Assembly (NCBI GenBank): GCA_964489065.1 | Contig: CAZAXH010000003.1 | Coordinates: 191,104 to 255,103, forward strand | DNA length: 64,000 bases | Reading direction: 5' to 3' | From: an uncultured Planctomycetales bacterium | GTDB taxonomy: Bacteria; Omnitrophota; Gorgyraeia; Zapsychrales; JANLHA01 | Shown here: positions 1-64,000 of the stretch, in pieces | Position numbering within the stretch: position 1 is the first letter of the stretch | Layout: the number at the start of each line of letters is the position of its first letter | Translations under genes and position numbers: made by a program | The notes under the pieces: model-generated | Seen by the model: the letters and a program-made list of their open reading frames with translations, nothing else | Databases searched by the model: none | Told to the model about the DNA's origin: nothing

Positions 1-2
1 AG

Positions 3-1340
3 TACGGCGGGCAGACGCCGCTTAACCTCGCGGATAAACTGAACGCGGCCGGGGTTCCGATTGTCGGGACATCCGTGGAATCTATTGACCTCGCTGAGAA
101 CCGCGAGCTGTTTTCTAGGTTTATTTCAAGGCTGAAGATTTCCCAGCCGGCCAACGCGTCCGCCACTTCCGCGGAAGAGGCGGTCCGTTACGCGGCGCAG
201 ATCGGGTATCCTGTCCTGGCACGGCCGTCCTATGTCCTGGGAGGCCGCGCCATGCGCATTGTTTACGACGAAGAGTCGCTGGTGTCTTTTATGGGTGAGG
301 CCCGGGAGGTGTCCGAGGGGAAGCCTGTTCTTATTGATAAATTTGTGGAGGACGCCATTGAGATCGACGTTGACGCTATTTCCGATGGCGCACAGACGTA
401 TGTAGCGGGGATTATGGAACATATCGAGAACGCCGGGATTCATTCAGGAGATTCGGCCTGCGTGCTGCCGCCGCATACGATCAGCGAGGAGCTGATCGCG
501 CAAATTAAGCGGGACACGTGCCGGATCGCGGAGGGGCTTAAAGTTGTGGGTTTACTGAATATCCAGTTTGCGGTGAAAGGGAGTAAAATTTACGTGTTGG
601 AAGTTAATCCCCGCGCGTCCCGGACCGTGCCTTTTGTCAGCAAGGCGACCGGTATCCCTTGTGCGAAAATTGCTGCCCAGATCATGGTGGGCAAGCGGAT
701 TAAGGATTTTAACTTGCCGGCCGATCTGGAGTTGCCGCATTTTTCAGTGAAAGAATCGGTTTTGCCGTTTTCCCGGTTTTCGGGTGTCGACATTGTGCTG
801 GGGCCGGAAATGAAGTCAACCGGGGAAGTGATGGGGATCGCGATGAGCTTCGGGGAGGCGTTTGTCAAATCACAGCTCTGCGCCAATCAGGCGCTTCCGA
901 AAACCGGCATGGTGTTCGTGAGCGTTAAGGATGAGGACAAACGCTCGATCGTATTCCTCGCCAAAAGGTTGAGGGACCTCAAGTACAGGATTGTGGCAAC
1001 ACAGGGGACGGCGAAGGTGCTGAAATCTAACGGTGTGGTGGTGGATGTCGTCGGGAAATATGCCGAAGGCGAAAACACGCTCCTGCAGATGATTAAGAAC
1101 GATCAGATCCATTTGGTTATCAATATTCCCAGCGGACAGGCGAGTCAATCGGATATGCGCAAAATCCGGGCTGCCGCGATTCTTCATAATGTGCCGTGTA
1201 TCACGACGCTGCAGGGGGCCTGGGCTGCGGTGAACGGGATGGAGGATATGCTGGTCCGGCCGTTTTCGGTGAAATCTTTACAGAGCTATTACCGGGACAT
1301 GCGGTTTGCCGGCCCGGTTGAAGCGCATCGGGAAGGATAA
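3..1340 (+). CDS. carB: Carbamoyl-phosphate synthase large subunit, C-terminal half (5' end lies outside the window)
   Basis: The reading frame is open from nt 3. It carries the second ATP-grasp motifs (GYPVLARPSYVLGGRAM, IYVLEVNPRASRTVPFVSKA) and the MGS-like allosteric domain (GMVFVSVKDEDK...). Confidence 0.9.
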   Translation, partial: YGGQTPLNLADKLNAAGVPIVGTSVESIDLAENRELFSRFISRLKISQPANASATSAEEAVRYAAQIGYPVLARPSYVLGGRAMRIVYDEESLVSFMGEAREVSEGKPVLIDKFVEDAIEIDVDAISDGAQTYVAGIMEHIENAGIHSGDSACVLPPHTISEELIAQIKRDTCRIAEGLKVVGLLNIQFAVKGSKIYVLEVNPRASRTVPFVSKATGIPCAKIAAQIMVGKRIKDFNLPADLELPHFSVKESVLPFSRFSGVDIVLGPEMKSTGEVMGIAMSFGEAFVKSQLCANQALPKTGMVFVSVKDEDKRSIVFLAKRLRDLKYRIVATQGTAKVLKSNGVVVDVVGKYAEGENTLLQMIKNDQIHLVINIPSGQASQSDMRKIRAAAILHNVPCITTLQGAWAAVNGMEDMLVRPFSVKSLQSYYRDMRFAGPVEAHREG

Positions 1341-1346
1341 GATTGT

Positions 1347-2720
1347 ATGTGTGGAATTATCGGAATTTCGAATCATGACGATGCCGCCCGGGTGGCTTTC
1401 TGGGGGCTGTATGCCCTGCAGCACCGGGGGGAAGAGTCGGCCGGTATCGTGAGTTTCGACGGCAAGAAACCCCATGTCGTCAAAAATATGGGATTGGTCT
1501 CGGATACTTTTAGCGAGAAGGCCTTGGACACGCTGAAAGGGCAGTGTGCTATCGGACACACGCGGTATTCCACCATGGGGTCGAGCAACATTAAAAATGT
1601 CCAGCCTTTTCTGGCGACCCATAAGAGCCGGCCTATCGCGGTGGCTCATAACGGGAATCTGACCAACACGGAAAAGCTGTTCCGGGAGTTGGAAGAAGAA
1701 GGGGCGATTTTTCAGACGAGCATGGATTCGGAAATCGTGATTCACCTTCTGGCCCGCAGTAAGGGCCCGGATCTGAAGGAACGCTTTTTCCGAGTGCTGT
1801 CTGCGCTGGAAGGCGCATTTTCTTTGATTTTTTTAGCTGGCGACACGGTGGTCGGCGCCCGTGACCCGCAGGGGTTTCGTCCTCTTTGCCTCGGGAAAAT
1901 CAACGGCGGGTATATCCTCGCCAGTGAAAGCTGCGCTTTGGACTTAAGCCGGGCGGAGTTCGTGCGGGAGATTGAACCGGGCGAGATTGTTTTTATCCGG
2001 GGAGAGAATATCGAGTCTTTCCGTTTCGCGCCGCCCGCCCCTAAGAGGGCGCAGTGCATTTTTGAGAACATTTATTTTTCCCGCCCTGACAGCCATATTT
2101 TTGACGACAATGTTTATTTGGTTCGCAAGCGCCTGGGTGCCCGTCTGGCCCAGGAGCACCCGGTAAAAGACGCGGACTTTGTGATGTCTTTTCCCGATTC
2201 GGGGAGTTATGCCGGGATTGGTTACGCTCAGGAACTCGGCCTGCCTTTTGAAATCGGTATTATCCGGAATCATTATATCGGCCGGACGTTTATTCAGCCG
2301 ACACAACTGGCGCGGGACATCGGCGTCCGGGTCAAGCTGAATCCGATCCGGGAATTGCTGAAAGGCAGGAAGGTCGTTGTCGTGGACGACTCGATTGTGC
2401 GCGGCACGACCAGCCGGAACCGTATCGCGGAACTGCGCCGCGCGGGGGTTAAGGAAGTTCACATGCGCATTTCCTGTCCGCCGATCCAGTCTCCCTGCTT
2501 TTACGGCGTTGATTTTCCCAGCAAAAAGGAACTGATCGCCGCCAGCAAATCGGTCGAAGAGATCGCCCGCTATATTGAAGTTGATTCCCTCGGGTATCTG
2601 AGCCTTGAGGGGATGCTGTCGTGCATGAAACATCCCCAGGATTTTTGTTCGGCTTGTTTTACCGGCCAATATCCAGTCAGTATCCCGGAGAATAAAAGCA
2701 AGTATCTGTTGGAAGTGTAG
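1347..2720 (+). CDS. purF: Amidophosphoribosyltransferase (glutamine PRPP amidotransferase)
   Basis: N-terminal MCGIIG places the Ntn-hydrolase catalytic Cys at position 2. A PRTase domain is present (VVVVDDSIVRGTTS) together with C-terminal Fe-S cluster cysteines. Confidence 0.93.
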   Translation: MCGIIGISNHDDAARVAFWGLYALQHRGEESAGIVSFDGKKPHVVKNMGLVSDTFSEKALDTLKGQCAIGHTRYSTMGSSNIKNVQPFLATHKSRPIAVAHNGNLTNTEKLFRELEEEGAIFQTSMDSEIVIHLLARSKGPDLKERFFRVLSALEGAFSLIFLAGDTVVGARDPQGFRPLCLGKINGGYILASESCALDLSRAEFVREIEPGEIVFIRGENIESFRFAPPAPKRAQCIFENIYFSRPDSHIFDDNVYLVRKRLGARLAQEHPVKDADFVMSFPDSGSYAGIGYAQELGLPFEIGIIRNHYIGRTFIQPTQLARDIGVRVKLNPIRELLKGRKVVVVDDSIVRGTTSRNRIAELRRAGVKEVHMRISCPPIQSPCFYGVDFPSKKELIAASKSVEEIARYIEVDSLGYLSLEGMLSCMKHPQDFCSACFTGQYPVSIPENKSKYLLEV

Positions 2721-2814
2721 GTCTGCGGCGGCGCGGTTGTCAGCCGGCGCCCCGACCAGAGCATGAACAGGTGGGCTGTTAATATTTTTTGACAATCAGA
2801 ACCGGGGTAACGCT

Positions 2815-4422
2815 ATGAGTAAATTTATTTTTGTGACCGGGGGTGTTGTTTCCAGCTTGGGAAAAGGCATTGCCGCAGCGACCATCGGGAAACTGCTTGA
2901 AGCCCGTGGTTTGACCACGAGTCTTATCAAATGCGATCCGTATCTTAATGTGGATCCGGGCACGATGAGCCCCTTTCAGCACGGGGAGGTGTATGTGACG
3001 GAGGACGGGGCCGAGGCAGACCTGGACCTGGGGCATTATGAGCGGTTCACCAATGCCAATATCACCCGGGACAGCAGCATCACGACCGGGAAGATTTATT
3101 ATTCGGTCATTACGAAAGAACGCCGGGGGGATTATCTTGGCAAGACCGTGCAGATTATTCCTCATATCACGGATGAAATCAAGCATTCCATCCGTCTTGT
3201 GCCTCACAATAAACCGGTCGATATTACGATCGTGGAAATCGGCGGCACCGTGGGGGACATTGAAAGCCTCCCGTTCCTGGAGGCGATCCGCCAGATGCGC
3301 TGGGAACTGGGGGAGAGTTACGCGCTCAATATTCATGTGACCCTTTTGCCGTATATCAAAGCCGCGGGGGAGCAGAAGACGAAGCCGACCCAGCACAGCG
3401 TGGGGCGCTTGAGAGAAATCGGCATTCAGCCCGACATCCTTTTGTGCCGGACGGAAAAACATATCAATAAAGAGCAGAAGGATAAAATCGCCTTGTTCTG
3501 TAATATAGACAAGGAAAGCGTTATCGAAGCCGGCGACGTGAAGCATATCTATGAGGTGCCGCTGTCTTTTAAACGGCAGGGCCTGGATGACCTGATCCTC
3601 AAAAAGCTTAACATCAAGGCGGCGGACAATGACCTGAAAGATTGGAACATGAACGTTGTGCGGCGGCTGAAGAACCCGTCCCGCGAAGTTAAGATTTCCG
3701 TCGTCGGAAAATATATCGCGCTGCCGGACGCCTACAAATCGATTTATGAGGCCCTGGTGCATGGCGGCATCGCCAACGACGCGAGGGTGATCATTAATAA
3801 GGTGGATTCTGAAGAACTGGAGAAAGAAAAGGACCTGCGGAAACATCTTGGTGATTCGCAGGGGATATTGATTCCCGGAGGGTTTGGCAACCGCGGTATT
3901 GAAGGAAAAATCCGCACGGTGCAGTTTGTCCGGGAAAATAACATACCCTTTTTCGGGATTTGCCTGGGGATGCATGTCGCCACAATAGAGTTTGCCCGTA
4001 ACGTCTGCGGCTTGCGTGACGCCAATTCCACCGAGTTTGACACCGCGACTTCCAACCCTGTCATCAGCCTGTTGGAAGAGCAGAAGACGGTCTCCGGGCT
4101 GGGGGCCAGCATGCGGCTGGGGGCGTATACATGCAAGCTGCTGAAAAGTTCGGTATCTTATAGCGCGTATAAAAAAGAGAATATCAGTGAGCGCCACCGC
4201 CACCGCTATGAGTTTAATAATAAGTATAAAAAGATGATGGAGCAAAAAGGGTTGGTGTTCGCGGGCCGTAACCTTCAGAAGGACCTGGTGGAAGTTCTGG
4301 AGATCAAAAAGCACCCTTGGTTTGTGGCCTGTCAGTTTCACCCGGAGTTTAAGTCCAAGCCGGACCGGTGTCATCCTCTTTTTCGGGATTTTATTAAATC
4401 AGCTTTGATGATGAAGACTTAA
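2815..4422 (+). CDS. pyrG: CTP synthase
   Basis: [19 protein letters not shown] synthetase N-terminus, followed by a C-terminal class-I glutamine amidotransferase domain (GICLGMH...HPEF). Confidence 0.95.
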
Positions 4423-4519
4423 GCGGAGAGACTTGGGGCCCCCCCTGGGTGTTCGGGCGTGGCATTGCAGAAAAAATTTTTCACATTTTTGAAAAATAAG
4501 GTACAATACTAATCATTTT

Positions 4520-4602
<83 letters not shown>

Positions 4603-4607
4603 TATTT

Positions 4608-4761
4608 TATTCAATGAGCATTGAATTTACACGACCCAGGGGAGTGTAAATTCAAAATGCGAATTGATCCTTCAACGAGAGAGCCCAAGCGAACGAGTCG
4701 AAGGATAGTGGTTGAATACCCTGCTTGCTGTGGTTAATTGAGTGCAGAACTTGCTCTGGGG
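4608..4761 (+). ncRNA. Structured intergenic repeat element, full copy 1 (module A = two hairpins, module B = second hairpin pair). Candidate novel ncRNA or MITE
   Basis: tttattcaatgagcatt, then hairpin gaatttacac-gacccagggga-gtgtaaattc, then aaaatgcgaatt, then hairpin gatccttc...gaaggat, then module B ggttgaataccctgcttgctgtggttaattgagtgcagaacttgctctgggg. The same architecture recurs at 52126 and, on the minus strand, at 12782. Confidence 0.6.
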
Positions 4762-4786
4762 GTTATACCTTTGATTTCCGATACGC

Positions 4787-5569
4787 TTGCCTTTCGGCTT
4801 TCCCGGCCGTTTCGGGAAGGCCATCCGGAAAACTTTATTAGAAAGGCCGTTGCCATTGAGCCCATTTATTCAGGTCAGCGCCAGTATTTTATGCGCGGAT
4901 TTTTCATGTCTTAAAGAGGATGTCCGCCGTTGTGAAGAAGCCGGGGTGGACATGCTGCACGTGGATGTGATGGATGGGCATTTCGTGCCCAATATCACGA
5001 CGGGGCCTTTGCTCGTGGACGCCATCCGCCCCCTCACCCAGCTTCCTCTGGAGGCTCACCTGATGATTGAGCATCCCGGTGATTATATTGACGCGTTTTG
5101 CCGCGCCGGAATAGATATCGTGTCTCTTCATGCGGAATGTTATGGGCCGTTAAGAGAGTCCTGCCGGAATTACGGGCAGTATCCCAAGGAAGTGGATTCC
5201 ATAGACCCGGCCCGGGTGCTGGCGGATATCCGCAGGATCAAAGCGCACGGCAAAAAGGTCCACATGGTGGTCAATCCGGGCACGCCCTTATGCCTGGACG
5301 CTTTACTCAATGACCTTGACGGAGTTCTGATTATGTCGGTCAATCCCGGATTCTCCAAACAAAAGTTCATGCCCGAGGTTTTGTCGAAAGTTGCGGATTT
5401 GAGAGCCCGGTTTCAAGGGGACATCGCCATAGACGGCGGTATTAATGATAAAACCGCGCCGGCTGCCGTTAAGGCCGGGGTGAATATTCTGGCGACCGCC
5501 AGTTATTTCTTTGGGGCTTCTGACCAGAAGGCTGCGGTGCGGTTGCTCAAAAGCCTTCCTTCGGCTTAA
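4787..5569 (+). CDS. rpe: Ribulose-phosphate 3-epimerase (the true start is probably the TTG at 4856)
   Basis: ILCADFS...VDVMDGHFVPNIT...HLMIEHP...SVNPGFSKQKF...DGGIN are canonical Rpe motifs. The N-terminal extension from the ATG at 4787 has no homology. Confidence 0.85.
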   Translation: MPFGFPGRFGKAIRKTLLERPLPLSPFIQVSASILCADFSCLKEDVRRCEEAGVDMLHVDVMDGHFVPNITTGPLLVDAIRPLTQLPLEAHLMIEHPGDYIDAFCRAGIDIVSLHAECYGPLRESCRNYGQYPKEVDSIDPARVLADIRRIKAHGKKVHMVVNPGTPLCLDALLNDLDGVLIMSVNPGFSKQKFMPEVLSKVADLRARFQGDIAIDGGINDKTAPAAVKAGVNILATASYFFGASDQKAAVRLLKSLPSA

Positions 5570-5649
5570 AATATCTTTAATTCTCCGAATTGAAAAAAAC
5601 AGGGGGTTGTGCTATAGTTCTTGTAGGTAAAGAAAGGATTTCTGCCGCG

Positions 5650-5880
5650 ATGTTTTTTCCCCTTCGAAAAGACAGATCCGTTTTCCCAAGGCGAAAAAGA
5701 GCCCAGACCGCTATTGAATATCTGCTTGTTTTGGGCGTCGTGACAGCCGTCGTCCTTGTGTCATTCCGCCTTTATGTCCCTTTGGCGCGGGATGACGCCA
5801 ACCGCTATTACCAGTCTCTTTTACGAGGGGTCTACGGTAATCAGCCTCCCTGGGACCCGTCGTTTAATTCCTATCCATGA
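5650..5880 (+). CDS. Flp/Fap-type pilin-like small protein (orphan)
   Basis: Basic leader followed by AQTAIEYLLVLGVVTAVVLV, matching the Flp-family TAIEYGLI(A) core and its hydrophobic stretch. The canonical Gly at the cleavage site is replaced by Gln. No tad genes occur in the window. Confidence 0.45.
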   Translation: MFFPLRKDRSVFPRRKRAQTAIEYLLVLGVVTAVVLVSFRLYVPLARDDANRYYQSLLRGVYGNQPPWDPSFNSYP

Positions 5881-5896
5881 TGATCCTGTAATCGTT

Positions 5897-6847
5897 TTAA
5901 TCGTTGTCTTCCGGCCGGTTTTTTTTCCTTTTATCCCGCACGTAATTGCTGCATTGAAAGCTTTTAGCGTATTTTTTTAACTCCGCCCCGATTTCGCTGA
6001 TTTGCGCCACGTGGGAGATGTCGGCGGTTTTATTGCTGACAATTCCAATAGAAATAGAAAGAAGCCCGGTTTTGATTTCATTCCCCAGCCGGTCTTTCCC
6101 GATAATATACCCGGTGTTTTTGTCCTCGTCGTTGTAGAAACTGGGCGCGATCGCGTCAAACTGTTCAATCACCGTCTGGCAGACGCCGTCCATGATGCTG
6201 TCGTCGGTAATAAAAACGAAATCATCCCCGCCGATATGCCCGATAAAACTGTCCTGGCCGGCTTTGGCCCGGACCGTGGTGACTAGGAGCCGGGCAATTT
6301 CTTTAATCACCTCATCGCCCTTTTTAAAGCCGTATTTGTCGTTATATACTTTGAACTTGTCGATGTCCGCGTATGCCACGGCGAATTCTTTGCCGCTGGA
6401 GATGTTGGCCTGAAATTCTTCCATGATGGAGGTGTTGCCCGGCAGGTGCGTGAGAGGATTGGCGTCCAGGCTGCGGACCGTGCGGCGCAAAATCATCCGG
6501 ATTCTGGCCAGAAGCGAGTCCGGGTCAAATGGCTTGACGATATAGTCGTCCGCTCCGGCGTCGATGCCGCCGATCATGTCTTTGACTTCGCCTTTTCCTG
6601 TCAGCATGATCACCGGGATATGCTGCAGCAGGATGTCTTTTTTGAGGACACGGACGAATTCCCTGCCGTTCATGACCGGCATCATGTAATCACAGATAAT
6701 CAGGTTGGGGATTTTGGTTTGTATGATCTCCAGGGCTTCTTTGCCGTTGTGGGCCTGGATCACGTCATAGGATTCAGACAGCGTCAGGTCAAGAACGTCC
6801 AGAATGTCCGGGTCGTCATCGACCGTAAGTATTTTCTCCTTGTGCAT
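5897..6847 (-). CDS. Response regulator with REC receiver plus GGDEF diguanylate-cyclase domain (PleD-like). The signature is a GGDDF variant
   Basis: MHKEKILTVDDDPDILD...DYIVKPFDP receiver, followed by NPLTHLPGN...ADIDKFKVYNDKYG...GHIGGDDFVFI GGDEF domain. Confidence 0.85.
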   Translation of the reverse strand: MHKEKILTVDDDPDILDVLDLTLSESYDVIQAHNGKEALEIIQTKIPNLIICDYMMPVMNGREFVRVLKKDILLQHIPVIMLTGKGEVKDMIGGIDAGADDYIVKPFDPDSLLARIRMILRRTVRSLDANPLTHLPGNTSIMEEFQANISSGKEFAVAYADIDKFKVYNDKYGFKKGDEVIKEIARLLVTTVRAKAGQDSFIGHIGGDDFVFITDDSIMDGVCQTVIEQFDAIAPSFYNDEDKNTGYIIGKDRLGNEIKTGLLSISIGIVSNKTADISHVAQISEIGAELKKYAKSFQCSNYVRDKRKKNRPEDND

Positions 6848-6875
6848 AGCGTCTCCTTTTCTTCAACAAAACTCA

Positions 6876-8369
6876 TCATTGCGCAACCGTTGTGTTGGAG
6901 GTCTTGGGCTCTGTCGGTAACGTGAAGTAAAAGCATGTCCCCACGCTGACTTTGCTGGTCACCCATATTTGGCCTCCGTGGGCTTCCACAATTTTTTTTA
7001 CCAGGGCCAGCCCGAGACCGGTGCCTTTCACGTTTTGGTTAATCTCGTTGTCGACACGGTAAAATTCGGTAAATAATTTTTTTACGTCCTCTTCTTTGAT
7101 CCCGATGCCGGTGTCGGCTATGCCGACAGTGACTTTCTGTTTATCATGGGTGACTTTGGCGGTGATTGTGCCGCTGATCGGGGTGAATTTTATGGCGTTA
7201 TTGATAAGATTGATAAAGACTCTTTCAATCTGCCCGGAATCCATGAAAACGTTCGGCAGGGGTTCATCAAAGTTTGTGACAAATTGGATGTTTTTATCCC
7301 GCATTTGGGGGATGAGGAGGTCGTGTACGTTGGCGATGATCGACGGGATGTCATGCTCCAGGAACTTCATTTCCACCCGGCCGGATTCAATACGCGAAAT
7401 ATCGAGCAGGTTGTTGATAAGGGCCACCAGGTTATCGGTGTGCTTGTTGATTTTTTCGAGCCGTTCCCGCACTTTTTCCGGCACCGTACCGACTTTCCCG
7501 GTCATGAGGATAGAAGCGTATCCTTTGATGGACGTCAGCGGGGTCCTGAGTTCATGCGAAACTGCGGAGATAAATTCGGATTTGGTTTTACTGATTCTTT
7601 GGACTTCCTCCAGCGCGGATGTCAGCTCTTTGGTGCGGTCCTGCACTTTTCGTTCCAGTTCCTGGGTGGAGCGGTAAACCTGCTCAAAGAGCCGGGCATT
7701 GGCCAGCGAATGCCCGATTTGGTCTGCGAGAATGGAGATGACTTCTTCGTCCCCTTCGGTCATGGTGTAGCTTTCCGACTGGTTGCCGGCCAGGATGATC
7801 CCCAGGATGTTTTTTTGAGACAGGATGGGGGTGATGATAAACTGGCGCACGGATAAAATCCCGGTGAAAACCTCTTTGATGTCTTTCGGCGCGCTGAGGG
7901 ACGATATGACCTTGCCTTGTTTCACCGGCTGCAGAATATGCGGCTTGCTGTTGAATGTTTGCACCAGCGGGGCCACCTCATTGCGCGGAAACCCGAAGTC
8001 GACCCTCACCGTAAAAGGGCTGCTGTTTTGGAACGTCAGAATTAGGAATTTTTCAAAGCCAAGCTCAACGAGAAACGGCTGGTTCAGGCGGTGAAAGATT
8101 TCATCTTCAATAAGGGTGGTGCTGATGAGCCGGGAAATTTTATGGAGGGCGTCGAGCCCGTTTAAACGTTTGTCCAGGGCTTCCTGGGTTTTATTCAGTT
8201 CAAGGTCGGTCTGCAGAATAAGTTTGGCCTGTGTGTCCAGTTCCTGGAAGGAGTTGGACACCTGTAAAAGGGAGGCCTTCAGGTTTTTAACGGTTCGGAC
8301 GTAGCGGATGAAAAAAATCGCCAGAATTCCAAAAATAACTAAAAGAAACAAACCGCAAAAATTATGCAT
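6876..8369 (-). CDS. Sensor histidine kinase (N-terminal TM, GAF-like sensor, HisKA, HATPase_c)
   Basis: HELRTPLTSIKGY H-box and N/G1/G2 boxes (INLINNAIKFT, DTGIGI, GTGLGLALVKKI). The start is set at the internal Met MHNFCGLFLLVIF, which begins a TM segment. The upstream 73 codons of the ORF are Arg-rich junk. Confidence 0.85.
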   Translation of the reverse strand: MHNFCGLFLLVIFGILAIFFIRYVRTVKNLKASLLQVSNSFQELDTQAKLILQTDLELNKTQEALDKRLNGLDALHKISRLISTTLIEDEIFHRLNQPFLVELGFEKFLILTFQNSSPFTVRVDFGFPRNEVAPLVQTFNSKPHILQPVKQGKVISSLSAPKDIKEVFTGILSVRQFIITPILSQKNILGIILAGNQSESYTMTEGDEEVISILADQIGHSLANARLFEQVYRSTQELERKVQDRTKELTSALEEVQRISKTKSEFISAVSHELRTPLTSIKGYASILMTGKVGTVPEKVRERLEKINKHTDNLVALINNLLDISRIESGRVEMKFLEHDIPSIIANVHDLLIPQMRDKNIQFVTNFDEPLPNVFMDSGQIERVFINLINNAIKFTPISGTITAKVTHDKQKVTVGIADTGIGIKEEDVKKLFTEFYRVDNEINQNVKGTGLGLALVKKIVEAHGGQIWVTSKVSVGTCFYFTLPTEPKTSNTTVAQ

Positions 8370-8407
8370 TGCATTTCTTCTCCTACCCGTTTCCCCTCGG
8401 GCGTCTT

Positions 8408-9595
8408 TTACAGAACACCGACGATGATAATATTGCCGTTCTGGACGATCCAGGGGGCATTGGACGGGTCTTGGCTGAAACGGAAAAATTGATTGAGGCA
8501 GAACATCCCCACGATGGGAACGCCGTCCCCGAAAATGTTCCGGATCGCGCTTAATTCTTCCGTGGCGCTGCGGCCTAGTAGTTTGCATCGGGCGATGGAT
8601 TCAAAGATCAGGACAAAGCTGGGCTTCTTTAATGTTAATTGCGCGCGGACATCCCGGGCCGCTTCCGTTGCGGCCTCTAAATACGAAGACTGATTCCCGA
8701 TCATGATGTTGACCTCTGCGCCTTTGGGAACTTTATCTTGACAGATTAACGCGCCTCCGTCAAGGACGCCTAGAACATTTCTTAAAATATATTGATTGCT
8801 TCCCGGTAGTTTTACGCCTAAGGGGTAGCGGAAACTTAAAGGGCTGGTTGGCCCTTTTTTTAAAGTTTCCGCTTCCTTGCCGAAATACTTTTCATAGAGG
8901 GTGCCGGCTTTGCGTCCGTTAATGGACAAGATAAGCGGGCCGTCCACTTTATCCACGGTGCGGGGTTTCCCGATCGGTTTGAATCCATGTTGCATGGATA
9001 CCCCGATTTGCATGCGTCCCCCGAGAACAAGGGAGGCCGCTCCGTCCGACAGGGCGGTGTCTTTATAGTATTGAAATGTTTTTTGAAAACGGAAATCGTC
9101 GCTGCTGCCGACCAGGATTAAAGGGATATTGTACCGGAGCTCCTCCTTCATCCCGTTGATCAGGTCGGACAACCCGTCCAGCAGGCCGTCGGCGATGCAG
9201 AGAAAAAGCTGCCGCTGTTTTTGCCCGAATTCGGACAGGGTGGACTTAACAAGTTTCCGCCCGGCCTCGGTTTTGTCCTGCAGTTTCAGGTAAGGCATGC
9301 ATCCGGATTCAAAGCGGATCTGGTCCGAAATCATGGCCATCACGGCGACGCCGCGGGTGGCGATCTGGTTCGGCAGAATAATGGACGGGGTTGACGCGCC
9401 GATGATCCGCGTGCGGTTCATGATGTCGAAAATGACAGGGATCACCTCCTGCGGGGCGTAGTGGGTGGTGCTGAACACGATGGCCAGGTCGACCCGGTCC
9501 GATTGTAAATATTTTTTGGCCTGCTCCGCCGCTTCCTGTGCGGCCAGTCGGGTATTGTAGTTTTGGCTGAAGCCGAGGCCCACGCGGGTAGCCAC
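8408..9595 (-). CDS. FIST-domain sensory protein (FIST_N plus FIST_C), first gene of the signalling operon
   Basis: Domain-level resemblance to FIST proteins, and co-orientation with the downstream kinase and response regulator with gaps of only 38 and 28 bp. The family assignment is by pattern only. Confidence 0.5.
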   Translation of the reverse strand: MATRVGLGFSQNYNTRLAAQEAAEQAKKYLQSDRVDLAIVFSTTHYAPQEVIPVIFDIMNRTRIIGASTPSIILPNQIATRGVAVMAMISDQIRFESGCMPYLKLQDKTEAGRKLVKSTLSEFGQKQRQLFLCIADGLLDGLSDLINGMKEELRYNIPLILVGSSDDFRFQKTFQYYKDTALSDGAASLVLGGRMQIGVSMQHGFKPIGKPRTVDKVDGPLILSINGRKAGTLYEKYFGKEAETLKKGPTSPLSFRYPLGVKLPGSNQYILRNVLGVLDGGALICQDKVPKGAEVNIMIGNQSSYLEAATEAARDVRAQLTLKKPSFVLIFESIARCKLLGRSATEELSAIRNIFGDGVPIVGMFCLNQFFRFSQDPSNAPWIVQNGNIIIVGVL

Positions 9596-9692
9596 AGAAA
9601 CGCTCCTTTGTATGGTATTGCGTTATAACTATAACATACCTAAAAGTTCCTGTGTAAGAAAATGGAATAAATTGAGGGGGGAATAATTTTTG

Positions 9693-9720
9693 TTGACCGC
9701 TTAATGGATTATGGTAATAT
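9693..9720 (+). promoter_or_regulatory. Sigma70-like promoter upstream of tRNA-Glu (TTGACC, 16-nt spacer, TAATAT)
   Basis: Good -35 and -10 hexamers sit about 55 nt upstream of the tRNA. Confidence 0.45.
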
Positions 9721-9776
9721 TTAAAGTTAACAGCCCGGCGTTTTTCGAGGGAGAATGGCCGGGTGGTGAGGATTTT

Positions 9777-9854
9777 GGCCCCATCGTCTAGCCTGGTCCA
9801 GGACGTATGGTTCTCAGCCATAAAACGCCGGTTCAAATCCGGCTGGGGCTACCA
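9777..9854 (+). tRNA. tRNA-Glu (anticodon CTC) with encoded CCA
   Basis: Acceptor ggcccca/tggggct, D-arm tcGTCtagcctggtccagGACg, anticodon stem tatgg/ccata with loop ttCTCag, T-arm gccgg-ttcaaat-ccggc, 3' ACCA. Confidence 0.85.
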
Positions 9855-9864
9855 ATTTGAAAAT

Positions 9865-9899
9865 AAGGGACACCCTTTTTTGGGTGTCCCTTATTTTTT
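9865..9899 (+). terminator. Rho-independent terminator after tRNA-Glu
   Basis: aagggacaccc-ttttttg-ggtgtccctt followed by a T-run. Confidence 0.8.
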
Positions 9900-10078
9900 A
9901 TGTCTCCCCGTTTGAACGGCCAGCGGAGCTACTGGCGACCGAGCCCGTCCTTTTAAAGCTTGGGAAGCAAGGGATCCGCGAGCACTTTAGTGAGCCAGCG
10001 AAATCCGGCTGGGGTTATATTATAAAAAAGTAAGTATTTCTTTGCAATATCGACTATAATAAAAAGAAGAAAACGCTT

Positions 10079-10372
10079 ATGAAATTAGATAAATCTGTAA
10101 GAATGTTTTTTTTAATTATTTTGGTTTTCTGCTTCTTGACGATTGCAACTCAAGGGCTTTTAGCCTTCAGTTGTGCTCAGGGTTGTTTCTGCTGCAATAA
10201 CGGGTGTCACTGCGCTTCTAATGTCTTGTGTTCTAACTCTGTTATCATGGCGCTTTTAGCAACAAATTTTTTCATAAGCAATGTCCTGGATTTTTCGAAT
10301 AGGATCTATTCTGAAAGCAATTTTCTTTATTTTTTTCTGTCGACCCGCGACATCTTTCATCCTCCGCGTTAA
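10079..10372 (+). CDS. Small Cys-rich protein with signal peptide, lying in an AT-rich islet
   Basis: Hydrophobic N-terminus ending LLAFSC, then CAQGCFCCNNGCHCASNVLC. Its -10 box and RBS context (actataat ... atgaaa) duplicates that of the next gene. The C-terminal half is low-complexity, so the true length is uncertain. Confidence 0.4.
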   Translation: MKLDKSVRMFFLIILVFCFLTIATQGLLAFSCAQGCFCCNNGCHCASNVLCSNSVIMALLATNFFISNVLDFSNRIYSESNFLYFFLSTRDIFHPPR

Positions 10373-10422
10373 GACTTCTTATCTTCGTTCACTATAATCA
10401 GAAGAAAAAGAAGGAGTCTATC

Positions 10423-10632
10423 ATGAAACAATTATTGCGTTGTGTTTTGCTGGCTTTGCCGCTCATGATGATGTCGGCCGTTAGTTTTTCCGGCTGTGCG
10501 ACAACGATGGAAACTTGTCCTTGTCAGGACGGAGCGGCCTCGAAGGATAAAAATTGTTCTTGCGACTGCGGTTGTCAAGGACAAGCAGGGTGTCAATGTG
10601 CTGTGGGGAAACAGTGCTCCCCATGTAAGTAA
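10423..10632 (+). CDS. Cys-rich (metallothionein-like) small lipoprotein or possible precursor peptide
   Basis: Signal peptide ending in the lipobox-like FSGC. The mature portion CATTMETCPCQDGAASKDKNCSCDCGCQGQAGCQCAVGKQCSPCK has 14 Cys in 45 residues, arranged as CxC, CxCxCxC and CxxC. Confidence 0.6.
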   Translation: MKQLLRCVLLALPLMMMSAVSFSGCATTMETCPCQDGAASKDKNCSCDCGCQGQAGCQCAVGKQCSPCK

Positions 10633-10654
10633 AGCACGTTAATCAACTGCATTT

Positions 10655-10688
10655 AGGGCCGGTCAAAGACCGGCCCTTTTTTATTTTT
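10655..10688 (+). terminator. Rho-independent terminator after the Cys-rich lipoprotein gene
   Basis: gggccggtc-aaa-gaccggccc followed by tttttatttt. Confidence 0.75.
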
Positions 10689-10916
10689 AAATCTCCTTGA
10701 GGAATTTTTGCTGTATGCCGAGTTCATTCCTCGTGTCCTTCCATCGGCAGGAACTCCTTTGTTTTGCATGTCTTCTCGATCTCTTACATCACTGCGCTCA
10801 AAGCAAATCCGGCCGGGGCTCCCTGTGCCCCCCAGCGATTGAATTATTACCGGGGGTTCTTCCTGTTTCCCATATTTTTGTCTTGGGCGTATAATAATGA
10901 AAAAGAGAGGATACAC

Positions 10917-12503
10917 ATGTTCCCTTCCGCTCGAGAACAAAGATACCGATTCCGCGTTATCATCCCCGCCTATCCGTCTTTTAATATCTATTCAGGCTTG
11001 GCAGACAAGACAACAACCTTGGGCGCGGTTGCTGTGGCTACGGCTGTTCATAAGACAGCCGACTGGGATGTTGAGGTCATTGATGAGAATAATCTGCGGA
11101 GGTACGGCCCGAGAGTATCCGGGACAGGCGCAGACCACGAGTTTCTTCAGGCCCAGCGGCCTGCCGATGTCATTGGGCTATATGGAGGGCTGACAAGCAC
11201 CATTCCGCGTCTTTATGAAGTGGCGCGTTTTTATAAAAGCTGGAATAAAAGAATCGTGACAATCGCAGGCGGCCAGCATTTTGTTGAAGAAACCATCCCC
11301 GAAGCGTTAAATTCGGGGGTTGATTATATTATTCTGGGTGAGGCAGAAGAAACGGTCAAAGAGCTGCTTGGGAGTTTTCAGAACAAGAATGATGTGAGCG
11401 CGGTTAAAGGGATCGCTTATCTAAAAGAAGGCAAAGTGGCGGTGACTCCCCGCCGGGAGCCGATTACGGATTTTGAGAAGCTGCCGTTGCCGGACTTTTC
11501 TCTCGTGCGCTATGCAAACATTAAGGTTTATCCTGTTGAACGGATTCGTGGGTGCGGAATGAATTGCGAGTTTTGTACTGTGAAAGGGCGGCCGCGGTGT
11601 GCGTCCCCCGAGAGGCTCATGGCGCAGATTAGTTTTATCGTTGAAACCCGGGATGCCCGGCATTTTTTTGTCGTGGACGATCTGTTTGGTCAGCAGCGGG
11701 AGGAGACGATAAGATTTTGCCGCCTCCTTCGGGAATATCAAAAAAATATCGGGCGGAGGCTGGATTTTACCGCGCAGATCCGTTTGGATAAGGCGAGGGA
11801 CAGGGAATTGCTTTCCGCGATGCGTGAAGCGGGCATCAACATGGTGGCCATTGGCTACGAGTCGCCTATTGAAGAAGAATTGAAAACGATGCAGAAGAAA
11901 ATGCACCCCGCGGAGATGATCTCTTTGACGAGGTTATTTCATAAGCACGGATTTCTGGTGCACGGGATGTTTATTTTTGGCTATCCTTTGGAAGAGGGAA
12001 GGCTTGTCAGAATGTCTATGCAGGAACGGCTCAAAAGGTATCGGCAATTTATTAAACAGTCCCGTATTGATACGCTTCAGGTTTTGCTTCCGGTCCCCTT
12101 GCCCGGAACGGAGTTGCGAGAACGATTACAGCGGCAAAAAAGGGTTTTTCCTTTGGAGGATGTGGGCTGGGAATATTATGATGGCAATTTCCCGCTGTTC
12201 AGGCCGGATGAGCCGATGACGCCAGAAGAAATGCTTTATGCCGTGCGCAGCCTGATGGGCGGGTTTTATCAATTCCGCTATATGTTTAAAGTGGGGCTTA
12301 ATATTTTTTGCTTCCCCGCATTGCTTTTTTATCTGCATAATATCCGCTCCGGCTGGAGGAAATGGTACCGGTCCTGGCGCAATGATTTGATTCGTATCGG
12401 CGGCTGGTTTATCGTGAAGGGCTGGGCCGAAGCCTACAAAAGGGAGACGTTCCCGGGAAAACTAGCAAGGGCGCAGAAGCATTTGAAACAACAAGCTCAT
12501 TAA
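10917..12503 (+). CDS. B12-binding-domain radical SAM enzyme (class B rSAM)
   Basis: N-terminal cobalamin-binding Rossmann-like segment (RVIIPAYPSFNIYSGL...DWDVEVIDEN...IVTIAGGQHF) and rSAM cluster motif CGMNCEFC (Cx3Cx2C). Start set at MFPSAREQ, which has a GAGAGGA ribosome-binding site. Confidence 0.75.
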   Translation: MFPSAREQRYRFRVIIPAYPSFNIYSGLADKTTTLGAVAVATAVHKTADWDVEVIDENNLRRYGPRVSGTGADHEFLQAQRPADVIGLYGGLTSTIPRLYEVARFYKSWNKRIVTIAGGQHFVEETIPEALNSGVDYIILGEAEETVKELLGSFQNKNDVSAVKGIAYLKEGKVAVTPRREPITDFEKLPLPDFSLVRYANIKVYPVERIRGCGMNCEFCTVKGRPRCASPERLMAQISFIVETRDARHFFVVDDLFGQQREETIRFCRLLREYQKNIGRRLDFTAQIRLDKARDRELLSAMREAGINMVAIGYESPIEEELKTMQKKMHPAEMISLTRLFHKHGFLVHGMFIFGYPLEEGRLVRMSMQERLKRYRQFIKQSRIDTLQVLLPVPLPGTELRERLQRQKRVFPLEDVGWEYYDGNFPLFRPDEPMTPEEMLYAVRSLMGGFYQFRYMFKVGLNIFCFPALLFYLHNIRSGWRKWYRSWRNDLIRIGGWFIVKGWAEAYKRETFPGKLARAQKHLKQQAH

Positions 12504-12781
12504 TTCCCGCGTTCCCAGAAGGCCGGGGGCTTGTTTTGCTCATGCCCGCAATAAATAATCATGGTGTTTCTTCAGGGGGTAGGTTAGGTTTAAAATGATA
12601 GCTATTATAGGCGAAAAAGAGTATACTTAACTTGCATCACTTAAATAGATAAGTCCTGCCGCGCAGATCTCTTGATCTTCTTTCCTGATATCTGTCAGAT
12701 ATTCCATCTATTTATTTTCGATATTTAAGAAATACGAAAAGGAAATCCTGTTTTATCCGAGGAGTCAATGAAAGGCATGAA

Positions 12782-12927
12782 CCCCAGAGCAAGCTCTGGA
12801 CTCAATGAACCGCAGTAAGCTGCGGGGTATTAAATTAATATCCTTCAACTCGTTTGCTGAAGGATCAATTCTTATTTCTAGTTTACACTTCCTTAGGCCG
12901 TGTAAACTCAATGCTCGTCGAATAAAC
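12782..12927 (-). ncRNA. Structured intergenic repeat element, full copy 3 (modules A and B), minus orientation
   Basis: Its reverse complement reads ttcgacgagcattgagtttacac-ggcctaaggaa-gtgtaaactagaaataagaattgatccttcagcaaacgagttgaaggat...ttaataccccgcagcttactgcggttcattgagtccagagcttgctctgggg. Confidence 0.6.
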
Positions 12928-12935
12928 GGGGGGGG

Positions 12936-13142
12936 ATGATGTCAAAAGGCAAGATAAAAGAATATGATCCCCATCACGGGTGTGGGATCGTTGTCGATAT
13001 TGACACGGGGCAGGAGTTAACGGTTTACGCAAATTATACCAATTTAAAAGACAGGGAAGTTTTGACGGCAGGCCGGGACGTCGAATACGAAATAAAAAAT
13101 AACCGGCACGATAATTGGGCGGTTAATGTAAGGGTCTTATAA
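12936..13142 (+). CDS. Cold-shock-domain-like small nucleic-acid-binding protein
   Basis: 68 aa. GKIKEYDPHHGCGIVV...GQEL...VEYEI...AVNV follows the CspA-type OB-fold pattern (G.VKWFN.KGFGFI...G..V.F......A.NV), though it is divergent. Confidence 0.45.
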   Translation: MMSKGKIKEYDPHHGCGIVVDIDTGQELTVYANYTNLKDREVLTAGRDVEYEIKNNRHDNWAVNVRVL

Positions 13143-13486
13143 GAATATTCAAGAAGCATGGCTTTCGCGCCTATGGGCGAGGGGTCTATGAACACTTCGT
13201 TTCGTGGCACGGCCTGTTTGTTGAACGCGCGAATATCCCCGCAGCAGAAGACCTTGTTAACCGCATGTGTTTATCCATGGGCATGTCTGTGGTTTTCCGC
13301 GAAGGCAGATAAAAACAGGAGCAAAAAGATTAACCCTTGTTTAAGTTGTAAGGGATTAATATTAGCGAAGGGAGGGCCGTTTGAGTCATGCTTTGATTAT
13401 GTGCTGAAGATGAAAAAATGAAGTAAAAAACAATGACTTGCCGGGAAATTTTTTCTGGCATCAAATTAAACTGTGAGGGGGATAAA

Positions 13487-13795
13487 ATGAAAATATACGT
13501 TGGTAATTTTTCATATGATGTGACGGAAGAAGAATTAAGGGCTGTCTTCGAACCTTTTGGCCAAGTCGAGTCGGCCAGAATTATTAAAGATAAGTTTTCG
13601 GGAGAGTCTAAAGGGTTTGGCTTCGTGGAGATGCCGGATAAAACGGCCGCCCAGGCTGCGATGCAAGGGATTACAGAAATTAAGGGGCGACGCGTGACCG
13701 TCAATGAGGCCCGCCCGCAGCAGAGTCATTCTGGGCCATCAAGAAAAGGCGGGTTTGGCAAATTTAATTCTCCCCGGAGAGAGCGGAGATATTAA
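13487..13795 (+). CDS. RRM-type RNA-binding protein (Rbp-like) with Gly/Arg-rich tail
   Basis: RNP-2 IYVGNF and RNP-1 KGFGFVEM, with the C-terminal tail GGFGKFNSPRRERRY. Start set at MKIYVGN, which has a GAGGGGGA ribosome-binding site. About 340 nt of leader lie upstream. Confidence 0.85.
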   Translation: MKIYVGNFSYDVTEEELRAVFEPFGQVESARIIKDKFSGESKGFGFVEMPDKTAAQAAMQGITEIKGRRVTVNEARPQQSHSGPSRKGGFGKFNSPRRERRY

Positions 13796-13924
13796 TTAAA
13801 CAGGATGGAAGAGCAGCGGATGATAGCACGCGGGAAGATACTATGCATTTTCGGGAAGCCGGAAGCGGAGAAATAAGGAAATTCTGCGCCGGGAGATAAT
13901 GCCAGCATCAGCATGACAGAAAAG

Positions 13925-13959
13925 CCGCAGGGATAAAAGAGATTTTTTTATCCCTGCGG
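13925..13959. repeat. Perfect 14-bp-stem hairpin downstream of the rbp gene
   Basis: ccgcagggataaaa-gagattt-ttttatccctgcgg. Confidence 0.6.
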
Positions 13960-13982
13960 ACGGGCTTGTCTATAACCCCCTC

Positions 13983-14110
13983 CTTTGCCCTGTCCCTGAA
14001 TGGGGCCAGTCCCCTTGAGGGGACTGGCCCCGTAACGCGTAACGCACTATCTGTAACCTAACCCCCTGCTATTGAGAGATTGCAGGGGGTTTTTGTTTGA
14101 GGTAGAATGA
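13983..14110 (+). repeat. Intergenic repeat module T1 (GC hairpin, intrinsic terminator, then a -10-like box)
   Basis: cctttgccctgtccctgaatggggccagtcccc-ttga-ggggactggccccgtaa ... ccccctgc-tattgagagat-tgcaggggg-tttttgtttg-aggtagaatga. Terminator core at 14062-14098. Homologous copies at 47431, 51214 and 49361. Confidence 0.75.
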
Positions 14111-14158
14111 CTTCTGGAGACTTGAGCATCGTTTTAGATACCGACGAAGGAGGCTGGC

Positions 14159-14722
14159 ATGAAAAATAAAAATCAAAGGAATATTTTGTCGTGCGCGCGG
14201 GGCTTTTTAATCGGATTAATTGCTTTCAGTGGTTTGATTCATCAGGAAAAAACCGCCTTTGCCATGGCGATGAGTCCCTATATAGACATTGAGGCCACCG
14301 TTGTTTCTTTGTCATTGGAAAGCCCCGAGGGCTATTATGAGGACGGGAAATTGGTCAGGGCTCCGCTTGATTCAGCCGTTGTGAGAATAGATAAGATTTA
14401 TGAAAAAGGCGGAGACGAGCCGTTTGATTGGGCTTCTATCGGAATTGAAGCCGGGAAGGCCGTGGAGCTTGAATTTAAATATTCAGTCAGGCCCGCTAAA
14501 ATTGTGACCGTTGTTGGGCAAACGATACAATCCGGCAGTGTTGTTTCTCATATTGTTGCCCCTGCCGAAAATACGTTTGAAGACGGTTATTTTGTCTTTA
14601 GAGAAGACGGGAGCGCGGAAACCGAAACAATATTGCCGGGCTTGCAGGTCGGGTCCCGTTTCCGGACGAAATTATGGAAGACTTTCGAAGTGAAAGCAGG
14701 TCAGTATGAGGTATTGCATTAA
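14159..14722 (+). CDS. Hypothetical secreted protein
   Basis: N-terminal signal peptide (LIGLIAFSGLIHQEKTAFA), no recognisable domain. Good coding potential. Confidence 0.5.
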   Translation: MKNKNQRNILSCARGFLIGLIAFSGLIHQEKTAFAMAMSPYIDIEATVVSLSLESPEGYYEDGKLVRAPLDSAVVRIDKIYEKGGDEPFDWASIGIEAGKAVELEFKYSVRPAKIVTVVGQTIQSGSVVSHIVAPAENTFEDGYFVFREDGSAETETILPGLQVGSRFRTKLWKTFEVKAGQYEVLH

Positions 14723-14917
14723 TTATCCGGACAACGACACTTCTGTATTCTGCGCTTAGCTGCGGAAATACATCTCCGAGACGGAAGACAAAGAAATATG
14801 AGCATGGCGTTGATAAAACATTGAGCTAAAACAAAGTCCGCTGAATCAAGCACGGCAAAAGCCGGCAGAAATATGGGGCAGGCGATGAATGTGCAGAAAG
14901 CCATGCGTAAGGATTAT

Positions 14918-17494
14918 ATGAAGAATTTGTGCTGCGTTATTTTATTGTTTTTTATCGCAGGGATTCCCGGACAGGGACTGTCTTATTCTAAAGACGAGAC
15001 TGTTGTGGCCGCTGTCACGGCGCTTCGGGAGATCACGTCTGTTGACCAGTTGCTTGAGTATTTGGATGATCAAGAATGGTTTAATCGCTTCGCTGCGATT
15101 CAGATTTTGGGAGAAAGAAAGGAACGGCGAGCGGTTGAGCCTTTACTGGAAATGCTTAAACACGAAAATGACCATGCCTTTCGTAAGGAAATCCTTGCCG
15201 CTCTTACTGGAATTGAAGGAAGGGGCGCGGTTGAGCCTTTGCTGGCCGTGCTTAAAGACGAAAAGGACACTCCAACGCGTAAGGACATTTTTATCTCTCT
15301 GGCTGAAATCAATGACGCGCGGGCTATTGCCGTTTTCGTAGACGAGCTGGAGAAGGACACGTTTCAGTTTTATGATCAGCCGGAAAAACATATTATCCGG
15401 CTCATCAACGAAGCGCAGGATCCGGCCATGGTGTTGCCGGCGCTTAAAGCCGGTAATGTTGCTGTACGGCAGGCCGCGGCAGAGGCCCTGGACAAGCTTG
15501 GATGGAGGCCTGCGAAGGGCGAAGACGAGGTTTTATACCACGCGGCGAAACGGGACTGGGAAAAATGTGCTCTGCTCGGCGGTATTTCTGTCGACATTTT
15601 GTCAGAATTATTGAATGACGTATATTGGGGAAACTATACTGTCGAGATCGGCTTGGCCCTCGGAAGGATAAACGATCCCCGGGCCTTTGCGTCGTTGGAA
15701 AAGGCTTTGCGGGCAGACGGCTGGTGGCTTCGCGAGAAAGTAGCTGAAGTTCTAGGGGATCTCAGGGATCCCCGTGGCGTCGATCCTTTGATTCGCGCTG
15801 TTTCTGATGACGATGAAAGAGTCAGCAGCAAGGCGATAGGGGCCTTGGGAAAGATGAAAGCTGCGCAGGCACAGGCCGCCCTGGTCGCCGCGTTGATGAA
15901 TGAAAACAGCCGCGTCCGTCAGGCCGCGGCCGCGGCCCTGGAGGAGACCGCCTGGACCCCTTCCGCCCCGCAGGAGAAAGCCTCCTATTACGTTGCTAAA
16001 CAGGATACGGAGTCCTCTGCGGCGCTGGGGCAGGTTGCCACCGCTCCCCTTTTGACTTCTGCCTCGGATCCTTATGATTTTGAGGCGAGTAATTTTGCGA
16101 TCGCCGCATTGGCGAAGATCGGGCCTCCTGCCGTTGAGCCGTTGCTTTCTGAATTTACATCGGCCGCCGAGGTTCCCGTTATAATTAATAATGCTGCCGA
16201 TGAGCAGACGGCCTATGAACTCCGCCAGGCGAATATCCGCCGGCGTCGGGCCATTGTCAGGGCATTGGGAGATATTAAGGATCTCCGGGCCACAGAACCC
16301 CTGATCAGGGCCATGGCGGATGAAGAAATCAGAAACTCGGTTATTGAAGCCTTGGGAAAATTGGGGTCCCCGACCGCAACTACAACACTTATTGGTTTGC
16401 TTAAGGATGATGAGCCGCAGACACGGAAAGTGACGGCTGACGCTTTGGGCCAGATCGGGTGGACGCCGGCAACGGATGCCGAAAAAGCCGCCTATTATAT
16501 TGCCGGTCAGGATTGGGAGGCCTGTGAAAAGCTGGGGCCGGCGGCCGTCGAGCCATTGATCGCGCTTGTATTGGCCGGGAAGAAATCTGATTATGATGCC
16601 GATCCGGTTGTAAGGGCGCTGGGCAGGATTAGGGATCCGCGTGCGATTAAGCCCCTGGTATGTGCGTTAAGCCGATATCAATTTTTCGGCGATTTCGGGG
16701 GGCGTGACGAGGAGATACTTATTGAAGCTCTTACAGGTTTCGGGCCGGGGGCCGTAGCTCCGCTGATGGAAGCCATGGATAAAGCTCCCATACTTATCAG
16801 CGCCAATGACCTCTCACCGGAGAGCAGGGAAAGGATGATTGAAGTTTTGCTGAAAAATAACTGGGCGGTACGGATGAGCCCATGGCAGTTTTTGTTGCTC
16901 GTTGATCCTGCAAGCGTTGAGGACCGGATGTCTGAGGTATTAGGCGGTGATTTCGAAAGATTGAAAGGAATTCTCAGCCGGGCGGAGGAGCAGCCGAACC
17001 GCCGCCTGATCGCCCGGGTCCTTTCCGCGATTGGCGATGTGCGCGCTATCCCTGTTTTGGCGGCTCATCTGCAGGACTGGGAAGCCCGTTATGAGATCGC
17101 AGGCGCTTTGCGGCAGTTGCAGTGGCAGCCGACGACCGAAAAAGAAAGAATTTATTTTCTGCTCAGCGGAGGAAGCGATGATGGCATTGACGCGCAATGG
17201 GATGCCGTGGAAAAAGTGTTGCTGGATGACCTTGAGAATGGAGATGAGCGTGCGGTCAGTTTTGCCTTGTTCACGTTCATTTATCTGGGCCGGGAGGAAT
17301 ACGTTCCGAAACTCATCGAGGTCTTATGGAAACGAGGTTCCAGGAATCTAGCTGAGGCCTATTTGAATTGCGGGCATGATAAATTGGCAGATGCCGCCAG
17401 TAAGTGGGCAGTGGCCAACGGGTATATGGTTGTTTCCCATAACGCCACACCGAGCGATGGTTCTTACCATCCTGTCAGTTGGGATTCTAAATGA
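14918..17494 (+). CDS. Large HEAT-repeat (PBS-lyase HEAT-like) protein with signal peptide
   Basis: More than 15 repeats of the type AVEPLL..LKDE...VR..AA.ALG.IG. Start set at MKNLCCVILLFFIAG, which has an AAGGA ribosome-binding site. Confidence 0.75.
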   Translation: MKNLCCVILLFFIAGIPGQGLSYSKDETVVAAVTALREITSVDQLLEYLDDQEWFNRFAAIQILGERKERRAVEPLLEMLKHENDHAFRKEILAALTGIEGRGAVEPLLAVLKDEKDTPTRKDIFISLAEINDARAIAVFVDELEKDTFQFYDQPEKHIIRLINEAQDPAMVLPALKAGNVAVRQAAAEALDKLGWRPAKGEDEVLYHAAKRDWEKCALLGGISVDILSELLNDVYWGNYTVEIGLALGRINDPRAFASLEKALRADGWWLREKVAEVLGDLRDPRGVDPLIRAVSDDDERVSSKAIGALGKMKAAQAQAALVAALMNENSRVRQAAAAALEETAWTPSAPQEKASYYVAKQDTESSAALGQVATAPLLTSASDPYDFEASNFAIAALAKIGPPAVEPLLSEFTSAAEVPVIINNAADEQTAYELRQANIRRRRAIVRALGDIKDLRATEPLIRAMADEEIRNSVIEALGKLGSPTATTTLIGLLKDDEPQTRKVTADALGQIGWTPATDAEKAAYYIAGQDWEACEKLGPAAVEPLIALVLAGKKSDYDADPVVRALGRIRDPRAIKPLVCALSRYQFFGDFGGRDEEILIEALTGFGPGAVAPLMEAMDKAPILISANDLSPESRERMIEVLLKNNWAVRMSPWQFLLLVDPASVEDRMSEVLGGDFERLKGILSRAEEQPNRRLIARVLSAIGDVRAIPVLAAHLQDWEARYEIAGALRQLQWQPTTEKERIYFLLSGGSDDGIDAQWDAVEKVLLDDLENGDERAVSFALFTFIYLGREEYVPKLIEVLWKRGSRNLAEAYLNCGHDKLADAASKWAVANGYMVVSHNATPSDGSYHPVSWDSK

Positions 17495-17675
17495 TTGATG
17501 GTATAAGTTGTCACAGACTAGATGAGCTCATTAAATATGAGCCTCGATTAAGACAGGGGTGCGTATTATTTTTATGGTAATCCTCATTCACAATGAATGG
17601 AAAATTAAGGGCTATTATCGTGAGTTCATTAACAGAACTATTTTATAATGAATTCACACACCTGGTATTTTTGAC

Positions 17676-18098
17676 ATGAAGAACCCGGTATTACGAATAC
17701 TCCTTGTTGAAGACACGCCGGAACGGCAGAAAGCGCTGATCCATTTGTACAAAGATCATGCTTGGATTCTGGCGAACACGGCCAGACGGGCCAGAGATCT
17801 ATTGTCGGCGTATGAATTCGATATTGTTTCTTTGGATTATGATCTGGCCGGTCCGGGGAAGGGCGACGAGGTGGCGCGACACCTTGGAAATTCAAGGAGC
17901 GCTGCGGCCCTGGTCATTATCCATTCGATGAATACCCCGGGGGCGAAGAAAATCATGAAGGAAATCCCGTCGGCTGTCCATGTCCCATTTTCAAAAATCA
18001 CGAGGGATAATAAGACGTTTAAAAAATTGAAGGCTCAATTGAAGAACGGCACAAAGATAGACTGGGCGGTTGTCTTCGCAAAAGAAGCTGCATCATGA
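17676..18098 (+). CDS. CheY-like receiver-domain protein (orphan, single domain)
   Basis: ILLVEDTPERQ...DIVSLDYDLAG...VIIHSMN pattern of an alpha/beta receiver fold. Weakly conserved. Confidence 0.4.
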   Translation: MKNPVLRILLVEDTPERQKALIHLYKDHAWILANTARRARDLLSAYEFDIVSLDYDLAGPGKGDEVARHLGNSRSAAALVIIHSMNTPGAKKIMKEIPSAVHVPFSKITRDNKTFKKLKAQLKNGTKIDWAVVFAKEAAS

Positions 18099-18127
18099 TG
18101 GATCTTTTGTTATTCGGATAAGAATAC

Positions 18128-19114
18128 ATGAAATTTATCGACAACAACTGGGATGATCGGCTTCCGGCAATTATTTTCTCTGCTGTGGGGATAGGCTTTT
18201 GGCTTTTGTTGGTTAACGACTACCCGGATGTTGCCCTCTGGATAACGTTTCTGTCGTTTTTGTTGTTTGCGGCGATATCGTTACGCACGCTTCTTTTTGT
18301 CACGTTGGCTCACAAGCGGCGGTGTCTGGTTCTGATTTTAATAACTGTTATCACCGGACTTTGGCTGGCCCAGGTCAGGAAAGGGTACAATCATACGGCA
18401 AAAATTATCGCCGAAATCCCGCAGTCTCCTTGCGAGGCCATTAAGCAATTACAGATAGTCCTGTCTTCCGGCCCATATTATGCGCGCTATAAATTGCAAA
18501 GGAGCCGCTCGCAAATCGATGCCTTGCTGACACATCCTGACCCGTGCACGTTGTCGGCTTTGTACGGGCTGTATCGAGCCGCGGCAGAGGATATGCGTCA
18601 TTATTCTCACCAAGAAATGACTGCCTGGCGTGAAATTTATTTGAACAAAACGTTTAGCAGCGTTTTTCCTGTTATAGATATAGAAGCGATCCTATCCTCC
18701 GGGCTGAAATATGGAAATATAGACAAGAACGCTCCGCGGCTTATTGTTTTTTATCACCTGTTGGCACAGCCGCTTAGTTTTAATTTCAATTCCAGGGTCG
18801 ATTTTCATAAAGGTTTCGAAGAATTGTCCCGGTTTCTGCGGGACTTGCGGTATTTAATTCGGATTGAAAATAGATATGGTTTCAAGGGGCATTATGCGGG
18901 TACAGGGCGTGACGCATTACAGCCGTATTGGATCATCCAAGTGATTGATCTTAAGGGACGTAAGCTCATTCTTGAGACTGTGTTGCAGGGAGGAGAGCCG
19001 GAGCAGTCAATTTGGACGCTGGGATCTCTTCTGCGGAGCGGTAAACCTACAGGAGATGAACCGGTAAAGGATTTTATTGCGTGGCATGAAGATACATTCG
19101 GTGAAAAACCATGA
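18128..19114 (+). CDS. Hypothetical membrane protein (three N-terminal TM helices plus a cytoplasmic domain)
   Basis: Hydrophobic segments at residues ~15-95. No recognisable domain. Confidence 0.45.
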   Translation: MKFIDNNWDDRLPAIIFSAVGIGFWLLLVNDYPDVALWITFLSFLLFAAISLRTLLFVTLAHKRRCLVLILITVITGLWLAQVRKGYNHTAKIIAEIPQSPCEAIKQLQIVLSSGPYYARYKLQRSRSQIDALLTHPDPCTLSALYGLYRAAAEDMRHYSHQEMTAWREIYLNKTFSSVFPVIDIEAILSSGLKYGNIDKNAPRLIVFYHLLAQPLSFNFNSRVDFHKGFEELSRFLRDLRYLIRIENRYGFKGHYAGTGRDALQPYWIIQVIDLKGRKLILETVLQGGEPEQSIWTLGSLLRSGKPTGDEPVKDFIAWHEDTFGEKP

Positions 19115-19363
19115 AAAAATATCGGAATTTTTTCAGGATTTATCCGTTTTCGCAGAAGGTCGCCTGGCTTTATCACCATTGGCCCATTATATCCAGGCCC
19201 CCTAGAATTTTGTTTGACAAAACAGCTTATAATAAGATAAAATATTTCCTTTTCTATTTATATAATTATCTTAGTGTTTTTTATATTAGGCACCCTCTTC
19301 TTGTTATCGCTTAAGTCTTTTGTCCATAATAACTAAAAACCCAGGTTAAAAATTATTGCTTTT

Positions 19364-20578
19364 ATGAGTATTAAAAAAATATCAATTTCTATTTTTTGTT
19401 TCAGTTTAGCCCTGGCACCGGTTGCGGTTGCCCAATCCTTGTTGGAAGAGAGTGCCCGCCAGAGCCTGCGGGAAAGCAAAGAGATGCGCGGGCTATCCCT
19501 GGGCCAAACCACCAGCTTAAAGGCGGTTTTTTCCCAGGAGATCCAGTACGACAGCAATGTTTTCTTAACGGAGGCGGACTGCAAACACGATTTGATCAGC
19601 ATCACCAGCCCGCGGTTGATTTTGAATATGCCGTTTTCGGAGGCCAAACATCTTTTTCAGGTGATGTACCTGGCAGATATCGCGACATTTTCAGATTATA
19701 AAAGTCAGAATTATATAGACCAGGGCGTGTCGGCAAAGTTAGAGTTGACCCTTCCGTTCGGGTATTTTAACGTTCAGAATAATTTTAGAGACACGGTGCA
19801 GCGCGCCTCTACGGAGTTTACCGACCAGGTGCGCCGGTATGAAGACCTGGGGCAGGCAGCCCTGGGGGTGAGGATGAATAAATTATCTTACGAAGCCGGG
19901 TACGCCTATTTTTTGAGGGATTATAACGAAGAGCAGTATGATGTTTTAAACTATGGAGAAGATATTTTTTCCGGCACGGTTTTTTACCAGGTTTCGCCCA
20001 AAATGAAAGCACTGCTAGAGTATAATCGCGGGCTCGTGGATTATATAAATGACACCGCCCGTAACGGCCATTACGACCAGGCCCGCTGCGGTTTTAAAAC
20101 CGGTTTGACCGGCAAGATCAACGGGTTAGTTAAACTGGGGTATCAAAATAGGGACTATGATACGGCCGGTCAGAAAGGTTATGAAGGTTTTGTTTCGCAG
20201 GCGGAGGTGACCGCGGACTTTTCTGAACGCACGAGCCTGGAGCTGAACTATATCGGAACAGCGGTGGAATCCATTTCGGCCACGAATAATTATTATGATT
20301 TGAATTCGGTTATGATGAACGTAACCCAACAGGTTATGAATAATATCGCCCTTTTGCTTTCCTCGCAGTTTGACCGGAGGGACTATCCGGAGGAAGACCC
20401 GGCGTTCAACGTGAAGCAGCGCGATTCTGTTTTTACCGGAGGGGTCATGCTGCGGTACACGGTTTTAAACCGGGGCCGGGTCAGCCTGGGGTACCAGTAC
20501 AGGGAAACCGTTTCGAATATCAGCGCAAAGGAATATAAAGACAACCTTGTTTCCCTGCGTTTTGATTTTTTAATTTAA
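19364..20578 (+). CDS. Outer-membrane beta-barrel protein associated with the polysaccharide-export locus
   Basis: Signal peptide (ALAPVAVAQS), alternating amphipathic strands, and a C-terminal ...LRFDFLI ending on an aromatic residue. It is the first gene of the EPS locus, preceded by an AT-rich promoter region. Confidence 0.55.
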   Translation: MSIKKISISIFCFSLALAPVAVAQSLLEESARQSLRESKEMRGLSLGQTTSLKAVFSQEIQYDSNVFLTEADCKHDLISITSPRLILNMPFSEAKHLFQVMYLADIATFSDYKSQNYIDQGVSAKLELTLPFGYFNVQNNFRDTVQRASTEFTDQVRRYEDLGQAALGVRMNKLSYEAGYAYFLRDYNEEQYDVLNYGEDIFSGTVFYQVSPKMKALLEYNRGLVDYINDTARNGHYDQARCGFKTGLTGKINGLVKLGYQNRDYDTAGQKGYEGFVSQAEVTADFSERTSLELNYIGTAVESISATNNYYDLNSVMMNVTQQVMNNIALLLSSQFDRRDYPEEDPAFNVKQRDSVFTGGVMLRYTVLNRGRVSLGYQYRETVSNISAKEYKDNLVSLRFDFLI

Positions 20579-20598
20579 AATAAAGGACACGAAAAGCC

Positions 20599-21285
20599 AT
20601 GAAAAGATTGTTTTGTTTTATAGCGGTTGCTTGTTTTCTGGTCACATTGACCGGGTGCGGGGGGACACGGGCGCAGACCGCCGGGAAAAATCATTCAAAC
20701 GATGCCATGCCGCCTGTAAAAGAAGAGACCTGCCCGTCGCCAACGGTCACGCCGGGGTACGACCCGGCATCCCCGGAAGTTTTTGAATACCAGATCGGCA
20801 CGGAGAATGTGTTGCAGATAGACGTTTATTACGGGAAAGGGGAGCAAATATCCCAGAAGGTCCGGGTTTCCTCCCGGGGGACGATTTCATTCCCTTTGGT
20901 CGGGGACGTATCTGTGCTGGGCTTGACAGTGTCTAACTTGCAGAACAAGCTGACCCTCCTTCTGGCCAGAGATTATTTAGTGAACCCGCAGGTGACGGTT
21001 TTTATTGAAGAATACAGCACGGTTTCCATCCTTGGAGAAGTGAAGCGGCCGGGCGCGTATCCGCTGAAAGGACGGCTTACGGTGTTAGAGCTGGTGGCCC
21101 TGGCCGAAGGGTTTACCAAGATTGCCGCCCCCAATAAAGTGAAGGTGCTGCGTGCTAACGCTGACGGCAGCCGGGAAGAGGTTTTGGTAAGGGTGAACGA
21201 TATTATCAACAAGGACAATGTAGACCAGGACAATCTGGTGCTGCGTGCCGGGGATTTGGTGGTTGTCCCGGAAAGTCTGTTTTAA
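20599..21285 (+). CDS. wza: Polysaccharide export outer-membrane lipoprotein (Wza/KpsD-like: Poly_export plus SLBB)
   Basis: Lipobox LTGC. Poly_export motifs IGTENVLQIDVY...GTISFPLVGDVSVLGLTVSNLQNKL and an SLBB-type domain VSILGEVKRPGAYPL. Confidence 0.85.
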   Translation: MKRLFCFIAVACFLVTLTGCGGTRAQTAGKNHSNDAMPPVKEETCPSPTVTPGYDPASPEVFEYQIGTENVLQIDVYYGKGEQISQKVRVSSRGTISFPLVGDVSVLGLTVSNLQNKLTLLLARDYLVNPQVTVFIEEYSTVSILGEVKRPGAYPLKGRLTVLELVALAEGFTKIAAPNKVKVLRANADGSREEVLVRVNDIINKDNVDQDNLVLRAGDLVVVPESLF

Positions 21286-21295
21286 GGAGTTTATT

Positions 21296-23026
21296 ATGCC
21301 GGAAATCAATAGGAATATACCCAGCCGGGACGAAGACTTTATCGAAATTGACCTGCGTGACGTTTTCCGCACGCTTGTTAAACACCGGTATCTCTTTATC
21401 GGCGTTCTTTGCCTGACCGTGGCCGGCGCTCATGCGTATAACGCCAGGACCCGGCCGGTTTATCAGGCCCAGAGCCGGATCTTAGTAGACCGCCGGCCGC
21501 CTAAAATCGTGAAAGTAGAAGAGGTTGTCCTGCCGGAGTACAGTGATGCGAACAATTTTTTTAATTCCCAGGTTGAGATTTTAAAAAGCCGGACCTTGGC
21601 CGGAATGGTTTTTGATGAACTGGGGGGCTATGAGCCGCCGGCCCGGCGCGGAAAGCCGGCGAAAGAGTTGAAAGATATTACAGCCGGCCAGCGCCTGAAC
21701 AGCTTGCTGGAAAATGTAAAAATTTCCCCGGTGCGCAATACGCAGATTATCGACGTTAACGTGGAGGATACTGATCCAAAGCTGGCCACCCGCATCGCGA
21801 ATACCTGGGCACAGTCTTACGTGCTGTTCTCTTCGGTGGATCAGCTGATTCAGAAGCGCAGTGAACTGGAAACCGATCTGTACCAGCGCGCGAAGTACCT
21901 CAAAGACAAACACCCGGTCATCTTGGGCCTGCAAAGCGAGATAGCCGCGATAGATGAAAGAATAGCCGGCGAACGGGCCAAGTTAAGCCGGCAGGACGGC
22001 CAGGATTCGGATATTTCCAGCTGGAGTGGCAATGTGACGAACGTTAAAATCATTGACCGCGCCCAGGTGCCGCAAAAACCGGTTCGACCGAGGAAGATGC
22101 TGAATTACGCCCTGGCGGTTATCTTTGGGCTGTTTGCCGGGGGGATGCTGGTGGTCATCTTTGAGTCCCTGGACCAGACAATCAAAACAGCGCCGGACCT
22201 GGAGAAAACCATCAATATGTCGTCGATCGTGGCGATCCCGTATTTTAAGAATAAAAAAGCGCCTGCCGGGCTGATCCCCGAGCTGGTTTCGGAGAAGAGC
22301 CCCCACTCTCTTGTGACGGAATCCTTCCGGCACCTGCGGACAGGCATTATATACAGCAACCCGGATTTTTCCAAGCGGACTATGCTGGTGACCAGCTCTT
22401 CCGCGTTAGAGGGCAAAACAACGACCGCAATTAACCTGGCGACGGTGTTTGCACAGTCCGGGGAACGCACGCTGCTTGTCGATACCGACATGCGCAGCCC
22501 GCGTTTGCACACGATCTTTAATATCGAGCGCGTTAACGGGCTGACGGATATTCTGGTGCACGATAAGGAAGACATCCACGCGTTCACGCATAAAACCGAT
22601 ATCCCCAACCTGGATGTCTTGGCCTGCGGCGAGATTCCGCCTAATCCGTCGGAATTGCTGGATTCCCAAAAGATGCAGGATTTTATCTTAAGGGCGTGCC
22701 AGGACTACCAGCGGGTGATCTTTGATTCGCCGCCGCTGTTGGCGGCCACAGACGCAGCCATCCTTTCCGCGAAAGCGGACGCGACGATTCTGGTGGTCCG
22801 CGCCGGGTTTGCCCACCGCCAGGCGGTTATGAGCAGCGTGAAGGCGCTTAAAACAGTGAACGCCCGCATTCTGACGGTGGTGCTGAACATGGTTAACTTT
22901 TACGGCGACGGGCACCATTATTACGGGTATTCGCTTTACGAGCCCAACACCCGCCGTAAAATCGCAGCCAGAGGGAAGGGAAGAGAACCTAAAATCCGTC
23001 TGGGCAAAAAGAAAGAAGCAGTGTAA
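21296..23026 (+). CDS. wzc: Polysaccharide co-polymerase plus BY-kinase (Wzc-like tyrosine autokinase)
   Basis: Wzz-type periplasmic domain with two TM segments, then Walker A SSSALEGKTTTAINLA, then Walker A' and B, then a C-terminal Tyr cluster HHYYGYSLY. Confidence 0.85.
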   Translation: MPEINRNIPSRDEDFIEIDLRDVFRTLVKHRYLFIGVLCLTVAGAHAYNARTRPVYQAQSRILVDRRPPKIVKVEEVVLPEYSDANNFFNSQVEILKSRTLAGMVFDELGGYEPPARRGKPAKELKDITAGQRLNSLLENVKISPVRNTQIIDVNVEDTDPKLATRIANTWAQSYVLFSSVDQLIQKRSELETDLYQRAKYLKDKHPVILGLQSEIAAIDERIAGERAKLSRQDGQDSDISSWSGNVTNVKIIDRAQVPQKPVRPRKMLNYALAVIFGLFAGGMLVVIFESLDQTIKTAPDLEKTINMSSIVAIPYFKNKKAPAGLIPELVSEKSPHSLVTESFRHLRTGIIYSNPDFSKRTMLVTSSSALEGKTTTAINLATVFAQSGERTLLVDTDMRSPRLHTIFNIERVNGLTDILVHDKEDIHAFTHKTDIPNLDVLACGEIPPNPSELLDSQKMQDFILRACQDYQRVIFDSPPLLAATDAAILSAKADATILVVRAGFAHRQAVMSSVKALKTVNARILTVVLNMVNFYGDGHHYYGYSLYEPNTRRKIAARGKGREPKIRLGKKKEAV

Positions 23027-23163
23027 TCAGAAAGCATTCTACCCGTCTTTGCTGGCACGCCAGAAAAACAGGGCGCTGGTGATTCAGGCGTCTAAGGGTG
23101 TTCTGGCGTATTTTTGTTTTCGAAAAGAAGTATTAATATATTAAATATTTTTTTAAAAAGGAC

Positions 23164-24135
23164 ATGATGAAAACGCTATTACTAACAGGGGCGGCCGGAT
23201 TTATCGGCTCACGGACAGGGAAGAAGCTGCTTGAGAAGGGCGCGCAGGTTATCGGGATCGACAACATGAACGATTATTATGATGTGCGGATGAAAGAATA
23301 CCGGCTGAAAAGGATAAAGAAATATAATAATTTTAAATTTCATAAATGTGATATCGAGGATCGGGCGTCTTTACAGCGGGTTTTTAAAAAATATAAAATT
23401 GCTGCAGTGATTAATTTGGCCGCCCGGGCCGGGGTGCGCTACAGCATGGAGAACCCGTTCGTATACATGACGACCAACGCCAACGGCACTTTGAATTTGC
23501 TTGATGAATGCCGGGAACACGGTGTGAAGAAATTTGTCCTGGCGTCTACCTCATCACTGTACGCCGGACAGCAGATGCCGTTTCAGGAGGACCTGGCCGT
23601 GAACACGCCGATTTCACCTTATGCCGCTAGCAAGAAAGCCGCGGAGGTGATGGCCTATACGTATCATTACTTATACGGCATTGACGTGACTGTGCTGCGG
23701 TATTTCACTGTTTATGGGCCGGCCGGGCGGCCGGACATGAGTGTTTTTCGCTTTATCAAGTGGATCGATGAAGGCCGGCCGATGGAAATTTTCGGCGACG
23801 GCACCCAGAGCCGGGATTTCACTTATGTGGACGATATCGCCGACGGCACCATTAAGGCTTTGAAAAAAGTAGGTTTTGAAGTTATTAATCTGGGGGGGAA
23901 TCAGCCATCCTCTCTTAATGAAATGATCGGCCTGATCGAGAAATACCTTGGTAAATCATCCAGCCGTGATGAAAAGGAGTTTCACAAAACCGACCTTAAA
24001 GCCACCTGGGCGGATATTTCAAAGGCCCATCGGTTGCTGAGCTGGAAGCCGAAAGTAGGGCTGGAGGCAGGGATCAGGAATACGGTTGAGTGGTATTTGG
24101 AGAACAAGAAGTGGGTGGCAGGAGTGAAGATATAG
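23164..24135 (+). CDS. NAD-dependent nucleotide-sugar epimerase (UDP-glucuronate 4-epimerase-like SDR)
   Basis: GAAGFIGS Rossmann motif, catalytic YAASK, high similarity pattern to the Cap1J/WbnF family. Confidence 0.8.
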   Translation: MMKTLLLTGAAGFIGSRTGKKLLEKGAQVIGIDNMNDYYDVRMKEYRLKRIKKYNNFKFHKCDIEDRASLQRVFKKYKIAAVINLAARAGVRYSMENPFVYMTTNANGTLNLLDECREHGVKKFVLASTSSLYAGQQMPFQEDLAVNTPISPYAASKKAAEVMAYTYHYLYGIDVTVLRYFTVYGPAGRPDMSVFRFIKWIDEGRPMEIFGDGTQSRDFTYVDDIADGTIKALKKVGFEVINLGGNQPSSLNEMIGLIEKYLGKSSSRDEKEFHKTDLKATWADISKAHRLLSWKPKVGLEAGIRNTVEWYLENKKWVAGVKI

Positions 24136-24162
24136 TTTCTTTATCATTATTTTGGAACGGCT

Positions 24163-25461
24163 ATGGATTTTGTTATAAAAAAAATTAAGTCCTTTATTAG
24201 CCCCACGAAAGCAAATTTTTTGTGGATGATGTTAGCTAATGGCGTGTATGCCGCCTGCCAGTGGGGGATGCTGATTGTCTTGGCCAAGCTGGGGAGCCCG
24301 GAGATTGTCGGCCAGTTTGCCTTGGCTACGGCTATTATATCGCCGGTGATTATGGTCACCAACATGCAGTTGCGCGGGGTTCAGGCCACGGATGCTAAGA
24401 AAGAGTATTTTTTGTCTGATTACTTGATGCTGCGGGTGCTTTCGACAACGATCGCATTGGGCAGTATTCTGCTCATTCTTTTGTGCGGTCATTTCAACCG
24501 GGCAGCTGTAGTTGTAACTATCATTTTTGCTTTGGCTAAGGCCATAGAGTCGATGAGCGACGTTTTTTATGGGTTTTTTCAGCAAAATGAAAAGATGGGC
24601 CTTATGGCAAGATCCATGATTATAAAAGGGATTCTTTCTGTTGCCGTTTTGGGAGCCATTTTTTATTATTCATCCAGCCTTCCGTGGGCCTTGGCTGGGC
24701 TGTTTTTCGCCTGGCTCCTTGTGTTAATGTTTTATGACTTTGTTAATGGCAGTCACCTGATGAAAGCCGTGGAAGGGGCTACGCGAGGGCCTTTAAGAGT
24801 ATGTGTGTGGGATGCCTTGCTGCACCGCAGGAGAACGCTCGTGCGCATTGCCGTTTTGGCCTTCCCGTTGGGAATTGTGATGGGAATCATTTCCCTTAAC
24901 ACCAATATCCCGCGTTATGCAATAGAGAAGTTTTTGGGTACGCATGATCTTGGTATCTTTTCGGCCCTGGCGTACACGACGGTGGCGGTTAATATGTTCG
25001 TGCAGGCGCTGGGGCAGGCTGTTTCGCCGAGGCTTTCCAGGCACTTCGCGGATAGGGATATCCCTGGGTTTAATGCCCTGCTGGGCAAGATGATAATGGT
25101 TAATCTTATTATAGGGATTGCTGGGGTTTTGGTGATCGTAGCGGGTGGGAAATGGCTTCTGGCTTTAATTTATACCCCCGAGTATGCCGCTTATATAAAC
25201 CTTTTTATTGTTCTTATGATTTCAACCGCGCTTTCCGGCGTGGCTTCGGCTCTTGGCTACGCCATGACGGCCGCGCGGCAGTTTAACTGGCAGGTGCCGC
25301 TGTTTTCCGTTGTCTTAATATCCACTTTTACTCTTTCTTTTGTTTTGATTCCGAACTTGAAGTTATACGGCGCGGCCATATCGTTAATTGTCTCGGCCTT
25401 GATTCAGATTGCCGGTGCCGCATGGATTGTTAAGAGGGCAATACGGGAGAGGACGTGTTGA
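24163..25461 (+). CDS. wzx: Wzx-type oligosaccharide flippase (MOP superfamily)
   Basis: About 12 predicted TM helices. The position within the locus and the length are typical of polysaccharide_synt-family flippases. Confidence 0.7.
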   Translation: MDFVIKKIKSFISPTKANFLWMMLANGVYAACQWGMLIVLAKLGSPEIVGQFALATAIISPVIMVTNMQLRGVQATDAKKEYFLSDYLMLRVLSTTIALGSILLILLCGHFNRAAVVVTIIFALAKAIESMSDVFYGFFQQNEKMGLMARSMIIKGILSVAVLGAIFYYSSSLPWALAGLFFAWLLVLMFYDFVNGSHLMKAVEGATRGPLRVCVWDALLHRRRTLVRIAVLAFPLGIVMGIISLNTNIPRYAIEKFLGTHDLGIFSALAYTTVAVNMFVQALGQAVSPRLSRHFADRDIPGFNALLGKMIMVNLIIGIAGVLVIVAGGKWLLALIYTPEYAAYINLFIVLMISTALSGVASALGYAMTAARQFNWQVPLFSVVLISTFTLSFVLIPNLKLYGAAISLIVSALIQIAGAAWIVKRAIRERTC

Positions 25462-26537
25462 ACAAAAATCGTATACACAATTATTATTCTATTAATGAAC
25501 ATTTGGTAAGCGTTGATGTCCTTCGGATTATATGTATCTTTGCGGTCATTTGTATTCACACGGAGGCCAGTTTTCGCCAAAGCAACAATGATATGGCCTA
25601 TATTTTTATACATTATTTGCCAAGGTTTGCGGTGCCGGTCTTTTTTATTATCGCAGGTTTCTTTTGGGCGAGATCAATGGAGCGGGACTTTTCAAAGATG
25701 TATTTCAGGGCGTATTTAAAAAAAATAGTGATCCTTTTTAGTTCTTGGACAATTATTTATCGTCTGGTGATTTATATATCAAGAATATTTTTGGGGCAAC
25801 GAAGATCGGCTGCTTCGGTAGATTCTATTTTAAATTTGCCATTTGTTGGGTATAACCATCTATGGTTTCTTGTTTCTTTGGCATTAGGTTTAATAATATT
25901 ATATTGTTTTGTGAAGACCAAGCAGGAAAAGTATATTTTTCTCTTTTCAGTGTCCTTGTACGCGATAGCACTTTTAGGCAAAGATTATTCTTTAACCCCA
26001 TTGGGACTTTATCGGTTTCCAGAGTTTTTTAATACCCGACATGGTCCTTTTGTTTCGTGTTTGTTTCTTGCTATTGGCTGGAATATATTTAAGTCAAACA
26101 GGAGGGTTACTTTTTTAAGTGCTTTTTCTTTAGTTATCTTGGGGTTTTTTACAAGCTTTCTAGAAATTTATTGTCTTAAGAAGTTTGATTCACTGTCTTC
26201 AACGCATCCAGAGTTCCTTATAGGTACAGTCCCTTTAGCTTCAGGATTTTTCTTGATGGCTTTGGCGAGGTCGACATTGGGTCGCAACTGTTGGCTAGAG
26301 TATGTAGGGAAAAACATTGTCGGTGTATATGTTGTTCACGATCTAGTAGTCTTAGTCATTAGTCGTTGCTCCCGGCAAATAGACAGTGTGGTTTGGCATA
26401 TTGTTTTTCCATGTTTAGTTTTTTTGTTGTCTCTTTTGATTGTATTTCTTTTAAATAAATTTCAGTTTACTAGTTGGCTTGTAACAGGAAGATTTGAACG
26501 TTATAGTAAACAGAGGGCCAGCCATGCTTCCATGTAA
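25455..26537 (+). CDS. Membrane acyltransferase family 3 (O-acetyltransferase of sugars)
   Basis: VDVLRIICIFAVICIHT...PVFFIIAGF is the hallmark N-terminus of Acyl_transf_3, followed by 10 TM helices. Confidence 0.75.
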   Translation: MLNKNRIHNYYSINEHLVSVDVLRIICIFAVICIHTEASFRQSNNDMAYIFIHYLPRFAVPVFFIIAGFFWARSMERDFSKMYFRAYLKKIVILFSSWTIIYRLVIYISRIFLGQRRSAASVDSILNLPFVGYNHLWFLVSLALGLIILYCFVKTKQEKYIFLFSVSLYAIALLGKDYSLTPLGLYRFPEFFNTRHGPFVSCLFLAIGWNIFKSNRRVTFLSAFSLVILGFFTSFLEIYCLKKFDSLSSTHPEFLIGTVPLASGFFLMALARSTLGRNCWLEYVGKNIVGVYVVHDLVVLVISRCSRQIDSVVWHIVFPCLVFLLSLLIVFLLNKFQFTSWLVTGRFERYSKQRASHASM

Positions 26538-27663
26538 GCCGCGTCCAGTAAAGATCCTGCATGTTGTGGGCGGTATGGTTGTCGGAGGAATAGAAACTTG
26601 GTTAATGCATGTATTGCGGAATATTGATCGGAGTAACTATCATTTTGATTTCTTGACACATACGACAAAACCCTGTTTTTATGATGAGGAAATTCGGGCG
26701 CTTGGGGGGCGCGTTATTCCTTGTCTTTCTCCCTCTAAGCCTTTCAGTTATGCGAGAAATTTTTTTAGAATATTGAAAGAAAATGGCCCGTACCATGTAA
26801 TCCATAGTCACGTACATTACTTTTCGGGTATTACTATGTTGTTAGCGCATCTGGGAGGTGTCCCTGTGCGCATCGCACATAGTCATACTGACACGTCCTC
26901 CTATGAGGGGCGGGCGGGCTTTTTACGTCAATGTTATTTATATGCCATGAGATGTATGATCCAGTGTCATGCTACAAAAGGGGTAGGCTGTAGTGCTCCA
27001 GCGGCTCTTGATCTTTTTGGTAAAACCTGGGAAGAAGACACTCGTTGGCAGTTGTTTTATTGCGGAATTGATTTTGAACCGTTTTCTTGTTTTGTCGAAC
27101 GGAACGATGTCCGTCGAGAGCTGTGCATTCCATCGGATGCCTTTGTGGTTGGGCATGTTGGCCGTTTTACGGAAGTTAAGAATCATAGTTTTCTTCTAGA
27201 TATTTTTTATGAAATTGTCTGCCGTCTTCCTAATAGCCGTTTACTTTTGGTCGGAGATGGGCCCCTTCGAGAAGAGATTCGACGGAAGATACATCGTTTA
27301 AGATTGTCGGATAAGGTTATTTTAACGGGACTTCGGCAGGATGTTCCAAGACTTATGATGGGGGCGATGGATGTTTTTGTGTTTCCATCTCATTACGAAG
27401 GATTACCATTAACTTTGGTTGAAGCTCAGGCAGCAGGTTTGGGATGTGTTTATTCGAACACAATTACGAGAGAAATTGCGGTGATCTCTTCGCTGCTTCG
27501 GCCAACTCCTTTAGTAGAGCCGGCCTCTGTATGGGCGGATATTGTCATTGCCGAAAGACGATGTTCCATAAAACCCATTAAACAGGTGTTCGAGCTTGTT
27601 AATGGCAGCCAATTTAGTATTGTCCAATGTTTAAATCGGTTAAAGAAGATGTATGAGTTTTAG
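26494..27663 (+). CDS. Glycosyltransferase family 4 (GT-B, GT1-like)
   Basis: N-terminal ILHVVGGMVVGGIE followed by a C-terminal E-x7-E region (FPSHYEGLPLTLVEAQAAG). The start may be the Met at 26524. Confidence 0.8.
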   Translation: MNVIVNRGPAMLPCKPRPVKILHVVGGMVVGGIETWLMHVLRNIDRSNYHFDFLTHTTKPCFYDEEIRALGGRVIPCLSPSKPFSYARNFFRILKENGPYHVIHSHVHYFSGITMLLAHLGGVPVRIAHSHTDTSSYEGRAGFLRQCYLYAMRCMIQCHATKGVGCSAPAALDLFGKTWEEDTRWQLFYCGIDFEPFSCFVERNDVRRELCIPSDAFVVGHVGRFTEVKNHSFLLDIFYEIVCRLPNSRLLLVGDGPLREEIRRKIHRLRLSDKVILTGLRQDVPRLMMGAMDVFVFPSHYEGLPLTLVEAQAAGLGCVYSNTITREIAVISSLLRPTPLVEPASVWADIVIAERRCSIKPIKQVFELVNGSQFSIVQCLNRLKKMYEF

Positions 27664-27680
27664 TTCGGGGTGATATATAG

Positions 27681-29174
27681 ATGATTTTCAGAATTCGTCC
27701 TTTAACATCTAGCGTAGTGGCTGTTATCAATTTTCAGCTATTGCTTTTTTTGTTACTAATTGCTCTTTTAAAACCGGTGTGGGGGATGGCAAGCGAGGAT
27801 ATTATTTATTCCTTATGTGTTATCTTGGCAATAAGTACTGCATGGATTTTTTTTACTATAAAATATATTGATAAAGATTTGTTTAATTTTTATTCTTTGT
27901 TTATCTGTGCATCTGTGTTTTTTAACGGTGGGCAGGCTATTTTAGAGGTTTTTCACCTAAATTTGAATGGTATTCTGGATGGGAAGTTTTCGGCCGAGAC
28001 GTTAGTGAAAACTTTGTATTTAGTCATTCTCTCTCTAGTAAGTTTTCATATGGGGGGGCTTTTGAGTGTTAAGAGGTTGTCTAGATTAGAGAGGGGGAGG
28101 GATAGAAAAGGTTATGAATATGATCCGGTGTCTTCTCTCAGGATTTTACGTTTAGTCGGTGGTATATTTATTGCCATCTCAATAGTGCCTGCTTTTAAGA
28201 TGACCGTAGAAGCATTGCGGATAGTCTTGAGTGGGGGATACTTTGCTTTATTTCAACAAGACGTTCCTACCGGGATGAATTCTGGCATTGGTGGAATAGT
28301 TGCTTGGTCGGCCGATTTCTTTATTCCCGGCTTAATTTTTTTATTGATCGGAAGTAAGAATTATTCAATCATTAGAAAATTCATTTGGGGAACATTGCTT
28401 GCTTATTGTTGTGCGCTGTTATTTTTAGGACATCGGAGTTCTGCAACTTTGTTGTTGGTTTCAGGGCTATGGGTGTGGCATAGAGTCATGCGTCCATTGC
28501 CATGGGTTAAGATATTTATTGGTGGCGCATTTTTATTGTTTGTCATTTTCCCTACCACGAGGATCATTAGAAACATTGATGGTACGTCTCGTTTAGATTT
28601 GCAAGTCATTGTTGATTCGTTTTTCTCCATTCAGAATCCTGCTACGGATGCGATTAGTGAAATGGGTGGTTCTATGGGCACTGTAGCTTACACCGTAGAA
28701 TTAGTGCCGTCAGAAAGACCTTTTGCTATGGGATTGACATATCTGTATGGAGCCTCTGTGTTGGTTCCTAATCTCTTTTGGGATATTCATCCTGCAGTGA
28801 AATATGGAAATTTGTCCAATTGGCTTACATTGACTGTAGATCCGTATACATTTTTTATGGGTGGAGGCCTGGGATATTCTTTTATTGCTGAATCTTATAT
28901 CAATTTTGGTTGGTGGGGGACGCCATTTTTTATGATGTTATTGGGCTTTATTATAGCAAAGCTGACAATTTGGGCTGCCGGGAAGGAAGAATATGGAGGA
29001 ATAGCTTTTGTCTCCGGTTGTATTGCAACCATGCTTTTTTGGCCCCGTGCTGATATCACTATATTTTTAAGGCCGTTAGATTATTATTTTCTTCCTGCGT
29101 ATGTTTTATTTATTTATCTGAGGCGGCGGTCAAATCCTGTTGAAAGAATTGGGGCTGTAGAGGTGTCAACTTGA
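27681..29174 (+). CDS. wzy: Wzy-like polysaccharide polymerase / O-antigen ligase family membrane protein
   Basis: Polytopic, with about 11 TM segments and a large periplasmic loop. No sequence motif is assignable, so the call rests on locus context. Confidence 0.5.
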   Translation: MIFRIRPLTSSVVAVINFQLLLFLLLIALLKPVWGMASEDIIYSLCVILAISTAWIFFTIKYIDKDLFNFYSLFICASVFFNGGQAILEVFHLNLNGILDGKFSAETLVKTLYLVILSLVSFHMGGLLSVKRLSRLERGRDRKGYEYDPVSSLRILRLVGGIFIAISIVPAFKMTVEALRIVLSGGYFALFQQDVPTGMNSGIGGIVAWSADFFIPGLIFLLIGSKNYSIIRKFIWGTLLAYCCALLFLGHRSSATLLLVSGLWVWHRVMRPLPWVKIFIGGAFLLFVIFPTTRIIRNIDGTSRLDLQVIVDSFFSIQNPATDAISEMGGSMGTVAYTVELVPSERPFAMGLTYLYGASVLVPNLFWDIHPAVKYGNLSNWLTLTVDPYTFFMGGGLGYSFIAESYINFGWWGTPFFMMLLGFIIAKLTIWAAGKEEYGGIAFVSGCIATMLFWPRADITIFLRPLDYYFLPAYVLFIYLRRRSNPVERIGAVEVST

Positions 29175-29307
29175 AAACAGTTCTGGGATTGATAAATTGA
29201 AAGAAAGGGGTTGGGAGAAGGGAAAACACTTCTATCGGAGGGAAAACGGGAGATTCTATTACTTATTTTGCTTCAGCGCCAGGGATAAACTTTAGTGGAG
29301 GAGATAT

Positions 29308-29877
29308 ATGAGAGGACGAGCCCTTTTTAAAATATTTAAACCGTTAATCCAATTGTGGGTCGGCATTTTTCGGTTGATGCCTGATGCTTGCATTTTGGTA
29401 ATTTGGGCTATGTTAGATGTTTTTCATGGCAAACTAGGGACGGGACTGCGTTATTGCATATTGAAAGCTAAAGCGGGTCATTGTGGAGACTGTGTTTATG
29501 TTGGACCGAATGTGGAAATTAGAAATGTAAATAAATTATATATAGGAAACAATGTCAGCATCCATCGTTTTAGTTATATTGATGCATTGGGGGAGATACA
29601 TATTGGAGATAATGTATCTGTAGCTCATAATTGTTCTTTTGTTTCATTTAATCATACTTGGGCTGATCCAAGCCTGCCGATAAGGGACAATCCAACAATC
29701 GCCGCGCCTATTGTTTTGGAAAATGATATTTGGTTAGGCTGCGGTGTGCGTGTTGTTGCCGGGGTTCGAATATTCTCGCGTACTGTAGTGGCCGCGGGGG
29801 CAGTGGTTGTAAAAAGTACGCAACCTGCGGGCCTTTATGCGGGCGTTCCGGCAAAATTGATTAAGAAACTTTTATAA
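29308..29877 (+). CDS. Hexapeptide-repeat (LbH) sugar O-acetyltransferase
   Basis: Tandem hexapeptides [LIV]-G-x4 across IGNNVSIHRF...IGDNVSVAHNCSF...IWLGCGVRVVAGVRI. Confidence 0.8.
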   Translation: MRGRALFKIFKPLIQLWVGIFRLMPDACILVIWAMLDVFHGKLGTGLRYCILKAKAGHCGDCVYVGPNVEIRNVNKLYIGNNVSIHRFSYIDALGEIHIGDNVSVAHNCSFVSFNHTWADPSLPIRDNPTIAAPIVLENDIWLGCGVRVVAGVRIFSRTVVAAGAVVVKSTQPAGLYAGVPAKLIKKLL

Positions 29878-29886
29878 GGTGGTTAT

Positions 29887-31095
29887 ATGAAGATTAAAGT
29901 AGCTTGGATTCACGAGCACGTTTTTTTATCTACAAACGATGGGAGTGTGTTTAGTAAGGGAAAACTGCCATATTCCACATGGCGGCGTTATTTAAAGCAT
30001 TTTAGTGATATGATCATAATTGGGCGCTCCGGTGGCCAGTGCGCTGTGAAAGATTTGGTGGGGCTTACTTTGTCAAGTGGGGATAGGGTTGCTTTTCATC
30101 TAATCCCTGATATGTTATCACCGTTACAGATGATAAAGAATCGAGCCATCGTTTCCCAGACGATAAGGAATGTGCTTAAGAGAGTCGATGCTGTTATTGT
30201 TCGGCAATCTCCGCTCGGCTGGTTGGCTGCTGAAGAAGCTACTCGTCTAGGGATTCCTTGGGCTGTTGAAGTGGTTGCAGATGCCTGGAATGCTTACTGG
30301 AATTATGGGACGCTGGTGGCTAAATTATATGCCCCGAAGGCTTCATTTGATGCTCGTTATTGGCTGAGTCGCGCAAAATTTGCTATATACGTGACGCGCG
30401 AATATTTACAGAAACAATATCCATGTAAGGGTGTATCTTATGGTGTGTCAGATGTTCAAGTTTTTCCTGTTTCCGAAGAAGTCCTTGAAAACAGGATACT
30501 TCGCTGGAAGGCAGTAGAGGAGCCTTCCCCAGAACTCGTTATGATAGGTATGATTGGCTCTTTGTTTAATCGTTATAAAGGGCTTCACGTGGCATTACGG
30601 TCGTTGCGTAGATTGAAAGATCGAGGGATACGGCTTGCACTACGTGTTTTAGGAAATGGGCATTTGGATGCATGGCGTCAGGAAGCGGCGCGATTGGGAG
30701 TGGCTGATTTATTGTTTTTAGACGGCAGCTTGCCGAGCGGGGAACCAGTTTTTCGATGGTTGGATGGTTTGGATGTTTATATTCAGCCAAGTTTTCAGGA
30801 AGGATTGCCTCGTGCATTGATTGAGGCGATGAGTCGAGGATTGCCGGCGTTGGGTTCCACATGTGGCGGAATCCCTGAATTATTGCCGAAAGGATGTTTG
30901 CATCGGCCTGGTGATGACAAGAAATTAGCGGCACAATTAGAACAAATGCTTCGAGATCGTTCGTGGCGCATTGCCCAAGCTCAGCGGAATTTTAATGAGG
31001 CAAAAAATTATTACGTCGAAAGAATCGAAAGGCATCGCGATGCTTTTTGGCAGGTATTCGTAAAATATGTGCAGGAAACAAAAGCAGGTTCTTGA
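29887..31095 (+). CDS. Glycosyltransferase family 4 (paralogue pair A, copy 1)
   Basis: MIGSLFNRYKGLHVALRSLRRLKDRGIRLALRVLGNGH...YIQPSFQEGLPRALIEAMSRGLPALGS. Confidence 0.8.
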   Translation: MKIKVAWIHEHVFLSTNDGSVFSKGKLPYSTWRRYLKHFSDMIIIGRSGGQCAVKDLVGLTLSSGDRVAFHLIPDMLSPLQMIKNRAIVSQTIRNVLKRVDAVIVRQSPLGWLAAEEATRLGIPWAVEVVADAWNAYWNYGTLVAKLYAPKASFDARYWLSRAKFAIYVTREYLQKQYPCKGVSYGVSDVQVFPVSEEVLENRILRWKAVEEPSPELVMIGMIGSLFNRYKGLHVALRSLRRLKDRGIRLALRVLGNGHLDAWRQEAARLGVADLLFLDGSLPSGEPVFRWLDGLDVYIQPSFQEGLPRALIEAMSRGLPALGSTCGGIPELLPKGCLHRPGDDKKLAAQLEQMLRDRSWRIAQAQRNFNEAKNYYVERIERHRDAFWQVFVKYVQETKAGS

Positions 31096-31107
31096 GATAT
31101 ATATATT

Positions 31108-32301
31108 ATGATCGCTCTTTTTGTTGACAGTAATCGCTTTGTACGAGCGCAGGATGGCACAGTTTTTTCAGATGGACAATTTCCGTATCGGCGTTGGAAG
31201 AGGTATTTAAAACATTTTGATGGTTTAGTGGTTATCTGCCGCATGTCCGATTCTCTCTCAGCTCCGTCGACATGGAATTTGTCTTCAGGCCCACGGGTAA
31301 CCTTTGTTGGCACCCCAGACGACCATGGCAAGCCATTGAGACAGTTGCAAACACACTTATCCAGGAAAATCATCCGTCAACAGATGAAAAAGGTGGATGC
31401 TGTGATTATCCGTCAATCGGCGCTTGGCTGGTTAGCGGCAGAAGAAGCGGAGCGCCGAAGGGTGCCTTGGGCAGTGGAGGTTGTTAATGACGATTGGAAT
31501 GCTTATTGGCACTATGGTAGTTTCTTGGGAAAGCTTTATGCTCCAATTGCTTGGCATGGTTCGCGCTATTGGATTGGGAAATCAAGATTCGCAATTTACG
31601 TAAGCCGTACCTATTTGCAAAGGTTATATCCATGCCGCGGATTGTCTTTCGGGGTGTCTGACGCCGACATCCAAGAAGTCGCAGTTGCTGTATTGGAACA
31701 TAAAATGGCACGATGGAATTCGGAACAATCAGTTTGCCCTAAGCGTCCGGTAGTCGGCATGATTGGATCATTGTTTAATCGTTACAAAGGTCTGCACGTT
31801 GCGTTACGTGCATTACGCAGGTTAAAAGAGCGGGGGATACGACTTGAACTGCACGTTTTGGGGAATGGTCATTTAGATGTGTGGCGTCGGGAAGCAGTGA
31901 AGTTTGGGGTATCCAATATTTTGTCTCTGGATGGCAACTTACCGAGTGGTGAGCAGGTTTTTCAATGGTTGGATGGAATGGATATTTATATTCAACCAAG
32001 TTTAACGGAAGGATTACCCCGGTCGCTAATTGAGGCGATGAGCCGGGGGCTTCCGGCGTTGGGTTCTAGGTGTGGTGGTATCCTTGAGTTACTACCCGAA
32101 GAATGTTTACATCGGCCCGGTGACGACAAGACGTTGTCTCAACAATTAGAACGTATGGTTCGAAATCATTCATGGCGGATTGAGCAAGCCCGGAGGAACT
32201 TCCACGAGGCAGAGAATTACTATAACGAATACTTGGAGCCGCTTCGGGATGAATTTTTTCAGAAGTTTGTGAGCTTTGTCAAGAGGGAACGAAATTTATG
32301 A
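31108..32301 (+). CDS. Glycosyltransferase family 4 (paralogue pair A, copy 2, a tandem duplicate of the preceding gene)
   Basis: Colinear similarity across the full length to 29887-31095, e.g. MIGSLFNRYKGLHVALRALRRLKERGIRLELHVLGNGH and YIQPSLTEGLPRSLIEAMSRGLPALGS. Confidence 0.8.
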   Translation: MIALFVDSNRFVRAQDGTVFSDGQFPYRRWKRYLKHFDGLVVICRMSDSLSAPSTWNLSSGPRVTFVGTPDDHGKPLRQLQTHLSRKIIRQQMKKVDAVIIRQSALGWLAAEEAERRRVPWAVEVVNDDWNAYWHYGSFLGKLYAPIAWHGSRYWIGKSRFAIYVSRTYLQRLYPCRGLSFGVSDADIQEVAVAVLEHKMARWNSEQSVCPKRPVVGMIGSLFNRYKGLHVALRALRRLKERGIRLELHVLGNGHLDVWRREAVKFGVSNILSLDGNLPSGEQVFQWLDGMDIYIQPSLTEGLPRSLIEAMSRGLPALGSRCGGILELLPEECLHRPGDDKTLSQQLERMVRNHSWRIEQARRNFHEAENYYNEYLEPLRDEFFQKFVSFVKRERNL

Positions 32302-33503
32302 AGCAACCAGAGATTTTATCTTGCCTGATTATTGGGGGGCTGCCGGTTTCTATTACAAATTTTAGGGAGCCGTTAATTAGGGCTATTTTAAAGAAGGGGG
32401 TTGAAGTTCATGTCGCGGTGAACGGTTTTGATCCTTATGTGGAGGCGAGGATGCGTGACTTAAGGGTGTCATATCATGCTATACACATAACGCGGGCCGG
32501 GACAAACCCGTTTGTAGACATAATGACATTGTTGGATTTGATTCGCCTCATACGAACGATAAAACCATCTTTGGTTTTAAGTTATACAATTAAACCGGTT
32601 ATTTACGGTGGATTAGCTGCGCGGTTTTGTCGAATTCCCGCTATTTTCTCTTTGATTACAGGGTTAGGATATGCGTTTGCTGATAGAAAGTCATGGCGAC
32701 AACTTTTAGTTGGTTATTTGGCAAAGTTCCTTTATAGATGTAGTTTGTGTAAATGTCGGCGCGTATTTTTTCAAAACCCGGATGATAGAGATATTTTTGT
32801 TGAAATGGGGCTGGCGAGGCAAGAACAGGCTGTGGTGGTTAGCGGCTCCGGTGTAGATTTAGATTCGTTCCCTTTTAAGGCAATCAACCTGGAGAAGGCT
32901 ACTGCGCGAGGATTAGTTTTTTTGCTTATTGCTCGCTTATTACGCGACAAAGGGATATGCGAGTATGCCGAGGCAGCGAGGATGCTCAAGGAAAGATATC
33001 CACAGACAAAGTTCCTTCTAGTGGGAGATTTTGATCCAAATCCGATGGGGTTAAAGCCAGAAGATATTAGCGCTTGGGAAAAAGATGGGGTTCTTGATTT
33101 TAAAGGTTATCAGAAGGATGTGCGCCCGTTTTTTCAAATGTGCGACGTTTACGTGTTGCCTTCTTTTTATCGTGAAGGTACGCCCCGTACGGTTTTGGAG
33201 GCCATGTCTATGGGGAGGGCCGTGATTACAACGGATGCTCCGGGGTGCCGGGAGACCATAAATTTTTCAGATAGTAGGTCAAAAGAGAAAGGAATAGATG
33301 ATGTGGAGGGCTTGAAATTTGGGCAGAATGGCATTTTGGTACCAGCACGAAATGCCGGAGCGTTGGCAAAAGCGATGGAATTTTTTATTAATCAACCGGA
33401 GCGAGTTGAGGTTATGGGACGAGAAAGCCGTGTGTATGCAGAACAACGTTATGATGTTCATAAAGTGAATGCCGTGATATTAAAAGAAATGGGGTTTGAA
33501 TAA
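32298..33503 (+). CDS. Glycosyltransferase family 4 (WbuB-like, paralogue pair B, copy 1)
   Basis: VLPSFYREGTPRTVLEAMSMGRAVITTDAPGCRETI, which is the GT4 EX7E region. Confidence 0.8.
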   Translation: MKQPEILSCLIIGGLPVSITNFREPLIRAILKKGVEVHVAVNGFDPYVEARMRDLRVSYHAIHITRAGTNPFVDIMTLLDLIRLIRTIKPSLVLSYTIKPVIYGGLAARFCRIPAIFSLITGLGYAFADRKSWRQLLVGYLAKFLYRCSLCKCRRVFFQNPDDRDIFVEMGLARQEQAVVVSGSGVDLDSFPFKAINLEKATARGLVFLLIARLLRDKGICEYAEAARMLKERYPQTKFLLVGDFDPNPMGLKPEDISAWEKDGVLDFKGYQKDVRPFFQMCDVYVLPSFYREGTPRTVLEAMSMGRAVITTDAPGCRETINFSDSRSKEKGIDDVEGLKFGQNGILVPARNAGALAKAMEFFINQPERVEVMGRESRVYAEQRYDVHKVNAVILKEMGFE

Positions 33504-33505
33504 AT

Positions 33506-34645
33506 ATGGAAAAGGCCCTGCCAAAATTTTGCCTTATTGTTGGTGGGGGTGATTTGAGGTCCCTGATCATTTTTCGTGCCCCGCTTATTCGTGCTTTTTT
33601 AGATGTAGGCATCAAGGTAATTGCCTCGGCTTGTGGGCAGGACCCGGAGGCGGAATCATTTTTGAAAAAGATGGGGGTGAAGTACTATCCTATTTGGATT
33701 AAAAGGTCGGGGATGAACCCTTTTTTCGAGATCCGGACATTACAAGATCTGATGAAATTAATGAAGCAAGTCCGTCCCGAGATAGTTGTTTTTTACAATA
33801 TTAAACCTATCATTTATGGAGGATTCGTAGCGCGGCTTTGCGGTGTAAGGAAAATCTTCTCTATGATTGAAGGCTTGGGACGTCCTTTTATGCCGTGGGA
33901 ATCTTTTTCTCACGCTGTGGCGTCTGTTGTGGCTAGAGGCTTGTATAGAGTCGGGCTTCTTTTTAGTAATCGTGTTTTCTTTCTTAACCCGGATGATCAG
34001 AAAGAAATGATCAATGCGGGGTATTTGTCTAAAGATAAAGCTGTTTTGCTCAATGGGATAGGTGTTGATCTTGATGAGTACCCTTTAAAGGATATTCCTC
34101 AGGGCTCCAAGGTGCGGTTTCTTATGATCGCGCGTGTGATGAAAGAAAAAGGTGTTCGTGAGTTTGTCGCCGCCGCCAGGATTATTAGAACACGGTATCA
34201 CAATGTCGACTTTGTCTTGATTTGTGAGCCTGAGTACGGTTCGAGTACTATTCCCCAAAAGGATCTTGATGCTTGGAAGGCAGAGGGGGTCATAGAATAT
34301 TCTGGTTGGATAGACGATGTCCGTCCAGCTTACAGAGATTGCCATGTATTCGTTTTGCCGTCCTTTTACCGCGAGGGGGTGCCTCGGACATTACTTGAAG
34401 CCTTGGCAACGGGCCGCGCTGTGATCACAACCGATATGCCAGGATGTCGAGAAACGGTTGACGAAGGGGTTAACGGGTTCCTCGTTCCCGCGAAAGATGT
34501 CATGTCTCTTGCTCAAGCCATGGAGAGGTTTATTTTAAATCCAGTGTTGATTAAGAAAATGGGTATACAGAGTCGAAAGATTGCAGAAGAAAAATATGAC
34601 GTGCATAAAGTTAACGCCGTGATTATACGTGCGATGGAATTATGA
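33506..34645 (+). CDS. Glycosyltransferase family 4 (WbuB-like, paralogue pair B, copy 2)
   Basis: VLPSFYREGVPRTLLEALATGRAVITTDMPGCRETV. Colinear with 32298-33503. Confidence 0.8.
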   Translation: MEKALPKFCLIVGGGDLRSLIIFRAPLIRAFLDVGIKVIASACGQDPEAESFLKKMGVKYYPIWIKRSGMNPFFEIRTLQDLMKLMKQVRPEIVVFYNIKPIIYGGFVARLCGVRKIFSMIEGLGRPFMPWESFSHAVASVVARGLYRVGLLFSNRVFFLNPDDQKEMINAGYLSKDKAVLLNGIGVDLDEYPLKDIPQGSKVRFLMIARVMKEKGVREFVAAARIIRTRYHNVDFVLICEPEYGSSTIPQKDLDAWKAEGVIEYSGWIDDVRPAYRDCHVFVLPSFYREGVPRTLLEALATGRAVITTDMPGCRETVDEGVNGFLVPAKDVMSLAQAMERFILNPVLIKKMGIQSRKIAEEKYDVHKVNAVIIRAMEL

Positions 34646-34654
34646 AACAATTTT

Positions 34655-36823
34655 TTGTCTTTTAAAAGGGTGCCCGCCACGATGTCGTTAAATGATTTTA
34701 GCCAGACACCGCAGGTACAAGCAAAGTTTTCTTGTTTAAACCGGTATTCAGATTTGTTCCAGCGGATGGGACAAAAAAATATATTTTTTGACGGGGTTTT
34801 GTGGACGTCCTATCAAAGAATGATTGTTCCCGTGGGATCCGTTTCGTGTGATTACGGGGTTTCTGCGGATAAGCATCGAAGGGGTCTTTTTGGGTTTTTT
34901 AAAACTTGCGTGCTTATTCGGGCAGGAAACGGTTTTGTCCCGACTCCAGAGATATGGTATTCCGTTCTTTGTGATCGGCAAGTAACTTTGTCTGATTTGT
35001 CTTCAGACACAAGATCGAAAGTGCGTCGAGGCTTGAAGCATTGCGTAGTTCGTAAAGTTGACGCAAGTTTTGTCGCGCAATATGCCTGGCCGGTGTATTC
35101 GGCGGCGTTTTCAAGATATAGCAATAGCTCATTGAAGAAAACCGAACGTCAATTTAAAAAAGAGGTCTTCTTGACGTCAGATTTTGAGGATATCGTTGAT
35201 TACTGGGGCGTTTTTGAAAAGAGAACTGGGCAGTTAATCGCGTATACAAAAAATTATTTATACCAAAATATAGAAGCTAATTATTGGACAATTAGGTTTC
35301 ATCCTGAGTTTCTCCGGCTTTATTCCAGTTATGCGCTTTTTTACGAAATGAATCGGCATTACTTGGGGGAAAGAAAATTTGTTTATGTCAACGATGGCTT
35401 TCGCAGTTTGTTGCATGAGACGAACATTCAAGATTATCTTATAAATAAATTTCTTTTTAGAAAGCAGGCAATCGGCTTGAGCCTCTATTATCAGCCATGT
35501 TTCGGGTTAGGGATGAAATTAAGTTATCCTGTCCGCAAGTTGATTCGAAGAACATATGCTCCCCTGGATGCTCTTTACACCCTTGAGGAAATTAACCGCC
35601 AGACACAGGAAGGATGTGAGCGGGCAAGGATGGTCGACGTCGTTGTTACTTATGGTTGGAATCGTGTCGCATATAATATGTTGCGAGCATTGACATCGCA
35701 TGGAGTGCGGGTCGCAATCGGGGACACTGCGACAACAGCGATGGCAAAGAAGTCGCGGTATTGTTCGGAGACATTCCAATATAGATCGTTTTACACTCGG
35801 CCTCAGGATTTTGTCGGGGATTTAGAAACCGTGTTTCGTCGGTTAAGACCGAAAGTTTATTTGCCATCACATGAAGAAACGTTTGTTGTGGCGCGCTATA
35901 TTGACCGACTTCGAAAGACGGGCGTTAAAATCCCAATTGCAGATTTTGATTTGTTGCGCACCCTTCATCGAAAGGATTTGATGGCGGTTGTAGCCCAAAA
36001 GCTGGGAATCCCAACACCCAAGACGGTAAAACTTAAAAGTTTGAGTGAATTGGGTCGTGTGTGGGAGGAGGCGGGGCAGGGTGGATGTGTTGTTGTGAAG
36101 GCTTTGAATACAAATAGTTCCAAAGGAGTTTTCTATGCGCGTTCTCTTGAAGAACTGAAGACAATCTGCGGTGGTATAATCAGGGGCTTGGCAAAAGAAA
36201 ATTATCCTATTGTGCAGGAATATGTTGAGGGTGCGGGATATGGGGTATCAATGTTATTTAATCACGGGGTTTTGAAGGCGAAATTTACACATAAACGTCT
36301 TCGGGAAAAGCTCTCGACCGGAGGCACGAGTACTGTGCGTATAAGTACGGAAAATGCTGAATTGGAGCGTTTAGCAGAAAAGTTGTTGGGATCAATGAAG
36401 TGGCATGGGGTGGCTATGGTTGAATTTAAATATAATGAATCTACCAAGCGCGGATGGTTGATTGAAGTGAACCCGAGATTTTGGGGGTCCTTGGCACTAG
36501 CCATTCATTCAGGCGTTAATTTTCCGTATCTTTTATACAAAATGGCATTGGATGAAGAGTTTGTCCCTGTTTTCGATTACAAGAAAGGGGTCGTGTCTCG
36601 ATGGATACTGGGTGACGTTTTGGCCGCTTTAGATTGTTTGAAGAACAGACAGAAAATGTTTAATGTGATGGATTTTACCGGCGAAAACATTAACTACGAT
36701 GATTTGTATAAAGATGATCCCGGGCCTTTCTTCGCGCAGTGTGGTTATTATGCGATGAAATTTCTTAGTAATTTTAAAATAAATCCTACTGAGGAAGCTA
36801 TTTTAGATATCGATCGAATATGA
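34655..36823 (+). CDS. Fusion protein: FemAB/CelD-like GNAT domain (Acetyltransf_6) fused to a C-terminal ATP-grasp ligase domain
   Basis: The N-terminal ~300 aa (FHPEFLRLYSSYALFYEMNRHYLGERKFVYVNDGFRSL) resemble the FemAB/BioF2-like aminoacyl-transferase fold. The C-terminal ~380 aa carry ATP-grasp motifs (GCVVVKALNTNSSKGVFYA, EYVEGAGYGVSMLF, WLIEVNPRFWGSL). Confidence 0.65.
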   Translation: MSFKRVPATMSLNDFSQTPQVQAKFSCLNRYSDLFQRMGQKNIFFDGVLWTSYQRMIVPVGSVSCDYGVSADKHRRGLFGFFKTCVLIRAGNGFVPTPEIWYSVLCDRQVTLSDLSSDTRSKVRRGLKHCVVRKVDASFVAQYAWPVYSAAFSRYSNSSLKKTERQFKKEVFLTSDFEDIVDYWGVFEKRTGQLIAYTKNYLYQNIEANYWTIRFHPEFLRLYSSYALFYEMNRHYLGERKFVYVNDGFRSLLHETNIQDYLINKFLFRKQAIGLSLYYQPCFGLGMKLSYPVRKLIRRTYAPLDALYTLEEINRQTQEGCERARMVDVVVTYGWNRVAYNMLRALTSHGVRVAIGDTATTAMAKKSRYCSETFQYRSFYTRPQDFVGDLETVFRRLRPKVYLPSHEETFVVARYIDRLRKTGVKIPIADFDLLRTLHRKDLMAVVAQKLGIPTPKTVKLKSLSELGRVWEEAGQGGCVVVKALNTNSSKGVFYARSLEELKTICGGIIRGLAKENYPIVQEYVEGAGYGVSMLFNHGVLKAKFTHKRLREKLSTGGTSTVRISTENAELERLAEKLLGSMKWHGVAMVEFKYNESTKRGWLIEVNPRFWGSLALAIHSGVNFPYLLYKMALDEEFVPVFDYKKGVVSRWILGDVLAALDCLKNRQKMFNVMDFTGENINYDDLYKDDPGPFFAQCGYYAMKFLSNFKINPTEEAILDIDRI

Positions 36824-37416
36824 AAACAGTTTTATTTGATTTTGATAAGACGTTGACGCGACGCGACACTTTGAGGCCTGTCGCACATTTCTTGGCCAAG
36901 GAGTTTTGTAATCGGGTCGGATTGATCTACGTGTACATTGCGTTGATATCATTTCGATTGCGTTTAGTGAGTGAAATAAAAATGAAAGAAGTTTTTTTGA
37001 GTACTTTTGTGAGAGGTAGAAAAGTTAATGATGTCAGCTTGGTTGTAAAAAAGTTTTTCAGCAGAAAATTAGAAATTTTAATGAATCGATCGGTATTTGA
37101 AGCTTTGGAACGCCATCGTAAGAGTGGAGATAAAGTTTTTATTGTTTCAGCAAATTTTGACTTTCTTCTGGAGCCACTGGTTGAACTTTGGGGAATAGAC
37201 GGGGTTATTGCGACTCGGACGGAAAAAGTTAATGATGTATTTACCGGAAGAATTATTGGTTACACCTGTAGAGGTGGAGAAAAGGTGAAACGTTTAAAAG
37301 AAATATTTGCAGAGAACGATATTGCTAATATGGTTGCATTTGGAGATATTGAAGACGAAGAAATGCTGGGAGTGGTTGAAAAAGGAGTGTTAGTAAAGGA
37401 TGGAGCAAAATTTTGA
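36820..37416 (+). CDS. HAD-superfamily hydrolase, subfamily IB (phosphoserine phosphatase-like)
   Basis: Motif I LFDFDKTLT, motif II VSANFD, motif IV FGDIEDEEM. Confidence 0.7.
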   Translation: MKTVLFDFDKTLTRRDTLRPVAHFLAKEFCNRVGLIYVYIALISFRLRLVSEIKMKEVFLSTFVRGRKVNDVSLVVKKFFSRKLEILMNRSVFEALERHRKSGDKVFIVSANFDFLLEPLVELWGIDGVIATRTEKVNDVFTGRIIGYTCRGGEKVKRLKEIFAENDIANMVAFGDIEDEEMLGVVEKGVLVKDGAKF

Positions 37417-38155
37417 TTTGTACAAAACAACGGAGTTCTCGGAATGGGCTTTTAAGGAAGGATTGAGTCCCGCGGAAGATTTTATCCTTCGATCTCTTAA
37501 TCCTGTGAAATCAGTGCTTGAAGCCGGAACGGGCGGCGGTCGGCTCCTTCACGCTTTAGCCTTGAAAGGTTTTCGTTCGTTAGCGGGTTTCGATAGCTTG
37601 GCAGACTTTATTAATGTTGCAAAAAGCAGAGATTCGGTTGGTACCATTCAGTTCGATATCGCAGACGCCAGAAAGCTGCTATACAGCGATGAACAGTTTG
37701 ATCAGTGTTTGTATCTTCAGCAACTATTGTGCTTTATCGAAGATAAATCAGATCGATGTGGCAGTTTGCGGGAGTTACGAAGAGTTCTCAAAATCGGTGG
37801 GGTCGCTTATCTTTCCTTCCTGTTCAGGGAAACCCGGGAACAAACAGTCGTTGGAATTATTTCCAAGTGGTATTTAAAGTTTCTGCGTAAATTTGTTCAC
37901 CAAGATCTTCCGTTTTCATTGCAGCCGTGGCTTAAGCGAGGGCGATACTTTCATTTATCATGCTTGTGGGATGCTCCACCGTATGTTTGTTGGTATTCAT
38001 TACACGAAGCGCTGGAAGATGTCAGGAATGCCGGCTTGGTTGTGCAGGGCGTTGCAACTGATCATCAGCTGGCGGAAGGCCGATGGGTAGCCCCGGATGC
38101 TTTGCGTAAAGAAACGATGAAAGGGTTCCTCTATTTAAAGTGTAGCAAGGAATAA
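37400..38155 (+). CDS. Class I SAM-dependent methyltransferase
   Basis: Motif I VLEAGTGGGRL. Post-I acidic residue in GFDS. Confidence 0.7.
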   Translation: MEQNFDLYKTTEFSEWAFKEGLSPAEDFILRSLNPVKSVLEAGTGGGRLLHALALKGFRSLAGFDSLADFINVAKSRDSVGTIQFDIADARKLLYSDEQFDQCLYLQQLLCFIEDKSDRCGSLRELRRVLKIGGVAYLSFLFRETREQTVVGIISKWYLKFLRKFVHQDLPFSLQPWLKRGRYFHLSCLWDAPPYVCWYSLHEALEDVRNAGLVVQGVATDHQLAEGRWVAPDALRKETMKGFLYLKCSKE

Positions 38156-38167
38156 CAGCAGGCACAT

Positions 38168-39079
38168 ATGTCTATAATTCCGACATTACGACTATGGATA
38201 GGGACTTTCCTGCGGTTTTCGGGGATAAGTTTTTTCTTGCGTGAGGTAGTGTTGAGGAATCGGAACACGATTATTTATTATCATTGTCCCTCAGCCATGA
38301 TTTTTGAAAAGCATTTAGAATATTTAATAAAAAGGTATAATATTATTTCATTAGACGCTCTAGTACAAGCCATCGTATCTCAGGATTGGTCAAATATCCC
38401 GTCGAAAAGTATGGTTATCACTATTGATGATGGTTATAAGGAGAATTTTGCGTTACTTAATGTGATAAAGAAATATAAAATACCTGTTACGATATATTTG
38501 TCTAGTCATGTTGTTAATACAAAAAGGAGATTTTGGTTTGAAGCCGGATTTCCGGACAATACAGTTTTGATGCGCTTCTCGAATCAACAGCGGCTTGCCT
38601 TCCTGGCAAAAGAAGTCGGGTTCCATCCGACTAAGGCATATGAAGAACCCCAGGCTTTAAATGATGAACAGATCATGGAAATGTCGCCATTCGTGGATTT
38701 CCAGTCTCATGGCCGGTATCATTTTCCATTAGGGACTTGTTCGGATGAGGAGAGCAACTTGGAAATCCGCGAATCCCGGGTGTTCTTGGGGGAAAAGCTG
38801 AAAAAGGAAATAGAACATTTTTCTTATCCTAACGGTAGCTACGGAGAGCGCGAAATTACTTATTTAAAGAATGAGGGGTATGTTTCCTCGGTGACGGTAG
38901 ATGTCGGTTGGAATACACAAAAAACAAGTTCTTTTACTTTGAAACGAATGCCGATCTCTGATGATGCTCCGATTAATGAGTTGGTGGCGCAGTTGTTCGG
39001 AATCGCGTGTTATTTTCACTTTTTGTTTTCGGGGAGCTGGGGAGGAAAAAGGCCTAAGGATGCGCGTGTAGCAGGTTGA
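38168..39079 (+). CDS. Polysaccharide deacetylase (CE4, NodB homology domain)
   Basis: MVITIDDGYKEN, which is the TxDDG motif 1, then VTIYL, then a His motif QSHGRYHFPL. Confidence 0.75.
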   Translation: MSIIPTLRLWIGTFLRFSGISFFLREVVLRNRNTIIYYHCPSAMIFEKHLEYLIKRYNIISLDALVQAIVSQDWSNIPSKSMVITIDDGYKENFALLNVIKKYKIPVTIYLSSHVVNTKRRFWFEAGFPDNTVLMRFSNQQRLAFLAKEVGFHPTKAYEEPQALNDEQIMEMSPFVDFQSHGRYHFPLGTCSDEESNLEIRESRVFLGEKLKKEIEHFSYPNGSYGEREITYLKNEGYVSSVTVDVGWNTQKTSSFTLKRMPISDDAPINELVAQLFGIACYFHFLFSGSWGGKRPKDARVAG

Positions 39080-39110
39080 ATCTGAAAGGACAGGAGTATA
39101 AAATAAAACC

Positions 39111-39200
39111 ATGAAACGCCTTTTCGACATTTTCTTTTCGGTTTTCGGGCTGGTGGTGTTTGCCATGTTGAGGGGGGGCGGCACCGTAAGTATTTGATTA
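39111..39200 (+). pseudogene. Truncated 5' remnant of an undecaprenyl-phosphate sugar-transferase gene (copy 1 of 3)
   Basis: atgaaacgccttttcgacattttcttttcggttttcgggctggtggtgtttgcc (MKRLFDIFFSVFGLVVFA) is preceded by an AGGAG ribosome-binding site and is identical to the first 54 nt of the remnant at 40647. It matches the 5' end of the intact gene at 42540 and then runs into a stop. Confidence 0.7.
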
Positions 39201-39310
39201 ATAATATATGTAAAAATATGAAGTTCTCCGAAGACTCGGGTTTCTTGACTAATTTAATGCGCATATTGATATAGTCTTGACTTTTTCAATATAAATGTTA
39301 AACTTTTGCT

Positions 39311-40540
39311 ATGGAAACACGGCTCCTTTATCAGCGGTTATGGCAGGACCTGGTGGCCGAAAAGAGCATGATTTTTATTTCCGGCCCCCGCCAGGTCGGG
39401 AAAACCACTCTTGTGCGGGATATTATTTCGCCCGTGCATCCCAACGCTATTTATTTTAACTGGGATATTGTGGACAGCAAGAAAACGCTTATCCATGACC
39501 CTTATTTTTTTCAGTCCATGGACGTTGACGGCCCCGGTCGTCCGCTGGTTATCTTGGATGAGATTCATAAATATCGCTTGTGGAAAAATTATTTAAAGGG
39601 CGTTTACGATAAGTTTCAGGGACGGTTCGCTTTCGCGGTCTTGGGGAGCGGCCGCCTGGATACTGTTAAGCGGGCCGGTGATGCCATGACCGGCCGCTTT
39701 TGGGAGATGCATCTTTTCCCGTTCACGGTCGCGGAGATTGCGGGCGGACGGTTGCGCGTTGATGAGTTTTTTGAGGACCCTTTTTCCGTGCCGGATGCGG
39801 TTGACGCTGCTGAAAGCACGCGAATTTGGGAAAACCTTTTTCGCACCGGCGGTTTTCCAGAGCCTTTCTTGAGCGGGAAAGAGACCACTTGGCGCCGATG
39901 GTCTGCCAATTATGGCCGGCAGATTATCCGGGATGATATGCGGTCCCTGGCGGATATTAAACTTGTTGACGATATTGAAACCCTGTTTTCTCTGTTGCCC
40001 ATGAAAGTGGGAAGCCCGCTATCGATCAACAATTTGGCGGGGGATATACAGGTGAGTTTCCCAGCGGTCAAAAGCTGGTTGGAATTGTTTGATCATTTTT
40101 ATCTGACCTTCCGGATATCACCCTGGACGCAAAAAATTTCTCGGGCCATTTTGAAAGAGAAAAAGCTGTACCTTTTCGACTATCGTCTGGTCCCGGATGC
40201 TGCCGCCCGCTTTGAAAATATGGTGGCACTTGAGTTGTTGCGGGCCGTTCGATCATGGAACGAATGGGGATGGGGAAATTATGGCCTGCATTATTTACGG
40301 AACAAAGAAAAGAAAGAAATAGACTTTCTGCTTACTAACGACCGTCGACCTATTCTTTTGATCGAGACCAAACTGACGGACGCAACACCGGCTCCGGCTT
40401 TAAGGGAATATCAGGCGATATTGAATGTCCCTGCGATCCAACTAGTTCATACGCCCGGTACCGTGCGTAGAGTTTTTGAAGATAAACACGGAAAGTTAGG
40501 GGTTTTTTCCGCGGCCCGCTGGCTGGCGGCGTTGCCGTGA
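39311..40540 (+). CDS. AAA+ ATPase with C-terminal DUF4143 (restriction-endonuclease-like) domain. A mobile or defence-associated family
   Basis: Walker A ISGPRQVGKTT, Walker B PLVILDEIH, and a C-terminal ~150-aa region typical of AAA_14/DUF4143 proteins. Confidence 0.7.
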   Translation: METRLLYQRLWQDLVAEKSMIFISGPRQVGKTTLVRDIISPVHPNAIYFNWDIVDSKKTLIHDPYFFQSMDVDGPGRPLVILDEIHKYRLWKNYLKGVYDKFQGRFAFAVLGSGRLDTVKRAGDAMTGRFWEMHLFPFTVAEIAGGRLRVDEFFEDPFSVPDAVDAAESTRIWENLFRTGGFPEPFLSGKETTWRRWSANYGRQIIRDDMRSLADIKLVDDIETLFSLLPMKVGSPLSINNLAGDIQVSFPAVKSWLELFDHFYLTFRISPWTQKISRAILKEKKLYLFDYRLVPDAAARFENMVALELLRAVRSWNEWGWGNYGLHYLRNKEKKEIDFLLTNDRRPILLIETKLTDATPAPALREYQAILNVPAIQLVHTPGTVRRVFEDKHGKLGVFSAARWLAALP

Positions 40541-40646
40541 GTTTTTGGCGCTTGGGTAAGCGGATTTAAGACAGTCCAAGAACTTCATTTTTAGAAGAAC
40601 AGGGGCACAGAAATCGATGTTGGTGACTGAAAAAAATTTTCAACCA

Positions 40647-40764
40647 TGAAACGCCTTTTCGACATTTTCTTTTCGGTTTTCGGGCTGGTGGTGTTTGCCC
40701 CGGTTATGGGCGTCTCGGCCGCGTTTATCAAGTTGATCGCTTGCGGGGTGATGTTTTGGTATAT
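40647..40764 (+). pseudogene. Truncated 5' remnant of an undecaprenyl-phosphate sugar-transferase gene (copy 2 of 3)
   Basis: MKRLFDIFFSVFGLVVFAPVMGVSAAFIKL matches 42540 (MKRLFDIIFSLFGLVVFAPLMGASAALIKL), then diverges and stops. It runs directly into the 18-bp-arm palindrome. Confidence 0.7.
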
Positions 40765-40807
40765 TTTTGTACGATACTGTCAATTTTAGACAGTATCGTA
40801 CAAAAAT
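40765..40807. repeat. Perfect palindrome tttttgtacgatactgtc-aatttta-gacagtatcgtacaaaaa. Candidate bidirectional terminator, operator or recombination scar
   Basis: 18-bp perfectly complementary arms, a 7-nt loop, a T-run on the 5' side and an A-run on the 3' side. Confidence 0.8.
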
Positions 40808-41012
40808 ATTGATATCTTGCGTTTCATAAGGTATACTTTTGGTAGGGGGGGCTGTTCGTCCTAGTGGGGCCGGAATGACGTGAAATGAAGCTCCCCGCAG
40901 CTACGGGGAATCCAGATAGGGCATCATTCTTGGAGTGTTAACCGGATCAAGCTACGGAGAATGTCTTCTTCTGAGAGCGAAAGGTTAATGTAGATAGCCA
41001 TAAAGTCCAATT

Positions 41013-41654
41013 ATGAATAAAGCCGTTGAGTTTGTGTATACCCATTTGCCTTATGATGTTTTTACTGACCGGGATGTGGCCCTGTTGATGGGGCCGGAAC
41101 GTAGCGATTACAGCCGCCATGGCTTGGTCAAACGGGCGTTGCACAAGGGGGATATCCTCCGCATTCGCCGGGGGATTTATTGCCTGGCGAAAAAATATCA
41201 GCGCCAACCGCTGAATTATTTCAGCCTTGCCCAGTTGATTTACGGACCGTCTTATATTAGTTTGGAATCGGCACTGTCGTATCATGGATGGATCCCGGAA
41301 GGGGTTTTTATGGTCACTTCGGTTAGCCTAGAGCGGTCCCGCACTTTTCAAACGCCCCTTGGCGGTTTTTCCTACCAGCGGGTTGTGCAGGAGCAGTTTT
41401 ATGAACATGTTGACCGAGTTGAGTCCGAGGGGTTGCCTTTTTTTTTGGCGCGGCCGTTCAAAGCCCTGTGTGATTATTTTTATGTCCATCGGCAAAACTG
41501 GCGCTCGGTCCGACCGCTCCAAGAAAGTCTTCGGATAGAAGATGATATGCTCGGTCAGATCACGAGGAGTGATCTGGACTGTTTGTATGAAAATTATCGC
41601 AGCCGCAGGGTTAAGACGTTTATCATGGGCGTGAGAAAGGATCTGGGGTTATGA
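41013..41654 (+). CDS. abiEi: AbiEi-family antitoxin / transcriptional regulator (type IV TA, abortive infection)
   Basis: N-terminal winged-helix-like segment with DILRIRRGIYCLAK (the conserved RGvY motif of AbiEi_4). It overlaps the next gene by 4 nt. Confidence 0.8.
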   Translation: MNKAVEFVYTHLPYDVFTDRDVALLMGPERSDYSRHGLVKRALHKGDILRIRRGIYCLAKKYQRQPLNYFSLAQLIYGPSYISLESALSYHGWIPEGVFMVTSVSLERSRTFQTPLGGFSYQRVVQEQFYEHVDRVESEGLPFFLARPFKALCDYFYVHRQNWRSVRPLQESLRIEDDMLGQITRSDLDCLYENYRSRRVKTFIMGVRKDLGL

Positions 41655-42508
41655 CTGTCGCGATGATCCAGGAAAGATTGAGGACATACGCGTGCGTCAG
41701 CGTGCAGGAAGAGGGGCAGGCGTTGCGCGAAATTACCCAGGAGGTCGTGCTCGCTGGCTTGGCGAGGACGGACTTCTTCAAGTATGCCGAGTTCCATGGC
41801 GGGACCTGTTTAAGGATATTCCACGGGGTGGATCGTTTCAGCGAAGACCTTGATTTTGTCCTGAAGTCCGCTGACAAAGATTTTACGCTCGAAGTTTATT
41901 TAAGATCAGCTTTGCGCGAACTTTCTGCCTACGGGTTTCGGTTTGAGGTGATTGACCGTTCGAAAGCCGGTAGCGCCGTAAAAAAAGCCTTTGTTAAGGA
42001 TGATTCCATCGGCAAACTGCTGGAATTGCAGTTTGTCAAAACGGACCGCTCAACAAAGACAATCAAGATTAAGATTGAGGTTGATGCTAACCCACCCGTC
42101 GGAGCCAGTTCGCTCACGCGGTATTTGACGTTTCCATTTCCGGCATCCATTACGGTTCACGATGTCCCCAGCCTTTTTGCGGGAAAGTTGCATGCTCTGT
42201 TATGCCGTGAGTATATCAAGGGGCGCGACTGGTATGATCTGGTCTGGTATCTTTCGCAGAAAACCGATGTGAATTACCGGCTTTTGACGGCGCAGGTTCA
42301 CCAGACAGTCCCGTGGAAAGGCCAGGGATTGATAGCTTCGGAAGAATGGTGTTTCGGTGAACTCCGGAAGAAAGTGGAAACTCTGGATTGGGCGGCGGCG
42401 CGGCGTGAGGTCAGCCCCTTTGTCAGGCAGCGGGGACAGGCTTCCTTGGAATTATGGGGAAAGGATTTTTTTTGTTCCTTGCTGGATGCTTATCATAGCC
42501 GGGCATAA
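41651..42508 (+). CDS. abiEii: AbiEii/AbiGii-family nucleotidyltransferase toxin (DUF1814)
   Basis: HGGTCLRIFHGVDRFSEDLDFV is the GS/GGT...RxSxDxD nucleotidyltransferase signature of AbiEii. Its size (285 aa) and its coupling to abiEi fit the family. Confidence 0.85.
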   Translation: MTVAMIQERLRTYACVSVQEEGQALREITQEVVLAGLARTDFFKYAEFHGGTCLRIFHGVDRFSEDLDFVLKSADKDFTLEVYLRSALRELSAYGFRFEVIDRSKAGSAVKKAFVKDDSIGKLLELQFVKTDRSTKTIKIKIEVDANPPVGASSLTRYLTFPFPASITVHDVPSLFAGKLHALLCREYIKGRDWYDLVWYLSQKTDVNYRLLTAQVHQTVPWKGQGLIASEEWCFGELRKKVETLDWAAARREVSPFVRQRGQASLELWGKDFFCSLLDAYHSRA

Positions 42509-42539
42509 TCTGATTGCCGAGAGGTAGGCTAAAAGAATT

Positions 42540-43193
42540 ATGAAGAGATTATTCGACATTATATTTTCATTGTTCGGGCTGGTGGTGTTTGCCCCGCTTA
42601 TGGGGGCCTCGGCTGCGCTCATCAAGCTGACGTCCCCGGGCCCGGTGATTTACGCGCAGAAACGGGTGGGCCTGCATGAGCGGATTTTTGATGTTTACAA
42701 ATTCCGCTCCATGGTGGATAAAGCCGATACTTTAGGGACGTCGGTCACCACCGGGGTCGACCCGCGTATCACGCCGATCGGGCGGTTTCTGCGGAAGACC
42801 AAATTCGATGAGCTGCCCCAACTGTTTAACGTGCTTAAGGGCGACATGAGTTTTGTGGGTCCGCGGCCGGATGTTCCGGAGATCACTTCGAAATATACCC
42901 CCGATATGAAGCGTATCTTTATGATCCGTCCGGGCATCACCAGCGTGGCCACGCTGCATTTCCGGCACGAAGAAGAGATTTTGGCAAAGGTTAAGAACCC
43001 CGACGAGTTCTATGACAGGGTTGTCGTGCCTTTAAAGGTGGATCTGGCCATGGAACACGTCCGAAAGAATTCGTTTTCTTTCGATCTGCTGATTTTGATC
43101 CAGACGGTCTGGGTGCTGACCCCGTTGGGCAGAATATGGCCGGTCAAAGAACATAATTCGGTAAAATTATTCAGGGAGAAATACGCGTTATGA
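42540..43193 (+). CDS. Undecaprenyl-phosphate sugar phosphotransferase (small PglC/WbaP-C-type initiating transferase)
   Basis: Single N-terminal TM, then KRVGLHERIFDVYKFRSMV...FVGPRPDVPE, the bacterial sugar-transferase catalytic motifs. Confidence 0.9.
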   Translation: MKRLFDIIFSLFGLVVFAPLMGASAALIKLTSPGPVIYAQKRVGLHERIFDVYKFRSMVDKADTLGTSVTTGVDPRITPIGRFLRKTKFDELPQLFNVLKGDMSFVGPRPDVPEITSKYTPDMKRIFMIRPGITSVATLHFRHEEEILAKVKNPDEFYDRVVVPLKVDLAMEHVRKNSFSFDLLILIQTVWVLTPLGRIWPVKEHNSVKLFREKYAL

Positions 43194-44377
43194 CACAGCC
43201 TGTTTTCGCGCCTTGGCCGGCCTTTGACCGGGAAATTACAGAAGCGGTAGCAGAAATTTTAAACTCCGGGAAAGTCAATCAATGGACCGGCCAGCATGTT
43301 TACGCGTTTGAAAAAGAATACGCGGAGTATCTGGGAGTGAAACACGCCATTGCCATGGCCAACGGGTCGGTCACGCTGGATACCGCTTTAAAAGTGCTGG
43401 GGGTAGGCCCCGGGGATGAAGTAGTGGTGACCAGCCGTTCGTTTGTGGCGTCCGCCAGTTGTGTGGCTTTGACCGGCGCTTTGCCGGTTTTTGCCGACGT
43501 GGATATGAAAAGTGGAAACATCACGGCGGATACGATTGCCGCGGTCTTAAGCAAGAGGACAAAAGCGGTGATCGCGGTTCACCTGGCCGGATGGCCGTGC
43601 GATATGGATCCCATCCTTAAACTCTGCCGGACGAAGAAACTGTTTTTGATTGAAGACTGCGCGCAGGCGCACGGCGCGCAATATAACGGCAGGCCGGTGG
43701 GAACGTTTGGGCAGTTCTCCTCGTTTTCATTTTGCCAGGATAAAATATTCACGACCGGAGGGGAAGGCGGCCTTTTGGCTGTGAATGACTCCAAACTTTG
43801 GAAGAAGGCCTGGAGTTTAAAAGACCATGGCCGTGATTTTGATGCGGTGTTTCATCACAAGGGCGGCACCGGTTTTAAATGGATGGTGAACAGTTTCGGC
43901 ACAAATTACCGGATGACCGAAATACAGGCGGTCATCGGCCGGATTATGCTTAAACGTCTGGACGGCATGGTTGCCACGCGCCGCCGTTACGCGGGCCTGC
44001 TCAACGACGCTTTTGAGCGAACGCCCGGCTTGACCGTGACCCGGCCGCCGGAAAATATTTATCATTCTTATTACAAGTATTATGTTTTGGTGGACCTAAA
44101 GCGCCTTAAAAAGGACTGGACCCGTGACCGTATTTTACAGGAGCTGGCGCAACGGGGCGTTTCCTGCGGATGCGGGGCCTGCCCGGAGATATATAAGGAG
44201 AAGGCTTTTCGCGACCAGCGAAAAAAAGCCGGCTTAAAACCCCAGCCCCGTCTGCCAGCCGCCAAAGCGCTGGGGGAGCGGTCCATCATGCTGCAGGTTC
44301 ATCCCACGTTGAGTGAAGAAAGTGTATTATATGTCATAGATTGTATGCGGTCGGTTTTGAAGAAAGCCGTTCGGTGA
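43190..44377 (+). CDS. DegT/DnrJ/EryC1/StrS-family PLP-dependent sugar aminotransferase
   Basis: GDEVVVTSRSFVASASCV and the Lys-containing SFSFCQDKIFTTGGEGGLL motif. 4-nt overlap with the upstream transferase. Confidence 0.85.
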   Translation: MTQPVFAPWPAFDREITEAVAEILNSGKVNQWTGQHVYAFEKEYAEYLGVKHAIAMANGSVTLDTALKVLGVGPGDEVVVTSRSFVASASCVALTGALPVFADVDMKSGNITADTIAAVLSKRTKAVIAVHLAGWPCDMDPILKLCRTKKLFLIEDCAQAHGAQYNGRPVGTFGQFSSFSFCQDKIFTTGGEGGLLAVNDSKLWKKAWSLKDHGRDFDAVFHHKGGTGFKWMVNSFGTNYRMTEIQAVIGRIMLKRLDGMVATRRRYAGLLNDAFERTPGLTVTRPPENIYHSYYKYYVLVDLKRLKKDWTRDRILQELAQRGVSCGCGACPEIYKEKAFRDQRKKAGLKPQPRLPAAKALGERSIMLQVHPTLSEESVLYVIDCMRSVLKKAVR

Positions 44378-44546
44378 TTTTATAACGTGAATCATTTTTT
44401 CCTGCAGTTATTACTTTTCACGCACCGTTCACGTATAATTCATAATCAAGTGATATTCTGTTTTTGTGATATTGTGCCGTTTTTTTAGCAAAAAGACCCT
44501 GTCCTCGTATATACCGGTATGTCCAGGTGTGGGCGTGGTTGCCCCC

Positions 44547-44575
44547 TTGACAATAGTATTGAGGTCTAGTATACT
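44547..44575 (+). promoter_or_regulatory. Consensus sigma70 promoter TTGACA-17nt-TATACT, driving a ~200-nt leader plus DUF218-wbpM
   Basis: TTGACA at 44547-44552, a 17-nt spacer, TATACT at 44570-44575. Confidence 0.55.
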
Positions 44576-44776
44576 TACCTTTTTCTTGTATAAAATGAGT
44601 GTTAGTGTCGGTTGTCCCCGCCGGCGCATAGTAAACAAACGGTAACCAGGGGTGAGTATACTATGAGGTCAGGTAATGGCTGTGAAACGATTGTCCGTGT
44701 TTTGTCCGCCTTTGCACAAAACTACGGGCATGCCCGTGGTTGAAGGCGAGAGGGTAGCCATGTTCCTGCCTCGGGA

Positions 44777-45481
44777 ATGTTTGTGCGTATGTTAAGAAGT
44801 CAGCTTGTCACGCGAACGGAATTGTTTACAGGTCTCCGGCCCAGGGACGCGGGGCTCCATAAACGGATGCTGTGGCGGACCATTGTTTTATTTTTTATTC
44901 TGGTTTCATGGCCGTTTTGGTGCAGGCCGTTATGCCGGGCCACGGGGCATTTTTTGATTGTTTCAAATGATTTGAAAAAAGCCGATGTGGTTGTGGTCCT
45001 GGCCGGAGACACCGAACGGGTCGGTCAGGCCGTCAGTCTTTATAAACAGGGGCTCGCGGATTATATCATTATGAGCGGCGGGGCCGAATCGTCGCCGGTG
45101 ACCATGGCCGAGAGCATGAAGCGCCAGGCCCGGGGCATGGGTGTTCCGGAAAAGGATATTATCCTGGAACCAGAATCGCAGCATACTTACCAGCATCCGT
45201 TCCTGGTCGCTCCGTTGCTGAAGGAACGCGGCTTTAAATCGGCGATTATCGTCAGTTCGCCGTATCATATGCGCCGGGTCGCGCTGTTGTTCAACCGGGC
45301 GTTTAAGCGCAGCGGGGTCAAGCTTATGTATTGTCCGGCGGCAAACAGTTGGTTTAACCCGGACACCTGGTGGCAAAGCGCCGGCGGCCGTAAGGTGGTG
45401 TACCTGGAATACACGAAGATGTGCGTGAATATATTTGGCAAAAAAGTGAATGATGTGGTCAGTCACCTGGTGCATGATTAA
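44777..45481 (+). CDS. DUF218 / YdcF (SanA/ElyC-like) family protein
   Basis: ADVVVVLAGD...YIIMSGG...IIVSSPYHMRRV motifs typical of DUF218. N-terminal TM. The exact start is uncertain. Confidence 0.65.
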   Translation: MFVRMLRSQLVTRTELFTGLRPRDAGLHKRMLWRTIVLFFILVSWPFWCRPLCRATGHFLIVSNDLKKADVVVVLAGDTERVGQAVSLYKQGLADYIIMSGGAESSPVTMAESMKRQARGMGVPEKDIILEPESQHTYQHPFLVAPLLKERGFKSAIIVSSPYHMRRVALLFNRAFKRSGVKLMYCPAANSWFNPDTWWQSAGGRKVVYLEYTKMCVNIFGKKVNDVVSHLVHD

Positions 45482-45550
45482 AATTATTCAAAAATTAAAG
45501 GACGATTCACTGTCAGCGGACAAGGCCGCGGGGATCGAGGAGGCAGTACT

Positions 45551-47419
45551 ATGAAGCGTTTTATGCGAGGTCGCGGGTTTTTAATGGTGTGCGATATGGT
45601 TGTCATCAACCTGGCCTTTCTGCTGGCCCTGGTGCTGCGTTTTGATTTTGCCGTGCCGGCGCCGTGGCGGGATATGTATCTTCACACGTTTCTTCTGTAT
45701 TCCCTTGTCAGCTTCACCGTGTTCTCCCGGGCGCAGTTTTATCATCATGACTGGCGCTATATGACCGCTAAAAATGTCATCCGCCTTTCCGGCGGCGTGG
45801 TGTTAAGCGTGTTCATTTATATGCTGGCGCTGTATTTTGTCCACCACTGGACGTTCCCTCGGATTGTGATTTTGTTGGGTATGCTGCTGGCCGTGCTGTT
45901 TACCACCGGCTTGAGGCTGGCCATTCACAGCCTGTATTCCTGGAAAAGAAGCGGCAGTTATGACGGTGCCAAGCGGGTGCTTATTGTCGGCGCCGGCGAC
46001 GCCGGGGAAGGGCTGGTCCGCGATATGCTGCGGGCGCAGCCGGTTTTGTATACTCCCGTCGGCTTCCTGGACGACGATCCGTTTAAAAACGGCATGCTCA
46101 TTCATGGGATTCCGGTCTTGGGCCCGGTGTCCCAGGTTAAATCCGTCGTGAAGAAAAAAGGGGTGGAGTTGATCATTATTTCTATTCCCTCCGCGCACAG
46201 CGACGAAATGCGCCGCATGGTGACTCTGTGCGAAATGACCGGCGTGGAAGTCAAGAAAGTGCCTTCGCTGATTTCGATTCTGGACGGCACGGTGAGCGTC
46301 AGCCAGATTAAGAATGTCGAGCCGGAAGACCTGCTGGGCCGCGACCCCAACTTGGCCGACCGGGAAGAGATTGTTAAATTTATACGGGGAAAAGTGATCA
46401 TGGTGACCGGCGCCGGGGGGTCGATCGGCTCTGAGCTCTGCCGTCAAATCCAGGGCTACCAGCCGAAACAGCTCATCCTTCTGGACAGCTCCGAGCACCA
46501 TGTGTACTCGATCGACATGGAGCTGTCGTCTCTGCATAAGACCGGCAAACCTCTTCATGTTCCGCTGGTCGCGAATATCCAGCATAAAAATAAGATGGAG
46601 CATATTTTTGACCAGTTCCGCCCGGAGGTGGTGTTCCATGCCGCGGCCTACAAGCATGTGCCGTTGATGGAGAGGAACGTGGATGCCGCGGTGAAGAATA
46701 ATATTTGGGGCACGTATAATATTGCCACTCTGGCCGCGAAGTATCAGGTGAAGCGGTTTGTGATGATCTCCACCGACAAGGCGGTGAATCCCACCAATGT
46801 CATGGGCGCCAGCAAGCGGCTGGCGGAAATGGTGATTCAGTCGTTGAACGGGCACAGCCAAACCGTGTTCAGCGCGGTGCGCTTTGGCAACGTGCTGGAC
46901 AGCAACGGCAGCGTGCTGCCGCTGTTCAGGAAGCAGATCGCCGAAGGCGGGCCTGTCACCGTAACCCACCCGGACGTGGTGCGGTATTTTATGACCATTC
47001 CCGAAGCGGTTCAGCTGGTCCTTACCGCGGCCACCATGGCGTGCGGCGGGGAGATTTATGTTTTGGAAATGGGCGAACCGGTGCGGATTCTCGATATGGC
47101 CAAGTCGTTGATCAAACTCTCCGGGTTTGAGCCGGATCGGGATATCAAGATTGAAATTGTCGGGTTGCGGCCCGGGGAAAAACTTTATGAAGAGCTTTTG
47201 ACTTCCCAGGAAGGCGTGCGCAAGACCGCCAACAATCAGATTTATGTTGAGAAACCGCGCTATTTTGACAAAGAAAAGCTGATCCGCGACGTGGAAGAGC
47301 TCTGGCAGCTGGCGGACGTGCGGGACATCCCCGGCGTGCTGGCGAAGATGAAGCAGGTGGTTCCGGAATTTAGTTCAAACCGTATTCACGCTGTTTCCCC
47401 GGAACTTGGGCTGAAATGA
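45551..47419 (+). CDS. Membrane-anchored nucleotide-sugar 4,6-dehydratase/epimerase (CapD/WbpM/PglF family)
   Basis: Four N-terminal TM helices, then a Rossmann motif VIMVTGAGGSIGSEL and the SDR catalytic YKHVPLME...STDKAV. Confidence 0.9.
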   Translation: MKRFMRGRGFLMVCDMVVINLAFLLALVLRFDFAVPAPWRDMYLHTFLLYSLVSFTVFSRAQFYHHDWRYMTAKNVIRLSGGVVLSVFIYMLALYFVHHWTFPRIVILLGMLLAVLFTTGLRLAIHSLYSWKRSGSYDGAKRVLIVGAGDAGEGLVRDMLRAQPVLYTPVGFLDDDPFKNGMLIHGIPVLGPVSQVKSVVKKKGVELIIISIPSAHSDEMRRMVTLCEMTGVEVKKVPSLISILDGTVSVSQIKNVEPEDLLGRDPNLADREEIVKFIRGKVIMVTGAGGSIGSELCRQIQGYQPKQLILLDSSEHHVYSIDMELSSLHKTGKPLHVPLVANIQHKNKMEHIFDQFRPEVVFHAAAYKHVPLMERNVDAAVKNNIWGTYNIATLAAKYQVKRFVMISTDKAVNPTNVMGASKRLAEMVIQSLNGHSQTVFSAVRFGNVLDSNGSVLPLFRKQIAEGGPVTVTHPDVVRYFMTIPEAVQLVLTAATMACGGEIYVLEMGEPVRILDMAKSLIKLSGFEPDRDIKIEIVGLRPGEKLYEELLTSQEGVRKTANNQIYVEKPRYFDKEKLIRDVEELWQLADVRDIPGVLAKMKQVVPEFSSNRIHAVSPELGLK

Positions 47420-47430
47420 ATTAAAGACAA

Positions 47431-47575
47431 CCTGTCCTGCCCTGTCCCTGAATGGGGGCCAGTCCCCTTGGGGGGACTGGCCCCGTAATCGTTAACTTAA
47501 CGGTAAGGTACTTTAACCCTCTGCGATTGAACAATTGGAATAATTGCAGGGGGTTTTTCTTTGGTGTACAATGGG
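47431..47575 (+). repeat. Intergenic repeat module T2 (GC hairpin plus intrinsic terminator)
   Basis: cctgtccctgaatgggggccagtcccc-ttgg-ggggactggccccgtaa ... ccctctgcgattgaacaattggaataattgcaggggg-tttttctttgg. Homologous to T1. Confidence 0.75.
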
Positions 47576-47589
47576 GAACAGTTTTTCAG

Positions 47590-47656
47590 AAGCCGGGATA
47601 TTGGTTTAATACCGCGCAGCCTGCTGTGGTTCATTGAGTCCACAGCTTGTTTTTGG
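47590..47656 (+). repeat. Partial copy of the structured repeat element, module B only
   Basis: ggtttaataccgcgcagcctgctgtggttcattgagtccacagcttgtttttggg. Compare module B of copy 1 (4706-4761) and copy 3. Confidence 0.55.
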
Positions 47657-47711
47657 GATTTTAATAAAGAAGGGTTATCCGGTTTGTTGCTAATTTGGGA
47701 AGAAAGTTTTT

Positions 47712-48344
47712 ATGATCACTGAATTTTTAAAGAGATGCCGGCCTCCTCGAACACCCGAAGAAAGAGCCAGAAGAGAGTTTTTTTCTATCCGGGTGAAAAA
47801 AGGGGATGTCGTTATAGACTGTGGCGCTAACGTCGGAAGCATTACCCGGCATTTGAGCAAATCAGGGGCTGATGTTTACGCTTTTGAACCCAATCCGCAT
47901 GCCTATAAAGTCCTGGCGCAGAATTTTTCGGGTAAGAGGAATGTCCATTGTATTCCGAAAGGCGTGAGCGATCAAAACAGTTTGATGAAGCTGTATTTGC
48001 ACGAGCATTCTGATGAAAACGAAGTGTACTGGTCCCAGGGGTCCTCGCTCTTGGATTTCAAAGGCAATGTGCTGAAAGACAAATATGTTGAAGTTCCCAT
48101 CATTGATCTTTGCGAGTTTATCGAGTCCCTGAACCGGCGCGTTAAAATTCTTAAATTGGATGTCGAAGGTGTGGAATGCGGGATCCTGAAGAAAATGATC
48201 CATACGGATATTATCCATAAGATTGATTACGTCTTTGTGGAAACCCATGATCATAGAATTCCGGAGCTTAAAGAAGAAACCGATGCGATCAGAGCCCTTA
48301 TTCAAGAAAGAGGCATTCAAAACATAAATCTGGATTGGACATAA
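47712..48344 (+). CDS. FkbM-family methyltransferase
   Basis: VIDCGANVGSIT...YAFEPNPHAY is the FkbM-domain signature. Confidence 0.8.
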   Translation: MITEFLKRCRPPRTPEERARREFFSIRVKKGDVVIDCGANVGSITRHLSKSGADVYAFEPNPHAYKVLAQNFSGKRNVHCIPKGVSDQNSLMKLYLHEHSDENEVYWSQGSSLLDFKGNVLKDKYVEVPIIDLCEFIESLNRRVKILKLDVEGVECGILKKMIHTDIIHKIDYVFVETHDHRIPELKEETDAIRALIQERGIQNINLDWT

Positions 48345-48462
48345 TTGTGGCTGTAGATTTGTGGCGCGGTAATCTCTGTCCCCACACTGGGGTTGCTTTT
48401 TAGGAGAATGGCTAATATTTTAACACTATGACTTTTAGATGAAGGGCAGGTATATCTGAATT

Positions 48463-49227
48463 ATGAGTGATTCCATAAAAAATAATTTATTTAGGATTCG
48501 TGATTTAGTAAAAGATGTTGACGGTTTTTTGACCAACCGGGAAGGGCAAGCGCTTTATAAGCTGGCCTCTGCGTGCCGCAACGGAGTGATTGTCGAAATA
48601 GGTTCCTGGAAAGGGAAATCAACGATTTGGTTGGGCAAGGGAGCCCGGGAAGCCGGAGCGAAAACCATTTATGCTATTGACCACCATGTCGGGTCACAAG
48701 AGCATCAGGGCGACGGATGCTCTGTCTGGACTTTCAAAGAGTTTGAAAACAATATCCGTAAGGCGGGACTCGACGATATCGTTACTCCGCTTGTTAAGAC
48801 GTCAGCGGAAGCCCGGCCCCTTGTAAACGACCCGATTGATTTGTTGTTTATTGACGGAGCGCATGATTATGACTCGGTGCAGCAGGACTTCCGGCTTTGG
48901 TTTCCCGCCGTCCGGAATCAAGGAATCGTCGCCTTTCACGACACGCCTTGGCCGGGGGTGGGGCAGGTTGTTTTTGAAGTTCTAAAGACCGGGCAGTTTT
49001 GCCGGGCTTATTTTTCCGACACGCTTTTTTTTCTCACGAAGACAGACCAGGCAAACATATTCGATAAAATTTGTAATCAAGTGATGTTTCATCTGAGTCG
49101 ATCATTTTATGCTGTTAACGCCTCTTCCCGTCCGAAGTGGTTAAGAACTTTTCAGAAGGATATTATTAAAATGTTCCGGTTCGTATTTAATCCCCGCCCG
49201 TTTGTTGGCAGAAAAAAGCCGGACTAA
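48463..49227 (+). CDS. Class I SAM-dependent (O-)methyltransferase, Methyltransf_24/CmcI-like
   Basis: VEIGSWKGKST...LLFIDGAHDYDSV. Confidence 0.7.
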   Translation: MSDSIKNNLFRIRDLVKDVDGFLTNREGQALYKLASACRNGVIVEIGSWKGKSTIWLGKGAREAGAKTIYAIDHHVGSQEHQGDGCSVWTFKEFENNIRKAGLDDIVTPLVKTSAEARPLVNDPIDLLFIDGAHDYDSVQQDFRLWFPAVRNQGIVAFHDTPWPGVGQVVFEVLKTGQFCRAYFSDTLFFLTKTDQANIFDKICNQVMFHLSRSFYAVNASSRPKWLRTFQKDIIKMFRFVFNPRPFVGRKKPD

Positions 49228-49360
49228 GAAATATTTGAAAACAAGAAGGTACGTCCCAGGGACAGCTAACAAAAAGAGTGCTTCTCCCCGTCATCGTAAT
49301 GTCCGAGCATATTTTGGGCTAGGTTTGCTGGCTCTTCGGCGTCCAAGTGCCGGGGCCGCT

Positions 49361-49400
49361 TCCTTTGCCCTGTCCCCCAGTGGGGACTGTCCCTTTTGGC
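49361..49400 (+). repeat. Degenerate partial copy (T4) of the T-module GC hairpin, at the left edge of the low-GC islet
   Basis: tcctttgccctgtcccccagtggggactgtccc against T1 tcctttgccctgtccctgaatggggccagtcccc. Confidence 0.5.
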
Positions 49401-49824
49401 TTCTTTAGATATTGATGAAGGCGCACAGGCGAGTAATAATCAAGCTCTTCGTTTAAGAGAAACTAGGATTATTGATGATCAAATGGCATATTATGAGGAT
49501 CAAGGTTTCGGTTTAAAAAATTATGATGGGATAAAAAGTTCTCATTTAGAATTTTTGGACAAATTTAACCCAAATCGGGTAGATAGAAATTATTTTAAAG
49601 TTGTTGAAACTGCTGATTATCATCAAATTTCAATAAAATATTTTAAAAATGGAACAGGAGGGGATTATACCTTTTGGAACCATGCAGTCGATAACAATGG
49701 TAGGACAGTTGGGATGTGGCACGATTTTTATAAGAATGGTCAATATTCTGGTACTTCATGGAAAATCCCAGGCCCTCAAAGACATTATTGGGCGGATGGG
49801 AGGATGAGAATTGACGGGAAATAA
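49396..49824 (+). CDS. Hypothetical protein with YwqK/MORN-like G-x-W...Y..NG repeats, in an AT-rich islet
   Basis: FWNHAVDNNGRTVGMWHDFYKNGQYSGTSWKIP...YWADGRM. Local GC is about 33%, against about 52% in the flanks. Confidence 0.4.
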   Translation: MASLDIDEGAQASNNQALRLRETRIIDDQMAYYEDQGFGLKNYDGIKSSHLEFLDKFNPNRVDRNYFKVVETADYHQISIKYFKNGTGGDYTFWNHAVDNNGRTVGMWHDFYKNGQYSGTSWKIPGPQRHYWADGRMRIDGK

Positions 49825-49826
49825 TT

Positions 49827-50207
49827 ATGCATGAAATAAAGTTGAAACAATATTTTGAAAACTCTATATCTGCAGAAGAGTTAAATATTAATTTGTTAGG
49901 GGCTGCGAAGAAAACAGCTCCTAATATGACAGGACATTATATTATTGATATGAATGAAAAATTCACTGTCACTGCAGAGCATGTTGAGAAACTATGCGTG
50001 GATGTTATAAACAGGAAGATTGATCCGGAACATCTGGAATCTATTTCTTTTTGTATTATTGCATCTGATAATTTTTTAATTGGAAATAAGTCTCCTGTAG
50101 AATTGGAAATGTTGGATATATTGCATGAATGGAGTACTCCTGTGATTAACTACCCTTTAAATATAGCTAATATTAGGTTGTGTCTAAAACGGTTAAAACG
50201 TAAATAG
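49827..50207 (+). CDS. Hypothetical protein in the AT-rich islet
   Basis: 126-aa ORF starting 3 nt after the previous stop. No recognisable domain. Confidence 0.4.
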   Translation: MHEIKLKQYFENSISAEELNINLLGAAKKTAPNMTGHYIIDMNEKFTVTAEHVEKLCVDVINRKIDPEHLESISFCIIASDNFLIGNKSPVELEMLDILHEWSTPVINYPLNIANIRLCLKRLKRK

Positions 50208-50347
50208 TGGGAGAGTTCCGGGGACACAATACTTAATTGAGGAGAAAACTGTAGATGCCCAGCCCCCAATTGGGACAGGAGAGTGAGCAGTGTCGACAAG
50301 GGATGTGATTATTTTTTGGTTGCGGTATCCCTTGTCCCCGGGTATAT

Positions 50348-51094
50348 TTACCCGTCTTTCTCAAAATCATGTACCTTTCTAAAAACGACATTGAGATAAG
50401 GCAGGAAGAATACCGTCGGGAAATTGAATTTTAGCGAGATGGCCCGCAGGATTTTTATAAAGGGATTGATTAGAAGTTTGAACTTTGGGCTGCGGGGGAT
50501 GGTTTGAAAGAATTTGTAGCCGTACCCCAATTCTTCCGAGACATCTTCGATGTTGATGGTTAATGTCCTCGGCAGCAGTTCATAATATGAGGCATTCCGC
50601 CACCCTGTTCCCGCCCGGACAAATTCAGGAAAAGTTACGTCTTTCCCCAGCTTGCCAAACAGCTTCGCATAAAAAAAGGCGTTGTGCGGTTTCATGAATT
50701 GCACAAACGGCAACCCGATGGAATGTGATTCGAGAAAATAATGTCTATTGGGGGTATCAAAAAAGCAGACCAATCCTCCTTTCTTGACTGTCCGGTAGTA
50801 CTCATCAATGTAAAAATGCCGGTTTTCATAAGGCAGGTGCTCCACAACCGCGAAGACCAGGACAATATCAAAGAAATTGTCTTCGTAAGGGAGATGAGCT
50901 GTTTTCTGCACCGAAAAGCAATCAACGCTTTTGACTTTGTCCAGCTTTAATTCCTCGACTTTAATTTTTGTGATGTCGACAAAGATTTTATCGATATCAA
51001 AAGAATAGATCTCCTTAAAGGCGGGAGTTTCGTTGAGCAGTTCAGTGAAATGCCCGGTCGAGCAGCCTACCTCCAGGATGCGAAGCCCCGTCAG
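50348..51094 (-). CDS. Class I SAM-dependent methyltransferase with a non-canonical or missing start codon
   Basis: The minus-strand frame, open to 51142, encodes KKLTGLRILEVGCSTGHFTELL (motif I) through DIVLVFAVVEHLP. The tabulated ORF starts only at an internal GTG at 50911. No ATG, GTG or TTG lies upstream of motif I, so the start is uncertain or the gene is a pseudogene. Confidence 0.55.
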   Translation of the reverse strand: MTGLRILEVGCSTGHFTELLNETPAFKEIYSFDIDKIFVDITKIKVEELKLDKVKSVDCFSVQKTAHLPYEDNFFDIVLVFAVVEHLPYENRHFYIDEYYRTVKKGGLVCFFDTPNRHYFLESHSIGLPFVQFMKPHNAFFYAKLFGKLGKDVTFPEFVRAGTGWRNASYYELLPRTLTINIEDVSEELGYGYKFFQTIPRSPKFKLLINPFIKILRAISLKFNFPTVFFLPYLNVVFRKVHDFEKDG

Positions 51095-51213
51095 TTTTTT
51101 CTCTTTTAAATAATTAAAAAGAGGAGTTAAGAACTTGTTTCTTTAACTGATATTAATATAAAATGAAAATCCGGACCATGTTTTATCTGTGCGTATCTTT
51201 GTAGCCTTTATTC

Positions 51214-51290
51214 TGTGGGGACTATCTGTAACCTTCTGCGATTGATTCATTGCAGGGGGTTTTTATTTGGGGTAGAATGGAAAAGATTTC
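51214..51290 (+). repeat. Partial intergenic repeat module T3 (terminator half plus ggtagaatg box) just upstream of lepB
   Basis: ggggactatctgtaaccttctgcgattgattcattgcaggggg-tttttatttgg-ggtagaatgg. Compare T1 ctatctgtaacctaaccccctgctattgagagattgcagggggtttttgtttgaggtagaatga. Confidence 0.7.
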
Positions 51291-51305
51291 TGAACGGAGT
51301 TTTAC

Positions 51306-52133
51306 GTGGGAAAATCGCAACCTAAAGATCCTTTCATCGCCCTCATGTTCTCTTTCATTTTTCCCGGGTTCGGGCAGATATACTCCGGGAGAATCAAAAG
51401 AGGTGTTTTCTTTTCATTAGCGCATTTGAATTTTATCCTGGCCCTGCTGCTGGTTATCTTTCATCCCACGAAGAAATTAAATCATCATATTTTGTCCCCC
51501 GTTTTTCTCTTTGTCCTTTTTGAGACTTTTGTGGTCCTGGACGCGTATCTTTACACCAAAAATTTGAAGTACCCCTTTAAGAAAACGTTTGTCCGGGTCG
51601 TCCTGATCCCTCTCGCCACCGTGATTTTCGTGCTTGTTTTTAATTTGAACATTCTTTTGGCGGAAATCGTGAACAAATTTATTGTGCTGGCGCCCAGGAT
51701 CGTGTCGAATTCCATGAGCCCCGTGTTGGTGGAAGGGGATTGGTTTCTGGTGAACAGATTCCGGTATTTGGCGGGGGCGCCGGAACGGGGGGATATTGTG
51801 TTTTTCGTCTTCCCGAAAGACAAAAGCAGGGTTGTCGTCAAAAGACTGATTGCCAAGGAGGGCGAGTCCGTTGAAATCAAAGACGGCCGTATTTATGTCG
51901 ATGACCAGCTCGTGGCAACTCCCGGCATAGCGGATATTTATTACTTCAATGGGGGCGACTTCGGCCGGGCTAATCAGGTGATAAACGTGCCGCAGGGCCA
52001 ATACTATGTTCTCGGTGATTACAGCGAGAAAAGCACGGACAGCCGTTTTTGGGGATTTGTCCCGAGAAAAAATATTATCGGGAAAGCTTATAAGATAGTT
52101 TATCCTTTTGAGCGGTCCGGATTTATTCAATGA
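51306..52133 (+). CDS. lepB: Signal peptidase I (S26 family) with an extended multi-TM N-terminus
   Basis: SNSMSPVLVEGDWFLVNR has the catalytic Ser. VVKRLIAKEGESV has the catalytic Lys. GDYSEKSTDSRFWGFVP is box E. Confidence 0.85.
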   Translation: MGKSQPKDPFIALMFSFIFPGFGQIYSGRIKRGVFFSLAHLNFILALLLVIFHPTKKLNHHILSPVFLFVLFETFVVLDAYLYTKNLKYPFKKTFVRVVLIPLATVIFVLVFNLNILLAEIVNKFIVLAPRIVSNSMSPVLVEGDWFLVNRFRYLAGAPERGDIVFFVFPKDKSRVVVKRLIAKEGESVEIKDGRIYVDDQLVATPGIADIYYFNGGDFGRANQVINVPQGQYYVLGDYSEKSTDSRFWGFVPRKNIIGKAYKIVYPFERSGFIQ

Positions 52134-52250
52134 GCATTTAGTTTACACGACCCAAGGGAGTGTAAACTAGAAATGCGAATTGATCCTGCGCGAGAGAGCT
52201 AAAGCGAACGAGCCGCAGGATGCTGGTTTACTCCTGATTCAGGGAAAGGA
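52126..52250 (+). ncRNA. Structured intergenic repeat element, copy 2 (module A complete, module B truncated). It overlaps the lepB stop codon
   Basis: tttattcaaTGAgcattta-gtttacac-gacccaaggga-gtgtaaac-tagaaatgcgaatt-gatcctgcg...ccgcaggat-gctggtttactcc. Confidence 0.6.
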
Positions 52251-52255
52251 ATGCC

Positions 52256-53548
52256 GTGGGCCTTAACGCGGTCTTAACAAAATCCTTGCGAAGCTGGCTT
52301 TCCGGCCGGGAAAGCAGATATGTGTTTCAGAAATTTGATCCGGCCGCGGATGCGTTTTCGTTCCCGCCGCAAGGCGGGCTGTATCTTCACATACCCTTTT
52401 GCAGGAATCTGTGCCCGTATTGCCCTTATTTCAGGATTCCCTATGAAACGGAAAAGGCGCGGCAATATAAGGAGGCGGTGCGGAAAGAAATCCGACTCTA
52501 TGGCCGGATGCTCCCGGGCGCCCGCTTCACCTCTTTGTACATCGGCGGGGGCACGCCGACATTAATGATCGATGAGCTGTCTGAAATTATAGCGGAGATA
52601 AAAAAGAATTTCGATTTTGACGGGCCGATCGGACTGGAGACTTCGCCCGGAGATATCACCGAAACCAATTTAGCCAAGTTGCGGGCTTTGGGCGTGAACC
52701 TGTTGAGTGTCGGCGTGCAGAGTTTTCAGGACAGGTTCCTGCACCGCATCGGAAGGAATTACGGCGGGGAGGAGGTGACCCGGGCCCTGCAGGCGCTGAA
52801 GAAGTTCAAATTTGACACGGTTAATTTCGACCTGATTTTTGTGTTGCCCCGGCAAACGATGCGCGACCTGGAAGACGACATCCGTAAAGCGCTTGCCTTC
52901 CGCCCGGACCAGATAACCTGGTATCCTTTGTTCACTTTTCCCTACACTTCCATCGGAGAGTATAAAAAATTGAAGGGCTTAAAACTCCCGAACGTGTTTA
53001 AACGGAGGACGATGTATTACCGTATTTATGACGTCCTTTCGCGGGAAGGCTACGCGCCGACCTCGGTCTGGTCGTTTAACCGGAAAGGCACGGCGCCCTA
53101 TTCTTCCGTGACCCGGGATTTTTTTCTCGGGCTGGGGGCGGGGGCCGGAACGTATACCAGGGAAGGTTTCTATTTCAATATTTTTTCCGTGGAGCATTAT
53201 AACGCGTTTTTAAACCGGGACAACCGTTTGCCGTTGGCCCTGAAGATGAACGTCTCCGAACGGATGGCGAAACTGTTCTGGCTTTACTGGCGTTTTTATG
53301 AAACGAAAATCCCCTTTGCGGAGTATCGCAGTCTTTTCGGGCGGGATTTGGAAGAAGATTTTGCCGCGGTTTTCAAAATCGTTAAGTTGTTGAGCCTGGC
53401 TGACGAACAGAAGGGGCCGGTGTTAAGCCTGAACAAGGCCGGCTCGCATTGGATTCACTTGTTGCAGAACTATTTCGCTTTGAATTATGTCAGCAAAATC
53501 TGGAAGATATGCAAGGACGACCCGCTGCCCCGGCAGATCGCGATTTAA
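52256..53548 (+). CDS. Radical SAM protein of the HemN/HemW (coproporphyrinogen-III oxidase-like) family
   Basis: LYLHIPFCRNLCPYCPYF (Cx3Cx2C), GGGTPT, and a HemN_C-like C-terminal domain. Confidence 0.75.
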   Translation: MGLNAVLTKSLRSWLSGRESRYVFQKFDPAADAFSFPPQGGLYLHIPFCRNLCPYCPYFRIPYETEKARQYKEAVRKEIRLYGRMLPGARFTSLYIGGGTPTLMIDELSEIIAEIKKNFDFDGPIGLETSPGDITETNLAKLRALGVNLLSVGVQSFQDRFLHRIGRNYGGEEVTRALQALKKFKFDTVNFDLIFVLPRQTMRDLEDDIRKALAFRPDQITWYPLFTFPYTSIGEYKKLKGLKLPNVFKRRTMYYRIYDVLSREGYAPTSVWSFNRKGTAPYSSVTRDFFLGLGAGAGTYTREGFYFNIFSVEHYNAFLNRDNRLPLALKMNVSERMAKLFWLYWRFYETKIPFAEYRSLFGRDLEEDFAAVFKIVKLLSLADEQKGPVLSLNKAGSHWIHLLQNYFALNYVSKIWKICKDDPLPRQIAI

Positions 53549-53549
53549 T

Positions 53550-54449
53550 ATGGTCATAAAGAAAATTTTGTATTACATGAAGTGGTACGTGAGGTGCCGG
53601 ATATTCGTGGAAAAGGTCCCTTTAAACAGCTCGATTATTCTGACGGATAAATGTAATCTCAGCTGCCGGCACTGCGTCGTGGCTCACCTGGGCTATGACG
53701 ATCAAAGCTTCGGGCAGGTTCGGGAGGACATTGAAAAGCTGTATCTTTCCGGTTCGCGCGTGCTTGTCATAACCGGAGGGGAACCGTTTCTGTGGCGGGA
53801 TAAAAATTTTTTTATTGAAGATGTTGTTCAATACGCGAAAAATTTGGGGTTCTTCCGCGTCGTTATCTGCACAAACGGCACGTTCCCCCTGGAATCCAAG
53901 GCCGACTATCTTTGGGTCAGCCTGGATGGATTCCCGAAAGAACACAATTTGATGCGGGGGGATATTTATTCCCAGGTGGTTCATAACATTGTCACATCGA
54001 CCCATAGAAGAATTTATGTCAATTTTACTGTCAGCCGTGTGAATGCCGGCGGTTTTGAAAAGGCCGCCGGGAGGATTTTTAAACTCAAGAATGTCCGCGG
54101 CATTTTATTCCATTTGTTTACCCCGTATTTAGGCTCGGAGAAAAATTTAATGCTCAATGCCGCGGAGAGGGCTGAGGTCATTCAGAAAATTTATGCGATC
54201 AAAAAAAGCCATCCCTGGAAAGTCTTTAACACTTTTGACGGCATTAAAGCCTTGAGGCACGGGCATTGGTCCCGGCGGGTCTGGGGCAGCCTGACCATCA
54301 ATCAGGGGGAGCTGGTCCATTGTTGCTGCCGGAAAGGGATTTATGACGGGGCCGTATGTGAAAATTGCGGATGCACGCCGGCCGTGGAAACCTGGGTTTT
54401 GCAGACAGCTAAACCGCTGGCGCTGTTGGAAAACCTGAGATTCCTTTAG
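53550..54449 (+). CDS. Radical SAM protein with C-terminal Cys-rich SPASM/twitch-like region
   Basis: LTDKCNLSCRHC (Cx3Cx2C) and a C-terminal HCCCRKGIYDGAVCENCGC. ATG at 53550, directly after the upstream stop. Confidence 0.65.
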   Translation: MVIKKILYYMKWYVRCRIFVEKVPLNSSIILTDKCNLSCRHCVVAHLGYDDQSFGQVREDIEKLYLSGSRVLVITGGEPFLWRDKNFFIEDVVQYAKNLGFFRVVICTNGTFPLESKADYLWVSLDGFPKEHNLMRGDIYSQVVHNIVTSTHRRIYVNFTVSRVNAGGFEKAAGRIFKLKNVRGILFHLFTPYLGSEKNLMLNAAERAEVIQKIYAIKKSHPWKVFNTFDGIKALRHGHWSRRVWGSLTINQGELVHCCCRKGIYDGAVCENCGCTPAVETWVLQTAKPLALLENLRFL

Positions 54450-54520
54450 CTCCCTGTGCGCCAATATTTTTGATTAATTAATTGCGGGGAACTTTTTGAT
54501 GGGTGTAAAATGAGAACGTT

Positions 54521-54586
54521 TGCTTTACTACCCCGCAACTTGCTGCGGTCCATTGAGTTCAGGGCTTGCTTTGGGGTTCATATCTT
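54521..54586 (+). repeat. Partial copy of the structured repeat element, module B only
   Basis: tttactaccccgcaacttgctgcggtccattgagttcagggcttgctttgggg. Confidence 0.55.
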
Positions 54587-54665
54587 TGATTAATATGTGA
54601 GTTCCCGTAATTTCTTATCGTAGTTTTGTTATAAACAGCAGGCCAACTTTGGGTGGAGGTGGGTC

Positions 54666-55220
54666 ATGAAGAGTCCAGGAAGACTTGGTTTATGTTTCGT
54701 TGTGTTTTTGCTGGGATGGGCGGCCGCGGGGGCGGCCAATGAAATTAAAGTTGATGTCAGGGGGGATGTTTATGACCAGAACGGCGAATATTTTCTGGAT
54801 TTTAGCCAGATCCCGTCAAAAATCAAAGCGTTGAGCGAATCCATCCCTGAAAAAGCCGAATATGAGTCTGATGAGCAATACGCCGCGAGAATACAACCTT
54901 ATGAAGATAAACTGCAAGAGTTGTATGATACGGAATACAGTGTCACCTTGGCCCCCAATTCTTCTTTTTTCAGCCAGTCGTACGATATGTACCTTTTTGT
55001 TCTGCAGTTTCCGTTCCCGATTTATAGAAAGGACGATTTTATCAGCACGCAATCCATAGAATACGCTTATGAAGTTTCACCGGAAGCGATGAGAACCCTG
55101 GCCGGGGAGAAAATCGACGCGAAAATTAAAATTTATTTTAAAATTTTGCGCGACAATACCACTACAATAACAAAAACAATCCTGATATTTAATAATAAAA
55201 AGATGCATCAATGGGAATAA
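54666..55220 (+). CDS. Hypothetical secreted protein
   Basis: Signal peptide (LGWAAAGAANE). No recognisable domain. Confidence 0.45.
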   Translation: MKSPGRLGLCFVVFLLGWAAAGAANEIKVDVRGDVYDQNGEYFLDFSQIPSKIKALSESIPEKAEYESDEQYAARIQPYEDKLQELYDTEYSVTLAPNSSFFSQSYDMYLFVLQFPFPIYRKDDFISTQSIEYAYEVSPEAMRTLAGEKIDAKIKIYFKILRDNTTTITKTILIFNNKKMHQWE

Positions 55221-55280
55221 ATGAAATAGACGGTGGGGGCCGGCTATTGTGTTGATTAAAAACAGGATCAAGGAGGGACC

Positions 55281-57143
55281 ATGAAGAAAATATTTTTTTT
55301 GGTCGTTTCGCTGTTAATGATCGCAGCTTCCGCTTTTGCCGCACCAGTGGTTTTTTTTGACGACATCCCTTCGGGGAGAAACACGTTTGACTCCGATATT
55401 TCATCTGTTGGGGGGACCCAAACGAATGACGCCTTGTCCGGGCTGGCAACGGGAACGAATTCCTGGAGCCGGACGGGGTACACCATAACGTCGACAAACG
55501 CGGCCAACAGAGCCGTTGACACGACGTATTTGGCCACGCCCCAGCCCGGGAGCATCCCCGGCGGGGATGCCATCCAAATGACTGCGGACGGAACCACCAC
55601 GTCCGGATTGACGTTTACCTTCTCTTCTCCCATCAATGGATTTGGCATTGATTTTGGCGATTGGGGCACCTGCTGCTACCCTTCGACTATTTATATCTGC
55701 TTTGACGGCGGAGCGCCGATTGCCATCGGGACGGCGAACGCGACAACGGATAACCCGGGCTTCGCCACGTATGGGGTGTTTGAAAATTTTATCGGTAGCA
55801 TTGACGATTCCGGGACGTTTTCAGTCGTTACGCTTTACGGTACCGGGACCGGTGATGTCCTCTACGCCGGAGGCGTTATCCGTTATGCGGTCGTGCCAAT
55901 CGGCTCTATTTCGTCCCCGACCACCTCTCCGACTTACCCCACGACGGTCAGCACCAGGCCGGTGAGCCCCTTGGCCGATTATCTCGACGCGTACGACGGC
56001 AGCGGGACGTTGCACACGGTGGGTACGACCCTGGACGGGTATTCCGAATCAGAAGTGGAAGAATCCCTGAAACACATTTTCCCTGTTGACAGCGTTTCAA
56101 GCGCCCACGCCACGATAGCCAATATACAGAACGTCAATTCGCTTGTTCACGATAAGATCGGCACTGTTTTAGGTGGCATGAACGCGGGCTCGAATTTCAA
56201 CCAGGCGCTTAACCCGTATGCCGATCCATATGGCCTATCCCAAACAGAGGTGAACTTTGAATCGTTCATGCAGGCGCTGTCGAGTGTCGATTATAAACAA
56301 TTTGAAAAAGGCGAAAGAGGGGTGTGGATTCAGGGGATGTTCGGGGGCAGTCATGGCGAGCGCACCGATTTCAGCAATGGGTATAATGCCGAAAAGTACG
56401 GCGTTTTGGCCGGGTATGAGTTTGCCGTTGATTCCAGGCACCTTCTGGGGGTTTACGCCAACAGTCTTTTTTCCGAAATCGACCTGACCCAGAACGCGGG
56501 TACAACGGAAATAAAAGATTATGTCTTCGGCGTATACGGCCAGAAAATTATGGGCGGATATAAGCTGTCGTCGACGATAGGCGGCGGAATCGCTAAATAT
56601 GACTCCATCAGGAACGTTGTCGTGGGAGCTGTCTCCGGAAGCCCCGAGGCCGAGTATGACGGCAATCATTTTTCGACCACTCTTTCCGTCAGCCGGTTAT
56701 TCGAGCAGCAAAGCGTCCAAGTGGAGCCGTTCTTGCAGACAGGATATCTTTACAATAAAACGGATGGGTATACGGAATTCAACGGGGGATCGTTTAATAT
56801 GCAGGTTGATGAAAATTCTTTCGCACAGATGAACATCAAAGCCGGGGTGGCGTTGAAAAAGGATTTTCAGGCGAATTTAAAGACGGTTTCCCTCAAGCTG
56901 CGCCCGTTCATTAATCACGTTTTTGAAGTTAAGGACAGCGATGATATTAACGTCAGGTTCATTGGGGCTTCAACTCAGACGACAATCAAAGGCCGGGACT
57001 CGTCCGTTACGGAAAAAGGGGCCAACTTTGAGCTGAGTTGCCAGATCAGTCCTGCTTGGGGTTTCAAGGGCTTTATGGATTACTCTTCTGATAAATATGA
57101 AGAACGATATATGGGGTTTTTAGAGGTTAATACCAAGTTTTAA
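55281..57143 (+). CDS. Autotransporter-like outer-membrane protein (Thr/Gly-rich passenger plus C-terminal beta-barrel translocator)
   Basis: Signal peptide. A passenger region rich in G/T/S/A with beta-solenoid-like composition. The C-terminal ~270 aa consist of alternating amphipathic strands and end in ...FLEVNTKF, with a terminal aromatic residue. Confidence 0.6.
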   Translation: MKKIFFLVVSLLMIAASAFAAPVVFFDDIPSGRNTFDSDISSVGGTQTNDALSGLATGTNSWSRTGYTITSTNAANRAVDTTYLATPQPGSIPGGDAIQMTADGTTTSGLTFTFSSPINGFGIDFGDWGTCCYPSTIYICFDGGAPIAIGTANATTDNPGFATYGVFENFIGSIDDSGTFSVVTLYGTGTGDVLYAGGVIRYAVVPIGSISSPTTSPTYPTTVSTRPVSPLADYLDAYDGSGTLHTVGTTLDGYSESEVEESLKHIFPVDSVSSAHATIANIQNVNSLVHDKIGTVLGGMNAGSNFNQALNPYADPYGLSQTEVNFESFMQALSSVDYKQFEKGERGVWIQGMFGGSHGERTDFSNGYNAEKYGVLAGYEFAVDSRHLLGVYANSLFSEIDLTQNAGTTEIKDYVFGVYGQKIMGGYKLSSTIGGGIAKYDSIRNVVVGAVSGSPEAEYDGNHFSTTLSVSRLFEQQSVQVEPFLQTGYLYNKTDGYTEFNGGSFNMQVDENSFAQMNIKAGVALKKDFQANLKTVSLKLRPFINHVFEVKDSDDINVRFIGASTQTTIKGRDSSVTEKGANFELSCQISPAWGFKGFMDYSSDKYEERYMGFLEVNTKF

Positions 57144-57160
57144 CGGTTCGTCCTTGCGGA

Positions 57161-57712
57161 ATGATGAAACGAACGTTGCGTTTTTGGTCGATTTTCTCGG
57201 TTCTTGTCCTGGGGGCGGCGTCCGCCCAGGCGACCATGTTCTGGCGGCCGGCCGAAGCCGCCATGGGGAGGGTGTATGAAATCCTCGAACCGGAAACGCC
57301 GGACATATCGCTGCCCGGCGGCCTTTCGGAAGATATCCGCGCCCGGATTCAAAAAAGCGGCCGGGGCATGCCGTTAGGCCCGGCCGAATACCCGTCCGAG
57401 CGATTGTCGACGCTCGCCTGGGAAGCTCTTGAGGCGCGGGATGTCCCCAAAGTGGAAGCGGCGGTCTTTTGGTGCCTGGAGATTTACGGAGAAGAAGCCA
57501 GAAGGCTGCAGGCGGAATTTGAGGCGGATGACATGAAATATCTCAATGCCCTGCAGCCTTATTTGAAGCCTATGCGGCCGCTGGTTTATGTCGGGGAAGC
57601 CCTGTTCGCTTTAGGCGAGGCTTACCGCCGGGTCGGCCGGGAGGAAGAAGCCCTGTTCGTGTACAGCGAATTGATCCATAAATATTATCTTTCCGCCTCT
57701 GAAAGGCGTTAA
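57161..57712 (+). CDS. Hypothetical secreted protein
   Basis: Signal peptide (VLVLGAASAQA). Helical, TPR-like composition. Confidence 0.4.
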   Translation: MMKRTLRFWSIFSVLVLGAASAQATMFWRPAEAAMGRVYEILEPETPDISLPGGLSEDIRARIQKSGRGMPLGPAEYPSERLSTLAWEALEARDVPKVEAAVFWCLEIYGEEARRLQAEFEADDMKYLNALQPYLKPMRPLVYVGEALFALGEAYRRVGREEEALFVYSELIHKYYLSASERR

Positions 57713-58049
57713 CAGTCTGCTGAAAAATCCTGAATTTGCCGCTTTGAAGCCTAAGGGGCCGAGAACATCGGCGATAAGATTTTGACCATGCCTGTGTCTG
57801 GGGCAAAGAAGAGACTTCTTCAGCAGGCAGCCAAGAGCCGTAAAGACTTTAAAAGAACATCCTTATTTTTGTGAGCTTGCGATAGGGGCCATGACTTTTC
57901 ATCTGGTAATCCCGCTGCTTACAGAGTAAGGATTTTTTTATCCGCCATGTTAGATTTTGGGCAAAGCAACGTCAATATTAGTAGAAGACAGGGACACTTT
58001 TTTCATTCCATTGTGATTCAATTTTATGACTAGTATAGGGAGGTGCCGT

Positions 58050-61000
58050 ATGAAGAAGGTCATGGTTGTGCTTTTGCTCAATGTGATCGTTCCGCTGCTT
58101 GTTGTTTCATCTTGTTTGGGTGGTTTGTTTTACCAGGATTTTGAAGAAGGCAATGGATCGGCTCAATATGGCTGGGCTTTTAATGGGGCCTCAGCAGGGT
58201 TTTCTTCCGGAGAAGAGCCGGTTCATGACGGCGCCCGGTCATGGAAGATGACTTCGCCCGGGCTTTGGGGCGGGACAGGTATCCCTTCCCAGATTGAGAC
58301 ATGGGACATGAACTTTCAGCCGGCCCGGCATGATCGTTTAACCTTTTGGATTTATGCGCTTCCAGACGAGTCCAGCGAGAGTTTGGATAATAATGTATCT
58401 GTGAAATTTTTTGACCGGGAAAATTACAACAGCACCGGATTTGAAGTATGGACCAGCAAGGCGGCTCAATATGGCGCCTGGACCCGGCTGACGGTTCTTT
58501 TTTCTCAATTGCCGCAGGATTTTAATTTGAATCGTATTGATAAAATTGAATTTGTTAATTATTATCCGGGAACATATTATTTGGACGATATCCAGGTTGT
58601 TTCAGAAGACCGTATGTATCAGTCTTTTGAGCCCATCGTTTTTGAGTCCGGCTTTATCGGAGAAGAGTATGAGAAATTCGGGTGGGCCTGGAACGGGACA
58701 GTTGATCTGTTTGTGGATAATCAAATTGTCTTGGAAGGGAGCCAGTCCTGGATGCTGGACACGCTGGATCTCTGGGGTGGGACGGGCATCCGGTCTCAAG
58801 AGAAGAAACTGGTCCTGACCGGACAAGGGTACGAGCAGTCTCCGTGGCATGTGGATCTTTTGGGAGTTCACGGGGGACAGCTTCCGGAAGATTCCCCCTA
58901 TGACCACCTGACGTTCTGGGTTTACTCCCTGGCCGAGAACGGCCTGGATAACACGTTGAGTCTTCAGTTTTTTGACCATAACAATTATCCAGAGGACTTT
59001 GAAGACCCGGAACGCCGGAATCCTTATGTTCTTTGGACGGAACAGCCGGCGGTGTACGGGGAATGGACAAAATTTACGATCCCCTTTGACGCCTTGCCTC
59101 CGGACCTAGAATTGCACAATTTGAATAAACTTCAATTTCAGGTTTATTGGAAAGGCCGTTATTTTTTTGATGACCTGCGCGCCGCTAAACCTTGTCCGGA
59201 TATAGATAAAGCGGCGTTGGCTAACGGCGAAATTCAGTGGCCCCCGGTTCCCGGCGCAGATTTTTACACGGTGGAACAGAGTGTCAGCGGGCCCGGTGGG
59301 CCCTGGCAGAACGTTTATTCCGGGGCCGGCACAAGCTTCCCGGCGCAGCGCGTTTCCCCGGCGTGGTATCGGGTTCGGTGGGAGGAGGCCGAGGATAGCG
59401 TGTTTAACCCCGTTGCTTATGCTTCTGATTGGAGTGATGTGGCGTATTATGCCCCAGCCCAGGTCTTGCTTGACCACGCGTTGTTGAAAGAAGGGGCCTT
59501 GCAATGGACAGACATGCCGCAGGCGGACCGTTATGAAGTGGAAATGGCCACCGGCAAAAAAGGCCCGTGGCAGCAAATTTATAATGGCCCGCACACCAGC
59601 CTTGCGGCCCTGAACGGCAAGTGGTACAGGGTCCGGGCTCTGATTGAGGAGAGCGGGGCTGTTGTTGATTCGAGCGAGTGGAGTCCTGTTCAATCCTATT
59701 CTCCGGGAGAGGGGTATCTTAAGGTGGCGGGGAAATTGATCAAGGAGCAGGATGGCTGGGGGGATACCATCATATTGCGCGGTTTTAATTTGGGAAATTA
59801 CCTGCTTATTGAGCCGTGGATGACGGGGATCCGGGTCGATGACCCGGCCCGGAGTGAAGATGACTGGAATATACGCGAAAAACTCTCCGAGCGTTTTGGG
59901 CCGGCGGAGGCGGGAAGGCTGCTCGGCCTTTATCAGGAGGCGTACGTCCAAGAAGTGGATTTTGACAATATTATGCGCAGCGGCGCGAATGTGATCCGGC
60001 TTCCTATTTATTATCGGGCCATCCGGGAAATCGACGAGCAGACCGGGCAGTGGCTGGCCGGGAGCGACTTTAATTTTGAACAGGTCGACCGGGTGGTGAA
60101 TTTTTGCGCTGACCGCGGCATTTATGTGCTTCTGGATCTGCACGGCGCTCCCGGAGCGCAGAATAAAGAATTTCATTCCGGCCGCACTTCGGCGGGGTCC
60201 CCGGGTGAGGGCTTTTATCACCAGTTGTTCAACCCGGGCAATGGCGTGTACCGCCAGCGCACGGTAGAACTTTGGGAGGCGTTAGCCCAGCATTATAAGG
60301 ACAACACCGCTGTCATGGGATATGATCTGTTAAATGAGCCTTTCGGGGCCATTGACCCCCTGTATTATCCTGACATCAATGACGGCTACGAGGCCCTTTG
60401 GGATTTTTATGCCCAGTTGTATTCGGTGGTCCGACAGAAAGACCCGCATCATATCATCGTCATGGAGGCCATTCCTACGGATAAAGACTGGGATACCCTT
60501 CCGGATCCCGGTGATTATAACTGGCAAAATGTTGTTTACCAGTTTCATTATTATGGATTTAAGTTCAATAGCGCGGGCGAGATTGACGGCGTTTTGGACA
60601 GGGATCAGCAAGCGCTTTACCTGGTCAGCGGTAATGACCCGGCGTGCGAGCAATATCCGGATGACGATAAGTTCTGCGGTAAAGTTCTTTATTCCAAACA
60701 GGATGAGTATGATGTCCCGGTCTTGATCGGCGAGTTTACGGGTTTTAACCAGAGGGAAATCTGGGACCTCTATTTAAAGACTTTTAATAAGGAAGGGTGG
60801 AGTTGGACCATGTGGTCATATAAACACCACCCTCCGAGAGAGGAATGGGGGCTTTACACGCACCAGTATTATAATGACGAGGCTCCCAACGTGGGCGTGG
60901 ATGACATCACCACCTTAGAACAAAAGTTTTCTTTATACGACACTCTTTTCCATCATGAACTTAATGTTTCTTTGGGGAAAATTCTTGGTGATTATTTTTT

Positions 61001-61817
61001 ACGGGAGCACATTGTCACCCAACCGGCGGTGGCTGGCCGGACTCCTGAAGAAGTGAAAAGCAAATGGTATAAAGTTCATTTCGAGGAAAAGTTTAAAAAG
61101 ACACCCGTTTTGATCGCGGGGATTGAGACGTTTAATGGCCCTGACACCGCTGGTTTGAGGATGAAGGGGGTGAATAAAGGCGGGTTCCAGGTGAAACTCG
61201 AGGAAGAGCGGGCCGGAGATCCGGAGGTGTGGCACCTTCCGGAAGTGGTCAGCTATTTTGCCGTCCAGCCGGGAACGATTCTGGACGACGAAGGGGCGGT
61301 GATTGGGGAGGCGGGGCACGTCACGGGCTTTCAACGCAACGGGAGCCAATGGCATACGGTGACATTGAAAAATGAATACATGGATCCGGTCGTGTTTATG
61401 CAGATCGTGACTTACCATGGCCGGCAACCTTCGCATATACGGTTACGAAATGTTGATAGCACGTCTTTTCAATATCAAATAGAGGAGTGGGATTATCTTG
61501 ACCAGAAGCATCTTATGGAAAAGATCGCTTTTATTGTTTTGGAAAAAGGCTCACACACCTTGACGAATGGGCTCAGGATTGAAGTGGGGGCCGTGAACGT
61601 GGATCATGCCTGGAGCAGCGTCGTGTATGGCGGTAGTTATTCAACGGCTCCCGTCACGGTTAGCCAGTGCCAGACATATCAGGAGGCGGGGGCGGTGGTG
61701 ATGCGGGAGCGCAATGTCTCAGAGACGGGCTTTGAAGTGAGGCTCCAGGAGGAGGAGGGGGGTGATGGCGTTCATGCTTTGGAAGAGGTTGGCTATATTG
61801 CCGTCTATCAGGAATGA
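58050..61817 (+). CDS. Secreted multidomain glycoside hydrolase family 5 enzyme (4 N-terminal CBM-like repeats, 2 Fn3-like domains, GH5 catalytic domain, 2 C-terminal repeat domains)
   Basis: GH5 acid/base MGYDLLNEPFGA and nucleophile VLIGEFTGF. Repeated ~170-aa modules (SW.M...WGGTGI...LTFW[IV]Y[AS]L). Fn3-like WPPVPGADFYTVEQS and WTDMPQADRYEVEMA. Duplicated C-terminal domains GGFQVKLEEE... and TGFEVRLQEEE.... Start set at MKKVMVVLLL, which has a GGGAGG ribosome-binding site. Confidence 0.8.
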   Translation: MKKVMVVLLLNVIVPLLVVSSCLGGLFYQDFEEGNGSAQYGWAFNGASAGFSSGEEPVHDGARSWKMTSPGLWGGTGIPSQIETWDMNFQPARHDRLTFWIYALPDESSESLDNNVSVKFFDRENYNSTGFEVWTSKAAQYGAWTRLTVLFSQLPQDFNLNRIDKIEFVNYYPGTYYLDDIQVVSEDRMYQSFEPIVFESGFIGEEYEKFGWAWNGTVDLFVDNQIVLEGSQSWMLDTLDLWGGTGIRSQEKKLVLTGQGYEQSPWHVDLLGVHGGQLPEDSPYDHLTFWVYSLAENGLDNTLSLQFFDHNNYPEDFEDPERRNPYVLWTEQPAVYGEWTKFTIPFDALPPDLELHNLNKLQFQVYWKGRYFFDDLRAAKPCPDIDKAALANGEIQWPPVPGADFYTVEQSVSGPGGPWQNVYSGAGTSFPAQRVSPAWYRVRWEEAEDSVFNPVAYASDWSDVAYYAPAQVLLDHALLKEGALQWTDMPQADRYEVEMATGKKGPWQQIYNGPHTSLAALNGKWYRVRALIEESGAVVDSSEWSPVQSYSPGEGYLKVAGKLIKEQDGWGDTIILRGFNLGNYLLIEPWMTGIRVDDPARSEDDWNIREKLSERFGPAEAGRLLGLYQEAYVQEVDFDNIMRSGANVIRLPIYYRAIREIDEQTGQWLAGSDFNFEQVDRVVNFCADRGIYVLLDLHGAPGAQNKEFHSGRTSAGSPGEGFYHQLFNPGNGVYRQRTVELWEALAQHYKDNTAVMGYDLLNEPFGAIDPLYYPDINDGYEALWDFYAQLYSVVRQKDPHHIIVMEAIPTDKDWDTLPDPGDYNWQNVVYQFHYYGFKFNSAGEIDGVLDRDQQALYLVSGNDPACEQYPDDDKFCGKVLYSKQDEYDVPVLIGEFTGFNQREIWDLYLKTFNKEGWSWTMWSYKHHPPREEWGLYTHQYYNDEAPNVGVDDITTLEQKFSLYDTLFHHELNVSLGKILGDYFLREHIVTQPAVAGRTPEEVKSKWYKVHFEEKFKKTPVLIAGIETFNGPDTAGLRMKGVNKGGFQVKLEEERAGDPEVWHLPEVVSYFAVQPGTILDDEGAVIGEAGHVTGFQRNGSQWHTVTLKNEYMDPVVFMQIVTYHGRQPSHIRLRNVDSTSFQYQIEEWDYLDQKHLMEKIAFIVLEKGSHTLTNGLRIEVGAVNVDHAWSSVVYGGSYSTAPVTVSQCQTYQEAGAVVMRERNVSETGFEVRLQEEEGGDGVHALEEVGYIAVYQE

Positions 61818-61869
61818 TGCCGGGGGTTGTGTTGAAAGATCGAGCTGATTTTTAAGGAAAGGAGCAAAA

Positions 61870-62585
61870 ATGTTTTTATTAAGGAAGAGGAATTTGTTTT
61901 GTTTGCTTATTGGGTTTTTAACGTTCGGAGGGGCGGCGCTTACTCTTCCCTCTAGCGCCGTGGCTGCAAAAATTAAAGCGCCGGCGGAACTGATCGCGCC
62001 GGAAGAAGTCGTGGTCCTTTCTTCTGAGGAGGTTGTGTTTCGTTGGACGGAAGGGAGCTCGGTCAGCCGTTATCGCCTGGTGATCGGCACACAGCCGATG
62101 GGTGCGGAATCAAAGAATATTTTTATACAAACATTTAAAAAAGAGAGCATCAGGCGGTTGTGACTTCTCCTGCCTTTGTTAGCGGAGAACCGGTTTATGT
62201 CAAGCTGAGGTCCAAAATACAGAATCGGTGGGTCACCCAGAGGTATGTTTTTCAGACACAGGCTATTCCGACGCAATGTGGGGATGGCATCTGTCAGCCG
62301 GATGAAGGTTACGCGTTGTGCGCGGTGGATTGCCCTTCGCCGTTGTGCGGGAATGGAATCTGCTCAGCCGAGGACGGGGAGAATGGGATCAATTGCCAGC
62401 CGGATGAAGGCCATGTGCTGTGCGGGGTGGACTGCCCTTCGCCGTTGTGCGGAAACGGTGTTTGCTCGGCCATGGACGGGAAGATGGGACCAATTGTCAG
62501 CCGGACTGCGTGGAAACGCCGTAGTGGTTACGAGAAAAAGTTGATTGTATCCCATTGTTGCAAGCGGTTTTTTTGTCTTTTTTGA
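61870..62585 (+). pseudogene. Exported Cys-repeat protein split by a frameshift at 62160, with a second shift inside the third repeat
   Basis: Signal peptide plus beta-rich domain (61870-62163), continued in the +1 frame by SGEPVYVKLRSKIQNRWVTQRYVFQT and two perfect repeats CQPDEG..LC.VDCPSPLCGNG.CSA.DG. A third repeat is shifted by a 1-nt deletion. Confidence 0.5.
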
Positions 62586-62841
62586 ATATAAATAAACTGA
62601 AGAAGAAGGCGCGGTCACGTTGTCGTGCAGTGTGGCCGCGTCTTCTTCTTTCGTCCCTCTCAGAAAGCGGATCATAGATAAAAATATGCTGGGATATCCG
62701 CATTCGCCATAGTTATTTATGTCCTTGTTATCATCAGAAACAAATAATAAAATATAGAAAACTTTGCGGTGGCACAAATGGCTTCCATAACAGGGTTCTG
62801 GTGCGGGAAAAAGATGCTCCGGAGCCGGGAAAGGATGTGAC

Positions 62842-63951
62842 ATGGGCCTGTATGTTTGGAAATTCGGATATCGTAAAATATTAGAACCCTGGGCAAGAAA
62901 GCTCGCCTGGCTAGACCCGGATATCGTGAGTTACGCGGCGTTAATTATTTCGGGTTTTACCGCCGGCTGTTATGTCCTGGCCGACGAATACCCGGTTCTC
63001 TTATTATTAGCCATCCTCCTGATTTTTACACGGATGACCATGAACACCATCGACGGCGTGATGGCGATACAGCAAGGGAAAACAACTTTAGCCGGAGAGA
63101 TCGTGAACGCCTTGCCGGACCGGTATGCGGATGTTGTCCTGCTTTTGGGTTTGGTTTTTTGCCCGCTTTGCCGTCAGGATCTGGCGATCTTGGCCATGGG
63201 TACGGTCTTTTTAGTGAGCTACACCGGGATGCTTGGAAAAGCCATCGGCGTGAGCTGGCAGCACCACGGGCCTTTGGGGAAGGTTGAACGGCTGATCCTT
63301 CTTATGGTGTTTACGTTGATTCAGATTTTTTTCCCTGTTCTTCCCTTCTTGGGCCTCCGCTTGAGCCCGCTTTCCTGGTGCATGGCGTTTTATATTATTC
63401 TTGGGCAGATAACGGTGTTTAACCGGCTGCGGGGGCAGATGCGGGAAGTGTGTTTAAAGGAATGGCCGGCCAGCCCGGAGGCCAAAGATTTTGCCGGGCG
63501 GGCTTTGGTTGTATATGATTCGCAAACCGGAAATACCAAGATCATCGCGGAAAAAATAGCGTCAATATTATCGGCAAAGTGCTGCTCGGTGAAAGAACCT
63601 TTTGATGACAGACTGTATGACCTGGCTGTTTTCTGTACGCCTAATATCCGGGGGAATTGCACCGCACGCATGGCAGAATTTCTTAAAAAAACGCCTCTTC
63701 GATTTAATTGTTACGGTATTGTCGTGAGTTATGGCGCGCCCCTTTGGGGTTGGCCGACGGCCATCAAGACAGTGTGGTCCATGGCAAGCCGGCTGGGGGG
63801 CCGGCCGTTAAAATGTTTTCTGGTTAAGGGGTATCATATGAAATTTAAAACTTATAAAGGGCGGCCGAATCAGGCAGACCAGGACAAGGCCGCCGTATTC
63901 GCCGCGAGTATCGCGCGTAAAATGACCAAAAGGAGCGCCCATGAACAATGA
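62842..63951 (+). CDS. Fusion protein: CDP-alcohol phosphatidyltransferase membrane domain fused to a C-terminal flavodoxin-like domain
   Basis: DGVMAIQQGKTTLAGEIVNALPDRYAD fits the DG(x)2A(x)9G(x)3D(x)3D pattern. The C-terminal LVVYDSQTGNTKIIAEKIA is a flavodoxin-type phosphate-binding loop. Confidence 0.6.
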   Translation: MGLYVWKFGYRKILEPWARKLAWLDPDIVSYAALIISGFTAGCYVLADEYPVLLLLAILLIFTRMTMNTIDGVMAIQQGKTTLAGEIVNALPDRYADVVLLLGLVFCPLCRQDLAILAMGTVFLVSYTGMLGKAIGVSWQHHGPLGKVERLILLMVFTLIQIFFPVLPFLGLRLSPLSWCMAFYIILGQITVFNRLRGQMREVCLKEWPASPEAKDFAGRALVVYDSQTGNTKIIAEKIASILSAKCCSVKEPFDDRLYDLAVFCTPNIRGNCTARMAEFLKKTPLRFNCYGIVVSYGAPLWGWPTAIKTVWSMASRLGGRPLKCFLVKGYHMKFKTYKGRPNQADQDKAAVFAASIARKMTKRSAHEQ

Positions 63952-64000
63952 CGCCAAGACCGTTGTGTGGATCGCTGGGTCCCTGCTGGGGTTTTTCGGC
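63948..64000 (+). CDS. Start of an unidentified ORF (truncated by the window end)
   Basis: ATG overlapping the previous stop. MNNDAKTVVWIAGSLLGFFG. Confidence 0.3.
   Translation, partial: MTPRPLCGSLGPCWGFS

Follow-up and report, generated by a model that had tools for sequence, protein, structure and literature searches.

What recurs beside a tRNA-Leu gene, across the stop codon of lepB and in front of a CSD-like gene in a single stretch of Omnitrophota DNA? The first-pass annotation of the window (the whole 64-kb stretch of DNA that was analysed) proposed a conserved structured repeat family, with three full and two partial copies, and left open whether each copy is a small RNA gene or a miniature mobile element. 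We have therefore examined the copies, their fold, their relatives and the sites at which they occur.

Copies in the window

Two covariance models were built in this analysis, R1 for the hairpins P1 and h2 and R2 for module B. When run on the window, R1 gives exactly three matches and R2 gives four, from which the following features are obtained.

4520-4602, plus strand: tRNA-Leu(GAG), upstream neighbour of copy 1 (context only)
4606-4708, plus strand: copy 1, P1+h2 (R1, 116.8 bits, E 6e-25)
4697-4785, plus strand: copy 1, module B, degenerate (R2, 81.3 bits)
12758-12849, minus strand: copy 3, module B (R2, 102.4 bits)
12838-12926, minus strand: copy 3, P1+h2 (R1, 76.7 bits)
47590-47681, plus strand: copy 4, module B alone (R2, 67.2 bits)
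52122-52223, plus strand: copy 2, P1+h2 (R1, 118.6 bits); the whole copy is 52122-52243
54509-54600, plus strand: copy 5, module B alone (R2 match, 81.5 bits); the indel stretch is 54520-54584

A repeat search of the window gives the same copy pairs as direct and inverted repeats. Moreover, the hairpin-1 pattern TTTACACNNCCNANGGNAGTGTAAA occurs in the window only at 4626-4650 (plus), 52142-52166 (plus) and 12882-12906 (minus), and has no match in 100 dinucleotide shuffles of the window. All five copies thus exist at, or a few bases from, the positions at which the first-pass annotation had placed them. Its division into three full and two partial copies, however, does not hold for copy 2, which has no R2 match and carries only the junction GGTTTACTCC + TGATT in place of module B, this junction coming after P1+h2 (GCTGGTTTACTCC + TGATT).

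In copy 1, P1 reads TTCAATGAGCATTGAATTTACAC-GA-CC-CAG-GG-GA-GTGTAAATTCAAAATGCGAATTGA and h2 reads ATCCTTC...GAAGGAT; the first hairpin of its module B has a 3-nt deletion and the second has 2 mismatches, and the right end is GGTTATACC followed by TTTGATT. The h2 hairpin of copy 3 is short, with an interior of 6-12 nt, and its module B, CCGCAG-CTTA-CTGCGG + CCAGAG-CTTG-CTCTGG, is the best preserved in the window. Module B of copy 4 is preceded by a remnant of the h2 3' arm, GCCGGGATATTGG, and module B carries mismatches in both copies 4 and 5. Three of the four module B copies in the window (copies 1, 4 and 5) are partly degraded. Contigs L046-L048 in the Logan collection, from the same species, are identical to the window and hence uninformative on polymorphism.

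Modular architecture

The canonical element runs from a left end through 1-7 tandem units of 89-95 nt to an optional module B. The left end is the 5' strand of an irregular hairpin of about 28 bp (P1), each unit holds the tip and the 3' strand of P1 and then another hairpin of rod-like shape (h2), and module B comprises two 6-bp hairpins. What had been described as a separate "5' box" and "linker" are the two strands of P1, within which hairpin 1 is contained. The junction repeat GGTTNA(A)TACC bounds every module, and the right end of the element adjoins TTTGAT. In addition, TTGAT-like pentamers, read directly from the sequences, are present at the module boundaries (AATTGAT before h2, GTTGAT or GTTGGT after h2, and CTTTGAT at the right end).

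Tandem arrays are evident in TRF analyses of L007 (6.9 x 90 nt, 96%), L003 (5.0 x 90 nt, 97%) and L010 (5.8 x 95 nt, 92%); several contigs end within the repeats. Duplications and deletions of modules at the junction repeat give tandem arrays, B-less forms and B-only forms, and many elements are without module B. The family therefore has the organization of a BOX-like mosaic repeat, with fixed end modules and a variable tandem internal module present in N = 1 to 7 units. A CRISPR array was rejected because there are no spacers and the units agree at 92-97% over their full 90-95-nt period. A protein-coding repeat was likewise rejected, given that no ORF of at least 60 aa spans any element on either strand and that neither period, 89 or 95 nt, is divisible by 3.

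Fold and covariation

For P1, 22 Watson-Crick pairs are paired in 95.6% of cells over 28 distinct copies, compared with 15-39% in slid controls. Double changes are seen at six of these pairs, in 28 cells, which is reached by only 0-2 of 500 shuffles. These values (controls at most 39%) bear out the proposal of a conserved structured repeat family. The compensatory changes that had been cited are also real: 14 copies have G-C and 12 have A-U at column pair 20/47, and two versions of the h2 stem occur, TTC/GAA and TGCG/CGCA. Covariation of the P1 stem across subfamilies is genuine, and the hairpins are maintained by compensatory change between subfamilies. Because an exact match to the P1 tip was what brought in all copies, the invariance of this tip is an ascertainment artefact.

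The tandem G.A columns are kept in 24-26 of the 28 copies, and RNAfold gives an h2 design common to all subfamilies, namely a stem, GA/GA, 2 bp, and then either GNRA or a second GA/GA. Tandem G.A pairs are borne in four places on the sense strand, together with GNRA and CUUG tetraloops. The whole of copy 3 folds at -59.1 kcal/mol (z = -6.1) on the element strand and at -53.1 kcal/mol (z = -3.9) on the opposite strand. Under a two-hairpin model 88.5% of cells are paired in module B, and covariation of module B under this model is not significant. Two other folds were dropped: an RNAalifold fold of module B, which was shifted and poorly supported, and a long-range helix between the 5' box (TCAATGA) and module B (TCATTGA), which gave way to P1 since subfamily 2 reads AATCGGG.

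No known RNA family accounts for the element, as the first-pass annotation had suspected. At the gathering threshold, Rfam 15 finds two tRNAs only in the whole window and tRNAs only in 16 related loci. At E<=10, copies 1 and 3 give nothing, or chance-level matches of <=16.8 bits against gathering scores of 45-62. The five window copies are real members of an undescribed family of small repeats, rich in hairpins, and not a new housekeeping RNA gene.

Spread among relatives

In Omnitrophota MAGs and in metagenomes, exact-pattern scans reveal about 30 more distinct elements, the pattern matches falling at 16 genome loci, 14 of which are in Omnitrophota MAGs (13 in one MAG), and at 29 metagenome loci. 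Covariance models built from the copies and searched in related sequences, as had been proposed, give a census of 28 full P1+h2 matches, about 20 internal units and 17 module B matches, every one of the last adjoining a P1+h2 match. Copies within one genome are near-identical. The elements have no blastn match in plasmids and phages. A viral origin, suggested by a single pattern match on a viral contig (L053), was rejected because this is the same contig as L034; L034, L030 and L042 are unrelated perfect palindromes.

Gene contexts and orientation

The contexts of the window copies are unrelated, as had been reported. Copy 1 begins, with its P1+h2, 4 nt past tRNA-Leu, and the order of tRNA and then element recurs with tRNA-Arg at L007. 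The lepB ORF ends at 52133, its TGA (52131-52133) lying within the AATGAGC of copy 2, and the radical SAM gene downstream of this copy starts at 52256. Copy 3 runs antisense to the genes on either side and ends 9-12 nt short of the start (12936/12939) of the CSD-like gene, which it directly precedes. Copy 4 is directly 3' of a promoter-like cassette, TTGCAG-17-TACAAT, and 55 nt before a gene for an FkbM-type methyltransferase, while copy 5 is directly 3' of the promoter-like TTGCGG-18-TAAAAT.

Throughout the family, elements are positioned immediately past stop codons, tRNAs, terminators or -10 boxes. Many copies start within or right after the stop codon of the upstream ORF (copy 2, L005, L014, L028, L029, L037, L041 and L044), many have the next start codon 10-80 nt past the element end, and a predicted -10 box lies no more than about 10 nt from the start of at least five elements (L003, L004, L027, L001/L038 and copy 5). 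The element strand is that of the adjacent ORF at 24 of 27 evaluable sites, the clearly antisense copies being copy 3, L004 on the minus strand, and L010. The downstream genes show no relation to one another: rpe, radical SAM, FkbM methyltransferase, TPP enzyme, Iso_dh, Mrp/Nuo subunit and solute-binding protein, and further Rex, ClpB, epimerase, acyl-CoA synthetase, GATase and response regulator. This diversity, and the fact that the element is missing at orthologous sites of relatives, led us to reject a riboswitch or gene-specific leader. A sigma-70 promoter scan finds no promoter inside any window copy, and an intrinsic terminator scan of the window marks h2 of copy 3 alone as terminator-like and leaves module B unmarked.

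Occupied and empty sites

The synteny pyrG-tRNALeu-rpe is kept among relatives, of which only the one at 94% identity shares the element with the window. Copy 1 is absent from the orthologous site in relatives at 81% and 70% Rpe identity, and this site is empty in L051 and L052; the pyrG-tRNALeu-rpe intergenic length is 433 and 406 nt with the element versus 262 and 260 nt without it. From L054, L055 and L056 the module B of copy 5 is cleanly missing as a 65-nt block (54520-54584), the flanks being about 90% identical; either an insertion or a precise loss would account for this indel, no outgroup having that context. L057 (radical SAM, 61% identity) was left out as an outgroup for copies 2 and 5 because its upstream gene is different. 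The empty-site sequences are CTATTTTGATC and GGTTTTTGATAAC, both of which contain TTTTGAT. Blocks of the element are thus gained or lost precisely at T-run+GAT sites.

Copy 1 is 82.7% identical to its L050 orthologue, against 86.5% at rpe third codon positions, and this orthologue also has a 23-nt deletion in B. Copy 2 has orthologues in L009 and L054; the latter is 88.5% identical to it, against 80.7%, and several of the differences break stems. In sister species, orthologous copies therefore decay at about the synonymous, or neutral, rate. These observations contradict the view that each copy is a functional RNA rather than a decaying duplicate: orthologues carry stem-breaking substitutions and deletions, divergence is approximately synonymous, and three of four module B copies in the window are degraded. 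Window copies 1 and 2 are nevertheless intact while their orthologues have decayed, which could reflect selection or gene conversion in the window genome.

Discussion

We consider it probable that the family is a non-autonomous modular mobile repeat, a BOX/BIME-like mosaic, in a subset of Omnitrophota. A miniature mobile element is favoured because there are two orthologous empty sites, the number of modules varies, and copies within a genome are near-identical. This half of the earlier alternative therefore stands on the empty sites and module variation, whereas an autonomous small RNA is unlikely given that elements start at stop codons. Traits of the MITE type are present in the form of occupied/empty polymorphism, many near-identical copies, small size and lack of an ORF. 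Some points run contrary to this explanation. No convincing terminal inverted repeats are seen: when the right end is reverse-complemented (AATCAAAGGTAT), it matches the left end, TTCAATGAGCAT, at only about 8-10 of 12-13 positions, and the pairing partner of the left end is an internal strand, AAATGCGAATTGA, and not the right end. Target-site duplication is ambiguous, with only T-rich repeats at both junctions (TTTAT... on the left, TTTGAT on the right); a 3-nt TTT duplication is possible, which is indistinguishable from conserved element ends, and the left flanks have no consensus beyond the T-run. Finally, no mobilising gene is found in about 480 kb of DNA, a weak test in which tblastn with an IS200 TnpA query gave a best E of 0.76.

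If the family is a mobile repeat, the fold would be required for its propagation, through recognition by a putative mobilising enzyme, and individual copies would not need it for any function in the host. Insertion may be oriented relative to an asymmetric T-rich target, which would explain why elements lie on the sense strand, and landing sites would be past stop codons, tRNAs and terminators, and also at transcription starts. The elements would then be co-transcribed passively into host mRNAs, in which they are expected to form very stable rods with tandem sheared G.A pairs and GNRA and CUUG loops. Such rods would probably hinder nucleases or serve for RNase III-type processing, with an effect on how stable neighbouring cistrons are; the number of units would be a tunable parameter.

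The sense-strand bias and the RNA-typical motifs of the sense strand also fit an RNA function selected by the host. The element might be a cis-acting RNA cassette, a portable 5'-UTR or intercistronic module with tandem-G.A hairpins to which a dedicated RNA-binding protein or a nuclease binds, in which case mRNAs with the element would be regulated together after transcription, as a single regulon, and the response would be tuned by the number of units. Covariation at the level of the family agrees with this idea, as do the sense orientation at 24 of 27 sites, the proximity of at least five elements to a predicted -10 box, and the two elements that lie past tRNA 3' ends and thus at the 5' end of the downstream RNA; so do the sense-strand location of the tandem sheared G.A, GNRA and CUUG motifs and the better sense fold (-59.1 against -53.1 kcal/mol). 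We regard it as unlikely, however, because orthologues show deletions and changes that break stems and decay near the neutral rate, close relatives have empty orthologous sites with no replacement, three copies are clearly antisense, and the flanking genes have no common theme. Moreover, oriented insertion at a T-rich target gives the same strand bias without selection. An alternative that we judge improbable is that the hairpins act in single-stranded DNA, as in REP/BIME or PATE elements, and are mobilised in trans by an HUH Y1 transposase; here an IS200/IS605 TnpA or RAYT would recognise subterminal hairpins plus a TTGAT-like penta- or hexanucleotide, and the structure in RNA would be incidental. 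A precedent is ISDra2, a member of the IS200/IS605 family, which inserts 3' to TTGAT via single-stranded DNA (PMC2806898), and TTTTGAT is present in both empty sites and TTTGAT at most right junctions. Module boundaries repeatedly bear TTGAT-like pentamers, no obvious duplication accompanies the clean block indels, the imperfect hairpins come in pairs of like shape (P1 tip with h2, and the two of module B), and the motifs are strand-specific. On the strand with the G.A motifs, however, TTTGAT sits 3' of the element, and the target expected for IS200/IS605, 5' of the left end (PMC2806898), is absent. The TTGAT before h2 overlaps the h2 stem, the GTAG-type REP signature is absent, and the weak test over about 480 kb found no Y1 transposase.

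Independent genes for trans-acting sRNAs, possibly multi-hairpin protein sponges like CsrB/RsmZ, with their own promoter and with module B as terminator, are very improbable. Many copies begin at or in an upstream stop codon with no promoter, the next start codon is 10-80 nt on, leaving no room for another promoter, the terminator scan of the window passes over module B, module B is missing from many elements, and copies decay in sister species. These points are set against a -10 box just upstream of some copies, a hairpin and U-rich tract at the end of module B (GGUUUAUACCUUUGAUU), repeated units with GGA-containing loops (AAGGGA, GAAGGAU), and a variable repeat number. A broader reading, which we hold to be doubtful, is that the family is either a portable, self-spreading RNA cassette with a host-level role or a modular repeat mobilised by an HUH or other enzyme at a TTGAT-type target of inverted polarity. 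In the former case, the units could be tandem-G.A platforms for a dedicated Omnitrophota protein or nuclease, insertion at transcript 5' ends and between cistrons would bring unrelated genes under a common post-transcriptional control, and expansion and contraction of units would tune expression; in the latter, the family could be the first example of a modular repeat mobilised in this way.

Comparison with known systems places the mobile repeat closest in kind to the BOX elements of Streptococcus pneumoniae, which have the arrangement boxA-(boxB)n-boxC and are folded, co-transcribed and judged parasitic (PMC3049150). Both families are modular, with fixed ends and an internal module in zero to several tandem copies, and both have no coding capacity, a narrow clade and a supposedly non-autonomous nature; BOX transcripts are highly base-paired and shared with neighbouring genes, as those of the Omnitrophota family are expected to be (PMC3049150). 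The likeness is of kind only, as there is no sequence relationship, and sequence homology to pneumococcal BOX is very unlikely given the different phylum and the lack of plasmid or phage blastn matches. BoxB is 45 bp in length, compared with about 90 nt for the Omnitrophota repeat unit. BOX ends pair together as terminal inverted repeats, whereas in the Omnitrophota family P1 arises from pairing of the left end to an internal strand, and BOX is over-represented between convergent genes (coding strand about 61%) whereas the Omnitrophota family is mostly upstream of, and sense to, the next gene (24/27).

The REP/BIME elements with RAYT of Enterobacteria and Pseudomonas, and the IS200/IS605-derived PATEs, resemble the family in their imperfect hairpins with conserved mismatches and their mosaic arrays; like it, they are extragenic, and they are transcribed, as the family is expected to be, and can stabilise upstream mRNA or attenuate transcription. 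They are mobilised, or thought to be so, by recognition of ssDNA hairpins beside a short target, with no classical target-site duplication. The Omnitrophota hairpins are far longer than those of REP/BIME (P1 about 28 bp, h2 12-17 bp), and the modules are in direct rather than alternating orientation and lack the GTAG motif. In contrast to REP/PATE, the TTGAT-like motif is on the 3' side and no RAYT or TnpA was found, albeit in a weak test. ERIC/IRU and the Correia elements of Neisseria share a length of 100-200 nt and insertion in transcribed intergenic regions, and their folds create RNase E/RNase III sites and alter expression of neighbours in an orientation-dependent manner (PMC3049150). 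They differ in having clear terminal inverted repeats, of which the Omnitrophota family has no convincing equivalent, in the TA duplications of Correia, and in being simple, without tandem internal units. CsrB/RsmZ sRNAs also carry a variable number of similar hairpin units with GGA motifs per transcript, but these are single-locus, orthologously conserved genes with their own promoter and terminator, whereas the Omnitrophota elements are dispersed, would lie in mRNAs and have decaying copies; the resemblance is therefore functional speculation only.

There is no earlier description of an interspersed repeat family of Omnitrophota in the literature searched or in Rfam, and this would be the first for an uncultivated phylum known almost only from MAGs. 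Preservation of structure at the level of the family together with neutral decay of single copies calls for caution in covariation-based ncRNA discovery, and an ncRNA gene may be annotated in error where such a repeat lies. Should proteins turn out to bind the hairpins, or processing to occur at them, arrays of variable unit number would offer a simple means of tuning expression. Repeats of this kind also break short-read assemblies, and they can supply stop codons to genes, as at lepB.

Element copies in the window

The behaviour of the element family is that of a non-autonomous mobile mosaic repeat, a reading that rests on near-identical copies within genomes, patchy presence among close relatives and neutral decay of inserted copies, and also on block gain and loss at a specific T-rich site and module turnover at a junction repeat. 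The three long and two short copies of the first-pass annotation are present as described, except that copy 2 lacks module B, a two-hairpin block. A repeat finder recovers the copies in the window as pairs D10, D15 and I1-I4, and the hairpin-1 pattern TTTACACNNCCNANGGNAGTGTAAA matches the window only at 4626, 52142 and 12882 (minus strand), with 0 matches in 100 shuffled windows. Covariance models R1, of P1 (the ~28-bp hairpin containing hairpin 1) with hairpin 2 (h2), and R2, of module B, gave exactly three and four matches, respectively; module B is already damaged in three of its four copies.

Covariance-model matches in the window
52122-52223, plus strand, P1+h2 (R1)
4606-4708, plus strand, P1+h2 (R1)
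12838-12926, minus strand, P1+h2 (R1)
12758-12849, minus strand, module B (R2)
54509-54600, plus strand, module B (R2)
4697-4785, plus strand, module B (R2)
47590-47681, plus strand, module B (R2)

The contexts assigned to the long copies were correct: copy 1 follows tRNA-Leu(GAG), which ends at 4602; copy 2 overlaps an S26 signal peptidase ORF ending at 52133, whose TGA is that of the element's AATGAGC; and copy 3 is antisense and ends just ahead of a CSD-like gene. At 52122-52133 the element encodes the last three codons and stop of the lepB-like signal peptidase gene (TTT ATT CAA TGA), as it also does in the sister-species locus L054.

The element is not a known RNA: Rfam at gathering thresholds gave two tRNAs and nothing else in the whole window and tRNAs only in 16 related loci; at a permissive E<=10, copies 1 and 3 gave no match or chance-level matches. 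Moreover, blastn against plasmid and phage collections found no match to the element, and the family, absent from Rfam, is not described in the literature that we found on Omnitrophota repeats and BOX elements. Because small, modular, structured interspersed repeats are already known as a kind, this is a new family of a familiar type, itself undescribed and in a poorly known phylum.

Gain, loss and decay at orthologous sites

The pyrG-tRNALeu-rpe order is kept in relatives found via Rpe. A relative with 94% identity (L049/L050) carries an element at the same place as copy 1, in which P1 shows two changes that are compensatory and three that are disruptive, and module B has a deletion of 23 nt. 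Two more distant relatives with 3.3-Mb genomes (L051 and L052; 81% and 70% identity) have the tRNA and no element, their intergenic regions measuring 262 and 260 nt as against 433 nt in the window, and neither R1 nor R2 finds a match in 40 kb of these two loci. The JAKQKX01 sister species (L054; radical SAM 91% identity) has the orthologue of copy 2 with several stem-breaking substitutions, and the module B of copy 5 is absent there as a clean 65-nt indel (window 54520-54584) between flanks that are ~90% identical. Both empty sites consist of a T-run plus GAT (CTATTTTGATC and GGTTTTTGATAAC), and the left junction of occupied sites reads TTT... and the right one TTTGAT.

Copy 1 is 82.7% identical to its L050 counterpart, compared with 86.5% at rpe third codon positions, and copy 2 is 88.5% identical to that of L054, compared with 80.7% at radical SAM third positions; for the module B of copy 1 the orthologous comparison gives 63.6%. 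Divergence is thus near the third-position level, and no purifying selection is visible on individual copies. Among the options of the first-pass annotation, the MITE is favoured. Separately, L049 19437-20714 (a JGI contig) contains a second rpe and pyrG in inverted orientation, together with FIST/HisKA/GGDEF genes in mirror order; this arrangement resembles an inverted-duplication artefact of assembly and is missing from the parallel contig L050.

Relatives and modular architecture

With one genome taken per species, an exact-pattern scan gave 16 loci, and a metagenome scan added 29, three of which (L030, L034 and L042) proved to be perfect palindromes unrelated to the element.

Loci from the genome scan
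13 loci, Omnitrophota MAG Go_SlDig_bin_317
1 locus, second Omnitrophota MAG, JAKQKX01
2 loci, UBP3 genomes

The element begins with a left end, TTTATTCAATGAGCATTnAGTTTAC, followed by 1 to 7 tandem units and then, optionally, module B. Units are 89-95 nt long (ACGACCnAAGGGAGTGTAAAC..ATGCGAATTGATCC...GGAT) and abut without spacers, forming TRF arrays of 6.9 x 90 nt at 96%, 5.0 x 90 nt at 97% and 5.8 x 95 nt at 92%; no ORF of at least 60 aa spans any element. Every module, unit and B alike, is bounded by a short junction, GGTTNA(A)TACC. Copies lacking B, such as copy 2 and L012, retain one junction followed by (T)TGATT, the outcome expected from unequal recombination at the junction repeat.

At one locus seen both in a MAG (L010) and in an activated-sludge assembly (L020), the array differs by one 95-nt unit, which could be due to populations differing in copy number or to a collapse in assembly. 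On the minus strand of L015 (168-480 of that strand), ~190 nt of unrelated hairpin-rich sequence lies between P1+h2 and module B, and a second element in opposite orientation is nearby on the same 3-kb contig. Short-read contigs L046, L047, L022, L024, L036 and L043 start or stop inside the element or its arrays, so the repeat family breaks up the assemblies of such genomes.

Fold and covariation

What had been described as a separate "5' box" and "linker" are in fact the two strands of P1, with hairpin 1 inside. P1 has 22 Watson-Crick pairs, which over 28 distinct copies form in 95.6% of cells (15-39% in slid controls), and double-sided changes at six pairs (28 cells) are equalled by only 0-2 of 500 shuffles. 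At column pair 20/47, 14 copies have G-C and 12 have A-U, and in divergent subfamilies the outer GCAU/AUGC is replaced by GCGC/GCGC, GCAC/GUGC or GCAA/UUGC; the invariance of the inner stem arises solely from its use as the search pattern. Two tandem G.A/A.G motifs are kept in 24-26 of the 28 copies, L001 having Watson-Crick pairs in place of the basal one. All subfamilies share an h2 design of stem, GA/GA internal loop and 2 bp, ending in a GNRA tetraloop (GAAA, GCGA or GAGA) in subfamily 2 or, alternatively, in a second GA/GA and tetraloop, and the outer stem covaries (UUC/GAA, UGCG/CGCA, CCC/GGG). Module B comprises two 6-bp hairpins, each with a CUUG-type loop, that RNAalifold by itself mis-folds; it is paired in 88.5% of cells (35-55% in slid controls), and its covariation is not significant.

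The G.A pairs and the GNRA and CUUG loops are confined to the given strand; the complement would have C.U mismatches. P1 shows 30 G.U against 11 A.C, and the folding energy of copy 3 is -59.1 kcal/mol (z = -6.1) for the given strand and -53.1 (z = -3.9) for the opposite one. The strand chosen in the first-pass annotation is therefore the folding strand.

Orientation and insertion sites

Based on plain ORF calls, the element and its adjacent ORF(s) share a strand at 24 of 27 evaluable sites (one-sided binomial ~2.5e-5 vs 0.5), the antisense cases being copy 3, L004 (minus strand) and L010, with L007, L016 and L045 ambiguous. In most cases the next sizeable ORF begins 10-180 nt beyond the element, and no function is shared among these downstream genes. 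The upstream ORF often ends inside the element or a few bases before it (copy 2, L005, L014, L028, L029, L037, L041 and L044). Other elements start directly after a tRNA (copy 1; tRNA-Arg in L007), after a terminator T-run (L008 and L035) or 7-15 nt past a -10 box (L003, L004, L027, L001/L038, and copies 4 and 5).

Interpretation and alternatives

Compensatory changes between subfamilies mean that the family depends on the fold for its persistence, the simplest reading being recognition by whatever mobilises the element. The earlier inference from covariation to a functional RNA is valid for the family and fails for individual copies, which decay neutrally. Oriented insertion at an asymmetric T-rich target would alone give the sense bias, the presumed targets being T-runs of the sense strand, located at transcription starts and behind stops, tRNAs and terminators. 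We infer that the elements are co-transcribed, and their very stable rods may block nucleases or serve as RNase III-type sites, roles that have been described for BOX, REP, ERIC and Correia elements (PMC3049150).

A host-selected RNA cassette remains as an alternative that would account for the RNA-typical motifs and 5'-terminal positions, although copy decay and patchy presence argue against it. There is a modest chance that the units with their tandem-G.A hairpins truly serve as a cassette for protein binding or processing, or that they reveal an unusual mobilisation mechanism. Another remaining alternative is a single-stranded-DNA mechanism of the REP/PATE kind that uses a Y1 transposase; it is hinted at by TTGAT-like pentamers, which occur at module boundaries and in both empty sites. 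ISDra2, however, inserts 3' to TTGAT (PMC2806898), whereas the TTGAT-like motif of the element is on its 3' side, and no Y1 gene was seen in ~480 kb, a weak test by tblastn with an IS200 TnpA query. Independent sRNA genes are unlikely given that elements overlap stop codons and leave no room for promoters. The family is useful for annotating and assembling Omnitrophota genomes and is a warning for ncRNA discovery.

Other repeats

A second repeat family in the window looks like a terminator-promoter cassette.

Second repeat family and related promoter
13976-14119, 47428-47583 and 51226-51289, copies
49356-49398 and 10823-10849, partial copies
54476-54512, related promoter

The cassette has a 13-bp GC hairpin (GGGGCCAGTCCCC-TTG-GGGGACTGGCCCC), a second hairpin with TTGCAGGGGGTTTTT at its end (terminator-like flag at 51230-51261) and a -10 box (TACAAT or TAGAAT) 17 nt past TTGCAG. 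Cassettes precede plus-strand genes at 14159, 47712 and 51306, and the B-only copies 4 and 5 are both directly downstream of a promoter of this type.

Two further repeat sets are unrelated to the element: the repeated 5' ends of neighbouring plus-strand genes at 39111-39201, 40646-40736 and 42540-42630 (ATGAAACGCCTTTTCGACATTTTC...), and a 300-nt repeat of 76% identity at 30547-30846 and 31756-32055. Both probably reflect paralogous sugar-transferase or glycosyltransferase genes of a polysaccharide cluster.

In L002 (255-510) and L006 (UBP3 JAQUNG01 and DJVC01), the 5' half of tRNA-Val and 15 nt upstream are duplicated, and the ~195 nt separating the duplicate from the intact tRNA-Val contains two P1-like hairpins in opposite orientation (one of them TTTACG-GA-AC-GAAA-GT-GA-ACGTAAA; R1 scores of 40 and 31 bits). 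These hairpins may be distantly related to the element family, in another phylum and linked with a tRNA-gene rearrangement.

Follow-up and report, generated by a model that had tools for sequence, protein, structure and literature searches.

In the DNA of an uncultured bacterium placed in the Omnitrophota, two small genes coding for cysteine-rich proteins with signal-like N-termini (ORF1 and ORF2) lie upstream of a gene for a cobalamin-binding radical SAM protein (rSAM). The question raised by this arrangement, found within a stretch of 64,000 nucleotides that was analyzed as a whole (the window), is whether enzyme and peptides belong together. Two readings had been offered in the initial annotation: a membrane-tethered lipoprotein resembling metallothioneins, or a precursor peptide modified by the neighboring enzyme. 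The explanation preferred here, to which a probability of roughly 60% is given, is that ORF1 and ORF2 form a mobile two-gene cassette carried as strain-specific cargo at a tRNA-Glu(CTC) hot spot, that the rSAM gene is an accidental neighbor, and that the cassette has a metal-thiolate role in the cell envelope. The features on which the argument depends are collected in Table 1.

Table 1. Features of the locus, in window coordinates.
Feature	Position	Strand	Details
tRNA-Glu(CTC), insertion target	9777..9854	+	ARAGORN; Rfam 57 bits
Strain-specific insert, 957 bp	9855..10811		Starts at last base of tRNA-Glu
Perfect 16-bp inverted repeat I4, just 3' of tRNA	9860..9897	+	Terminator-like (site 9865-9877)
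Partial copy of tRNA-Glu 3' end within insert	10000..10019	+	16/20, 14 nt exact; repeat family D1
TATAAT box	10055..10060	+	18 nt 5' of ORF1 start codon
ORF1	10079..10372	+	97 aa; frame and stop codon kept in L003
Promoter-like site of ORF2	10369..10398	+	TTAAGA, 18-nt spacer, TATAAT; kept in L003
ORF2	10423..10632	+	69 aa; homologs P0001, P0122, P0124
Intrinsic terminator 3' of ORF2	10655..10687	+	Strong; 10-bp stem, 8 G-C pairs, then T-run
18/20 copy of tRNA-Glu 3' end	10804..10823	+	0 such copies expected by chance
Promoter-like site of rSAM gene	10867..10895	+	TTCCCA, 17-nt spacer, TATAAT
Class-B (B12-binding) radical SAM protein	10917..12503	+	528 aa; core gene outside insert

The history of the arrangement can be read from close relatives. 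Window positions 1234-9854 align to one of them (L105) at 94% identity by blastn, and synteny stops with the final base of the tRNA gene. Homology to a relative resumes at 10812 (L004, 92%), inside the distal copy of the tRNA 3' end, so that this repeat can be regarded as the right, attR-like junction. In a 92-94% identical relative, the interval delimited by precisely these two junctions is occupied by another island, 9,065 bp long, with a resolvase gene (PF00239). Both junctions are spanned by two independent assemblies (L001 and L002) at 99.96-100% identity. Like other tRNA-linked islands and islets, the insert thus lies immediately 3' of a tRNA gene, from whose last base it starts, is bounded by a distal direct repeat and is replaced by other cargo in a relative. 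On the other hand, it differs from them in being only 957 bp long and in having no integrase gene. A tyrosine integrase is usual in tRNA islands, whereas the recombinase of the relative's island is a serine recombinase of the resolvase type. In the insert itself ORF1 and ORF2 are the only genes, with neither integrase nor recombinase, and it is therefore regarded as a remnant or as a passively recombined segment. The copies of the tRNA end were also considered as pseudo-tRNAs, a reading that was rejected because their similarity is confined to about 20 nt; a permissive Rfam search over positions 9600-11000 recovered the tRNA alone, and no riboswitch or sRNA. The initial annotation had suggested from an AT-rich islet that the first gene was acquired. 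Acquisition is borne out, and for both small genes. The islet itself stands for ORF1, whose GC content is 36.7% (4th percentile; the window averages 48.0%), but the insert as a whole deviates mildly (42.3% GC, the 15th percentile of the window).

The rSAM gene lies beyond the right junction. Its product was correctly recognized as a class-B enzyme with an intact Cx3Cx2C motif (CGMNCEFC), although the start codon is the one in Table 1 rather than the TTG upstream. An N-terminal B12-binding domain (PF02310, 48.3 bits, cut-off 32.1) precedes a radical SAM core (PF04055, 42.2 bits, cut-off 29.5), the architecture that defines class B, and the C-terminal tail is hydrophobic or aromatic. BchE, HpnJ and the MCR glutamine C-methyltransferase share this combination of an N-terminal B12-binding domain with a Cx3Cx2C radical SAM core and score highest among the NCBIfam models, with 86-105 bits, far below their equivalog cut-offs of 360-578; the protein belongs to a family of its own. 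More than 2,367 homologs have been found, with 467 matches among GTDB species genomes. The family, at about 65-95% identity, extends through the Omnitrophota and some Planctomycetota, and the gene is a core gene of the Omnitrophota. It has no frequent neighbor; among 84 loci, the commonest are a DEAD-box helicase (in 12) and an RRM protein (in 9).

These data bear directly on the precursor-maturase reading, in which the class-B enzyme would methylate or cross-link the cysteine-rich peptides in the cytoplasm before their export. Peptide and enzyme genes do adjoin on the same strand, and the rSAM weakly resembles models of RiPP C-methyltransferases, below their cut-offs (TIGR03975, 70.7 against 281.85 bits; ApyD). 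The initial annotation had itself made this reading depend on the co-conservation of peptide and enzyme genes in related genomes, and by that standard it fails: with tblastn, no homolog of ORF1 or ORF2 was detected in the other rSAM-bearing loci fetched, which comprised five lineages (95, 79, 78, 78, and 74% identity) and 80 GTDB species representatives (L004-L014, L024-L103, and L108-L111), with flanks of about 5 kb around the gene. An analogous exported Cys-rich ORF beside the rSAM gene was likewise absent from these loci. Conversely, on contig L016 the genes downstream of the peptide pair encode a transposase and a pyruvyl-transferase, and the contig has no rSAM gene; contigs bearing the cassette are mostly shorter than 3 kb, so that this absence refers to the near context. 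The arrangement within the window points the same way. A precursor and its maturase are expected to have neither terminator nor promoter between them, and here ORF2 is followed by a terminator, rightly noticed in the initial annotation, which is a strong one (10655-10677), and the rSAM gene then has a promoter of its own. This promoter and the 5'UTR (TATAATAATGAAAAAGAGAGG) are conserved in L004, L108, and L109, that is, also in relatives without the cassette, and the strain-specific insert ends in the interval that separates ORF2 from the rSAM gene. In addition, both peptides bear Sec-type signals, which are atypical for RiPP precursors, and only the B12-binding and Radical_SAM domains were found by Pfam in the enzyme, with no RRE/PqqD-like, SPASM or twitch domain. 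The nearest known parallel would be the SCIFF or ranthipeptide pairs (TIGR03973/TIGR03974), in which a Cys-rich peptide of about 45 residues is also encoded beside an rSAM gene. However, neither model is matched here, and the co-conservation that defines such pairs is absent. SCIFF-type maturases are SPASM-domain rSAMs and not B12-binding class-B enzymes, and their precursors are not known to have a signal peptide. A modification system of this kind is thus extremely improbable. The adjacency of ORF2 and the rSAM gene is an accident of insertion and not a peptide-maturase partnership, since the close relative shows that it arose by insertion at the tRNA hot spot. Under the preferred reading, the cassette would have inserted directly 3' of tRNA-Glu(CTC), used as an integration hot spot, and the rSAM would be an unrelated housekeeping class-B enzyme.

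Once separated from the enzyme, the two small ORFs have to be judged on their own, and they might have arisen by chance, or be what is left, decaying or non-functional, of an integrated element that has degraded. Several observations would suit such an origin: a recombinase gene is lacking from the insert, a degenerate copy of the tRNA end lies within it, neither ORF was annotated by the gene callers on L001 or L002, and the differences between ORF1 and its counterpart in L003 (18, 14, and 22 at the three codon positions) show only a weak excess at the third. Decay is nevertheless highly improbable. In L003, which aligns to window positions 10190-10785 at 76% DNA identity, both genes retain their reading frame and stop codon, with dN/dS values of 0.25 (ORF1) and 0.29 (ORF2) that come from this one sequence pair. 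The motif cysteines and a DIFHPP segment of ORF1 are invariant at identities down to 29-35%. Besides, ORF2 has a good ribosome-binding site (AAGGAG) and its terminator, which is also present in L003. An ORF1-type gene is adjacent to an ORF2-type gene, in the same order, in three lineages; in contigs L016-L019 the gene for P0122 (65 aa) comes directly after an ORF1-like gene, which is complete, with 102 aa, in L016 and L017 and truncated by the end of the contig in L018 and L019. ORF1 and ORF2 are real genes; the pair is kept adjacent in three lineages, evolves at a dN/dS of about 0.25-0.3, and conserves its cysteines.

Expression signals are shared by the two genes. The similar promoter and RBS contexts reported in the initial annotation were confirmed, as the string ACTATAAT...AAAAAGAAG...ATGAAA recurs as repeat families D3/D4, and the promoter-like site of ORF2 overlaps the end of ORF1. 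A perfect TATAAT within 60 nt upstream is found at 4 of the 36 gene starts in the window, namely those of ORF1, ORF2, the rSAM gene, and one other. The hydrophobic N-termini also end as had been described, in AFSC (ORF1) and SFSGC (ORF2). The proposed paralogy of the two products, on the other hand, is weak, the BLASTP alignment covering 11 residues at E=0.05 and hhalign giving a probability of 15% over 20 columns of the Cys segment. ORF1 and ORF2 represent two distinct families and are not clear paralogs.

The ORF1 type (homologs L016:67-375, P0125, and P0126) is composed of an N-terminal membrane helix or signal, a seven-cysteine motif (C-x3-C-x-CC-x3-C-x-C-x5-C), and a C-terminal DIFHPPR, which reads DIFHPP[RK] across the family. 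The cysteine motif and DIFHPP are invariant in five family sequences, and L016 keeps the latter through a synonymous CCT to CCG change. A body dominated by cysteine had been claimed for this protein, but only 8 of its 97 residues are Cys, and a C-terminal region free of cysteine, itself conserved, makes up two thirds of it. An AlphaFold2 model, built on an alignment of three sequences, was uninformative (pLDDT 55, pTM 0.32).

Cysteine does dominate ORF2, although less than stated: the 14 Cys in 45 residues of the initial annotation are 11 in the 45-residue part that begins at Cys25 (24%), and 12 in the entire protein. This mature part contains no F, W, Y or H and has its cysteines in CxC and CxCxCxC spacing. 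Its relatives (P0001 with 72% identity, P0122 with 49%, P0124 with 38%) are 21-27% Cys with almost no aromatics or His, and the mature peptides have net charges of 0 to +6, some being cationic. Lipobox signals were sought with a PROSITE PS51257-type pattern, [LIVMFWSTAG](2)-[LIVMFYSTAGCQ]-[AGS]-C, re-implemented here, together with a positively charged N-terminus followed by a hydrophobic core. The lipobox-type pattern is matched in all four members of the ORF2 family (ORF2 itself as SFSG|C25, P0001, P0122, and P0124) and in one of four in the ORF1 family, the window copy. In P0122 the lipobox cysteine is also the first of a CPC motif, and lipidation may therefore not hold family-wide.

Both families are extremely rare. 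The figure from the exhaustive HMMER search of 1.84 billion representative proteins, four hits, refers to ORF2-type proteins. Scanning genomes with the ORF2 profile revealed no relative among 285 pattern matches, and the one match from the metagenome scan (L015) was rejected, because the similarity to this OmpA-like lipoprotein of 387 aa does not extend beyond the signal peptide. Viral contigs contained no ORF2 match, and their ORF1 match (L104) was dismissed as chance, since its 20 residues fall in an overlapping ORF that is itself implausible, on a GC-rich contig. Neither protein was matched in a plasmid collection by tblastn, or in PHROGs and PADLOC. In Pfam no family was reached at E<=1 by ORF1 or ORF2, including PF02069 (SmtA/BmtA), nor did NCBIfam yield a match beyond noise for either, including the SCIFF model TIGR03973; matches to MagA and EscR were discarded as noise (10-13 bits against cut-offs of 263-700). 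Sequence searches of the PDB returned no relative of either family.

What the cassette does has to be approached through composition. Mature ORF2 has the makeup expected of a metallothionein (small, rich in cysteine as CxC, CxxC or CC, and poor in aromatics), and metal-thiolate binding in the envelope is plausible for it. The tethered metallothionein-like lipoprotein of the initial annotation is kept as plausible for ORF2, by virtue of the lipobox in all four members, the 21-27% Cys, the CxC spacing and the scarcity of aromatics and His. Against it are the lack of a match to known metallothionein families in Pfam and NCBIfam, and the cassette contexts (window, L016, L020, and L022), where no metal-resistance gene or metal-sensing regulator was found. 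In the mechanism envisaged, ORF2 would be exported through Sec and lipid-modified at Cys25, and, once tethered to the membrane, would bind soft metal ions as thiolate clusters via its ten remaining thiols. ORF1 would be anchored by its N-terminal helix with the seven-cysteine motif and DIFHPP[RK] outside the cytoplasm, and may act as the partner of ORF2 in metal hand-off, loading or retention.

The same composition could also serve a non-metal function of exported, thiol-rich proteins in the envelope of an anaerobe, for instance the buffering of redox state or thiols, the handling of sulfide or polysulfide, or the binding of Fe-S clusters, and the lack of metal-resistance genes in any context would agree with this. 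Yet no redox partner genes are adjacent, and no known Fe-S, thioredoxin-like or sulfur-carrier family in Pfam, NCBIfam or the PDB resembles the small proteins. Such a role is considered improbable. Another alternative takes ORF2 as a secreted disulfide-rich toxin or bacteriocin and ORF1 as a small membrane protein for immunity or export, carried on mobile DNA. The layout fits such systems, in that a small exported peptide is accompanied by a small membrane protein and the pair is mobile, strain-specific and extremely rare, and the cationic charge of some mature peptides would suit a toxin. However, CxC and CxCxCxC spacing with 21-27% Cys and no aromatics is typical of metal-thiolate proteins rather than of disulfide-knotted toxins. 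The lipobox would hold the peptide on the producer cell, an immunity protein would have no need of the invariant seven-cysteine motif of ORF1, and no processing or export genes are nearby. Moreover, disulfides form less usually in the periplasm of anaerobes, which the hosts appear to be. A toxin is thus considered unlikely, and metal-thiolate binding in the envelope is retained as the preferred role.

Among known systems, the bacterial metallothioneins (SmtA/BmtA of PF02069, and MymT) are similar to ORF2 in small size, about one quarter Cys, CxC motifs, and few or no aromatics. In addition, the GC[HQ]CA segment of ORF2-type proteins may resemble the PCHCA of mycobacterial MymT. ORF2 departs from them in matching none of their sequence models, in its lipobox-type signal, and in coming always with the gene of a membrane partner; bacterial metallothioneins are not known to be made with a signal peptide. 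SmtA-type proteins fold much like a zinc finger and contain His and aromatic residues, both of which are lacking in ORF2. A parallel in location is Csp1, the copper storage protein of methanotrophs, an exported four-helix bundle of about 120 aa lined with cysteines, which leaves the cytoplasm by the Tat pathway and has no lipid anchor. Storage of soft metals outside the cytoplasm on many cysteine thiolates is what is proposed for ORF2 as well. In contrast to Csp1, ORF2 has 45 aa in its mature form, is rich in Gly, Gln, and Ala, carries a signal of the Sec/lipobox type, and shows no sequence similarity to it.

This locus is of methodological significance for genome mining because a cysteine-rich peptide beside an rSAM gene mimicked a RiPP cluster, and it was the comparison with a close relative that exposed the insertion. 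The rSAM itself, uncharacterized and widely conserved, is worth study, but not as a peptide maturase. Regarding the cassette, a phrase search of the open literature retrieved no exported or lipid-anchored bacterial metallothionein. Tentatively, and with doubt, ORF2-type proteins could be the first natural lipid-anchored metallothioneins of the bacterial envelope, making up with ORF1-type proteins an undescribed, horizontally mobile two-component system by which soft metals would be captured or handed off outside the cytoplasm in Omnitrophota and neighboring uncultured anaerobes. Both families, unannotated and very rare, would define two new families of small proteins; and if ORF2 binds metals, a lipid anchor would position this metallothionein-like protein outside the cytoplasm, alongside a dedicated membrane partner.

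Most of what the initial annotation had described at this locus has proved to be real. The class-B radical SAM enzyme (rSAM) was confirmed by PF02310 (B12-binding, 48.3 bits) and PF04055 (42.2 bits), both over the cut-off, and by an intact CGMNCEFC (Cx3Cx2C) motif. Its start is set at the ATG at 10917 and not at an upstream TTG, because full-length relatives match the ATG start. The two small Cys-rich genes preceding it, ORF1 and ORF2, do have the alike upstream contexts attributed to them, composed of ACTATAAT, the A-rich AAAAAGAAG and ATGAAA (repeat families D3 and D4 of the window). This shared context is no general habit of the genome: of 36 starts examined, only 4 have a perfect TATAAT in the 60 nt before them, and ORF1, ORF2 and the rSAM account for three of these. 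As described, a strong intrinsic terminator closes ORF2 (10655-10677), with a T-run after a 10-bp stem in which 8 pairs are G-C. Two details had to be amended. The 14 cysteines counted in ORF2 are in fact 12 in all, 11 of them within 45 residues from Cys25, and the proposed paralogy of both genes is not demonstrable (BLASTP E=0.05 over 11 residues; profile-profile probability 15% over 20 columns).

Coordinates of the genes and repeats discussed, on the window
Feature	Position	Strand	Details
tRNA-Glu(CTC)	9777-9854
Copy of tRNA-Glu last 20 nt	10000-10019		16/20, 14 nt exact
Copy of tRNA-Glu last 20 nt	10804-10823		18/20
ORF1	10079-10372	+	97 aa
ORF2	10423-10632	+	69 aa
Class-B rSAM	10917-12503	+	528 aa; ATG start
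Interspersed repeats, first group	4606-4776, 12767-12926, 47596-47657, 52122-52187
Interspersed repeats, second group	13976-14119, 47428-47583, 49356-49396, 51229-51289

ORF1 and ORF2 (the cassette) lie in an insert behind tRNA-Glu, where two copies of the tRNA end are found; shuffled sequence gave 0 matches to these 20 nt at up to 3 mismatches. A close relative (GCA_029559195.1, contig JAKQCK010000003.1, fetched as L105 and L004) is collinear at 94% from window position 1234 and stops exactly at 9854, the last tRNA base (L105). Synteny at 92% restarts at 10812, inside the third copy of the tRNA end, and extends past the rSAM to 12926. Between both junctions the window carries 957 bp (9855-10811) and the relative 9,065 bp (record ~79253-88317), the latter coding for a resolvase-type serine recombinase (PF00239), a Methyltransf_21 protein, an SRAP fragment, a protein of 825 aa in which Pfam finds no domain, and others; a third assembly (L107) contains the start of the same long island. 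The last ~30 nt of the 825-aa gene fall in sequence common with the region upstream of the window rSAM. The arrangement seen in the window recurs over both junctions, at 99.96-100% identity, in two assemblies (L001 and L002) that are independent and come from separate sequencing runs, and therefore it is no assembly chimera. The same junctions with differing content define the tRNA-Glu-to-rSAM interval as an integration hot spot whose cargo is interchangeable; in this strain, the cargo is the Cys-rich pair. With 42.3% GC (ORF1 36.7%) against 48.0% for the window, the insert has a mild AT bias; its anatomy is that of tRNA-linked islets, although it has no recombinase gene of its own.

Other features of the window have been observed as well. 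Interspersed intergenic repeats of two families (~40-170 bp, 65-91% identical) are scattered over it and may be MITE-like elements. Inverted copies (4606-4776 and 12767-12926) flank an 8-kb segment with the tRNA, the insert and the rSAM, and L001 and L002 end exactly within these interspersed repeats. A 414-bp segment with a small cold-shock domain (CSD) gene (12927-13340) is missing from the otherwise collinear relative (L004 8025/8028 connects 12926 directly to 13341), as are ~33.5 kb (13888-47436) between the same flanks (L004 8576 joins 13887 to ~47437). The latter stretch looks like a variable polysaccharide-synthesis region and includes three genes or fragments of the bacterial sugar transferase type with near-identical N-termini (at 39111, 40646 and 42540; PF02397 confirmed for 42540-43193). 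Finally, a tandem 102-bp repeat (62292-62484, 81% identical) lies in an ORF (62160-62585) with no Pfam match, and its encoded unit is Cys-rich (CQPDEG..LC.VDCPSPLCGNG.CS).

Relatives of the cassette are very scarce. A word-indexed search of 5.8 billion proteins returned a single ORF2 relative (P0001, 72% identity), encoded on a 621-bp contig (L003), and exhaustive HMMER of the two-sequence profile against 1.84 billion cluster representatives gave four matches below the E=0.001 cut-off: P0001, P0122 (65 aa, E=1.5e-12), P0124 (75 aa, E=1.2e-4) and one unrelated repeat protein. The match of L003 to the window spans 10190-10785 (76% DNA identity) and takes in ORF2 together with the 3' two thirds of ORF1; no stop interrupts the ORF1 frame in the 62 aligned codons, the stop after HPPR is identical, and all cysteines are retained. 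Nei-Gojobori dN/dS values of 0.25 (ORF1) and 0.29 (ORF2) show the signature expected of purifying selection on both genes. The P0122 gene, present on four contigs (L016-L019), has an ORF1-type gene 28 nt upstream in all four, complete in L016 and L017, where it has 102 aa, and truncated by the contig end in L018 and L019. This gene shares with ORF1 the N-terminal hydrophobic helix, an identical Cys spacing (C-x3-C-x-CC-x3-C-x-C-x5-C) and the C-terminal DIFHPPR, with synonymous CCG replacing CCT. An ORF1 profile search extended the family to P0125 (102 aa) and P0126 (105 aa), which are more distant and both retain DCACCN..C and DIFHPPK. ORF1-type and ORF2-type proteins are therefore two distinct, very rare families travelling together, and a DUF772/DDE transposase gene 3' of the pair in L016, followed by a polysaccharide pyruvyl-transferase gene, points again to mobility. 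TATAAT lies merely 6-9 nt 5' of the ORF1-type ATG in L016 (55-69) and in L022, a further fetched locus (364-377), against 18 nt in the window, which suggests leaderless or near-leaderless transcripts in those two. P0124, a loosely related Cys-rich lipoprotein, is encoded directly 3' of a PIG-L family deacetylase gene (L020 1194-2258) on a GC-rich contig from a different organism, where tblastn detected no ORF1-type partner.

The initial annotation had alternatively proposed that the peptides and the rSAM form a precursor/maturase (RiPP) pair. More than 2,367 homologs of the enzyme score E<=1e-20, the named ones mostly called Candidatus Omnitrophota (66-95% identity for the best 120 listed), and 467 matches fall among GTDB species genomes, some binned as Planctomycetota; the enzyme reaches no NCBIfam equivalog (BchE, HpnJ and related models, 86-105 bits versus cut-offs of 360-578). 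Co-conservation was examined around the rSAM of five near lineages (95, 79, 78, 78 and 74% identity) and 80 species representatives, and six ORF1- and ORF2-family queries gave no cassette homolog by tblastn in any of these loci; among small ORFs of 6 or more Cys, a scan revealed nothing comparable next to the rSAM. With these cassette-free loci, the terminator closing ORF2 and the rSAM's own -10 box and 5'UTR (TATAATAATGAAAAAGAGAGG), kept in L004, L108 and L109-L111, the outcome is the one that the initial annotation had named as refuting the precursor/maturase reading; the RiPP pair is not supported, and likeness to SCIFF-type peptide/rSAM pairs is superficial only. In one other Omnitrophota locus, a 36-aa ORF unrelated in sequence to ORF1 and ORF2, which has 9 Cys but lacks a signal peptide (MCDTCGCTPCKKCGKPVEKGVCSGCRKKASECVCKK; L069 7638-7748), was seen ~1.1 kb downstream of the rSAM ortholog. 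No neighbor of the rSAM is conserved; a DEAD-box helicase is the commonest (12/84 loci), ahead of an ABC ATPase (11 loci) and an RRM protein (9 loci). In several lineages, cold-shock/RNA-chaperone-type genes (CSD protein, RRM protein, IF-1, DEAD-box helicase) lie beside it (window 12936-13142 and 13433-13795; L012/L109 4.5-5.9 kb; L108 1-478 and 2200-3402), and this loose, recurrent association might hint at co-regulation or at an RNA- or translation-related role of the enzyme.

As for function, the metallothionein-lipoprotein idea, also put forward initially, survives as a putative reading for ORF2. Its family has the composition of metallothioneins, yet with a predicted export and lipidation signal: a PS51257-type lipobox pattern fits 4/4 proteins (SFSG|C, SFAG|C, ALAA|C, FFTG|C), and the mature parts (41-56 aa, 21-27% Cys) contain CxC/CxCxCxC arrays and no more than one residue that is aromatic or His. 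In ORF1-family proteins, a hydrophobic N-terminus of 20-22 residues and an invariant 7-Cys motif precede a moderately hydrophobic stretch that closes with DIFHPP[RK]; a signal anchor or signal peptidase I cleavage appears more likely for them, because the lipobox pattern fits the window copy only. Our best guess is that the cassette would be an envelope metal-thiolate module, in which ORF2 may serve as a tethered sponge or carrier of soft metals and ORF1 as its membrane partner. Metal binding is put at somewhat less than even odds. Against a metal role, there is no match to a known metal family, and no metal-efflux or metal-sensing genes lie near any cassette copy. Csp1, an exported protein that stores copper, and the bacterial metallothioneins SmtA/BmtA and MymT are the nearest analogues, although sequence models give no membership. 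Neither the ORF1 nor the ORF2 family matches anything in Pfam, NCBIfam, PHROG, PADLOC, PDB, or plasmids. That the two genes might instead encode a secreted toxin with its immunity partner is improbable, and another thiol-based role is slightly more so. For the genomic conclusions (that the genes are real, form a conserved pair, are cargo of an insert and have no link with the rSAM), the probability is put at about 0.85-0.9. The novelty lies in a rare, mobile cassette of two genes for exported Cys-rich mini-proteins.

Follow-up and report, generated by a model that had tools for sequence, protein, structure and literature searches.

The 64-kb window, i.e. the whole stretch of DNA that was analysed, stems from an uncultured Omnitrophota-like bacterium and carries a Wzx/Wzy-type surface-polysaccharide locus extending roughly from 19.3 to 47.4 kb, in which a variable, lower-GC middle part is followed on its right by a conserved block. 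This right block encodes a small sugar-phosphate transferase, hereafter T, an aminotransferase, a DUF218 protein and a dehydratase, while the left conserved block consists of porin, Poly_export, Wzz/kinase and epimerase genes. The GC content was 0.33-0.46 around the deacetylase and the variable part versus 0.52-0.58 in the conserved right block. Comparison with two related loci, L087 and L185, returned a nucleotide identity of 77-78% for the right block and the same value for the left conserved block (21089-24115), and the proteins homologous to T, the first gene of the right block, were 91% and 85% identical respectively.

Two modules were predicted between the deacetylase gene and T, and both the gene calls and the family matches agree with this arrangement; the Bac_transf match confirmed that T itself is an intact PglC-like transferase. 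The modules occupy the exact border between the variable Wzx/Wzy middle and the conserved T-aminotransferase-DUF218-dehydratase block, confirming the placement of candidate defence genes inside a surface-polysaccharide locus. The features of the region are collected in Table 1.

Table 1. Coordinates of the features where the variable and conserved parts of the locus meet
Feature	Position	Strand	Match or remark
Polysaccharide deacetylase, last gene of the variable part	38168-39079	+	Polysacc_deac_1 2.2e-13
Repeat copy 1 / remnant 1, transferase allele 'a' codons 1-18	39107-39164	+	28-aa ORF from 39111
Filler between remnant 1 and ATPase promoter, 111 nt	39165-39275		outside the segment common to L187
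Promoter-like site of ATPase module	39277-39304	+	TTGACT-16-TAAACT with TG
AAA_14 + DUF4143 ATPase, 409 aa	39311-40540	+	AAA_14 7.5e-25, DUF4143 1e-22
Weak terminator-like hairpin near ATPase end	40524-40538
Filler 3' of ATPase stop codon, 98 nt	40544-40641
Repeat copy 2 (40642-40699) and remnant 2, allele 'a' nt 1 to about 91	40642-40759	+	Bac_transf residues 2-37, 2.7e-4
Perfect palindrome, 21-nt arms (40761-40781, 40789-40809), 7-nt loop	40761-40809		core CTGTC-N7-GACAG
Best sigma-70-like promoter of the region, probable P(abiE)	40809-40837	+	TTGATA-17-TATACT, 10/12; abuts palindrome
Predicted abiE 5' leader, about 170 nt	40838-41012	+
abiEi, antitoxin / transcriptional repressor by homology, 213 aa	41013-41654	+	AbiEi_4 1.1e-06; PADLOC AbiEi 1.6e-59
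abiEii, nucleotidyltransferase toxin by homology, 285 aa	41651-42508	+	AbiEii 1.5e-32; PADLOC 1e-95
T, intact small PglC-like polyprenyl-phosphate sugar-phosphate transferase, 217 aa, allele 'b'	42540-43193	+	Bac_transf 1.3e-58
DegT-type aminotransferase, right block	43190-44377	+
DUF218 gene, right block	44777-45481	+
PglF/CapD-like 4,6-dehydratase, right block	45551-47419	+

The two candidate defence modules

The first module encodes an ATPase that matched the PADLOC candidate defence family PDC-S01 over its full length (4.7e-52). Its Walker A (GPRQVGKT, residue 25) and Walker B (LVILDE, residue 79) motifs are intact, and a PD-(D/E)XK-like motif (D338...E352-x-K354) occurs in the C-terminal part. 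The nuclease-fold-like nature proposed for this C-terminal domain agrees with the inclusion of DUF4143 among the listed PD-(D/E)XK families (PMC3424549). The protein shows the same two-domain architecture as the PDC-S01 ATPases (AAA_14 + DUF4143, COG1373), a family that is candidate defence only, and the window ATPase is a candidate by family match. A full-text literature search on DUF4143 returned no functional study, a search for a solved structure of a relative of the ATPase found none, and we know of no published defence phenotype or mechanism for PDC-S01.

Nucleotide homology with locus L187, whose ATPase is 75% identical, runs from 39276 to 40543, indicating that the conserved unit consists of the promoter and the gene only. 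The filler preceding this unit matched the same organism and nothing else among the fetched loci. Since the promoter-like site ends 6 nt 5' of the start codon, the mRNA may be nearly leaderless.

The second module is an AbiEi/AbiEii pair, whose genes share the predicted 4-nt overlap (ATGA). The AbiEii motifs HGG...DLD (residue 49), KLHALLCR (179) and RDWYD (192), as defined in PMC3985639, are intact. By family the two genes would constitute a type IV toxin-antitoxin or abortive-infection pair, possibly active in defence, and the PADLOC matches of both modules bear out the description of the insert as a defence mini-island, with the ATPase as a candidate member. The pair has several features in common with the AbiE systems of Streptococcus agalactiae and Lactococcus (PMC3985639), namely the two-gene operon with a 4-nt overlap, the N-terminal winged-helix AbiEi domain of the antitoxin, the DUF1814 nucleotidyltransferase toxin with motifs I-IV and, by prediction in the window, an inverted-repeat operator at the promoter. 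The sequence kinship is however distant, abiEi scoring 50.8 bits (1.5e-13) with the NCBIfam equivalog model TAA_AbiEi, below the curated cut-off of 150. Moreover, the window carries a single palindrome just upstream of the -35 box, whereas two 23-bp repeats span the promoter in the described AbiE, and the predicted leader is much longer than the 26 nt of S. agalactiae. A GC-rich hairpin occurs within this leader (40891-40910); conservation of the leader was looked for in locus L179 and none was found.

The palindrome originally placed at 40765-40807 with 18-bp arms is indeed perfect but larger, as reported in Table 1. It is unique in the window, where its core motif was found once against 0.02 expected. 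Within the fetched loci (2.34 Mb including the window) the core was found nowhere but immediately upstream of abiEi, in L001/L002, L179/L180 and L182-184, corresponding to three independent AbiE loci of this subfamily, and is missing from the 180 other fetched loci. The layout in L179 matches that of the window, with the palindrome followed by ACAAAAAT and TTGATT-17-TATACT. AbiEi proteins repress their own promoter via inverted repeats (PMC3985639; PMC7319586). As the core is confined to the region upstream of abiEi and adjoins the best promoter-like site, the palindrome is most likely the operator of AbiEi, beside the probable P(abiE). The palindrome is not a terminator; rather than terminating the second remnant, as had been claimed, it appears to be a conserved operator/promoter element of the AbiE module.

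Each module has its own promoter-like site and all genes are in operon orientation, with T following abiEii after 31 nt and no terminator recognised between them. Transcription could thus still reach T and the sugar-synthesis genes beyond it, at least in part from P(abiE).

Transferase remnants and their junctions

Self-comparison of the window detected the transferase 5' end in three copies, starting at 39111, 40646 and 42540. Each module is thus preceded by a remnant of the transferase N-terminus, as predicted, the first start being retained and the second corrected from 40647 to 40646. An exact 58-nt direct repeat (39107-39164 and 40642-40699) flanks the ATPase module and comprises 4 upstream nucleotides (AACC) and T codons 1-18 (54 coding nt), so that the identity between remnants, anticipated over 54 nt, extends to the 4 upstream nucleotides. 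Over the 54 nt the remnants match the resident gene at 44/54 positions, i.e. exactly 10 substitutions where about 10 had been estimated. In remnant 1 the homology to T breaks off abruptly at nt 54. Remnant 2, which contains a 47-aa ORF (40646-40789), shows clear likeness to T up to about 40736 and a faint one to codon 38 (about 40759), its first 91 nt being 81% identical to the resident gene. When the resident 5' end was used as blastn query the remnants were recovered at E = 1.6e-12 and 3.7e-07, and the same self-scan of 81 other transferase loci revealed no comparable 5' duplicate, the sole other match being 19 nt long (L039); the remnants are therefore more than chance similarities. The ribosome-binding sites proposed ahead of the remnants fared poorly, as remnant 1 is preceded by an AGGAG at a distance of 14 nt and remnant 2 by no recognisable site.

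The first 18 nt of allele 'a' are those of L185, and the allele is 85-86% identical to L087 and L185; the remnant allele is a normal allele of this group. The divergence between remnant and resident gene (about 81% identity) is close to that of the conserved blocks between the window and L087. The retained pieces are 5' fragments only and always stand upstream of the intact copy.

The junctions were compared with k=31 Logan unitigs from SRR15237810 and SRR21822500, which were colinear with the window at 100%, one of them (L005) with 1 mismatch. Their breakpoints at 39136, 39135, 40671 and 40670 all fall exactly 30 nt inside an edge of the 58-nt repeat, with L004 and L005 terminating at 39136, L003 at 40671, and L001/L002 beginning at 40670. 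These breaks at the repeat edges indicate that all four junctions exist in other read sets, and the check for an assembly error at 39.1-42.6 kb gave no obvious artefact, with the linkage across the repeat coming from the deposited assembly alone. An assembly chimera or strain mixture, in which the repeats join contigs non-contiguous in any one genome, would be favoured by the probable origin of the source as a metagenome-assembled contig and by a repeat unresolvable at k=31, where every Logan unitig breaks. We consider it very unlikely indeed, as two or more other read sets contain the four repeat junctions at 100% identity, the order of the window is the sole simple linear path that passes each junction once, the flanks are colinear with related genomes, and a second locus, L178, independently contains partial duplications of the same genes.

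Recurrence of cargo at the border and its proposed origin

Occupancy of the border was assessed in six related lineages, two of which were occupied and four empty. Insert-free relatives with the last variable gene abutting T had been expected, and T was found directly 3' of the variable genes, without insert or remnants, in L087 (91% T), L185 (85%), L186 (78%) and L168-173 (76%). L178 (76% T) carries at the same block a different defence/toxin-antitoxin cargo together with duplicated T and aminotransferase pieces, in the order T1, a 378-nt aminotransferase 5' fragment fused to a PDC-S02/SNase gene, T2, a palindrome, another AbiEi/AbiEii, the full aminotransferase, SoFic, ParDE, an integrase, DUF218 and T3. 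This second scarred array shows that the site is recurrently used. The original prediction of a capture hotspot at the transferase 5' end thus holds in so far as cargo recurs in L178, but the phenomenon is lineage-specific, the upstream gene in 117 diverse transferase loci being almost never defence-like.

Import from a different allele by homologous recombination had also been proposed. The distinct allele was confirmed; plain homologous recombination, however, replaces DNA without leaving duplicated ends, so that an additive event is needed, either one-side homology with an illegitimate join or the single-crossover insertion of a circle. We favour as probable that the two remnants are the scars of two additive imports via one-sided homology at the variable/conserved border. 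Only one side of the incoming DNA would have paired with the conserved block, while the other end would have been joined illegitimately inside the recipient T, at nt 54 once and at about nt 91-114 the other time, pushing the old T 5' end upstream instead of replacing it. This might have occurred by homology-facilitated illegitimate recombination or by one-ended break repair that copied a template in which the cargo preceded T. With import in the opposite direction, the remnants could just as well represent the tail end of a variable region that was brought in.

The position of the junctions bears on a site-specific cassette system, either of integron type or consisting of a small integrative element mobilised in trans, for which the T start would be the attachment site and each element would bring a replacement 5' end. 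Such a system would account for a structure resembling attL/attR repeats that rebuild the target gene, for modules all in one orientation and each with its own promoter, for the long palindromes that lie at the left end of the AbiE cargo in the window as well as in L178, and for the 234-aa tyrosine recombinase within the L178 array. It is nevertheless very unlikely. The window has its junctions within T at nt 54 and about nt 91-114, and L178 shows a 378-nt piece of the aminotransferase and entire T copies, an irregularity that argues against a fixed attachment site; the two palindromes differ in sequence, that of the window being explained as the AbiEi operator, and the ATPase module has none. 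No integrase or transposase was detected among the scanned window ORFs of at least 150 aa or in the Logan-locus gene tables.

The ATPase module might alternatively be a repeat-flanked unit acquired by single-crossover (Campbell-type) insertion of a circle carrying 58 nt of the T 5' end, which would serve as a recombinase-independent landing pad and from which the unit could loop out again via the repeats. Exact repeats with identical boundaries on either side of a 1477-nt insert are the product expected from a 1535-nt circle, a circular or tandem form would fit the k=31 assembly graphs equally well, and the module, having its own promoter, needs nothing from its surroundings. On the other hand, 58 nt approaches the minimum length for RecA-dependent recombination, a prior illegitimate event is still required to make the circle, the L187 homologue lacks such flanks, and the AbiE module has no equal bounding repeats, remnant 2 being only 81% identical to the resident T. 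We therefore regard this route as unlikely, if less so than a site-specific system.

Against the one-sided import, both copies of the 58-nt repeat agree perfectly and stop sharply at the same points, which is what the single-crossover integration or excision of a circle, or a site-specific event, gives; the break-repair version would call for an allele-identical donor or for gene conversion afterwards. The search for a donor lineage came up empty, which also speaks against this route: the homologue searches, with best hits of 75% identity for AbiEii and 78% for the ATPase, returned no 'a'-type transferase immediately preceded by the ATPase or AbiE, and 0/120 of the best T homologues have a remnant-type N-terminus.

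One-sided homology explains the displacement arrays at T6SS effector-immunity and Rhs/CDI loci (PMC5361080). Like the arrangement proposed for the window, these 'orphan' arrays result from successive additive imports anchored in conserved neighbouring sequence, the older pieces being pushed aside and kept as other-allele fragments, with no recombinase. Their conserved part lies upstream, with 3' ends and immunity genes displaced downstream, whereas the window has its conserved block on the downstream side and displaced 5' ends upstream; unlike in those arrays, the window cargo consists of defence/toxin-antitoxin genes unrelated to the function of the anchoring gene. Core-genome defence hotspots of E. 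coli, P. aeruginosa and Acinetobacter, according to the reports describing them (PMC10121019, PMC10250203, PMC11723918), likewise hold varied systems at the same position between conserved genes, often without a recognisable mobile element. In the window, by contrast, the hotspot border falls within a polysaccharide operon, at the initiating transferase's start codon, and the flanking gene has left partial copies behind. As a recombination scar at a defence-gene hotspot, the locus is neat but fairly ordinary.

O-antigen and capsule serotype switching involves a variable lower-GC middle between conserved blocks, with the recombination junction at the conserved edge, an organization also displayed by the window. 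Ordinary serotype switches replace the middle cleanly, whereas the junction in the window kept gene fragments and trapped unrelated defence genes.

Setting of the insert in the polysaccharide locus

Open reading frame listing and Pfam scans bore out the gene content of the original prediction, i.e. a deacetylase, an ATPase, an AbiEi/AbiEii pair and a sugar-phosphate transferase, and the names attached to homologues led to Candidatus Omnitrophota. These genes lie in a Wzx/Wzy-type polysaccharide locus, whose left part contains a beta-barrel porin, Poly_export and a Wzz/tyrosine-kinase protein, then an epimerase. A flippase, an acyltransferase, glycosyltransferases, Wzy and more glycosyltransferases come next, followed by ATP-grasp, HAD, methyltransferase and deacetylase genes and by the insert. 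To the right of the insert are found the small PglC-like transferase gene (T), the DegT-type aminotransferase gene (A), a DUF218 gene and a PglF/CapD-like dehydratase gene. Residues 2-193 of the T protein aligned with positions 1-177 of the 179 in the Bac_transf profile, thus covering the whole short protein from its N-terminal hydrophobic helix, which points to a small (PglC-type) polyprenyl-phosphate sugar-phosphate transferase (about 200 aa, full Bac_transf domain); NCBIfam models matched T through their C-terminal domain only.

Features of the insert and of the surrounding polysaccharide locus (window positions)
Feature	Position	Strand	Source
Beta-barrel porin	from 19364		
Poly_export	from 20599		
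Wzz/tyrosine-kinase	from 21245		
Wzy	27681		
Polysaccharide deacetylase	38168-39079	+	ORF listing and Pfam scan
58-nt direct repeat, first copy	39107-39164		
T 5' copy 1 (remnant 1), start	39111		Repeat finder
ATPase promoter-like site, TTGACT-16-TAAACT	39277-39304		
AAA_14 + DUF4143 ATPase	39311-40540	+	ORF listing and Pfam scan
58-nt direct repeat, second copy	40642-40699		
T 5' copy 2 (remnant 2), start	40646		Repeat finder
Palindrome arms	40761-40781 and 40789-40809		
Core CTGTC-N7-GACAG	40777-40793		
Sigma-70-like site, TTGATA-17-TATACT	40809-40837		
GC-rich hairpin in predicted abiE leader	40891-40910		
AbiEi	41013-41654	+	ORF listing and Pfam scan
AbiEii	41651-42508	+	ORF listing and Pfam scan
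T, Bac_transf sugar-phosphate transferase, 217 aa (5' copy 3)	42540-43193	+	ORF listing and Pfam scan
A, DegT aminotransferase	43190-44377	+	ORF listing and Pfam scan
A-DUF218 spacer	44378-44776		
PglF/CapD-like dehydratase	45551-47419		

The window was compared with L087, a 3.36-Mb contig of a relative whose T protein is 91% identical. Left (21089-24115) and right (42532-47376) blocks were both about 77% identical in DNA, and the middle of the locus, where the GC content is lower, was unrelated, so the insert is located precisely where the variable part meets the conserved right block. A recombinational swap of polysaccharide type must resolve at a border of this kind. As predicted, relatives lacking the insert carry T directly after the last variable gene: in four related lineages neither a defence gene nor a remnant was present, and T follows a GT2 gene and a 255-nt spacer in L087, a HAD gene in L185 (T 85% identical), a DUF6680 gene in L186 (78%) and a DUF218 gene in L168-L173 (76%). 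The 399-nt spacer between A and DUF218 is partly conserved in L185 and L087 (71-75% over 100-160 nt) and shows no evident ORF.

Repeated 5' ends of the transferase gene

The repeat finder returned three copies of the T 5' end in the window. The triplication originally proposed was thus recovered, as was the 54-nt identity of the first two copies, with the second start at 40646 instead of 40647. Direct reading showed that these two copies match exactly over 54 coding nucleotides and 4 nt upstream, forming an exact 58-nt direct repeat, and that they share 44 of 54 positions with the resident gene, i.e. the 10 substitutions roughly estimated before. In copy 1 (remnant 1, preceding the ATPase module) the similarity to T stops abruptly past nt 54, and a reading of the following sequence as decayed transferase was discarded, the identity of 17/37 being only marginally above chance. 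Copy 2 (remnant 2, preceding the AbiE module) is T-like up to about 40736, matching the resident gene at 81% of positions across 91 nt, and remains faintly so to codon 38. The ribosome-binding sites assigned to the remnants proved to be weak or absent. When each locus was scanned with its own T 5' end in a blastn-type search, the window remnants scored E = 1.6e-12 and 3.7e-07, and no comparable 5' duplicate was detected in 81 other transferase loci.

Remnants and resident gene represent two alleles. The remnant allele, identical to L185 in its first 18 nt and 85-86% identical to L087 and L185, is a normal allele of this group as judged from these alignments. Its distance from the resident T (81%) is about equal to that between the conserved blocks of the window and of L087 or L185 (76-79%). 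Remnant 1 begins just 31 nt past the deacetylase gene, a spacing that looks like the native junction of that cluster with T. At 42540-42575, codons 2-4 of the resident T read AAG AGA TTA, the remnants, L087, L185 and L186 all having AAA CGC CTT/CTC; the atypical start region belongs to the intact T and not to the remnants. A foreign origin of the resident 5' end relative to the rest of its gene was rejected, as sliding identity against L087 showed no step.

The source strain or allele proposed for the remnants was not recovered. The remnant-type N-terminus was absent from the best 120 transferase homologues, the closest being the resident T itself (25/30), and the exact 47-aa remnant ORF was not in the protein collection. 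The 39-nt repeat core and AbiEii gave no match or relative in viral contigs, nor did the whole insert in plasmids.

An assembly error is an alternative explanation for the repeats. Exact-protein look-ups retrieved k=31 Logan unitigs from SRR15237810, SRR21822500 and SRR21822498 that match the window at 100%, one of them with a single mismatch, and that end or start at 39136, 39135, 40671 and 40670, each of these points lying exactly 30 nt into the 58-nt repeat from one of its edges. Since unitigs from other read sets reach into the repeat edges, all four junctions are real in independent data, whereas the linkage across the repeat is that of the deposited assembly alone.

The ATPase and AbiE modules and the predicted operator

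The proposed defence mini-island was supported by PADLOC and Pfam matches to AbiE and to the candidate family PDC-S01. The ATPase consists of an AAA_14 P-loop domain followed by DUF4143, a domain catalogued among the PD-(D/E)XK families (PMC3424549), and matched the PDC-S01 profiles at 4.7e-52. Walker A and B motifs are intact and the C-terminal pattern D338...E352-T-K354 is present; a structure search returned no related solved structure. Its anti-phage role is that of a candidate, PDC-S01 being a PADLOC candidate family without known mechanism. The best homologues are 74-78% identical. In L187, the locus of a 75%-identical homologue, the neighbours are glutaminyl-tRNA synthetase and, as judged by eye, an apparent tRNA gene. 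DNA homology with this locus is limited to 39276-40543, i.e. promoter-like site and gene, which indicates that the ATPase is a self-contained unit. The promoter-like site, conserved in L187 (7966-8003), lies 6 nt short of the start codon, suggesting that the ATPase mRNA might be leaderless or nearly so.

The abiEi and abiEii genes are bicistronic with a 4-nt stop/start overlap (ATGA), as reported for the Streptococcus agalactiae genes (PMC3985639). AbiEi scored 29.1 bits against Pfam AbiEi_4 (cut-off 25) and 1.6e-59 over its full length against the PADLOC model, with the expected N-terminal winged helix, and remained below the cut-off of the NCBIfam equivalog. AbiEii scored 113.9 bits (Pfam) and 1e-95 (PADLOC) and retains the DUF1814 nucleotidyltransferase motifs as defined by Dy et al. 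(I/II hG[GS]...DhD, III KLxAxxxR, IV +DxxD; PMC3985639), namely HGG...DLD at residue 49, KLHALLCR at 179 and RDWYD at 192. At the sequence level, both proteins thus qualify as AbiE members. As the closest AbiE homologues are 75% identical, no recent donor is present among the sampled sequences.

The palindrome previously placed at the end of remnant 2 is indeed perfect, but larger than the 18-bp arms reported, with 21-nt arms and a 7-nt loop, and is unique in the window. Its last base is the first base of the strongest sigma-70-like site across 38.9-42.7 kb. The core CTGTC-N7-GACAG recurs upstream of abiEi in the loci of AbiE homologues, at L179:1397-1413 and at L182:7247-7263 and 7319-7335, with arm extensions varying among loci (10, 16 and 21 nt). 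L179 (AbiEii 74%, AbiEi 66% identical) reads AGAAACTGTC-N7-GACAGTTTCT, then ACAAAAAT, then TTGATT-17-TATACT, and in L182-184 (65%) two core copies flank a TTGACA-17-TATTAT promoter. The core occurs once in the window against 0.02 expected and, among the 187 fetched loci (2.34 Mb including the window), only at abiEi-upstream positions of this AbiE subfamily. AbiEi proteins are known autorepressors that act via inverted repeats at their promoter (PMC3985639, PMC7319586). The conserved core and the adjoining promoter-like site argue for a predicted AbiEi operator in place of a remnant end.

Other readings of the palindrome were discarded. An intrinsic terminator consists of a GC-rich stem followed by a T-run, but the palindrome is AT-rich, has a T-run before and an A-run after the stem on both strands, and was not reported by the terminator scan. 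Rfam yielded only sub-threshold microRNA-hairpin matches, which spoke against an RNA gene, and the single occurrence in the window excluded a dispersed repeat. Within the predicted abiE leader we also observed a GC-rich 8-bp hairpin, CTCCCCGCAGCTACGGGGAA, not conserved in L179. L179 itself has the short motif GTCACCTTTATTGA at two places (60-110 and 1375-1395), ahead of the ATPase gene and of the AbiE operator; it may be either a module border mark or a shared regulatory site.

Related arrays and origin of the insert

A second occupied site was found in L178, a 17.4-kb contig with a 76%-identical T and a stacked array at 7349-17413. In order, the array comprises a full-length T1 followed by a 55-nt inverted-repeat element; a 378-nt A 5' fragment that shares 86% identity with the full copy and is fused with a PDC-S02/SNase gene; a full-length T2 (82.6% identity with T1); a palindrome whose arms measure 22 nt and whose loop is 7 nt; an AbiEi/AbiEii pair from another subfamily, its AbiEii split into two ORFs; the full A gene and a second copy of the inverted-repeat element; and SoFic, ParDE, a 234-aa tyrosine recombinase, DUF218 and a third T start at the contig end. 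From its appearance, this one conserved block received insertions several times in succession. The two copies of the palindromic element (about 53 nt, 8033-8087 and 13211-13263, 98% identical, 20-nt arms, 15-nt loop) directly follow a stop codon, one that of T1 and the other that of the full A, and could represent either a terminator or a dispersed hairpin repeat of small size. Overall, six related lineages were examined, and in two of them (window and L178) the T-A block has captured cargo of the defence or toxin-antitoxin type, both with partial or whole copies of conserved genes left upstream.

Ordinary double-crossover recombination replaces DNA and leaves no duplicates. Of the import from a different allele by homologous recombination, as first proposed, the different allele is supported; the structure itself requires additive events. 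The junctions are scattered, at nt 54 and about nt 91-114 of T in the window and, in L178, at 378 nt of A and at whole T genes, the fragments that survive are all 5' ones and always lie upstream of the intact copy, and no recombinase occurs among the scanned window ORFs, all of which indicates irregular joins with one-sided homology. The insert most likely originated by additive one-sided recombination, as deduced from these joins. Incoming DNA would have entered by homology-facilitated illegitimate recombination, or a break in T would have been repaired by copying a template with cargo upstream of T. The cargo may have been imported with the resident T, or the variable region with the stub of the remnant allele. 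The main rival is insertion of the ATPase unit as a circle via a single crossover, which better explains one feature, the perfect 58-nt repeat around this unit; the same repeat makes the unit potentially excisable. An integron or other site-specific cassette platform would place an integrase by the array and a conserved attachment site at each border, whereas, besides the lack of a recombinase among the scanned window ORFs, the junctions differ in position and the two module borders have no common motif. The logic of additive joins was likewise proposed for the orphan arrays at T6SS, Rhs and CDI loci (PMC5361080); in the window the polarity is mirrored.

All genes of the insert and its flanks are co-oriented, T starts 31 nt past abiEii and no recognisable terminator lies between them, hence expression of T and of the genes for sugar synthesis would still be feasible, some of it perhaps driven by the promoter presumed to be under AbiEi control. 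We regard as rather improbable a broader scheme, in which the first codons of T would be a recombinase-free landing pad where promoter-bearing defence modules stack like cassettes, repeat-flanked units such as the ATPase excise and re-insert, the DUF4143 ATPase and AbiE are functional partners and the receptor operon is transcribed from the AbiEi-controlled promoter; were it true, surface-polysaccharide synthesis would be tied to whatever state the defence module is in.

Nucleotide by nucleotide, the region illustrates how defence genes can settle in an essential-looking operon without mobile-element machinery, leaving as dated scars the displaced 5' ends of another allele. Should the pattern hold across Omnitrophota, it would provide a tractable natural case in which recombination, additive and one-sided, builds up a defence hotspot where a phage-receptor locus has its border. 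Variation of the receptor and immunity inside the cell would then be passed on and exchanged together, as a single block. The component systems, the displacement arrays (PMC5361080) and the hotspot concept (PMC10121019, PMC10250203, PMC11723918) are already known, and the findings would hold little surprise for a specialist. What is new is the location at the start codon of an initiating transferase within a polysaccharide operon, the fact that the scars lie on the upstream side, the phylum concerned and the predicted operator motif. The concrete leads are this operator, CTGTC-N7-GACAG, for one AbiE subfamily and the recurrent PDC-S01 ATPase-AbiE neighbourhood.

A general defence hotspot upstream of small transferases in all bacteria was ruled out with a background of 117 diverse transferase loci, reused from protein-seeded contig scans (relatives among the matches listed at most 51% identical). 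The gene 5' of T was an aminotransferase in 29, a GT2 in 23 and an HtrA-like protease in 11, among others; only about 3-4 had any candidate-defence match upstream, none of them AbiE or PDC-S01, so the hotspot is lineage-specific. Scans of genome and metagenome contigs with T matched the common words MKRLFDII and FNVLKGDM (at least 600 rows).

Other AbiE homologues of this subfamily also adjoin polysaccharide genes. In L179, AbiE follows a DUF4143 ATPase gene, with GT4 and flippase genes farther along; in L182 the order is CTP synthase, AbiE, an IS200-type transposase with additional toxin-antitoxin genes, Poly_export and Wzz. In two independent genomes, those of L179 (173-3063) and of the window (39311-42508), the gene immediately 5' of the homologous AbiEi-AbiEii pair, in the same orientation, encodes a DUF4143/PDC-S01 ATPase. 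The N-termini of these ATPases share just 27% identity, and the fetched sequence (2.34 Mb including the window) contained no further ATPase of this type, save in the locus fetched with the ATPase itself. This neighbourhood may reflect either a functional association or a defence-island coincidence.

The window (75-4422 and 19364-23026) and L182 (540-7148 and 9931-16855, Omnitrophica) have a large-scale order in common, namely carbamoyl-phosphate synthase, CTP synthase and, further on, porin, Poly_export and Wzz; the L182 AbiE pair sits right after CTP synthase, on the opposite side of the polysaccharide locus from that of the window. Finally, 3' of the locus (55281-61817) and unrelated to the insert, the window encodes a 620-aa autotransporter beta-domain protein as well as a GH5 cellulase of 1263 aa that also contains an H-type lectin domain.
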